Source: Candidatus Hermodarchaeota archaeon (GTDB taxonomy: Archaea > Asgardarchaeota > Lokiarchaeia > Sigyniarchaeales > SOKP01). Taken from it: a DNA stretch of 33,824 bases. The notes under the pieces were generated by a model that made no database searches, had not been told where the DNA came from, and saw only the letters and a program-made list of their open reading frames with translations. The position numbers and the translations under genes are program-made. Below are positions 1 through 33,824 of this stretch, in pieces. The stretch is taken from contig JBHLLO010000031.1 of NCBI GenBank assembly GCA_048885535.1, positions 1 through 33,824 on the forward strand, read 5' to 3'. Every line of letters starts with the position of its first letter. Within the stretch, counting starts at the first letter, position 1.

Positions 1-4
1 TCCT

Positions 5-2317
5 TTATAAAAAAATGTCTACTTCCTTTTTTGGAAAATTAGCAAAAATTTTAGAAATAGATTCTCCTGATTGTAATTTCTCTTGAGTTTCAGAATAAAT
101 AGGATAATATTCATGTAAAATCTTATAGATGTCATTCCATTGGCGTTGTTCTTCTGTATTAATATCTATTGCTTTCTTTATTTTAGATAATATCAGTCTA
201 GATTTTTTCCTTTTGAGAAATTTAATAAACTGTTTTATGATTACAATTCTTTCTCTCTTAAACTCTTTTGGTCTAAATGTGGATAATGAATAGGTAAGAA
301 ATTCATCTAAAATGGGAGAAAAACTAATTAATTTGTCTTCAGGTTCATTAGGATTTTCCAAGAGCCTTAATTCAACATCTCGCTCACTAATACTCTCAAG
401 AATTGGATAAAGTTCTCCAGGTGTAATTCTTGTTTCTATTTGAATGTCTGAAGCTATTTCAGAAATTGGAAACTGAAATTTAGGATACTTCTCCTCATTT
501 TCAATTCGATAAATATATTCTTTTTTTAAAATTTCAATGATTAAATTTTTTAACGACTCTGGAACTTCCTTTTCCGTAAAAGATATTATGGCATCTTTTT
601 GTTTCTTTTCAAAACTCCTTTCTTCTCTTAACTTTTTACTATATGTGCTTTTAAGAGAAGAAACAAAAATATCAGAAGCTTCTTCTGATTCAGGGATACT
701 ATCCAATTTAAATAAGTCTGGTGACTTTTTTGTCATTGTTTCATATAATCTTTTTGATAAGTATGATTTTGCTTTTTTCTGTGCTACTTCCTTCTTATCA
801 AACTTTTCTATGACTGATACAAAATCTATGAATTTCTGAGTCACTCCATAGTTATTCTTTACTTTTCTAATGAGAACATCGATATCACCATCAACTAATT
901 CATTAATGAGTGAATAAACAGCATTTTTAGGAAGATTTGTAGCTTTTATTAACTCACGGTCCATAATTTCAATAGGGTATGCCTCACCTCTCCGAATATA
1001 TTCAGTTTTTAATAACTTGTATATAATATCCATTTTTTCAGCTTCTTTATCAATAGTTTCCTTTTGTAAGCGTATAAACATTGAGGTTTCATGGGGTCTC
1101 AGATAATATACTAAGAGTGTGATACCAAGGAATAAAATCATAAGAAGTGAGACGATATACTTGTCAAACATCAAGAAATTTCCTATAATACTGATTTCCT
1201 GGTTGGAAATTTGTGCTTCTAGGCTAAAACGAGTTAGAGTTTGAGCAATAACACATCCCAAGATCAACATAATCAACCCATCTCTCTTAAACATAAAGAT
1301 TTGCCATCCCAGAGATCTACCTAATTTCAAGATTATCCTGTATAAGAAAAGCATAGAAATTATGAATTCAAAAATGAAAATAAAAGAAACTGTCGAGCTT
1401 GTTGCTCCTACTTTGACTTTTAAGGCATTTATAGTCTCAGGTCTCAAAATTAAAAATATGCTTATCTGAAATATTTGAAAAAAGAAAATAAAGAATACAA
1501 TTAAAGAAAAGGTATAATTATCATATAATCCTGCTCTTTTTGTTTCAGCCTTTCTACGAGTAAAAATAAATTCAAAAATGATGAATAAAAGTATCATGAT
1601 AAGACTGAAATAAATTAATGGCATAACCAATCTCATTTCTATTTGATATACTTCGACTGCTTCTTGAGGAGCCGTAGATCCAAGAAAATCTAGAGAGAGA
1701 AATACTAATACAAGTCGATAAAACAAAGCTAATATAATTAATAGACCTAAAATAAAATAAGGTGAGATCCCTGCTAAAAACTTCCGAGTAGTTGAATATT
1801 TTGTTATAAGTCTTGCTTCCAATTTTGTAGCAAACTTCCTAGAATACATATAAAATCTTGTACTCAATAATATTAACCAAATCGTAGATAAAATAAACAA
1901 GTATGACATAAAGTTCAAATTTGTAGAAAATAAAATCAGAAAGAGGAAATAAAATGCAATTCCGGCTCCTAAATAAATAATTGATTGTTTAATTGCTGAA
2001 TGTTCTTTAAATACAAAATCTCGTATCTTATTATTACTATAAAGGAAGGATAAAAGAATGAATAAAGCAACAATAGTGTTCCCAATTAAGAATATCTGTT
2101 CAAAAAGCATTGGAAAAGTTATTTCAGATATATTCATTAATGTTAATAGTATTAAAGAGATTGAGATAAACAATATATAAATACCAATGAACTTTTTGCT
2201 AAAAGCATAAGACTTAGGAGGTTCTTTTCCCTCTATATAGATTTCTTTGATAAATATTTTATGATAAATTGGTATTAACTTATGTTTAATCTTTGATAAA
2301 ATCTGTTTAGATTTCAT
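5..2317 (-). CDS. Polytopic membrane protein (about 9-10 TM helices) with a large cytoplasmic C-terminal region carrying two similar, probably winged-helix, domains
   Basis: 770-aa ORF. Many hydrophobic 20-25 aa stretches in the first ~405 aa, then a charged C-terminus with an internal repeat (LLKTEYIRR...YPI / ILKKEYIYR...FPI). Confidence 0.75.
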   Translation of the reverse strand: MKSKQILSKIKHKLIPIYHKIFIKEIYIEGKEPPKSYAFSKKFIGIYILFISISLILLTLMNISEITFPMLFEQIFLIGNTIVALFILLSFLYSNNKIRDFVFKEHSAIKQSIIYLGAGIAFYFLFLILFSTNLNFMSYLFILSTIWLILLSTRFYMYSRKFATKLEARLITKYSTTRKFLAGISPYFILGLLIILALFYRLVLVFLSLDFLGSTAPQEAVEVYQIEMRLVMPLIYFSLIMILLFIIFEFIFTRRKAETKRAGLYDNYTFSLIVFFIFFFQIFQISIFLILRPETINALKVKVGATSSTVSFIFIFEFIISMLFLYRIILKLGRSLGWQIFMFKRDGLIMLILGCVIAQTLTRFSLEAQISNQEISIIGNFLMFDKYIVSLLMILFLGITLLVYYLRPHETSMFIRLQKETIDKEAEKMDIIYKLLKTEYIRRGEAYPIEIMDRELIKATNLPKNAVYSLINELVDGDIDVLIRKVKNNYGVTQKFIDFVSVIEKFDKKEVAQKKAKSYLSKRLYETMTKKSPDLFKLDSIPESEEASDIFVSSLKSTYSKKLREERSFEKKQKDAIISFTEKEVPESLKNLIIEILKKEYIYRIENEEKYPKFQFPISEIASDIQIETRITPGELYPILESISERDVELRLLENPNEPEDKLISFSPILDEFLTYSLSTFRPKEFKRERIVIIKQFIKFLKRKKSRLILSKIKKAIDINTEEQRQWNDIYKILHEYYPIYSETQEKLQSGESISKIFANFPKKEVDIFL

Positions 2318-2324
2318 AGCGTAG

Positions 2325-2353
2325 AGGATATTTAAATAACTAAGGATATTTAA
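2325..2353. promoter_or_regulatory. 11-bp direct repeat AGGATATTTAA x2 (18-bp period), candidate operator in a divergent promoter region
   Basis: Identical copies at 2325-2335 and 2343-2353, just upstream of the 770-aa gene start (2317). Confidence 0.35.
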
Positions 2354-2508
2354 TTTAAATTCATATAAATGATTTTACTCTTTTATAGATTGGTATACAT
2401 ATAAGTTCACTTGAATAAATGAGATATACTGAAAAATAATAATTATGGGTAACAAAAATTATATGACTTAAGATGAAACTTTTAAAAATATCCAAATATA
2501 ATATTAAT

Positions 2509-2784
2509 ATGAGCATGGAGAACCAGCAAGATAAAGAAACGATCTTAAGATTTGTCAAACAAGCAATTGAGATGCTCTGTGAAAAGAATATTTCTGAAGT
2601 AGTTATACTATCTTCTTATAAAATCAACTCCATTTTAAAAGAAAGTTATGGGGTAGATATTAGAGTAGACAGAATTGGTAGAATCTTAAGTACTATTGCA
2701 GAAAGAAATCAATTAAAAAGATTAAATACAAATATTCCAAAATACAAATTAAAAATATCTAAACTTTCCTCATTACAATTTTAA
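2509..2784 (+). CDS. Small basic protein, probable winged-helix/DNA-binding protein
   Basis: Track ORF is 2473..2784. ATG 2509 (MSMENQ) is preferred because a TTTTAAAA box at ~2480-2487 lies ~25 nt upstream. Helix-turn-helix-wing-like pattern (SSYKINSILKESYG..VDRIGRILSTIA..KYKL). Confidence 0.6.
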   Translation: MSMENQQDKETILRFVKQAIEMLCEKNISEVVILSSYKINSILKESYGVDIRVDRIGRILSTIAERNQLKRLNTNIPKYKLKISKLSSLQF

Positions 2785-2815
2785 AATTAATTTAAAAAAG
2801 TAGTATGATAAATTC

Positions 2816-4213
2816 TCATTTTAACTGTCTGAAATCAGATATTACTTTTTGAAGCCGCTCAATTAGATCCTCTATCTCTTTATACTTTTCTCTAATGGGA
2901 TTGGAATCTAAATTAAGATCCTCAATCTCTTTATTCAGGTTTGAATTAAATCTTGAACTTAATATTTTAATTTCGTTTACCATGTTTTCTGAGAGAGAAT
3001 TTGTATTTTTATAAACTTCTGTAATAAGGTTTGAAGATTTAGCTACTAAAGGTGTAGTCTTAGCATCTAATTGTGTAATATTATATAATTTTACCTCTTC
3101 ATAGGACATTTTTTCTTTGAGATTATTAATGAGCTCTTGTAAATTCTTTTCAATAATAACTCTAATATCTTCAGTGATTTTTTCAAATAACTTGGAAACA
3201 TTTAAAGTAAATTCTTTTTGAGATTTAATTCTTCTATCAATATAATCTGAAATGTTTTTAGCAAATACATTTGAAATCTCAGTAAAGCTCCTATCAAAAT
3301 AATTTTGTATGTCTTCAAGACCTTTTTCAATTGAGTTTTTCATTTGATTTACAGTACTTCTAATATATTCAGTACCCTTTAAAGATCCATCACGAATGTC
3401 AGTCATCCAACCACTTAGTTGTTGCTTATAAGCATCCATGAAGGATTCAGCAAATTTGTAAGTACCTTCTCTAAATCCTGAAAAAATTGGTTCGATTTGT
3501 TCATTAAATTCGACCTCATCACTACTTATCGCAATTTTATTTTTTGGAATTTCTTCAAGTTCTTCAATAGTAGGTTTTCTAATTTCATCAAATTCGTTAA
3601 TAATTATCGGGGTTTTTCTCTGATTATCTTCTACAAGTTCTTTTATCCATTTAAAAAAGTTTAACGTTTTAGGAATTTCCACTTCAAAAGGCACTTTTAT
3701 GTATTCACTATCTATTCCTTTTGAGTACTTTTTTAATCTGAAAATTTCTAATCCAAAATTATTTTCCGCATCCAGTAAATTACAATCAAAGATAATTATA
3801 AATCCATATGGATTTTTTTCATTTTGGAAATACAATTGATTACTTTTATCAGCATGAGAAAGGAAAAAACCTCCTTTTAATCTTGAATGATACCATCCAA
3901 GTATTTTAAGATTAGTACTAGTTACATTTTCTTCTATCTGTTTGATTTTTTCATGGGTTTCCTGAGTAAAGCCTAGTTCTGCAAGATCTCCATGAGATAG
4001 CGGGATTATGTTCATTAGATCCATGGTTTCATCTCCCGAATTTACTTCTCCTATACATATTCCCATAGCTTCTTGATACTCATCTAATGAATCATTTGCA
4101 AATCGTAAAACATGGCAAAGCATCTTTCTAAAAGCATTATTACTTATAAATACTTTCCAATCTTCTGCTATTTCTATAATCTCTTCTTTTTTCTTCATAT
4201 TTTCATTTGACAA
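2816..4213 (-). CDS. MPN/JAB domain protein with degenerate JAMM motif (predicted pseudo-isopeptidase, MPN-) plus long helical/coiled-coil tail
   Basis: QEAMGICIG (catalytic Glu strand) and GWYHSRLKGGFFLSHAD, i.e. H-S-R instead of H-S-H. About 240-aa amphipathic helical C-terminus. TTG start preceded by GTGATGG. Confidence 0.85.
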   Translation of the reverse strand: MSNENMKKKEEIIEIAEDWKVFISNNAFRKMLCHVLRFANDSLDEYQEAMGICIGEVNSGDETMDLMNIIPLSHGDLAELGFTQETHEKIKQIEENVTSTNLKILGWYHSRLKGGFFLSHADKSNQLYFQNEKNPYGFIIIFDCNLLDAENNFGLEIFRLKKYSKGIDSEYIKVPFEVEIPKTLNFFKWIKELVEDNQRKTPIIINEFDEIRKPTIEELEEIPKNKIAISSDEVEFNEQIEPIFSGFREGTYKFAESFMDAYKQQLSGWMTDIRDGSLKGTEYIRSTVNQMKNSIEKGLEDIQNYFDRSFTEISNVFAKNISDYIDRRIKSQKEFTLNVSKLFEKITEDIRVIIEKNLQELINNLKEKMSYEEVKLYNITQLDAKTTPLVAKSSNLITEVYKNTNSLSENMVNEIKILSSRFNSNLNKEIEDLNLDSNPIREKYKEIEDLIERLQKVISDFRQLK

Positions 4214-4225
4214 GATCCATCACAC

Positions 4226-5683
4226 TCATTTTTTTAATTCTTTTATTTCACTTTTTAGGTCTCTAATAGTATTGTGAAGATTTTTCTTTTCATTCTCTAG
4301 TTTTTCAATTTTATTTAGAACAGGGGTTTTAGAACCTTCAAGAACTAATATAGCTGCTTTAAGATCCGCAACAACCTTTCTTAAATCTTTATCTAGATCT
4401 GAAAAAACCATTTGAACATTGGTTATTCGTTTTTTAACGTTAATTAGAACAACTTCTTGTTTCTCTTCAATTGCACCTTTAATACGGCTATTAGTCGGTT
4501 CTATTAAATTGTTTAATTCATCAATCTTCGTATAATTTTTCTCTAAATCTTTTAAAATTGTTTCACTATCTTCATTTATTTTATTCAATTCACCTAAGTT
4601 ATTATCAAATTTATTTACCATTTGTGTTATATTTGGCAAAAATGTGTTTTCAATTGATTCATGTATTTGTCTGATAAAACTTTCTTTAAAAGACTCTATT
4701 TGATCTTCTACATTTTTAAATGCATTATCAAGATCGTCAAGCTTATCATCTATATAGAAATCCAATTCCTTTAATTTATCTTGTAGCGAGAAATTAAAAG
4801 ATTTTTGTAGTTTGGTGACCCCTCCACTCAAATTTTCTTTGAGTTGAATTAAATCATTTCTTATCTGTGAGTTATTATAATAAGTTTTTTTCACAATTTC
4901 TTGGCTCCAAAAATTTAGAATTCTAATTAACGGCTCAAGTGAGGAATCAATAAACATTGAAAAACTGTTTTTGAGATTACTTATTAATTCTGTTATTGAT
5001 AATTCTGGTATTTTACTTTCTAATTGTTTTTGTTCTGGAAAAAATATATCCCCAAATAACTCCGTTGTTTCATTTAATTCAAGAATCGGTGGCTCTTTTG
5101 AATAGGCAGTATTAATTAAATCGATTATTTTCTCATAAAATTCATTACTATCTGGAGGTTCAACATTAGCTTTAACTTCATAATATTTTGAATTTAGACC
5201 TTTTGATGGGTCTTCTAATCTAAAAACTCTAAAACCTAAATCATCTGGTTTTTCTAAAAAAGAATGATCGAATACAATTCCTAATCCACTGGAATTTTTA
5301 TCTTGCCAAAATAATTGGTTGAAAATATCTGTACTTGAGAAGAAAATACCCAAATTAGGATGTGAATGGTACCATCCTACAGTAAACCAATTCTTATCGC
5401 CATGTTCCTCCCAGATTTGTCTATCAATTTCCCCAAATGCACCAAGTTGCTCTGGAGAGAATTTTACCTCGATTGATCCTCCATGAGATATAGGAATAAC
5501 ATCTTCCACTATTACGTCTTTTATTTCTCCCTGACCCGTTTGATGTCCTATTAACATTCCCATAGCTTCTTTATATTCGTTTACAGTTTGAGTTTTTGAT
5601 CCAAATCTAAGAACATGGACTAACATTTTATAATAGGCCATTGGTTTGATTGTAACAATACTCGTGTCTGTAATTTTGCCCAT
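4226..5683 (-). CDS. JAMM/MPN+ metalloisopeptidase (Rpn11/Mov34 family) with long helical/coiled-coil tail
   Basis: KEAMGMLIG and GWYHSHPNLGIFFSSTD match E-xn-H-S-H-x7-S-x2-D. C-terminal ~260 aa is heptad-rich. Confidence 0.9.
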   Translation of the reverse strand: MGKITDTSIVTIKPMAYYKMLVHVLRFGSKTQTVNEYKEAMGMLIGHQTGQGEIKDVIVEDVIPISHGGSIEVKFSPEQLGAFGEIDRQIWEEHGDKNWFTVGWYHSHPNLGIFFSSTDIFNQLFWQDKNSSGLGIVFDHSFLEKPDDLGFRVFRLEDPSKGLNSKYYEVKANVEPPDSNEFYEKIIDLINTAYSKEPPILELNETTELFGDIFFPEQKQLESKIPELSITELISNLKNSFSMFIDSSLEPLIRILNFWSQEIVKKTYYNNSQIRNDLIQLKENLSGGVTKLQKSFNFSLQDKLKELDFYIDDKLDDLDNAFKNVEDQIESFKESFIRQIHESIENTFLPNITQMVNKFDNNLGELNKINEDSETILKDLEKNYTKIDELNNLIEPTNSRIKGAIEEKQEVVLINVKKRITNVQMVFSDLDKDLRKVVADLKAAILVLEGSKTPVLNKIEKLENEKKNLHNTIRDLKSEIKELKK

Positions 5684-5817
5684 TACTTTTCACTTAATTT
5701 ATTAAGTTTAGATATACTTAACTTTTGTAATATTTATAATTTATCTCATTTAAAAATTGAATTGTTCAATATAAGTAGTTATAAAAAATAAATTTAAAGA
5801 GTAATTCAACATTAACA

Positions 5818-6447
5818 TTAATGCGGAAGTTTTCCCCCACAATAGGGGCAATATTTCCAATCTAGGTCTTTTCCACAGTGAGGACAGAATGTTGATGGGC
5901 TCTCGTCAGCTTTAGGTATAGAAGGTAATTCTCTTGAAGTTCTAACGGTCTCGGTTCTCTTTTCTGCTTCTTCTTGCTTCTTGTACATCATTCGTTCTTT
6001 AAATGCTTGGCGTTTTTCTTCTTCTAACTCTTGCACAGACTTCATGCCTTCCTCTTTTACCCATCCTACAGATTGTGGTCTTTTTATTTCACTTTCTGGA
6101 ACCTTCTCTAATTCTATCTTTTTTGTTTCTTCTATGGGAGCCATAACTTTCTTTTGTTCTTTCTTTTCAAGAGCTTGTTTTACTAATGCTTGTGTTGTTT
6201 TCATAACTTGGTGTGGATTTATATTTGGAATAGCAACGGTGCGTAAAACCCAGCCCACAATAAGATTCTGATTAGGAAACCCCCCTTCTGCTATATCTTC
6301 GTCTTTATATATATATGAATCTATAACAGTTTGTCCCTTTAATAACCTTGAAGCCCACTTATTATTAATTAGTCCTAATTGAATTCGATATGAAGTTCCT
6401 GGTATACCTAACTGACTTGTTAATGGTTCAAAACCTTTTTCTGCCAT
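5818..6447 (-). CDS. Hypothetical protein with charged linker and C-terminal zinc ribbon
   Basis: C-terminal CPHCG-x7-CPYCG. Track start is TTG 6456; ATG 6447 (MAEKGF) is likelier. Confidence 0.75.
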   Translation of the reverse strand: MAEKGFEPLTSQLGIPGTSYRIQLGLINNKWASRLLKGQTVIDSYIYKDEDIAEGGFPNQNLIVGWVLRTVAIPNINPHQVMKTTQALVKQALEKKEQKKVMAPIEETKKIELEKVPESEIKRPQSVGWVKEEGMKSVQELEEEKRQAFKERMMYKKQEEAEKRTETVRTSRELPSIPKADESPSTFCPHCGKDLDWKYCPYCGGKLPH

Positions 6448-6666
6448 TATAATCAAGTGTTTTTATTTATTTTGGAATCAGAAATAATCTGATATTAGTA
6501 ATAATATAATGGTAAATTATGAATTTAAATAATTTTATGTTTTTAAAGACAAACTTGAGTCAGAATAAGATTAAATATGATTTAGGTTAAAGAAAAAAAT
6601 AGACATAAATAGAGGGAATAGTATAAAAATATCAATTATAAAATTATATTGCGTTAGAAAAGAATT

Positions 6667-7620
6667 ATGACTATTATCATTCCAAAGGAAGCTTATTTAA
6701 CAGTTGTGGCAGCTTCAGTTAGGTTTGCCAATCGAAAGATTGATCAAGATGATTGGTTAGAAGTCAATGGTGTATTTATTGGAGAAATTAAAGGAGATGA
6801 CATTTTAATAAAGGAAGCGTATCCTATTATGCATCAAAAATTAGATAAAACTGCTGTAATTGATAAATATGAATGGTCTGATGAGGATAATGTCACATAT
6901 ACTTTGGTTGACGACGAGGCTTTTTCAAAAGGTTTATATACTGTCGGGTCTTGGCATTCACATCCAGGTTTTAAAGTTATGTTAAGTCATATTGACATCA
7001 AGCATCTAGCATTCCATCAGAGTGTAAATCCTTCATATTTTACTTTAGTATTTAATCCTACTAGATTAGAAAGGCAGGTAGAAATGCCTGAGAAAAAAGG
7101 TAATCCTGAAATACAACTTAAAGATGAGCCTGGATTTAAAATCTTTAGATTAGATGACGTGAATAGAGGAATTGAAGCTTCATACCACACAATAGATTAT
7201 CATATTGAAGGTTATGATTCGATGGAACAGTTAATTGATTTAACTAAAAAATTTCTTATAGATGTAACTAACTTCTTTCCTAAAGATAATCTTTTCGAAA
7301 CATATGAAGGGTTGGTAACAGAAAAAGTAAGAAATTTAGATTCTCTTCTCCTAGGGACAGAAGAATATTTAGCCACATTAGTGCGTAAGGGTGAATCCCA
7401 TAGAGTTTCTGAAGTTTTAGACAATCAAACAAGGGAAATTAGAAAATTTATTGCTGAAACATATATTAAGATTGACAATATCAAGCAATTTATGAATTAT
7501 TTGGAATATAAGGAACGAGATAGGATAATTCCTCAAGTAAAGGAGGTTTTTTCAAAATGGGATGAAAAAATCTCTATTATAGATACAAAATTAAACCAGT
7601 TAGCTAAAACATTCAAATAA
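6667..7620 (+). CDS. JAMM/MPN+ metalloisopeptidase with ~130-aa helical C-terminal tail
   Basis: LEVNGVFIG and GSWHSHPGFKVMLSHID give a complete JAMM motif. GFKIFRL strand is shared with the two other MPN genes. Confidence 0.85.
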   Translation: MTIIIPKEAYLTVVAASVRFANRKIDQDDWLEVNGVFIGEIKGDDILIKEAYPIMHQKLDKTAVIDKYEWSDEDNVTYTLVDDEAFSKGLYTVGSWHSHPGFKVMLSHIDIKHLAFHQSVNPSYFTLVFNPTRLERQVEMPEKKGNPEIQLKDEPGFKIFRLDDVNRGIEASYHTIDYHIEGYDSMEQLIDLTKKFLIDVTNFFPKDNLFETYEGLVTEKVRNLDSLLLGTEEYLATLVRKGESHRVSEVLDNQTREIRKFIAETYIKIDNIKQFMNYLEYKERDRIIPQVKEVFSKWDEKISIIDTKLNQLAKTFK

Positions 7621-7765
7621 ATTCCTATTATTTTAAAAACCTATTTTTAATCTAAGGATTAAAAGGAAAATCTTTATTTTGATTAATATTATTTTTAATC
7701 AAAAGATTGCTTAACTAAAGAAATAAATTATTCTAATATTTTAATTAATTTTTCAGAGATTAAAG

Positions 7766-9970
7766 ATGAAGAAGATTAACTTCCCCTTTTCAGCAATACT
7801 TGGACAAGATAAAATGAAAATGGGCCTAATATTAAATGTTATTGATCCACAGATAGGCGGAATTCTATTATCAGGCCAACAAGGCACTGGTAAATCAACT
7901 GCAGTTAGAAGTTTAGTTGAAGTAATGCCTGAAATTGAAGTTATTAAAGAATGTGTATTTTCTTGTGATCCAAAGTCAAATATTGATGATTTATGTGAAG
8001 ATTGCCGTAAAAGAAAGGAAAGTAAAAAGGTTGAAATAGAAACTCGAGAGATGAAGTTAGTTAACTTACCATTAGGTGTTACTGAAGATATGGTGTGTGG
8101 AAGTTTATCTATTGATAAAGTTTTAACTGAGGGAATTAAAAGTCTTCATCCAGGTTTACTTGCAAAAGCTAATAGGGGTATTCTTTATATAGATGAGATT
8201 AATCTTCTACAAGATCACATAGTCGATACATTATTGGATGCAGCAGCGTCTGGAGTTAATATTATAGAACGAGAGGGAATTTCTGTTATGCACCCTTCTA
8301 GATTTGTGTTAGTAGGGTCTATGAATCCGGAAGAAGGAGAACTGAGACCACAGATAGCCGATCGTCTAGGATTAGAGGTTAAAATTAAAGCTCCAAGAGC
8401 TTCTAAAATAAGAGCGGAAATTACACGCAGAGTAATCGAATTTGATGATAATCCCAAAACTTTTATTAAAAAATATGAGAAAGAAGAAGAAATATTAAGA
8501 GAAAGAATTAAAAAGGCACGGGAATTGCTAAAGGAAGTAAAAATTCCTGCCTCAGTTTTTGAATTTGTATCATTGATTGTTAATGAATTAGAAATTTTTT
8601 CTCAAAGAGCAGATATAACATTTATTCGTTGTGCCAGAGCTCATGCCGCTTTTAATGGTAGAAAAGAAGTTCTTGAAGAAGATCTAAATATTGCATTAGA
8701 TTTAGTGTTTGAACATAGAATCCAATCACTGCATTATGAAATGACTCCTAAAGAAATAAAAGCTAAAATTGCTGAAGTATACGGAAAGATACAGAAAGCT
8801 TATGAAGATCCAAAGGCTTATAAACCGAATAAAGATACAGAAGGATCATTGAAACATGATGATACACTTCATAAAGAATTTAAACGCCAATCTGTTGATC
8901 CGAGAAAGGTAAAAATACCAGAAACCAAAGAACAGAAATTACCGCCTCCTAAGTATCCTGATAATAAAAAGAGAGCTCCTACTCCTGCAGGGGGGTGGAA
9001 AGTGAAAGAAATCCCCTTTAATGAGTTAGATTTTCAATTCTTTGAAAATGATAATGAAGAGTTACCCTTAATATATAGAATGGAACAAAAAATGAGTTCG
9101 ATACTAGATAATATTCGGAAAGAACGAAAAGTTTCTAATTATGGTGGACGTGGTATAGGAAGACGCATAAAAATATCTTCTTCTCAGAAAGGAAAATATA
9201 TCTCATATAGAAATCCAATAAATAAACCTAAGAGTTTAGCTTTAGATGCGACGATTAGGAATTACTTGAAAAATACAATCTACAATCAAACAGATATTGA
9301 GTTCCCGATTAAATTTGATAAATATGATTTAATGGATAAAATATTTGAATATCGTTCACCACTAGTATTGTTTTTTGTGCTTGATAGTTCAGCCTCAATG
9401 TATTATGTAATAAAACAGATGACAGATGTAATATTATCCCTACAGAAGGAAGGTTATAGAAAACGGGATAAAATAAGTTTGGTTATATTTAGAGGTAAAG
9501 AAGCAATTGTATTAGAAAAGCCATCAGTCTATTTTAAGAAAGCTCTAAATAAATTAAAGAATATTGAAGGTAAATCTTATACTCCAATGGCTGCAGCACT
9601 AACAAAATGTATTAAATTAATAAATGCCGAGAAATTGAAGAATAGAAATATAATTCCTGTTATTTTCATTTGTTCTGACTGTGGGGCAAATATTTCAGTT
9701 AAGAAGCCTGATTTGATTGCTCAAATTCAAAGCGATTATACCATAATTATTAATGAACTAAAGGAATTAACAAAATCATTATCGAAGAAAGGTGTCCATC
9801 TTGTTGTCTTAGAACCAAAAAAAAGTTATGCAACTCAAGGTTTAGGTGTCAATACTTATGCTGCTGAAATGATTAAAAAAAATTTTAAAGAGCATGGGAA
9901 AGCTCAAATTTTTCAGTTTGACAAATATAATCCAGAAAAGTTAATTTTAGAGCTAAAAAGAATTCTGTAA
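7766..9970 (+). CDS. ChlI/ChlD-like (Mg/Co-chelatase family) AAA+ ATPase fused to a vWA domain
   Basis: FPFSAILGQ, Walker A GQQGTGKS, Walker B ILYIDEIN, GSMNPEEGELRPQIADR, Pro-rich linker (LPPPKYP), MIDAS DSSAS...TP...SD. Confidence 0.9.
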   Translation: MKKINFPFSAILGQDKMKMGLILNVIDPQIGGILLSGQQGTGKSTAVRSLVEVMPEIEVIKECVFSCDPKSNIDDLCEDCRKRKESKKVEIETREMKLVNLPLGVTEDMVCGSLSIDKVLTEGIKSLHPGLLAKANRGILYIDEINLLQDHIVDTLLDAAASGVNIIEREGISVMHPSRFVLVGSMNPEEGELRPQIADRLGLEVKIKAPRASKIRAEITRRVIEFDDNPKTFIKKYEKEEEILRERIKKARELLKEVKIPASVFEFVSLIVNELEIFSQRADITFIRCARAHAAFNGRKEVLEEDLNIALDLVFEHRIQSLHYEMTPKEIKAKIAEVYGKIQKAYEDPKAYKPNKDTEGSLKHDDTLHKEFKRQSVDPRKVKIPETKEQKLPPPKYPDNKKRAPTPAGGWKVKEIPFNELDFQFFENDNEELPLIYRMEQKMSSILDNIRKERKVSNYGGRGIGRRIKISSSQKGKYISYRNPINKPKSLALDATIRNYLKNTIYNQTDIEFPIKFDKYDLMDKIFEYRSPLVLFFVLDSSASMYYVIKQMTDVILSLQKEGYRKRDKISLVIFRGKEAIVLEKPSVYFKKALNKLKNIEGKSYTPMAAALTKCIKLINAEKLKNRNIIPVIFICSDCGANISVKKPDLIAQIQSDYTIIINELKELTKSLSKKGVHLVVLEPKKSYATQGLGVNTYAAEMIKKNFKEHGKAQIFQFDKYNPEKLILELKRIL

Positions 9971-10013
9971 CTATTACAAAATTTCTTAAAATCCAAAAAT
10001 TTTTAATAATTTA

Positions 10014-11261
10014 ATGGATAAGAAAGAGAAATCTGTCTTAATTATAGGTTTTAACACTCGTCCTCTTGCTTATTCTTTAAATAAAGCAGGTTATTTAGTA
10101 TATGTTGTAGATTTTTTTGGAGATTTAGATTTATTTCCTTATATTGAAGATGGTATAATCATAACAAAAGAATTAGGGACTTCATATAATGTAATAAAAA
10201 ATGATTACCAACAATTTCTAATACAATATTCAACTAAGCTTTTACAAAAATATCCTAAAATAAAAAATTTAATCATTGCGAGTGGACTTGATGATTACAT
10301 TGAGGAACGTAGTCAAATTTTAGAAATGATTAAGGATAAATGTTATGAAGTTAAAAACCTTAATAATAGTATTGATTCTATAAAGAGGGCTCGTGATATA
10401 ATAAAGATTTATAAAATTTTATTAACAGAGGGATACAAAGTTCCAATTACTGAAGTATTTGAAGATCCAAGTAAAATAACTTCCACAATTGTGAATCCTT
10501 TTATACTTAAAAAAAAAAAGAGTTCTGGTGGTATTAATGTATATAAGATTGAGGATAGAGATCAATTATCCTTTTTAATTAAGAAATTTCAAGTAAAAGG
10601 GTTTCTTCCTTCAGATTGGCTAGTACAAGAATACATAAGTGGAATTCCAGTCAGTTGTACTACTATTTCAAATGGAAATGAGAGTAAAGTTGTTTCGATC
10701 AACCGTCAAATTATAGGGTTAAAATTTGTCAATCCCCCCAAAGAGTTTATGTATTGTGGTAATATCGTTCCTGGGAACCTATTATCAGAGGAAAATAAGC
10801 TGATTTCTGAAATTTCAATTAAATTAGCAAATAATTTGGAATTAAAGGGTATTAATGGATTTGATTTTGTGTTAAAAAATAATTATCCTTATTTAATGGA
10901 AATTAACCCTCGAATACCTGGTTCTATTAATGTCTCAGAACATTCGTTGAATATTAATTTAATGGATTTACATATTAAGAGCTTTTATAAAAATAATTGG
11001 AGAGAGATTATGGATATAATAGATAATAGTGTTTACAAAAAATATGCTACAAAATTGATTTATTTTACCCCAAAGTATGTATCAATTGATAAAATAGAAC
11101 AAGTTAATAATCTCAAATATATTCATGATAAAACAGAACCCATTAAAAATTTATTCAAAGGAGAACCAATATGTTCTATCTTGTATATGGCAGAAAATTT
11201 CTCTAATTCCTTTTTTGGAGCATTAAAGATAGCTGATGAAATAACTAAGATTCTATCATGA
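10014..11261 (+). CDS. ATP-grasp carboxylate-amine ligase (archaeal COG2232-like)
   Basis: N-terminal IGFNTRPLAYS..GY..VDFFGDLDL, ILKKKKSSGG, VQEYISG, GINGFDF, LMEINPRIPGS. Confidence 0.85.
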   Translation: MDKKEKSVLIIGFNTRPLAYSLNKAGYLVYVVDFFGDLDLFPYIEDGIIITKELGTSYNVIKNDYQQFLIQYSTKLLQKYPKIKNLIIASGLDDYIEERSQILEMIKDKCYEVKNLNNSIDSIKRARDIIKIYKILLTEGYKVPITEVFEDPSKITSTIVNPFILKKKKSSGGINVYKIEDRDQLSFLIKKFQVKGFLPSDWLVQEYISGIPVSCTTISNGNESKVVSINRQIIGLKFVNPPKEFMYCGNIVPGNLLSEENKLISEISIKLANNLELKGINGFDFVLKNNYPYLMEINPRIPGSINVSEHSLNINLMDLHIKSFYKNNWREIMDIIDNSVYKKYATKLIYFTPKYVSIDKIEQVNNLKYIHDKTEPIKNLFKGEPICSILYMAENFSNSFFGALKIADEITKILS

Positions 11262-11268
11262 ATCTTGC

Positions 11269-12003
11269 TTATCTAATTATGGATTTAATTTTTGCAATAT
11301 AGGCTCCTAATTTTCTCTCATCAGCTTCAGGTACTGCTATAGCAAGAACCCTGGTTTCATCTAATTCATGTATTATAATAGAACCATTTTCACCTCCAAT
11401 AATGGAAAACTCCAAACTTGCTTCCAATAAAACGCTTGATAGATTATATATTGCTGATGTAATTGCTGAGAGTATTGGTTCAGGCATAGTTGATTGAATT
11501 TTAATGGGTAACCCATCTTTTGTGATAATTGCAATTACTAAAGCATTCGGAACAGCTCTTTTTATGGCAACAAATATCTCTTCCTTAATAAGATTAGAAG
11601 TTTCAATAATAGCAGATATTTGTATAGCAAATTTTTTTAACGAGTTTATGTATGAATCTAATCCTTCAAGTTCAGCTAATTCCCGATTTAAATATGACAT
11701 TAATGCAATATTTTCAGTTAAAATTGAAAGAATTATTCTTTCTTTCCCGGTAATAAGATTATAAGAAAGTTTTTGATTTAAAGAATCGAGTAATATTTTT
11801 GATGAAAGAAATACCATACTACTACTTGCAGCTGAAATTTCTGTTTTAGTTAACTTTATATCTCTTTTAAATTTACTAGCGAGATGAGTTCCTCCATGCG
11901 ATGAAATTGAGATACCAAGTATCCCATGTTTGTCATTAATTTCTTTTTCAATTAATTTTACTAGATCGATTTCCAAATTATTACTTTTAGCTTCTGAACT
12001 CAT
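11269..12003 (-). CDS. Tandem (double) Roadblock/LC7 (LAMTOR/MglB-like) domain protein
   Basis: Two ~115-aa halves: ILGISISSHGG..ISAASSSMVFLSSKIL and LVIAIITKDG..LSAITSAIYNLSSVLL..IIGGENGSIIIHEL. Confidence 0.8.
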   Translation of the reverse strand: MSSEAKSNNLEIDLVKLIEKEINDKHGILGISISSHGGTHLASKFKRDIKLTKTEISAASSSMVFLSSKILLDSLNQKLSYNLITGKERIILSILTENIALMSYLNRELAELEGLDSYINSLKKFAIQISAIIETSNLIKEEIFVAIKRAVPNALVIAIITKDGLPIKIQSTMPEPILSAITSAIYNLSSVLLEASLEFSIIGGENGSIIIHELDETRVLAIAVPEADERKLGAYIAKIKSIIR

Positions 12004-12025
12004 GAGTTTATAATAAATGTGATTG

Positions 12026-12035
12026 TATATAAAAA
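12026..12035 (-). promoter_or_regulatory. Archaeal TATA box, probable leaderless promoter of the Roadblock gene
   Basis: Minus-strand TTTTTATATA centred ~27 nt upstream of the ATG at 12003. Confidence 0.5.
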
Positions 12036-12283
12036 TATTGCTAATTATACATGTTTAATGGAGTAAAAAATCAGTAATGCGATTAAGATAAGCTATCGCT
12101 TTATTCAGAATTTAAGAAAATCTAGATTAAGGCTCCTAGCATACTATTTTTTCTTTCTCTTAAATTAATATGAATCTTTAATTAATTCTTATTACATATA
12201 TTGAATTCTATATTTAACTAAGAAATATAAAGGAGTTCTTTCTTAATTATTTATAAATCAGATAAAAAAATAGGATGTAATCT

Positions 12284-13159
12284 ATGGAAAACAACGATGA
12301 GGCAAATCAAAAACATCTTAATACAATGCAAAAAGAAATAGAAATTAAGGATCAAGTAATAAGAACTAAAGACGAAATTATCGAAAATCTGCAAAATTCA
12401 ATGAAACTTAAAGAAGATCAAATTCAAACTCTCAGAGACTCTCTAAAATTAAAATCTGAACAAGTGAGCACATTAGACAATTCAGTTAAAATCAAAGATG
12501 AAAAAATTATTGCCTTAGAGAAATCAATTGAATTAAAAGAAAATCAATTGACAAATTTAACTAAAACTACTGTTGATAAGAATATCTTGCTTGAAAAAGA
12601 TAAAATCCTTGAAGATCTTAAAAATAAAGTTGAGATTCTAAAAAATGAACTGATAACTGCAGATGAGGACTTAGAAGCAATGGAGCAAGAAAATGAGAAG
12701 TTAAGAAATCAATTAGCAGCAGCTGCAGGTGCTAAAATTATTGATTGGACTGAAATTGAAATTTCAAAATCGAATATTATGGAAAAAATGAAAGAAATAT
12801 TGATGAAAGCATTGCATAATGTCACGATAGCAATACCAAATATTAAAGATTTACAGAAATTGTTATTGTACGAAGTAAAATCATCCGTAATTATGAAAAT
12901 CTCATGTTATATTGATCCTACTCTAGAGGAAGATGCAGAACTCTTAGAAGAATTTGAAAGCCTTGATAACATTTCAATTCGTATGTATGAAGGGCAAGAT
13001 AGATATGTGTTAGATAGAGATGGGGAGGAATTATTATTTGCTGTAATCGGAAAGAACGAAAGTAATCATTTAGTAATTCATACAAAAGATCCTAAGCATT
13101 TAAAGCTCTTCAGATCGCTTGTTATGGAAGGATGGTTAAGATCTAGAAAAATTGAATAA
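12284..13159 (+). CDS. Coiled-coil protein with C-terminal alpha/beta domain (TrmB effector/PLD-like fold, tentative)
   Basis: N-terminal ~145 aa of heptads including 14-aa repeats. C-terminal ..KALHNVTIAIP..NISIRMY..YVLDRDGEELLFA..H.KLF pattern. Confidence 0.7.
   Translation: MENNDEANQKHLNTMQKEIEIKDQVIRTKDEIIENLQNSMKLKEDQIQTLRDSLKLKSEQVSTLDNSVKIKDEKIIALEKSIELKENQLTNLTKTTVDKNILLEKDKILEDLKNKVEILKNELITADEDLEAMEQENEKLRNQLAAAAGAKIIDWTEIEISKSNIMEKMKEILMKALHNVTIAIPNIKDLQKLLLYEVKSSVIMKISCYIDPTLEEDAELLEEFESLDNISIRMYEGQDRYVLDRDGEELLFAVIGKNESNHLVIHTKDPKHLKLFRSLVMEGWLRSRKIE
12368..12577 (+). repeat. Five 14-aa (42-bp) intragenic coiled-coil repeats
   Basis: KDEIIENLQNSMKL / KEDQIQTLRDSLKL / KSEQVSTLDNSVKI / KDEKIIALEKSIEL / KENQLTNLTKTTVD. 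Confidence 0.7.
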
Positions 13160-13210
13160 CTTTTGCATATATTTTTGAAGTAAAAGCTCTATCATTTAAG
13201 GTTATATTAA

Positions 13211-14062
13211 TTATAGTTCAACAAAAGTTAATTTTCTCTTTTGGAAATAAGCTAACTTATTAAAACCAATCTTTCTAATTAGTGTAATAGTATTTTTAAA
13301 TTCAAATCCTAACTCATCAGGATGATGTGCATCTGAACCAAGTAATATGGGGATGTCTAATTCATATATGTCTTTCAAAATATTCTCACTTGGATATTGT
13401 TCTTTGACAGGTTTTCTTAACCCGCTAGTATTAACCTCAATCACTAGGTCTTTTTTCTTTATAAGCTCTAAAGTTTTATTTACTTGGTTATCGATCAACT
13501 GTGAATTTTCAGGTTTTATATTGAATTTTTTAGGTAAATCAAAATGACTTATGATATCAAATTTGAAGTCTGGTGAAGTAATCATCTCTTGGAGGGTTAG
13601 ATAATAATCTAGATGTAAATCCTCTACCTTACCATATAGACCATAATCACTCAAGAATCGATTATCATCAAACGCAAAAAATCCACTTTTTCCTTGAAGA
13701 ATATGAACTGAACCTAGAATATAGTCTAATCTCTCAATATAATTATTTAGAAATTTTTTGTGAACATTGGCTTGATGCTGAATAAAATCCAATTCAAAAG
13801 CAATTTTAATCTCTATTTTCCCTTCATATATGGATTTTAATCCCTCAACTCCTGAAATATAAGACTCTATTTCATTTAATGTCATCCCATATTCTTCATA
13901 TGGTATCCTTTCAATCCCTTGTAAGAATTCATAAGGAAAGTGATCACTAAACCCAATTAAATCTAAATTTAAATCAACTGCTTTTTTAGCGTAATCATTA
14001 ATTCCTCCTACTGCATGTCTACAAAGTGAATTATGTGTATGCCAGTCTTGTAGAAGATTCAT
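13211..14062 (-). CDS. hisJ: Histidinol-phosphatase, PHP/HisJ family
   Basis: DWHTHNSLCRHA, GFSDH, LDYILGSVH, ISHFDLPKKF, IEVNTSGLRK, LGSDAHHP. Confidence 0.85.
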   Translation of the reverse strand: MNLLQDWHTHNSLCRHAVGGINDYAKKAVDLNLDLIGFSDHFPYEFLQGIERIPYEEYGMTLNEIESYISGVEGLKSIYEGKIEIKIAFELDFIQHQANVHKKFLNNYIERLDYILGSVHILQGKSGFFAFDDNRFLSDYGLYGKVEDLHLDYYLTLQEMITSPDFKFDIISHFDLPKKFNIKPENSQLIDNQVNKTLELIKKKDLVIEVNTSGLRKPVKEQYPSENILKDIYELDIPILLGSDAHHPDELGFEFKNTITLIRKIGFNKLAYFQKRKLTFVEL

Positions 14063-14124
14063 TATTTTGTACTATTAATTAAATAAGTTAAAATTTTTTA
14101 TTACTAGATAAAGGTGTAAAATAT

Positions 14125-14937
14125 TTGGAATTTAAAGAAAAGCAATACGATGGACCTTATGAAATTTCAGAAGTTGAAATTGAAAATGAGGGTCAAATAT
14201 TCAGAGGATTACTCTATTTCCCACCAGAATCATTCAAAAAACCTCATCCATTAGTTATTTATTTTCATGATTTTCCTCAACTCTTCACTTTGAAAGAAAT
14301 CGTTAGAAATTATCAATATTTATTAGAACAAGGCTTTGCTTTTCTTGTTTTCAATCTTAGGGGATATAGATATAGTGAAGGAACAATATCGATTGAATCA
14401 CAAACCTCTGATTCTTTAAAACTTATGGAATTTGTGCGAGCTATGTCAGAACATGGACATTTTGATCTTAATGATATAAACATCTTTGCCCAAGGCTTTG
14501 GAAGTTATATAGCATTAATTTTATGCTCACAAACTAAGATTATTAATAAATTATTGTTATTATGTCCTATTTTGGATTTAGAAAAACATGTTTACAGTGA
14601 AAAATTTTTAAAGTCTCTACAGTATATAAATCGTTTTCTTCCGGGGAATATTCACGGTATAGAGGATGTTAATTTATTTATTACTAATACTAAATTAGAA
14701 TTAAAAAAAAAAGAATTTAGAATTTACAACTTTATAAAATTCGTTAAATGCAATAGACTAAAAATAATTCTCGGAGAATCCGATAAGATTACTCCTTTAA
14801 GTGAAGTTAAACAAATCTTTAAAAATCTTCCTAAAATGGTAGATTTAGTGATTATCCCTAAAATGGATCATGAATGCATAGACGAAGATGATAACATTGC
14901 AATTAATGAAAAGATAAAACTTTTCTTTATTGAATAG
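14125..14937 (+). CDS. Alpha/beta-hydrolase fold protein lacking the nucleophile Ser (probable pseudoenzyme)
   Basis: PLVIYFHDFP, FNLRGYRYSEG, elbow AQGFG (vs GxSxG), GESDKITP (acid), MDH (His). TTG start after GGTG. Confidence 0.8.
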   Translation: MEFKEKQYDGPYEISEVEIENEGQIFRGLLYFPPESFKKPHPLVIYFHDFPQLFTLKEIVRNYQYLLEQGFAFLVFNLRGYRYSEGTISIESQTSDSLKLMEFVRAMSEHGHFDLNDINIFAQGFGSYIALILCSQTKIINKLLLLCPILDLEKHVYSEKFLKSLQYINRFLPGNIHGIEDVNLFITNTKLELKKKEFRIYNFIKFVKCNRLKIILGESDKITPLSEVKQIFKNLPKMVDLVIIPKMDHECIDEDDNIAINEKIKLFFIE

Positions 14938-15097
14938 AATCAATTCAAAGGATCTATATCAATTGATTATTTGAATTTATAAATAAAATATAAATTAAAT
15001 CTCAAATTAAGTTTATTTTTATGTATAAGGCAAAATTATTTAAGATTGGAAAAAAATCCTATTACTTAACCTAAGTAAGAATAATACATTTTTAAGG

Positions 15098-18000
15098 GTG
15101 CGAAAAAAGTTGAGTTCCATAAAAAAGTTGTCTAGTTTAAATTTCTCTGACTTATTAGGTGATGATCAAAAGTTAGTTTTTCTTGTAGGTGCTGGGTCTT
15201 CAATTGATTCACCGTCTTTAATGCCTAGTGCCTATGAAATTATGAAAACTCTTATTAAATTTGCATGTGTAGAATCGGAAATAGAAAAAATAAATCAGAT
15301 TGAGGAATTGAAGTTTGAAACATTGTTGGAAATTTTTTATGAAACTTTGGATAATGAACTCTTATTAGCAGATTTATATCTACAGAATAGCATACCCAAT
15401 CTTGCTCATTTCTTTCTGGTAGAAATGGCGAAACGGGGACATTTCATAATGACCGCTAATTTTGATTCACTTATAGAGCATGCTATGTTACAATCTGAAA
15501 TTCAAAAAAGAAGAATCATTCCTGTTATAACTGAGAAAGATTATGAAAAGTATAACGATCCAGAAAAGCTGTACAAGGGAGGGAAATATGCCATATATAA
15601 AATACATAGTTCTCCAAAGAATATAATTACAGGAGAGGATACAAAAACAGCTTTTCTAAACACTATAAGACTATTAGGGCAAAATTTTGAAAAAAGTAAT
15701 TTAATTCAATTAGAACCCTTTAAAGCTCAACTCCTTGAAAATATATCGAATGAACGTACATTAGTAATTTTTGGATATTCTGGGAAAAATGATTTTGATA
15801 TCATTTCAACTCTTAAAATAATGAAGAATTTAAAGAATTTAATTTGGATTAATCATACATCAACAGATACTATAACAGAAGAAATTTATAAAATCGAAAC
15901 CCAGAAAGAAGAAATAAAAAAGATAGATGAATTAGACTCATTTTTATTAGATGTCATGCAGATAAACGATACAATTAATGTTTATAGGATGGATACTAAC
16001 ACGAGTAAATTATTAGATAAATATTTAGAAAAGAAAGACCTAATATCTTCTGAAAAATTTACATTTAACTTAATGGGATGGCTTCAAGAGAATATTAAGA
16101 AACCTGATGAAATAACAAAACTATACTTTTCATTTAAAATATATTATGAAACCAAAAGATATACCGATTCTTTGAGATGCTTAGAAAGAATTTATCGTTT
16201 AGCAGATGAAGCAGGAGAAGATTTATGGAAAGCAGTAGCTTTAATGAATATGGGTATTATTAATCAAGACCAAAAAAATTATGACAAAGCACTTGAATGG
16301 TTAAAGCAATCTCTTCAGGCACAAATCAAAATGAAAAATATTGCACAAAAAGTTGCTGTTTTCAAAAATATTGGTATTGTTTATAGTAATTTAAGAAATT
16401 TTGAGGAAGCCCATAAATATTTAATGCAAGCATTAAAAGCAAATGAGAAACTCAAAAATCTTTCTACTAAGGCAGAGATACTTAATAGCATCGGTTCAAT
16501 CTTTCAAAAACAAGGAAACTATGTTGAAGCTTTAAAACAGTTTGAAATAGCATATAAAATAAATGAAAAGCTTTTAAATTTAAAACAGAAAGCCCTTAAT
16601 CTTAGAAGTATGGGTAAAGTATATTTTCTAAAAGAAAATTATGGCGAAGCATTAAGATATTACAATGAGGCTTTTCAAATTAATGATGAATTAGATAATT
16701 TAAACGATAAAGCTGAAATACTTAATATATTAGGGTATATCTACCATTTAAAAGATGATTCATTAGTAGGTTTAGAAAAGTGTAATAAAGCTCTTGAAAT
16801 ATTTAATAAATTAAAAAATATTGATGGAAGTATAAATTCACTTCGAAATATTGGCGTGATCTATAGAGATCAATGGAATTATACTAAAGCTTTAGAAAAT
16901 TTCGAAGATGCATATCAATTAGCGGAAGAAAATGAAAGAATTGAAAAGAAAGGGGAGCTATCAAATCAGATTGGTCTCATATTTCAAAAGCAGGATAAGT
17001 TCACTGAAGCTTTGGAATGGTTTGAAGATTCATTAGGAATTTTTAGAGGATTAGACAATCTCGCCGGGGAAGTGGAAGTTTTAAAGAATATTGGCTTAAT
17101 TTATAAGGATCAACGAAATTTTTCTAAATCTTTAATCAGTTTTGATAAGGCAATAAAAATCTTTGAAAAACTAAAAGACAAAAAAAGTAAAGCAGATTAC
17201 TTTAATGTTATGGGCTTAATCCATCTAGAACAACGGAACTTTCTAGAAACTTTGAGAAACTTTCAAGATGCTTTAGATGTTTACACTGAATTAAACCATC
17301 GTGAAGGGATTGCCGACACATTAAGAAACCTAGGAATCTTCTATCAAGAGCAAGCAAACTTCTCTGATTCCTTGAATAGATATAATGATGCTTTAGTTAT
17401 TTTCGAAGAATTAGGAATAGATGAGAAAAAAGCAGAGATATTAAATAAAATAGGTACTATTTATCAAGATCAAGGAGATTATGCAGAAGCTGTTAAACTA
17501 TTTAAAAAAGCTCTTGAGATTTTCGATCAATCAAGAAATTTAGAAGGTAGAATAGATACTCTACATAATATTGGTCTGAATTTCCATTATCAGGGAGACG
17601 ACACTACTGCTTTAGAAAATTTAAGTGAAGCAGTTAAAGTATGTGAACAAATAGGTAATTTACAAAAAAAATCTAATTGCCTTATCTTTGTAGGCAACAT
17701 TTATAAAGATCAATGGAATTTCTTAGAAGCTTTGAGAAGATTTGAGGAAGCATTAATAATTGTAGAACAACTAGGTAACCTCCAGAAGCAGCTTGAAATT
17801 TTCAATATTGTTGGTAAAATATATCAAACCCAAAAACATTATCCAGAAGCAATAAGAAGATTTCAAGAAGCTCTTTATGTTGCAGAGCAAATTGGAAATT
17901 TAGAAATAAAAGCTGATGTCCTAAACAGTATTGGGGATATTTATTATGATGAAGAAAGCTATACTGAAAGCTTGAAATGGTTTGAGGATGCTTTAAAAAT

Positions 18001-19165
18001 TGATGAACAGCTAGCAAATCTGCATGGTAAATCAATACGTTTAACTAATATTGGTAGTGTTTATTTGATTCGAAAAAATTATCCCGAGGTTCTAAAGAAA
18101 TATAAAGAAGCTTTGGAAATAGAAGAGCAACTAGGAAATCTAACTCGAAAAGCAACAATATTGCGAAATATTGGAGCAATTTATTATGATCAAGAATTTT
18201 ATTCGGAAGCACTAAAATGGTATGAAGAAGCATATACGGGATTTTCAGAAATCGAAAATTTAGAGGGAGTGACTGATTGTTTTAATAGTATAGGATTAGT
18301 TTATAAATCTCAGGGAGACTTCAAAGAAGCTCTTAGATGGTATGAAGAAGCCTTAAAAACTGCTGAAAAAATATATGATTATGATAGAAAAGCCAATTTA
18401 CTTAACGAAGTCGGATTGATATATTATCAACGTGGCATTTATAAGGATGCAATAAAACGCTATAAACTAGCCTTAGAGATTTTTGATAAAACAGGGAATC
18501 TTATTGGCAAAACATTTAGTTTAAATAAAATTGGTTTAATATATCAAGATCAAGGTAATTATAGTGAGGCATTAAACAACTATGATAGAGCCATAAAATT
18601 CTTTAAAGTGTTAGAGGATTCAAAAGAAAAAGCAGAAAATCTATATAATAGAGCATTAATCTATCGAGATCAAGGAGCATATCTAGATGCCTTAAAGAAT
18701 TTTGAAGCTGCATTAAAAATAGATGATAAACTTTATAATTTCGAAAGAAAAGCAGAAGCTTTGAATAACATTGGATTGATCTACTTAGATGACGGAAAAT
18801 ATGATATTGCTTCAAAAAGATTTGAAGAAGCTGTAAAAATTGCCTCTCAAGTAAATAATAATAAGATGAAAGCTACATATTTGAATAACCTGACCTTAGT
18901 TTACCTAAATCAAGGAGATTATACCCAGGCATGGAAGAGTTGTAATGAAGCTCTCAAGCTTTTTGAAGAAGTTGAATCTTATGAAGGAATAGCTGATACT
19001 AATTACAAAATGGGATTGATTTATTTAGATCAAAAGAGTTATCCAGAAGCGCTAAACAGACATGAAGAAGCACTTAAAATTCTTAATGATAATCATTTAA
19101 GTAAATCTCCATTGGTTAAAGTGCTAAAGAATAATATAAAAATTATTAAAAGTAATATTAAATAA
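15098..19165 (+). CDS. SIR2-like (SIR2_2/NADase-type) domain fused to a long 40-aa TPR array
   Basis: LVFLVGAGSS, FIMTANFD, IYKIHSS and LVIFGYSG in the first ~300 aa, followed by 24-25 TPR-like units. No Walker A motif seen. Confidence 0.88.
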   Translation: MRKKLSSIKKLSSLNFSDLLGDDQKLVFLVGAGSSIDSPSLMPSAYEIMKTLIKFACVESEIEKINQIEELKFETLLEIFYETLDNELLLADLYLQNSIPNLAHFFLVEMAKRGHFIMTANFDSLIEHAMLQSEIQKRRIIPVITEKDYEKYNDPEKLYKGGKYAIYKIHSSPKNIITGEDTKTAFLNTIRLLGQNFEKSNLIQLEPFKAQLLENISNERTLVIFGYSGKNDFDIISTLKIMKNLKNLIWINHTSTDTITEEIYKIETQKEEIKKIDELDSFLLDVMQINDTINVYRMDTNTSKLLDKYLEKKDLISSEKFTFNLMGWLQENIKKPDEITKLYFSFKIYYETKRYTDSLRCLERIYRLADEAGEDLWKAVALMNMGIINQDQKNYDKALEWLKQSLQAQIKMKNIAQKVAVFKNIGIVYSNLRNFEEAHKYLMQALKANEKLKNLSTKAEILNSIGSIFQKQGNYVEALKQFEIAYKINEKLLNLKQKALNLRSMGKVYFLKENYGEALRYYNEAFQINDELDNLNDKAEILNILGYIYHLKDDSLVGLEKCNKALEIFNKLKNIDGSINSLRNIGVIYRDQWNYTKALENFEDAYQLAEENERIEKKGELSNQIGLIFQKQDKFTEALEWFEDSLGIFRGLDNLAGEVEVLKNIGLIYKDQRNFSKSLISFDKAIKIFEKLKDKKSKADYFNVMGLIHLEQRNFLETLRNFQDALDVYTELNHREGIADTLRNLGIFYQEQANFSDSLNRYNDALVIFEELGIDEKKAEILNKIGTIYQDQGDYAEAVKLFKKALEIFDQSRNLEGRIDTLHNIGLNFHYQGDDTTALENLSEAVKVCEQIGNLQKKSNCLIFVGNIYKDQWNFLEALRRFEEALIIVEQLGNLQKQLEIFNIVGKIYQTQKHYPEAIRRFQEALYVAEQIGNLEIKADVLNSIGDIYYDEESYTESLKWFEDALKIDEQLANLHGKSIRLTNIGSVYLIRKNYPEVLKKYKEALEIEEQLGNLTRKATILRNIGAIYYDQEFYSEALKWYEEAYTGFSEIENLEGVTDCFNSIGLVYKSQGDFKEALRWYEEALKTAEKIYDYDRKANLLNEVGLIYYQRGIYKDAIKRYKLALEIFDKTGNLIGKTFSLNKIGLIYQDQGNYSEALNNYDRAIKFFKVLEDSKEKAENLYNRALIYRDQGAYLDALKNFEAALKIDDKLYNFERKAEALNNIGLIYLDDGKYDIASKRFEEAVKIASQVNNNKMKATYLNNLTLVYLNQGDYTQAWKSCNEALKLFEEVESYEGIADTNYKMGLIYLDQKSYPEALNRHEEALKILNDNHLSKSPLVKVLKNNIKIIKSNIK
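16244..19123 (+). repeat. 24 contiguous 40-aa (120-bp) TPR-like repeats, plus one degenerate unit upstream
   Basis: Consensus N.IG.IY..Q..Y.EAL..F..AL.I...L.N...KA..L. Unit 1 (MNMG) at 16244 and unit 24 (YKMG) at 19004 are exactly 23x120 bp apart. Confidence 0.9.
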
Positions 19166-19211
19166 TTTTTTTATACATATATTCGTTTTTTCTTTGAATT
19201 TCTTATTGATT

Positions 19212-20021
19212 CTAATTATTCAGCCTTTCTTTTTTGATTGTTTTACCTATTAGTGGAAAAATCTTATCCAACAATAAATACAAGTAAGGAGCGCCCTGAT
19301 TAAATAAAATTATAGTTTCAAAAAGTAAAAATATTATCCCTGATGATCTAATACCTGTAATCAAAAGTGGAAACTCCATAAAGAAAGATCCAAGACAACC
19401 CAGAAGAAAGATATAACTTATTACTTTGAGATCTTTTGAATGAAATCTATTTGTACTATATACAACAACTACTATAAAATAGCCAATTATTAAATTTACA
19501 ATCCATATAATCATCTGTGTATCCATATGCCTAATTGTTTCAACAGTGGTATTATCTATATTAAGGAGTGTCGATAAGATTGAGGTTAATAACCATGAAC
19601 CAAAAAAAAGTACACTATACTTGATCATTTCTTTATAAAGTTTTCCTCTATAATTATCTACCATAATCCAGAACCATGAGAAAATAAATAAAGAATATGA
19701 GAATGTCATCATAAAGTCTGCTCCAAACTTTATCAGCCAAAATTCACCAACTGGATGTGGTATTTTAGTTCCTCCAATCCAATATTCCCTTATAGTTGTA
19801 CCAACAGGGTAATTAATACCCGCTGATGCATTCCACCACCATACAGCGTCTATTATATATACAAATATCCCTGTAAATATTCCAAACTTGATTGGATTCC
19901 ACTTTTTATTTTTGATTAATATAGAAATCCAAATTGTCAAAAATATTAAATCAATGTAGATATAATCATAATCAAATTTCCTTGAAGCTTCATTAAAAGA
20001 TTGGAAGAAGTTATTTAACAA
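19212..20021 (-). CDS. Hypothetical integral membrane protein (about 7 TM)
   Basis: 269 aa with repeated hydrophobic segments. TTG start preceded by AGGGA. Confidence 0.7.
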   Translation of the reverse strand: MLNNFFQSFNEASRKFDYDYIYIDLIFLTIWISILIKNKKWNPIKFGIFTGIFVYIIDAVWWWNASAGINYPVGTTIREYWIGGTKIPHPVGEFWLIKFGADFMMTFSYSLFIFSWFWIMVDNYRGKLYKEMIKYSVLFFGSWLLTSILSTLLNIDNTTVETIRHMDTQMIIWIVNLIIGYFIVVVVYSTNRFHSKDLKVISYIFLLGCLGSFFMEFPLLITGIRSSGIIFLLFETIILFNQGAPYLYLLLDKIFPLIGKTIKKERLNN

Positions 20022-20164
20022 GTGTATTCCCTAATTCATCATTTTTTTTACGCTACAATTAAATATATCAAAATGTCAAGCTTTTTAAAAGGAATGCGAT
20101 AAATAATCCAATTAAGATTAGGATTATATTTGAGTTCAATGTTTTAATATATTTAGTTTGAATA

Positions 20165-20827
20165 TTAAGGACGATTTTGTGCCATATAATTTTTAATATA
20201 ACGTTCGACTTCTTTAGCTGGCTTTATGACACCGAAGTGACCTTCACACAATATCTGAGCTTCTAAATCTAACAGTTTCTTCATTGACATTTGATAATCA
20301 TTAAGATTTGAACCAAAACTCGCCATAAATGGACCATGAATATCTTGGCCAAATAGGATTTTCATTCCTTCTATTTCAATAAATACCGAAATTGAACCAG
20401 GAGTATGACCTGGGGTGTGAATACATTGAAATTCAATTCCACCAAACTTTAATATTTCTTTATCTAATTTCAAGCGTTTTTCTAACTTGATAGGTTTATA
20501 ATTAACCCCATACCATGAAGCAGCAGTCTTATCATTATGACCTTTTTCTTCAATAGCATCAGCATCTAATTCATGGGCATAGAATTTCACAGCATTATTA
20601 TATTGTTTTAGATCAAAACAAGCAGCAATATGATCAATATGGAAATGCGTTAAAATACAGTGTTTGATATCCATTGGGTCTAAACTGAAATTACTAATAT
20701 TCTTTATAATTCGAAGATCCATTCCACAATCAATTAATACTAGACCATCGTCGCTTTTTGTGTCAACTAAAAAAACTGAACAACCAGAATCGCCCACATG
20801 ATATACATCATTAATAATTTCCTTCAA
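20165..20827 (-). CDS. MBL-fold metallo-hydrolase (glyoxalase II-like)
   Basis: LIDCG, THFHIDH, HTPGHTPGS, LFGQD, LCEGH. Confidence 0.9.
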   Translation of the reverse strand: MKEIINDVYHVGDSGCSVFLVDTKSDDGLVLIDCGMDLRIIKNISNFSLDPMDIKHCILTHFHIDHIAACFDLKQYNNAVKFYAHELDADAIEEKGHNDKTAASWYGVNYKPIKLEKRLKLDKEILKFGGIEFQCIHTPGHTPGSISVFIEIEGMKILFGQDIHGPFMASFGSNLNDYQMSMKKLLDLEAQILCEGHFGVIKPAKEVERYIKNYMAQNRP

Positions 20828-20864
20828 TTTTTATCACAAACTATTTTAGAAAATAAAATAAAAA

Positions 20865-21665
20865 TTAAGATTCCTTTGAATAAATCTTCTTATACAGCAG
20901 TAATGTTATAACTGCAGCGAAACCCGAAGAAAATAGAACATCCGAAGCATAATGAGCGCCTACAATAACTCTAGATAATCCTATAAACATACCCCATCCT
21001 AAAACCGTTATAAATACAATTATTCTAACTGAAATAGGTATTTTTTTATCTTTGATCATAATAAGAAAAGGCAAGAACATCCAGCCCATTGCAGTATGAC
21101 CACTTGGGAAGCTAAAATTTCCTGTAATGCCGAGTGGAATGAACCATCGTGTAAATTCTATGAAACTTGTTAAATCTCGAAAACGAATCCTTCCCCAAAA
21201 AACTTTTAATAATTGAACTAATAATAATGGGTTAATAATTGCTAAAAAGGATATAACTGATGCAATTTTTCTGTAATTTTTCCAATCTTTTTTCCAAGTG
21301 ATTATTAGATATAATGGAGGAACGACAATTAGACCAATTCCCAGAGAAATATCTGTGTTATCGTTGTCTAAAATTCCAAGTATTAATATTACCACCCCTG
21401 TAATCATAGCTAATATAATCAATATTTTTTGCTTTTTAATATTCTTAATATAACTCCCAAAATATGTTGCTAAAGCTATTGCTATTAACACATAACCCGG
21501 AACTTCGCCATAATCCGCACCAAAATTTCCCCAATTTGATTGTACATCAAATAATGTGGCAGAAATATCATAATCATAAACGCCAAATAGAATTGCTAAA
21601 ATAATCCATACAACCATTACTAAGATCAATAATTTAACAGAATTGGTTAATTTCATCTTATCCAA
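20865..21665 (-). CDS. PAP2-family membrane phosphatase
   Basis: KVFWGRIR (C1), SFPSGH (C2), SRVIVGAHYASD (C3), multiple TM helices. Confidence 0.9.
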   Translation of the reverse strand: MDKMKLTNSVKLLILVMVVWIILAILFGVYDYDISATLFDVQSNWGNFGADYGEVPGYVLIAIALATYFGSYIKNIKKQKILIILAMITGVVILILGILDNDNTDISLGIGLIVVPPLYLIITWKKDWKNYRKIASVISFLAIINPLLLVQLLKVFWGRIRFRDLTSFIEFTRWFIPLGITGNFSFPSGHTAMGWMFLPFLIMIKDKKIPISVRIIVFITVLGWGMFIGLSRVIVGAHYASDVLFSSGFAAVITLLLYKKIYSKES

Positions 21666-21748
21666 CTAATTTTTATTATTATCTGATATTAGATTAAAAC
21701 ATATTTAATAATTCTTATTAAAATGATTAAACTTGAGTAAATACTACT

Positions 21749-22492
21749 TTAAAAATAAAACTTCTTTCTCAGTTTTATTAAAATATCTGGATAGTCTGTA
21801 TAAATAGCGGTTACAACTTCATCACTATATTTTAAGTTTAGAGCATTTTTCATTTGTGATTTTGAATTTACTCCCCAAATATAACATTTAAATCCATTAT
21901 TAATAATTTCTTTAAAATTATCTTTAATCCGACGTCCAATTCGTATGTTTAATGCTTCAACATCTAAATCTTTTAGTTTTTCAAAATTGATTGATGATCG
22001 ATTTACTTTAACAACCCATGTTGGAATTGTATGAACCAATTTTACTTCTTCATTAAACTCTCTAACACATTTTAATATGTTTGGTCTCATATCTGTTATT
22101 GTAATTTGATTTAATTTATCAAAGAATTCCGCAACCTTAATGATTTCAAAACCAGAATTTTTGTCTCTAATATCAAAACTAAACAATAAGTGTCTATAAC
22201 TCTGATTAAAAGTTGTGAATAAATCGTGTACGGTTGGAATTGTCCTTTTATCCTTGAATTTTATACTCCGTAATTTCTCGTATGTCAGTTTTTTAATATC
22301 GTGGGAATTTGAATTGAACTTTATAAAGTAATCATGAAAACAAATAAGAACATTATCTCCTGTTAATTGAACATCAGATTCAATTCCAGCACCCATGTTG
22401 ACTGCTTTTTTAAAACATGGGATGGTATTTTCTATACAATAACCCATTGCACCTCTATGACCATATACTGCTGGAACTCTAAGATCTGTCAT
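21749..22492 (-). CDS. Glycerophosphodiester phosphodiesterase (GDPD family)
   Basis: GHRGA, ENT, GIESDVQLT, FHD, IPT, WGVN, IYTDYP. Confidence 0.9.
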   Translation of the reverse strand: MTDLRVPAVYGHRGAMGYCIENTIPCFKKAVNMGAGIESDVQLTGDNVLICFHDYFIKFNSNSHDIKKLTYEKLRSIKFKDKRTIPTVHDLFTTFNQSYRHLLFSFDIRDKNSGFEIIKVAEFFDKLNQITITDMRPNILKCVREFNEEVKLVHTIPTWVVKVNRSSINFEKLKDLDVEALNIRIGRRIKDNFKEIINNGFKCYIWGVNSKSQMKNALNLKYSDEVVTAIYTDYPDILIKLRKKFYF

Positions 22493-22582
22493 AAATAACT
22501 TAAAATCGACTGTGATATTATAAAAAGTAATTTTTATAGAAATTAAAATTTCATATCTTACTTAAAACTTTATTAGGAGTTA

Positions 22583-23422
22583 GTGAAAATGGAAAAAGCC
22601 AACGATAATATAAATGAAAAAAAATCTTTTTCTGAACGTTTAAAAAGTTACGTTAAAAATATCTTTAATTTCTCACAATATGATAAAAAAACTATTTTAT
22701 ATATTATTGTGTTTATTGCACTAGTTATATTCTCAGTTTTTCTGCTTTTTTATGCATTTTTTATTGATAGTACATTTTTATACCGTATAGTTATCGACTG
22801 GTTTGTAAATCCTATTTACTATTTAGGAATACTTGGTATTTTATTATTTATTGTTATAATGGCAATACAAGGTTTATTAATTCCAATTCCTTCTGAATTT
22901 ATTCTCATAGCGACGGGTATAATATGGGGATTGATAGGAGGTGGAATAATGGGGGTTATTGGTTCAATGTCAGCAGCAACATTATGTTACTATATTAGTA
23001 AAAGAGGAGGACGTCCATTAGCGAAAAAATTTGTGGGTGAAAAAGCTATCAATTTAGCTGATAACTTTATTCATAAATATGGAATGGGAGCGATTATAAT
23101 TGCGAGGTTTTTACCTGTTATAGCCTTCGATCCTATTAGTTATACATCTGGTTTAGTAGATATTGATTTTAAAAAGTATACTATTGGGACATTTTTAGGC
23201 TCTATTCCTAGAGCATTTTTTTTCTCTTGGTTAGGTTCAATTTTAGGTATTACTCCTCCCGTAGATTTAGGCGAACTACCTTTAGCCACGATTGAGGCAC
23301 AAGCCGCGTTTTTTAATAATATATTATTGATAATTTTAGGTTTATTGGCAATCATGTTTGCTTTATATTACCTCATAAGCTGGTACTATGGGAAAAAGAT
23401 TGATTCCAAACAAACTTCTTAA
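22583..23422 (+). CDS. TVP38/TMEM64 (VTT/DedA superfamily) membrane protein
   Basis: QGLLIPIPSE, GGRP, IIIARFLPVIAFDPISYTSG, GTFLGSIPR. Confidence 0.9.
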   Translation: MKMEKANDNINEKKSFSERLKSYVKNIFNFSQYDKKTILYIIVFIALVIFSVFLLFYAFFIDSTFLYRIVIDWFVNPIYYLGILGILLFIVIMAIQGLLIPIPSEFILIATGIIWGLIGGGIMGVIGSMSAATLCYYISKRGGRPLAKKFVGEKAINLADNFIHKYGMGAIIIARFLPVIAFDPISYTSGLVDIDFKKYTIGTFLGSIPRAFFFSWLGSILGITPPVDLGELPLATIEAQAAFFNNILLIILGLLAIMFALYYLISWYYGKKIDSKQTS

Positions 23423-23528
23423 TCCTCAGTCCTATTTTTAATTTTTAACCCTCATTTTTTTGTTCTACTTAAATGATATTATTGTGATATCATTTCCTTT
23501 TTTTACCTTTTCTATTTGAATTTGCCAT

Positions 23529-23705
23529 ATGGATAAATTAAATAATAAAGAAGAGAAATTCGAACACAATGACTCGTATTTAACTAAGCTATATAAAGAT
23601 TTAACTAATGCAATTAGCTCTAGTGATTATCAGTCAATTTGGGAACTTTCCAAGACAATTACGCGTTATCATTTTAAAAAACTAAATGACCAATACTTTG
23701 AATAA
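23529..23705 (+). CDS. Putative 58-aa small protein (not in ORF track)
   Basis: ATG 23529 to TAA 23705: MDKLNNKEEKFEHNDSYLTKLYKDLTNAISSSDYQSIWELSKTITRYHFKKLNDQYFE. Fills an otherwise empty gap and has an amphipathic-helix pattern. Confidence 0.4.
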   Translation: MDKLNNKEEKFEHNDSYLTKLYKDLTNAISSSDYQSIWELSKTITRYHFKKLNDQYFE

Positions 23706-23827
23706 CTCATCAAAAGTGAAAATTTTTGAATGGATTTTTGAAATGCTAAATTATTTATAGACACACCCTTCTAGAATATTAGAATAAATAATCATTTTAA
23801 CTAATAATACTGTTAGGGGTTTTTTAT

Positions 23828-24079
23828 TTGTATTATTGCGGGGATTATGATGATCTTTTGGAAGATTCCCTTATTGAGGAATTAGAATGGTTAAGGGAAG
23901 AATTTGAATTATTATTTAAATTTAAGAGACAACATCCTTCAATTAAAGATAAACAACTCGCAAATCAAATGATTGAAATTATTGTAAATAGAATGAAGTT
24001 CTCAGATGATAAGAGGATTAATGAAATTCTAATTGAAGCAATAGAGAAGATCGAATATAACTTTCCAGAACTTTTTTAG
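23828..24079 (+). CDS. Small acidic helical hypothetical protein
   Basis: 83 aa, TTG start after AGGGG, TTATTTATA box upstream. Confidence 0.6.
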   Translation: MYYCGDYDDLLEDSLIEELEWLREEFELLFKFKRQHPSIKDKQLANQMIEIIVNRMKFSDDKRINEILIEAIEKIEYNFPELF

Positions 24080-24183
24080 ATATTTAAATTCTTTTTTTTA
24101 AATTACCTAATCAATAATCTTAATTATATAATCTACTTCTTATTTTATAACATAACTAATTTAAATTACTTAGACTTCTGGGT

Positions 24184-25257
24184 ATGGAAAGATTAATTAT
24201 TGTGCATTGGAATAAAAGCACGGGTCCTGAACCATTAATTCAATATCCTCCTGAGAAAGAATTTCCTAAAAAAGATTTTTTTTTAAAAGTTTGGGCTCAG
24301 CATGAATTAAACAAGGAAAACTTTTTAATAGAGATAGAAGACCAAAATAAACATTATATTTCAATACTTCAAGAATTCGAAAGTGAATTGTACTTTCTTG
24401 TTCTTGTGTTAAGCGACAAGAAAAAAAAGGAAGAGGTTATATCTCCCGATATTCTCGCAATTATAGGTAAAAATTTGATTGAATTAATGAACACAAACAA
24501 AATTACTCGCGCTATATCCGAAGCGTTTAACACAATAAAGGATTATAACAAATTAGAAAGTGAGGATTTGATAAATTTTTTCCTAGACAAAATTAAATTT
24601 ACAATTTTACAAATTTTAAGAAATGGTGTAATTTCTAAAACGGAATTAACGAATCAATTAAGATTGGAATATGGATTTTCAACTGTAAATATAGACTTAC
24701 TTTTAATTTCATTTCTAAGAGAAAATTTAATCATAAAAAAAAATGTTCCAGGTAGTAAAGAATGTTACTTCCTAATCAAAGATCTCACCAGTGCGAGAGT
24801 TCCCCCGAAAAGAATTCCTGATGAAGAGAATATTGATGAAAAGGTTCTTAAAAAATATAAAAAGGAGTTTGCAAAATTCTATTCTCGTTATAATTGCAGT
24901 CAAGAATTAGAAAACAAAACAATTCTTAATTTTTTAATCGATCGTGACGTGTATCTTTTAATGAAAAATCTAAGAAATACTAATCTCTCTGTAAATGCGT
25001 GTTTAAGTTTATTGAATAATCGGCAAGATTTGTTTGATGAATTATTAGAAAAGAAAATAATATATGAAGCAAAAGGGATGGTATATTTGTTTTCTGATAT
25101 TCGATTTTTAAAGTTTTCTCCTTTTTATATCATAAAAATCTTAATTAAAAGGTACCAGAATCAAGAAATCTCTCTTAATCAATATTTAAGTCACATTGAA
25201 TTATTCTTATACGAACTTACAGATCAATCTACTTTACTCAATTATATGGTAATCTAG
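24184..25257 (+). CDS. Longin/uDENN-like N-terminal domain plus probable winged-helix domains
   Basis: N-terminal LIIVHWNKSTGPEPLIQYP is a typical longin/uDENN beta1-GP-beta2-YP start. wHTH-like segment ILQILRNGVISKTELTNQL..DLLLISFLRENLI..YFL. Confidence 0.7.
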   Translation: MERLIIVHWNKSTGPEPLIQYPPEKEFPKKDFFLKVWAQHELNKENFLIEIEDQNKHYISILQEFESELYFLVLVLSDKKKKEEVISPDILAIIGKNLIELMNTNKITRAISEAFNTIKDYNKLESEDLINFFLDKIKFTILQILRNGVISKTELTNQLRLEYGFSTVNIDLLLISFLRENLIIKKNVPGSKECYFLIKDLTSARVPPKRIPDEENIDEKVLKKYKKEFAKFYSRYNCSQELENKTILNFLIDRDVYLLMKNLRNTNLSVNACLSLLNNRQDLFDELLEKKIIYEAKGMVYLFSDIRFLKFSPFYIIKILIKRYQNQEISLNQYLSHIELFLYELTDQSTLLNYMVI

Positions 25258-25390
25258 ATTAAAGTCTTGTCTTCACTGATTATTATCATAGACTTGATAA
25301 TGAAAAAATCAAAAAGAATATATACATCTTGATTTAATTAGTATTTAATTGAATTTACAATTAAAAGTAACATACAAAATGGTGTAAATA

Positions 25391-26146
25391 TTGGTTTTAG
25401 AAATAGTCGATTATTTGCAAGGAGCTTTTAGCCTAATTTTTGTCATTATATCATTGATCATTGGATTTTCAATACTTTCAAAATATCCAAAATTTAAATC
25501 AAGGTTATATCTTCTTGTAGGGATTGCATGGATTGGAGTTGCAAATCCTTGGTTTCCAGATTCGATCAGTTTTGTTATGAATTTGATTTGGTACCAAAAT
25601 TTAAATATATATTGGTATTTTATCATTGGGAATTGTTTCATTCCATTTGCTCTCTTAGCTTGGCTAATTGCTTTTACTGATATGATTTGGAAAAAAAGAC
25701 AGAAATTAGTTGTGTCATTAACTATTATTTTGAGTATTGCTTTTGAAATAGCGTTTTTTTATCTTCTCTTCACAAATCCTGACGCTATTGGGGTTATTGG
25801 TGCACGACCGTTCACTGTTGATTTTGGAGAATTTATATTAGTATATTTAGTAATTGTTATTATTGTCATGTTTTCTACTGGAATAATATTTGCTCAAAAG
25901 TCAGTAAAGTCTGATAATAAGGAGATACGCGTTAAAGGAAAGTTATTAAGAGCAGCATTTATCATGTTTACCATAGCGGCAGTACTTGATTCAATGTTAG
26001 GTACTATTTTTGCGGATCCCAATGACCCCTTATTGGCAATAATGGTTGTAGTTGTACGAATCTTATTAATAATTAGTGCTATCGAATTTTATGGCGGATT
26101 TTTGCTTCCCAAATGGATGCATTCGATTTTTATAAGAGATAAGTAA
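25391..26146 (+). CDS. About 7-TM membrane protein, possible sensor
   Basis: 251 aa with about seven hydrophobic segments and no soluble domain. TTG start after GGTG. Confidence 0.7.
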   Translation: MVLEIVDYLQGAFSLIFVIISLIIGFSILSKYPKFKSRLYLLVGIAWIGVANPWFPDSISFVMNLIWYQNLNIYWYFIIGNCFIPFALLAWLIAFTDMIWKKRQKLVVSLTIILSIAFEIAFFYLLFTNPDAIGVIGARPFTVDFGEFILVYLVIVIIVMFSTGIIFAQKSVKSDNKEIRVKGKLLRAAFIMFTIAAVLDSMLGTIFADPNDPLLAIMVVVVRILLIISAIEFYGGFLLPKWMHSIFIRDK

Positions 26147-26176
26147 CTTTTTTAAAATTTTTATTAATTTTTTTAT

Positions 26177-26869
26177 CTATATGTTTAATAATGAAGTATC
26201 AAGGATATCTTCATCTAAAGGTGCCTTTCCATTTCCATAAATTTGATATAAAGCAGTTCTTCTAGCACATTCATGGAAACTACGGTATATATCCTTCTGT
26301 TGATCGTATAAGGCACAGGTTTCATAGATGATAGGATTCCACCGATTTAAACTATTATTCAATTCATACCATAGTTTCTCATTTTTTAAAACTTGGATGA
26401 ATACATCTTTATCTACAACCTCTTTAAGATCCTGTTTATTAAGCATAACAATAAATGGGATTTCTTTTATAAGTTTATCATCAACTATACTTTTCAATTC
26501 TCTAAGTGATTCTATATTATCTTCAAGATACTTCGTTTGAGAGTCTGCTACAAAAATGACCGCATCAGTTTTATCTTCTGGACGATTAAATAATTTTATT
26601 CTAAGAGGAGAAAAACTAGTTTGACCTGCAACAGTAAAAACTCGATAGTATACTTTTTTCTGCTTTGTAGATTGAAATAAACCTCTATCAAAATATAGAG
26701 TTGCTCCACTTTCCCTAGCTATTATTTGTAGATTTCCAATTGGGATAATATCTTTCTTTGTCTCTTTTGTTAATTTATAAAGAGTCTGAAGTATCGTTGT
26801 TTTACCTGAACCTGCCATTCCCCAATAAACAACTTTTAAACAGACCTTCCCATTTTTATAAAGAACCAT
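26177..26869 (-). CDS. Small Ras-superfamily GTPase, MglA-like
   Basis: KVVYWGMAGSGKTT (G1), TLYFD (G2), TVAGQ (MglA-type G3), NKQD (G4), TCA (G5). Confidence 0.88.
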   Translation of the reverse strand: MVLYKNGKVCLKVVYWGMAGSGKTTILQTLYKLTKETKKDIIPIGNLQIIARESGATLYFDRGLFQSTKQKKVYYRVFTVAGQTSFSPLRIKLFNRPEDKTDAVIFVADSQTKYLEDNIESLRELKSIVDDKLIKEIPFIVMLNKQDLKEVVDKDVFIQVLKNEKLWYELNNSLNRWNPIIYETCALYDQQKDIYRSFHECARRTALYQIYGNGKAPLDEDILDTSLLNI

Positions 26870-27155
26870 AATAGAATCTCCGGGTTTTGATGATATCGCC
26901 TTAGTTTTTGGGAGTATAATAGGTATTTATTATAATAATGTTAGTAAAAAAAAATTCTTAAATAATAAATATTTTCTTTTTTATCAATTTTTAGAGTGGA
27001 TATTAACCAATTTAATAAATCAATTTATTAGCTTTTGAAATGAAATATTATTAACTTACTTGATTACAATTCTTAATCAAATAATTTTTTTATTATGAAT
27101 TATGATTAACCCTTAGATATAGAAATACAAAATTAAAAAGAATCTTACTTATATC

Positions 27156-27668
27156 ATGGATGAATATTCAGATTCTGAATGGAATTGGGACCTCTACAAA
27201 GAACTTGCAGAGGATGTAGAAGAAAACAAAAATATTATCCAATGTATTGAGTGTGGACGTTGTGTAGGGGATTGTCCAGCTGCAAAGGTTTCCGCTTTCA
27301 ACATTAGAAAGATTATCCAGAAGGTTTTACGTGGAGATAAAAGTGTCCTTAAAGATTCTGATATTTGGCATTGCTATTTATGTGAGAGATGTCGGAGGGT
27401 GTGTCCGAGGGAAGGAATTAACGTACCAATGTTAATTATAAATCTTAGGAATGAGTCCTTTAAGAAAGGCTTTGGTCCTAAATATAATGATCTGAGAAAA
27501 TATGTTGAGATGGCAGAGAGATTCCTTACAAGTGGGGTTGTTCTAGAGGAACCGTTAGGAGAAAGTTTACCAAAACATAGAATCGAAGAGTTAAATGAAA
27601 TTTGTAATTTTGCTCGAATAAAGTATGTATTTAAAGCAAGTAAAAACAGAAAAAAAAAGAAAAAGTAA
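27156..27668 (+). CDS. hdrC: Heterodisulfide reductase subunit C-like 2[4Fe-4S] protein
   Basis: CIECGRCVGDCP and IWHCYLCERCRRVCP, adjacent to a CCG-domain gene. Confidence 0.85.
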   Translation: MDEYSDSEWNWDLYKELAEDVEENKNIIQCIECGRCVGDCPAAKVSAFNIRKIIQKVLRGDKSVLKDSDIWHCYLCERCRRVCPREGINVPMLIINLRNESFKKGFGPKYNDLRKYVEMAERFLTSGVVLEEPLGESLPKHRIEELNEICNFARIKYVFKASKNRKKKKK

Positions 27669-27674
27669 AAAGAA

Positions 27675-28700
27675 TTGATTATTTTTATGGAAGCATACGA
27701 TCTCGTACTTAATGTTGAAGAAATTGAAAGAAACTTTCCTGATAACACTTTAGATTTCTTTAAAGGGAAAAAATTATGTCTATTTAAAGCATGTTTAGAA
27801 AAATATTTCCCAGGCGTCAGGTGGGGTATTCAAGATCTATTAGAGTATCTTCAATTAGATGTGTCAACATGTGAGTACCAATCCTGTTGTTCTGGAACGT
27901 TCTTTCAAAGGAATTTAATCACGAGAGCCCAATTTGCAGCTATAAATGAGAGGAATTTAAATGAGATTAATCAGTATGCGGATATATTACTTTTTTCATG
28001 TAACGGGTGCTATAACTCTCTATTAAGAGGGCGAGAATTTTTAAAATCACCTCAAGTAAGGACAAAAACCCAAGAAATTTTAGATCGATTGAAGAACAAT
28101 TCAAAGGGTGAAAATTATCCTGGTAAATTTGACATTTTAGAAAAGCCAAAAGTAAAATTTATCCACGATTTAGATTTTATCTATTTAATTAAAAATGACA
28201 TAATTAATTCTTTAAAATTCAATTTAAATGGGCTTAATGTTGCAATTCATTATGGGTGTCATTACTTAAACTTATCACGTGATAAAAGAACGTTTAATTA
28301 TTATTTAAAGGACAAAACTAAATTGGAAGAATTAATTAACCTTTTTGGGGGATATCCTGTTGATTACCAAGAAAGAGAGGCTTGTTGTGGCTGGGGGGCC
28401 TCACAACTAATAATTAATCCTCGAGAAGCATTAAAAATAACTGCAAATAAGCTGAAAAGTGCTCAAAATGTTGGAGCTGATTTTATTGTAATGCCATGTC
28501 CCACTTGTTTATACACATTAAGTAAACCAGAATATAGAGTTAAAATGAGTAAATGGTTTAATGAGAATTTAGATATCCCTACTATTCATATAAATGAATT
28601 AATCGCGATTTTGCGAGGGTGCGAAGAAGAACGATGTATTACATTGCGAAGAAAAACACCCCGCATTAAAGAAATATTTAATATCATAACTCAGGAATAA
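27675..28700 (+). CDS. hdrB: Heterodisulfide reductase subunit B-like (two CCG domains)
   Basis: LFKAC, SCCSG, CNGC, VAIHYGCH, CCGWG, PCPTC. Start is TTG 27675 or ATG 27687. Confidence 0.85.
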   Translation: MIIFMEAYDLVLNVEEIERNFPDNTLDFFKGKKLCLFKACLEKYFPGVRWGIQDLLEYLQLDVSTCEYQSCCSGTFFQRNLITRAQFAAINERNLNEINQYADILLFSCNGCYNSLLRGREFLKSPQVRTKTQEILDRLKNNSKGENYPGKFDILEKPKVKFIHDLDFIYLIKNDIINSLKFNLNGLNVAIHYGCHYLNLSRDKRTFNYYLKDKTKLEELINLFGGYPVDYQEREACCGWGASQLIINPREALKITANKLKSAQNVGADFIVMPCPTCLYTLSKPEYRVKMSKWFNENLDIPTIHINELIAILRGCEEERCITLRRKTPRIKEIFNIITQE

Positions 28701-28727
28701 GTTTATAAGCTTATCAACATATTTTTA

Positions 28728-28753
28728 AAAAAGTGGAGGAACCCCCACTTTTT
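28728..28753 (+). terminator. Hairpin with A/T tails downstream of hdrB, probable terminator
   Basis: AAAAAGTGG-8 nt-CCACTTTTT inverted repeat, 27 nt after the stop codon. Confidence 0.5.
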
Positions 28754-29022
28754 CTAATTTTTAAATAGAGTAAATTTGAAAAAACAAATTGGCTAATTTA
28801 AGATAGTCTTCATATATATAAACCTTTACTTTAAAAATATTGTATTCTTATACATAAAAACTGGATTGTTTAATCTTGAGCACAAGCTTCTTCACAAATT
28901 ATTCCTACTAACGTTGATTTGTTTACTCAATTTAAGAGTTGTAAATGATTTTTACCCAAAAGTAAAATGCTTTTTTACCACAGAAACTAAATTAAATATC
29001 ACACAAATTCTTTAAGATAAGT

Positions 29023-29080
29023 TGGGATGTATCTCCCATTTTTCCCACTTTTCCTAGGAAATAGTAAATTTTATATATTA
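29023..29080 (+). promoter_or_regulatory. Palindromic operator-like sites and TATA box upstream of the peptidase gene
   Basis: TGGGA-6-TCCCA (29023-29038), perfect palindrome TTTCCTAGGAAA (29050-29061), then TTATATAT at 29071. Confidence 0.45.
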
Positions 29081-29253
29081 AAATGTAGTTTATTATTAAA
29101 TATTGCCAAGATTTATCTTACGATGAATTTTAGCAGTATAAAAATGTTTTAGAGTGGTATACCACGAAAAAAACATTCTAAATCTTAGAGAAATCTAAAA
29201 AAATCTAACAACAAAGTTAAAATAAATAAAAAACAAATTGGCGAAAATTAATT

Positions 29254-31389
29254 ATGAGAAAAATGAAAAAAGCTCCGTTACTAATCCTCTTCTTAATGGT
29301 TTCCTCGTTTGCAATAGGATTCTTAGGTTTTGTCGTTCTTACATCCAGCGCACCTACTCCTTTTGATACAGAAGCCATCGATCTTGGTTACAAAATAAGA
29401 GAGGCTCGTTATGAATTAGACACTAATTTAGAAGCAATTCCAGTAGGAAAAAATCTTCCAAAATCATCTCCTAGCCCTTACTATAGTGTTGGAGATTATC
29501 TTCCTTGGGTTGGTTTAAATGATTATTTGGGATATTATTACCTAACTTGGTTTCAGTTAAGAGCAATCGGTGATATAGCTGAAGTTTGGGTTGCTGCCAA
29601 TCTGTCTTATCCAAGAACTGATCCTAGAAATGATCCTTGGTATACAGAAGAAGGTCGTTATTATTATCCTGAAGTGACTGATGAGATTGTTCTCTATCTA
29701 TTAGATGAATTTGAGAACAATATTATACCTACTTTACATGGTGTGTATGGAGAAGCAGATTATCATGATGGAAGCTATGCTGGATTACCATATGATTATT
29801 ATGAAGAAACAGGTAGAAGCGTCATTCTTGTTTCTAACATTCGAGATACTGCTTACTATAATGATTGGTATCCTTATTTCATAGCTGGATTCTTCTCAAG
29901 CAGTATTGAAGGGTGGACGGATAGAAATGTTATTTCCATTGATTCTCATCAATGGTATAGAAGAACCGGTCCTTTAGGTACACAATGGTGGTCTGAAGAA
30001 CGTGCGCAATATGATCCTCCTGTTGATCGTGCACACATGTATGAGACTCTTATTGCCCATGAATATCAACATTTACTTCACCGTGATTACAATCCAACTG
30101 ATCCCAGCTTTATGAATGAGGCTTGTTCAATGTTTGCTGAAACTCTTTGCGGTTATCCATGGGAAACCGGTGATATTGAAAGCTACTTAGCCACACCTGA
30201 TAATTCTTTAATAGAATGGGGTGATCAAGGGGATATTAACATCTTAGCGGACTATGGTGCTTCTTTCTTATGGGCTCTTTACTTAACTGACCACTTTGGA
30301 GGTTCTGACTTTATGGGTCATTTTGTTCAAGCAGGAATTCCAGGAATAGAAGGGATAAATGCGGCATTAGCCCACTTTAATATTCAAATGGATTTCGATG
30401 ATGTTTACCACGATTGGAGAATTGCGAATTTGATTCATTCGGATGTACCCGGTGGTGGAAGATATAATTATCAATCCGTAGATTTAGGTGCTTTGACACA
30501 ACAAGCATATGTCAATTGGGCTGATGGGGAAGAACGTGGAACTGATTTTGGAAATACAATCACTATTCTTGGTTATGATACGCTAGAATCAAGGATTCGC
30601 ACATATGGCACAGACTACATTGGTTTTGACGATCTACGTAAATTGAGTTTATTCTTGTTCAATGGAGATGATTTAGCCACTTTTGTAGAAGCTGGTTGGG
30701 AATATGTCGATCCATGGTGGTATTCTGGAACAGGAGATCTTTTAAATACATTAATTGCCACTGAAGTGTATGTTGATCCTGGCAATCCTACTTTAGAATT
30801 AACAACCTATTGGGACATTGAAGATTTCTGGGATTTCGGATTTGTACAGGTTGCTGTTGATGGTGTAGGTGCTTGGGAATCTGAATGGACCTCATTGGCA
30901 AATGAATATACTACGATAGATCATGATCCAGCTGCTCATCCAAATATAGTTGATAACTTACCAGGACTTACAAGCTGGAGTGGATTCTTAGATCCTGATG
31001 GCTGGATTACCATGACTTTTGATCTATCTGCTTGGGCAGGTCAAAACATTCATCTTGGCTTCCGTTATATGACTGATTGGGCGTTTACCTATGAAGGTTG
31101 GTACCTTGAGAACGTTATGGTAAGTGGAGTAGAATATATTGGTTCATTAGAAGTACTATGGCCAACAATTCCTCTAAGTTTCATGGTTACTATAGTGGAA
31201 GAAAGAACTTTACCAAATGGCAAAGTCTATTATCACATTGATGATATGCGTATTTGGGGCGGATGTAATTTTGGTATTGATCTTGCTGTTATTTCTAAAA
31301 AAGAAGTAGCCTACTTAGTAGTAACTCCAATTATGGAGTCGGGTTTTGCAGATTACTGGTTTAAAGTTTATAGTCATAAATGGTGCTAA
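29254..31389 (+). CDS. Secreted zinc metallopeptidase (M30/immune inhibitor A-like) with C-terminal beta-sandwich domain
   Basis: Signal peptide MRKMKK plus hydrophobic core, AHEYQH..FMNEA. InhA-type WDIEDFWDFGFVQV, FDLSAWAG, FRYMTD..GWY. Confidence 0.85.
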   Translation: MRKMKKAPLLILFLMVSSFAIGFLGFVVLTSSAPTPFDTEAIDLGYKIREARYELDTNLEAIPVGKNLPKSSPSPYYSVGDYLPWVGLNDYLGYYYLTWFQLRAIGDIAEVWVAANLSYPRTDPRNDPWYTEEGRYYYPEVTDEIVLYLLDEFENNIIPTLHGVYGEADYHDGSYAGLPYDYYEETGRSVILVSNIRDTAYYNDWYPYFIAGFFSSSIEGWTDRNVISIDSHQWYRRTGPLGTQWWSEERAQYDPPVDRAHMYETLIAHEYQHLLHRDYNPTDPSFMNEACSMFAETLCGYPWETGDIESYLATPDNSLIEWGDQGDINILADYGASFLWALYLTDHFGGSDFMGHFVQAGIPGIEGINAALAHFNIQMDFDDVYHDWRIANLIHSDVPGGGRYNYQSVDLGALTQQAYVNWADGEERGTDFGNTITILGYDTLESRIRTYGTDYIGFDDLRKLSLFLFNGDDLATFVEAGWEYVDPWWYSGTGDLLNTLIATEVYVDPGNPTLELTTYWDIEDFWDFGFVQVAVDGVGAWESEWTSLANEYTTIDHDPAAHPNIVDNLPGLTSWSGFLDPDGWITMTFDLSAWAGQNIHLGFRYMTDWAFTYEGWYLENVMVSGVEYIGSLEVLWPTIPLSFMVTIVEERTLPNGKVYYHIDDMRIWGGCNFGIDLAVISKKEVAYLVVTPIMESGFADYWFKVYSHKWC

Positions 31390-31508
31390 ATAAATTATAA
31401 ATAAACTTACTTTTTTTTTTAATTTCTTATCTTTTCAACATCAGAATTAATAAAGTTTAGTAGATTATTTTTTATATTTTAAATCTTCCATTTAATCCTC
31501 GAGTTTCT

Positions 31509-32423
31509 ATGAATATTAGTATAGGGAATAAAAAATCTTATAAAGAAATTTTAGCTATTATTCTTCTTGTTTTAACGACTATATTATGGGGTACTACCTT
31601 TATAATTACTAAAACACTTACCCAAGAGATTCCAATATTTTTATATCTTGGCGTAAGATATCTATTTGGAACAATTGGTTTTATTCCCTTATTTTTTCAT
31701 TTTAAATTTATAAATAAAAAGATAATTTTTTTAGGAACTACAACTGGTTTTATTTATTTTCTTTCAATGGTATTTCAAACGTATGGTCTTCAAACCACAA
31801 CACCGGGTAAAGCAGGTTTCATTACAGGGCTCAGTACAGTTATAGTTCCTTTTTTAGCATGGTTTATATCTAAAAAGCGAGTGAATTTTAGAATTTGGAT
31901 TGCGGTAATCTTATCTGTAGGAGGTATGGCACTTTTATTATTAGAGAATGAATCGGGAATGATAGTTGGAGATTTACTTGTCTTAGGTTGTGCTTTTTTT
32001 TGTGCGTTTTTCATTATATTTAATGATAGAAATGTTCAAATTGTTGATGTATATCTCTATACTATTTTACAATTAATTACCTTAGCAGTATTATGTTTTT
32101 CTTCATCGTTAATAATTGGGGAGTCTTATAATTTATTTTCAAACCAATTAGATTTCTGGTTTATAATGTTTTATATGGGATTTGGAACGACTAGTTTGAC
32201 TTTCATTTTTCAAAATTGGAGTCAAAAGTATCAAGGACCTTCTCAAACAGCTATTATTTTTACTCTTGAACCTGTATTTGCTGCTTTGTTTGGATTTTTA
32301 CTTGGAAATTATGTACTTACTGTTTTTAATTGGATAGGAATGAGTTTAATTTTTGGAGCAATTCTTATTGCAGCAATTAAAAGAAATCATCAGAAAGAAA
32401 TGGAACAAAATATATTAGAGTAA
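31509..32423 (+). CDS. DMT/EamA family transporter
   Basis: ILWGTTF, GLQTTTPGKAGFITGL, GDLLVLGCA, AIIFTLEPVFAALFG, 10 TM pattern. Confidence 0.92.
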   Translation: MNISIGNKKSYKEILAIILLVLTTILWGTTFIITKTLTQEIPIFLYLGVRYLFGTIGFIPLFFHFKFINKKIIFLGTTTGFIYFLSMVFQTYGLQTTTPGKAGFITGLSTVIVPFLAWFISKKRVNFRIWIAVILSVGGMALLLLENESGMIVGDLLVLGCAFFCAFFIIFNDRNVQIVDVYLYTILQLITLAVLCFSSSLIIGESYNLFSNQLDFWFIMFYMGFGTTSLTFIFQNWSQKYQGPSQTAIIFTLEPVFAALFGFLLGNYVLTVFNWIGMSLIFGAILIAAIKRNHQKEMEQNILE

Positions 32424-32659
32424 TCAAAATTAAGAAAAGAGATAGTCAGAACCATAACTATGAGTTTTTCAAGGAATTATAAGGATTAGCTAATATAAAT
32501 CTATCAACTCACTTCTTCTGACTTAAATTTATTAATGTTTAACCTATGTAATAAACATCAAATAAGTGTTAATATTTATTGACACTTTTTCATATAAGAA
32601 TATATTAAGATTTTAAGTAGCTTTCAATCATATCTTAATTTATAATAGTATTAACCACA

Positions 32660-32815
32660 ATGCAAAAAATAAAGGCAAAAGGATTGCATATCTGTAAAAA
32701 ATGTGGGAACGTAATGGTCACCAGGATCGTTAAGAGAGGCGTTAATCCTAAGAATGAAGAGCTAGAGAAGATCCTTCAATGCATTGTGTGCAGACACTGG
32801 AAAGAAATTAGATAA
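32660..32815 (+). CDS. 51-aa zinc-ribbon microprotein (not in ORF track)
   Basis: MQKIKAKGLHICKKCGNVMVTRIVKRGVNPKNEELEKILQCIVCRHWKEIR with CxxCG and CxxC. GC is visibly higher than the flanks. Confidence 0.7.
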   Translation: MQKIKAKGLHICKKCGNVMVTRIVKRGVNPKNEELEKILQCIVCRHWKEIR

Positions 32816-33519
32816 ATTTAAAACTAAATTTCATATATAATAAAATTGAAAGTTTAAACTTCCAAACAATTTTAGTGAAATTCTCTAGTTTAGACTCTAT
32901 TAATCTTCTTATAAGATCCCTTTTTAATCTTAATCTAAGACTAGAGTAAAAGAGAAAGAAGGGAACGATCGTTCGAGCAAAAAACAAAATCAGGGAGAGA
33001 ATTAAACTCTAAGAGTTTAATAGAGGGCGAAATCCAATGTTAGCTCAAATTATCGTGTTAAATTTCCCTTCCCAATGACTAATGTGATTTCATCTTTAAA
33101 AACTCATGTATTATAAAATATTATAGTCCTAATATTATAACTATAAGGCATAAATTGTTCAATTTAATAATTATCTTTTTAATGTAAAAGATATTTAACA
33201 CTTGTAAGTCGGAAAACATGGACTAAAGCTAACTAACTAAATTCCCTCAAAATAAATACTACTAACCTACATAATAATATAAGTTAAAAATTTTATAATA
33301 GAGAAAAATAAAATTATTCTAGAAAACTTTTAAAGCGCTTATAAACTTATAAGTTTTCAAATCTAGTCCTCAAGTACACATTTTTACAAAAGCTCCTTGA
33401 AATTTAAGTAAATTTCATAGCTTTTATTTTGTGTCAAAAAGAAACTCAATTTACATAAAAACAATGCATTTTTTGAATGCAAAACATAAAAAAGTATGAA
33501 AAAAGTAGAGATGTAAAAA

Positions 33520-33824
33520 ATGAGAAAAAAATCAATGATCGTTTTGCTAGCAAGCCTAATGCTTTTAAACATTGGTGCATTTGGACTACTTTTTATACCT
33601 GCCACAGGGAGTAAAATAATCGAATTTCCTGAATATCAACCAATTGATATTGGTTATGATATAAGAAACTCTGATTTACCTTTAAAAATGAGTGATTTAT
33701 TTTTGGAAAATTCTTTCAGCACTGCTGCTACTGAAGCTGATATTGGAACTCAAAGGCTATATGTTTCAATTAACTATTATTATGGCTATTACTTTACGAC
33801 TTGGATGGAATTAATGGCGGTAGG
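33520..33824 (+). CDS. 5' part of a second secreted InhA/M30-like peptidase paralogue (runs off the window end; not in ORF track)
   Basis: Open from ATG 33520: MRKKSMIVLLASLMLLNIGAFGLLFIPA. PIDIGYDIR and VSINYYYGYYFTTWMELMAV align with AIDLGYKIR and VGLNDYLGYYYLTWFQLRAI of 29254..31389. Confidence 0.8.
   Translation, partial: MRKKSMIVLLASLMLLNIGAFGLLFIPATGSKIIEFPEYQPIDIGYDIRNSDLPLKMSDLFLENSFSTAATEADIGTQRLYVSINYYYGYYFTTWMELMAV

Follow-up and report, generated by a model that had tools for sequence, protein, structure and literature searches.

A conserved tandem of MPN paralogues in Asgard archaea, one with an intact JAMM site and one whose site is repeatedly degenerate

Two adjacent genes in a contig of Candidatus Hermodarchaeota archaeon (GenBank assembly GCA_048885535.1, contig JBHLLO010000031.1) encode paralogous MPN proteins, of which the upstream one, here called A, carries a complete JAMM site, and the downstream one, B, has lost a zinc-binding His. 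The window, by which we mean the whole stretch of DNA analyzed, comprises 33,824 nucleotides. Genomes across Promethearchaeota (Asgard) carry the two genes as a conserved tandem. The best overall explanation, which we hold with slightly better than even confidence, is that a tandem duplication gave rise to two proteins that are made together, A being the enzyme and B a non-catalytic partner, most likely joined as a heterodimer.

Results

A complete JAMM protein and its degenerate paralogue

Gene A (4226..5683, minus strand) encodes a 485-residue MPN+ (JAMM) protein in which an MPN head is followed by a disordered acidic linker and a single long predicted helix. The Pfam JAB/MPN model PF01398 matched the protein with 40.2 bits (3.4e-10; cut-off 22.5). 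The best sequence match in the PDB was the Caldiarchaeum Rpn11-like protein (6fjv, 1.4e-9), followed by BRCC36, Rpn11, and CSN5, and the profiles of A and B both matched Rpn11 and CSN5 at 1e-12 to 1e-13. Examination of the translation bore out a preliminary description of this DNA in that A has the full E...HxH-x7-S-x2-D motif, comprising E39 (5567-5569, minus strand) and H106-S-H108-PNLGIFF-S116-ST-D119 (5327..5368, minus strand), and the protein is predicted to be a zinc JAMM isopeptidase. The AF2 model, made with our own alignments, placed the MPN domain at residues 10-193, with block pLDDT mostly 80-93, the linker at 195-241, and a single helix at 231-484 (4232..4993, minus strand); the mean pLDDT was 77.1.

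Gene B (2816..4213, minus strand) encodes a 465-residue MPN paralogue of the same build. It begins with TTG at 4213, with an in-frame ATG at 4198, and the stop codon of A ends at 4226, in agreement with the 12 nt spacing and common orientation reported earlier. PF01398 matched B with 49.6 bits (4.3e-13; cut-off 22.5). In the AF2 model, likewise made with our own alignments and numbered from the ATG, the MPN domain spans residues 15-193 and a low-confidence linker spans 207-242, with a mean pLDDT of 77.7; the tail is one helix, residues 243-464 counted from the TTG or 238-459 from the ATG (2822..3487, minus strand). Foldseek searches with this model returned as top matches the Rpn11 chains of Rpn8-Rpn11 crystals (E = 1.6e-11), with a probability of 1.00 against Rpn11, CSN5, and BRCC36. 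By Pfam, AF2, and Foldseek alike, the MPN fold is retained in B.

The site of B reads E48 ... H109-S-R111-LKGGFFL-S119-HA-D122. A His directly follows the Ser (S-H-A-D), a feature common to all six H-S-R orthologues. Here the second zinc-binding His is the only changed catalytic residue of B, and the Glu, the first His, the Ser, and the Asp are kept. Arg111 is encoded by AGA (3881..3883, minus strand), which, as pointed out before, differs from CAT and CAC at all three positions, and the Pro that follows in A is Leu in B. The contention that a single-base error does not explain this codon held up, and a sequencing error was rejected, as the five nearest orthologues (L002-L006) share H-S-R. In eukaryotic JAMM proteins, activity is lost upon replacement of the Glu with Gln or of a His with Arg. 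In this genome, B is probably inactive.

Linkers and helical tails shared by A and B

Alignment of A with B gave 31% identity across 324 residues (E = 2e-37). All six of the shared blocks listed in the preliminary description, KML.HVLRF, EAMG..IG, IP.SHG, GWYHS, NQL..Q, and G...FRL, were found in both proteins, as was the acidic P-I linker, whose signature, P-I-[IL]-x-E-x-x-E, varies little or not at all at I200, E202, and E205 in either family. The low-confidence, disordered part of this linker extends over approximately 40 residues in each AF2 model.

The tails had been described as helical, approximately 250 residues long, and comparable to the C-terminal helices of the eukaryotic pairs. 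Each was indeed modeled as one helix of 220-250 residues, but a lid-type tail was rejected, as no match to MitMem_reg (PF13012) was found in A, in B, or in the genome, and the tails are single helices with hydrophobic periods of 3.62 (A) and 3.63 (B) residues. The power at these periods was 149 against a median of 3.4 for A and 144 against a median of 3.1 for B, with almost no power at 3.50 in either, and both tails shift locally to a period of about 3.53 around residues 357-412. Tail profiles matched apolipoprotein A-IV (B, 2.2e-11; A, 4.1e-8) as well as apolipoprotein A-I, apolipophorin-III, the ZorA tail, NDC80, chemoreceptors, and designed bundles. B additionally had a weak match to Pfam Apolipoprotein (9.1e-4), below the cut-off.

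Conservation of the tandem and repeated loss of the B site

Homologues were assigned to classes A, B, and C, the last being a further paralogue described below, by gene position and not by residues. In 18 of the 20 loci of the genus, A immediately precedes B, the other two loci being cut at a contig edge. The same order was seen in 37 of 37 further loci, which bears out the earlier expectation of a syntenic pair. The gap between the two genes ranged from -35 to +15 nt, with a median of 2 (50 loci). A full-length B orthologue (E <= 7e-75) was present in 23 of 24 other genus genomes, the remaining genome being 71% complete, and of 16 genomes representing other families of the order, 4 had a clear A-B tandem.

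E/H/H/S/D is retained in every one of the 51 complete A rows, one A clade having a three-residue insert (H-S-H-x10-S). Among 56 non-identical B rows, EHHSD is kept in 8, and 48 are lesioned at one or more of the five sites, in 21 different states that include EHRSD (6 rows), QHHSD (16), EHHTD (3), E[LIV]HTD (4), and E[IL]RTT (5). The His loss in the second gene had been put forward as a trait to be sought across Asgard genomes, and this generalization failed: H-S-R is found in only 6 of the 56 B rows, those of the six closest genomes, and H-S-H is kept in 29, a retention that the preliminary description had itself named as counting against its reading and that in part does so. Of these 29 rows, 18 lack the catalytic Glu, 3 have Thr in place of Ser, and 8 are fully intact. 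The B gene in the window has therefore lost a zinc ligand, but loss of one or more zinc-ligand or catalytic residues is not a property of the whole B family. The 8 intact rows and the 3 with only Ser to Thr indicate that B is not a pseudoenzyme family-wide, and in those lineages both subunits may be active, to judge from their residues.

The states EHRSD, QHHSD, EHHTD, and ELHSG have no lesioned site in common, from which at least four independent first losses follow without recourse to a tree, assuming no reversals. An irreversible-loss count on the B FastTree gave at least 13 subclades composed entirely of lesioned rows, with per-site losses of 11 for E, 10 for the first His, 5 for the second His, 8 for S, and 6 for D. 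Simple parsimony of intact versus lesioned states required only 4 changes, but it permits regain of the full site, which we judge implausible, and the irreversible-loss count is preferred for this reason. Nearest to the EHRSD clade of the window are an intact EHHSD row (L035) and QHHSD rows (L007, L030).

B is under purifying selection. Its open frame is intact in 56 of 56 rows, and its dN/dS was 0.11-0.16 overall and 0.12-0.16 in the MPN domain, compared to 0.05-0.06 in the MPN domain of A, all of these values being rough since dS was 1 or above. Some B lineages have lost two to five of the five residues, e.g. EIRTT, NRSND, and SSRNN, and nonetheless keep the gene, which shows that the selected function of B needs no catalysis.

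Phylogeny of the pair

In a FastTree phylogeny built without eukaryotic sequences and with the five catalytic columns removed, A formed one clade (53 rows, support 97), B formed another (56 rows, support 95), and the two were sisters (support 94). IQ-TREE with LG+C20 on 76 rows, again without eukaryotic sequences, gave support of 95 for A and 92 for A plus B, with B in one clade except for one flagged long-branch join. A homologue search with residues 1-200 of A gave 272 matches, and the 120 listed were all archaeal or metagenomic, with the names "hypothetical," "Mov34/MPN/PAD-1 family," or "proteasome lid subunit RPN8/RPN11." The best profile matches of both A and B were the Caldiarchaeum Rpn11-like protein, Rpn11, CSN5, and BRCC36. 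The profile of B matched the MPN+ protein Rpn11 at 6.7e-13 versus 3.3e-5 for the MPN- protein Rpn8; by this preference and by its sister relation to A in trees lacking eukaryotic sequences, B is not nearer to Rpn8, CSN6, eIF3f/h, or Abraxas than to MPN+ proteins or to its neighbor A. As A and B are mutually closest, the pair is, on these trees and profiles, the product of a lineage-specific tandem duplication within Promethearchaeota (Asgard archaea, Loki lineage), separate from and convergent with Rpn11/Rpn8, CSN5/6, and BRCC36/Abraxas. The preliminary description had left the pair as either ancestral to or convergent with the eukaryotic arrangement, and of these two readings the second is favored and the first is not.

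Discussion

Comparison with characterized MPN proteins

Rpn11-Rpn8 and CSN5-CSN6 are paralogous MPN pairs in which one JAMM site is kept and the other is not, as in A and B. The archaeal pair differs from them in its separate duplication, in the closer match of its degenerate member to MPN+ proteins than to Rpn8, and in a B site that is degenerate in different ways by lineage and intact in some. Unlike the PCI-type pairs of the lid, CSN, and eIF3, A and B are without the C-terminal MitMem_reg domain, and their tails are single helices set behind a disordered linker. No PCI-domain genes were found on this contig; weak PCI (PF01399) matches occurred on other contigs only, with a model that also matches in 4 of 14 control prokaryotes.

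BRCC36-Abraxas/KIAA0157 is an MPN+/MPN- pair with paired C-terminal helices, in a complex that includes the vWA protein MERIT40. In the PDB search with A, BRCC36 was one of the best-scoring matches (2.2e-8 to 2.4e-6), and a vWA-domain protein is a conserved neighbor of A and B, as detailed below. The A and B helices are, however, several times longer, and the vWA domain forms one polypeptide with a ChlI/D-type AAA+ motor; the comparison is one of likeness.

Among proteins of solved structure, A and B are both closest in sequence to CsRpn11 of Caldiarchaeum subterraneum (PDB 6fjv/6fju; profile matches of 2.9e-14 for A and 3.4e-13 for B), an archaeal, eukaryote-like JAMM enzyme that acts on ubiquitin. 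Unlike A and B, it is a small stand-alone enzyme (constructs of 155-228 residues), encoded in a Ub/E1/E2/E3 operon without an inactive partner. A CsRpn11-like role in the present genome fits a separate 276-residue JAB protein, encoded on another contig (C23) together with Ub-like genes, a ThiF E1, and an E2, and not A or B.

How the eukaryotic MPN+/MPN- pairs of the lid, CSN, eIF3, and BRISC originated from single active enzymes is an open question. The A/B family is a natural series within the closest prokaryotic relatives of eukaryotes, leading from both copies intact, through four kinds of single-residue lesion, to the loss of every catalytic residue, with partner A unchanged across the whole series. 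The route from a paralogous homomer to an enzyme/pseudoenzyme heteromer is thereby directly testable with a handful of recombinant pairs. Descent of the eukaryotic pairs from A and B is not implied by these data. A structural study published in 2018 on the nearest archaeal enzyme described MPN+/MPN- pairs as not known in archaea. Full-text literature searches turned up no account of this cluster or of an MPN+/MPN- pair in archaea, and supplementary Asgard gene-family tables might list the family.

How A and B may be paired

Complex prediction with full-length A and B and our own alignments gave a score of 0.59 (0.60, 0.58, and 0.59 in the individual runs), and the best of three controls scored 0.00. 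The runs agreed in at least 46% of contacts, with partner pLDDT of at least 68. In calibration, 58 of 80 solved complexes cleared the pass mark, compared with 2 of 110 mismatched pairs, and those passing at 0.60 or under were only 7 of the 80 solved complexes plus both passing mismatches, counts that are a rough guide to the A+B score because the latter was obtained with our own alignments. The score may reflect memory, since solved MPN+/MPN- complexes exist, and as close cousins of a true partner also pass, it does not separate A-B from A-A or B-B. Read in this way, the prediction weakly supports A-B heterodimerization, for which the adjacency and close coupling of the genes offer indirect support.

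Under the explanation we prefer, A and B would be made together from one transcript, with A as the only obligatory catalytic subunit and B as a non-catalytic partner whose fold, linker motifs, and long helix would account for its retention. The two would most likely form a parallel A-B heterodimer, whose two amphipathic helices of 220-250 residues would pair into a straight stalk and whose MPN heads would lie side by side on flexible acidic linkers, like those of the eukaryotic MPN+/MPN- pairs. Because one active site would suffice, selection on the B site would have been relaxed and the site lost many times through different substitutions, here by replacement of the second zinc-binding His with Arg. 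The substrates would presumably be ubiquitin or ubiquitin-like conjugates from the host's own Ub/E1/E2 operon on the other contig. C and the conserved Zn-ribbon, AAA+-vWA, and membrane proteins encoded around the pair probably act together with it.

Next in standing, although we consider it unlikely, is that A and B act separately, each as a homo-oligomer formed through its long helix, B being a co-expressed, non-catalytic receptor or decoy for ubiquitin or ubiquitin-like proteins. With some 40 disordered residues between heads and helices, helix pairing need not force contact between the MPN domains, and such linkers in the AF2 models would uncouple heads from tails; the weakly passing A+B score would also suit homodimers, and the solved archaeal relative CsRpn11 crystallized as a homodimer (PMC6043591). 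Separate action is harder to reconcile with the strict adjacency of the genes in all loci examined, with the finding of A without B in no locus that had room to show both, and with the matching periodicity profiles of the tails, a pattern unusual for two unrelated functions.

We give somewhat less credence still to the idea that the tails are amphipathic helices of the apolipoprotein/perilipin type, by which the MPN heads, paired or not, would be tethered at a membrane or lipid surface beside a 770-residue membrane protein. The tail period, which is not that of a heptad, together with the apolipoprotein A-IV matches means that the tails could lie unpaired on such a surface, and in keeping with this are the near absence of power at 3.50, the matches to apolipoprotein A-I and apolipophorin-III, the sub-threshold Pfam Apolipoprotein match in B, and a polytopic membrane protein gene after B in 20 of 20 genus loci and 30 of 37 further loci. 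Composition alone, however, lets long charged helices match many helical proteins, such as the ZorA tail and NDC80, and hendecad-type straight coiled coils share the same period.

It is improbable that B is still an active hydrolase here, with an altered metal site made of E48, H109, D122, and, for example, the His of S-H-A-D, such that the locus would encode two enzymes of differing specificity. Four of the five canonical residues are retained, S-H-A-D recurs in all six H-S-R orthologues, the MPN domain of B is under purifying selection, and the site is fully canonical in 8 of the 56 B rows, all from other genomes. On the other hand, Arg is unable to ligate zinc, many fully canonical C-type rows likewise have a His after the Ser, which is thus no specific compensation, and other B lineages keep the gene after losing two to five of the residues. 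That B is a decaying pseudogene, or its Arg codon a sequencing or assembly error, has nothing in its favor beyond the single changed ligand and is ruled out for practical purposes by the open frame in 56 of 56 rows, the dN/dS of 0.11-0.16, the occurrence of Arg in six genomes, and the three positions that separate the codon from His.

Genes surrounding the tandem

The next gene on the A/B strand encodes the 770-residue polytopic membrane protein with a soluble C-terminal half (5..2317, minus strand), for which no Pfam or NCBIfam match was found. Between it and B, and convergent with B, is an ORF of 103 residues (2473..2784, plus strand) that likewise gave no Pfam or NCBIfam match and has a homologue at the corresponding position in 32 of 37 loci. 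Upstream of A by 134 nt is a gene for a 212-residue protein with a C-terminal zinc ribbon (5818..6456, minus strand; Pfam zinc-ribbon matches below cut-off), and 32 of 37 loci have this gene ahead of A; a protein atlas search with this protein returned its own cluster only.

Divergent from the Zn-ribbon/A/B unit, and sharing an intergenic region with it, is gene C (6667..7620, plus strand), which the preliminary description did not mention. It encodes a third MPN+ paralogue of 317 residues with a full JAMM motif and a shorter helical tail, 25% identical to A (E = 1e-19). C occurs in 28 of 37 loci, including one fused form, and EHHSD is kept in 25 of 25 C rows. Downstream of C by 145 nt is a gene for a 734-residue ChlI/ChlD-like AAA+ protein with a C-terminal vWA domain (MIDAS DSSAS; 7766..9970, plus strand), recognized by Pfam Mg_chelatase, AAA_lid_2, and VWA_2 and by NCBIfam TIGR02442 (7.6e-174; 580 bits, below the 779-bit cut-off). 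No matches to CobN/ChlH families were found in the genome, which is 91.6% complete.

This undescribed, multi-protein cluster may extend the known Asgard ubiquitin toolkit. A bolder and rather doubtful proposal is that A and B are the core of a conserved, Asgard-specific machine that would process ubiquitin-type conjugates at the membrane and would be an independent prokaryotic invention, its parts being A, B, C, the Zn-ribbon protein, the orphan ChlI/D-type AAA+ protein with vWA, a small winged-helix-like protein, and the polytopic membrane protein. Were this so, the combination of MPN+/MPN- pair, vWA subunit, and AAA+ ATPase known from the proteasome regulatory particle and BRISC would have been invented independently in prokaryotes, and the B family would present the change from enzyme to scaffold in all its stages, between a fully intact site and a fully degenerate one. 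The AAA+-vWA gene adjoins C in most of the 37 loci and is fused to it in one (L041), and in P. syntrophicum MK-D1 (L079) the Zn-ribbon gene lies beside a C-like gene.

A conserved tandem of two MPN genes

Two open reading frames lie head to tail on the minus strand of the window, gene A at 4226..5683 (485 residues) and gene B at 2816..4213 (465 residues from a TTG start, with an in-frame ATG at 4198), with 12 bases between the stop of A and the TTG of B. Their products are 31% identical over 324 residues (E 2e-37), and each passes the Pfam cut-off for PF01398, the eukaryote-type JAB/MPN family. The JAMM signature is complete in A (E39, H106-x-H108, S116, and D119). B retains the Glu, first His, Ser, and Asp, with Arg (AGA, 3883..3881) at the position of the second zinc His and Leu in place of the Pro that follows. 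These features bear out the tandem MPN pair of the preliminary description together with all of the motifs quoted in it. The window is one entire contig of a source genome that is 3.09 Mb in size and 91.6% complete, and its G+C content is 26-35%. The titles of related contigs name Promethearchaeota or Promethearchaeia, which is the Loki lineage within the Asgard archaea. Among the database matches listed, members of the family are named "hypothetical," "Mov34/MPN/PAD-1 family," or "proteasome lid subunit RPN8/RPN11."

B is represented by a full-length orthologue (E ≤ 7e-75) in 23 of 24 further genomes sampled from the genus, and the one lacking it is 71% complete. Of 16 genomes belonging to other families of this order, 4 carry clear A-B tandems. 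Promethearchaeum syntrophicum MK-D1, whose genome is complete, holds no A/B pair, its best match being 29% over the MPN core. Synteny of the pair across Asgard genomes, raised in the preliminary description, was evident: A lies directly upstream of B in 18 of 20 genus loci, with the remaining 2 cut at a contig end, and in all 37 further loci from a species-representative collection. The gap between A and B ranged from -35 to +15 nt with a median of 2 (50 loci; start codons approximate), and gaps of such size usually accompany co-translation.

Predicted association of A with B

On balance, and with modest confidence, we favor a mechanism in which A and B would be co-translated, their two long helices would pair in parallel and in register, and their heads would associate on flexible linkers. 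A alone would hydrolyze isopeptide bonds, B would provide a binding surface, stability, or regulation, and other proteins of the gene cluster may dock on B by way of conserved linker motifs.

The complex of full-length A and B was predicted with our own alignments, as one prediction with three runs and three controls. The complex score was 0.59 (runs 0.60, 0.58, and 0.59), graded as "weak support," and the best of the three controls scored 0.00. At least 46% of contacts agreed between runs, and the partner pLDDT was at least 68. In the calibration of the pass mark, which holds only roughly here because of our own alignments, 58 of 80 solved complexes reached it, against 2 of 110 mismatched pairs; at scores of 0.60 or under, just 7 of the 80 solved complexes passed, along with both passing mismatches. 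Structures of MPN+/MPN- complexes have already been solved, and the pass of A with B may therefore reflect memory. Since close cousins of a true partner pass too, the score cannot separate A-B from A-A or B-B, and so leaves room for A and B as independent homo-oligomers with B a non-catalytic receptor. We consider that arrangement unlikely, and infer instead that A binds B, mainly from the adjacency of the genes, their coupling, the matched architecture, and the one-sided loss of catalytic residues.

Architecture of heads, linkers, and helices

AlphaFold2 models built on family alignments of 51 and 53 rows predicted the same build for both proteins (mean pLDDT 77.1 for A and 77.7 for B). A confident MPN head (A 10-193, B 15-193) is followed by a linker of about 40 residues modeled with very low confidence (A 195-241, B 207-242) and by one unbroken predicted helix (A 231-484, B 238-459). 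Within the low-confidence linker lies the best-conserved short motif of the A and B families, P-I-[IL]-x-E-x-x-E (minus strand, about 5069-5092 for A residues 198-205 and about 3584-3607 for B), whose I200, E202, and E205 show little or no variation across the A and B alignments. A further conserved linker motif, L-Q-E-I-P, occurs in B. Both linker motifs look like docking motifs for a partner.

The hydrophobic period of the helices is 3.62 residues in A and 3.63 in B, with a power of about 145-150 against a median of 3, and there is almost no power at the heptad value of 3.50. The tails are therefore hendecad-type helices, amphipathic and straight, as opposed to classical heptad coiled coils or short lid-type C-terminal helices. 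Near residues 357-412 the period shifts locally to about 3.53 in both. No match to MitMem_reg was found in A, B, or the rest of the genome. Profile matches of the tails were to apolipoproteins, ZorA, NDC80, and chemoreceptors. These matches look composition-driven. They leave room for tails that bind a membrane surface, a somewhat remoter prospect than separate homo-oligomers and one compatible with pairing of the helices.

Repeated loss of catalytic residues in B

All MPN open reading frames of all loci (193 matches, 181 non-identical) were collected and aligned, and the five catalytic columns (Glu, first His, second His, Ser, and Asp) were read, with the A or B class assigned by position in the tandem only. 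A was EHHSD in 51 of 51 complete rows, 3 more A rows being truncated or masked. B was EHHSD in just 8 of 56 rows, and the other 48 were spread over 21 states. EHRSD was found in 6 rows, only those of the window and its five nearest relatives. The state QHHSD accounted for 16 rows, E[IL]RTT for 5, E[LIV]HTD for 4, EHHTD for 3, ELHSG for 2, and NHHSD, AHHSD, and ESHSE for 1 each, while DIHKD, EIHRD, ETHND, KIHND, QCH[VD]D, PLHSE, NRSND, and SSRNN occurred in single or paired rows. Both linker motifs are more conserved than the catalytic residues of B.

The more specific expectation of the preliminary description, that loss of the second His is conserved among B orthologues, failed, as 29 of 56 B rows retain H-S-H and 43 retain the second His by itself. 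The wider idea of a degenerate B site holds; among the 29 rows with H-S-H, the catalytic Glu is lost in 18 and Ser is changed to Thr in 3. Examples of the two extremes are L040 and L023, with a fully canonical B, and L025, with a fully degenerate one.

EHRSD, QHHSD, EHHTD, and ELHSG have no lesioned position in common, which, if residues are not regained, requires at least four independent first losses whatever the tree. On a FastTree phylogeny of 180 rows with the five catalytic columns removed, counting losses as irreversible gave at least 13 all-lesion subclades of B, with 11 losses of Glu, 10 of the first His, 5 of the second His, 8 of Ser, and 6 of Asp; plain parsimony with regain allowed gave just 4 changes on B. 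In both FastTree and IQ-TREE, the H-S-R clade of the window adjoins a fully intact row (L035) and two E-to-Q rows (L007 and L030), so the lesion in the window is recent. The window's B keeps four of the five residues. A B still active through an altered site seems very improbable. The second His became Arg in 4 of the 5 independent losses on the tree (B rows L001-L006, L025, L031-L033, L037, and L045), and the recurrent Arg might put a positive charge into the empty metal site.

One subclade (L009-L020, L053, L054, L058, L059, and L062) has a 3-residue insert in the A motif, H-S-H-x10-S-x2-D, and a 1-residue insert in the B motif, H-S-H-x8-S-x2-D, plus a change of Glu to Gln in B. We assumed A of this subclade to be still active despite the non-canonical spacing. 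At L023, a locus in a genome from another family, a fully canonical A-B pair is immediately preceded on its upstream side by a third MPN-like open reading frame, small (251 residues, 584-1336) and strongly degenerate, whose five catalytic positions read YKIRD.

The reading frame of B is open over 422-472 residues in 56 of 56 rows. In comparisons with the five nearest orthologues, B had a dN/dS of 0.11-0.16 and A one of 0.08-0.12, ratios that are rough because dS was at least 1. In the MPN domain, B changes two to three times faster than A (dN 0.16-0.19 versus 0.05-0.09), and the two tails change at about equal rates. Both a pseudogene and a sequencing error are excluded as explanations of B.

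Origin of the pair

In the FastTree phylogeny, the 53 rows of A formed one side of a branch with support 97, the 56 rows of B did so with support 95, and the two were sisters (support 94), with broadly parallel branching orders within the two clades. IQ-TREE (LG+C20+F+G4, 76 rows) supported A at 95 and A+B at 92; B was one group save for a 257-residue, poorly filled outgroup row on the longest B branch, flagged as a long-branch join. Long MPN+ proteins that occur singly in other Asgard MAGs are the nearest outgroups. Profiles of A and B shared one ranking of matches to solved proteins, namely Caldiarchaeum Rpn11-like, Rpn11, CSN5, BRCC36, and AMSH. The B profile matched the MPN- subunit Rpn8 at just 3.3e-5 versus 6.7e-13 for Rpn11, and the B model superposed best on Rpn11 chains. 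Sisterhood, profile matches, and superposition together argue that the duplication arose within Promethearchaeota and that B is a recently degenerated MPN+ protein. The preliminary description had left the pair either ancestral to or convergent with Rpn11/Rpn8, CSN5/CSN6, and BRCC36/Abraxas; the sisterhood of A and B and the profile scores placing B nearer Rpn11 than Rpn8, with trees built without eukaryotic sequences, favor convergence and speak against ancestry.

The principle of an enzyme with a dead paralogue is already known; the novelty lies in the lineage, in an architecture resembling a stalk, in the gene cluster, and in a loss of the site that has recurred and is still ongoing. Full-text literature searches, supplementary gene-family tables of Asgard surveys aside, returned no account of an MPN+/MPN- pair from archaea, nor of the A/B cluster, and a passage of the 2018 CsRpn11 paper describes such an arrangement as not known in archaea (PMC6043591).

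Gene cluster and genomic context

The A-B pair is part of a conserved cluster, here counted over 37 loci, many of them truncated where the contig stops. Upstream of A, a Zn-ribbon protein (5818..6456, minus strand) is encoded in 32 loci, a 103-residue open reading frame (2473..2784, plus strand) is convergent with B in 32, and a 770-residue polytopic membrane protein (5..2317, minus strand) is present in 30 as well as at every one of the 20 genus loci. Running divergently, gene C (6667..7620) encodes the third MPN+ paralogue and is present in 28. Downstream of C is a ChlI/ChlD-like AAA+-vWA protein of 734 residues (7766..9970) with an intact MIDAS motif, DSSAS. This protein scored 580 bits on the NCBIfam model "putative cobaltochelatase," under the family cut-off, and since the genome, at 91.6% completeness, gave no CobN/ChlH match, it seems to be a chelatase-type motor that lacks a chelatase subunit and is orphaned from chelatase function. 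In 1 of the 37 loci (L041, 68-3091, minus strand), a C-type MPN+ domain and the AAA+-vWA protein form one open reading frame of 1008 residues, and in its closest relative (L042) they are two genes; the fusion is either real, pointing to a complex of the two, or an assembly error.

The divergent Zn-ribbon/C pair (5818-7620) also occurs without A/B in complete P. syntrophicum MK-D1 (L079, 3089-4930; Zn-ribbon 3e-34, C-like 3e-71), and for this reason seems to be the cluster's older core, beside which A/B were added. C of the window ends its motif in S-H-I-D. Six C-type rows (L028, L029, L035, L041, L042, and L064) end in S-G-F-G-D, with the Asp shifted by one residue, and the alignment gap there makes their EHHSD call less certain.

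A separate canonical Asgard ubiquitin operon is found on another contig of the genome, with Ub-like genes, E1, E2, and a 276-residue JAB of a different MPN family. Ubiquitin-type conjugates are thus available as substrates, and A, B, and C are not the deubiquitinase of that operon.

An ATP-grasp ligase (PF02655, 7.1e-30) is encoded at 10014-11261, 43 nt after the AAA+-vWA gene; among 22 other genus genomes having both, its orthologue lies on the A/B contig at a distance of 6-16 kb in 13 and on a different contig in 9. Other genes of the contig encode a Roadblock/LC7-domain protein (11269-12003), a 1355-residue protein that combines a weak SIR2-like N-terminus with a long array of TPRs (15098-19165), an Arf-family small GTPase (26177-26869, 6.2e-13), and two paralogous secreted InhA-like (HExxH) peptidases (29254-31389 and 33520-33822), the second cut by the contig end.
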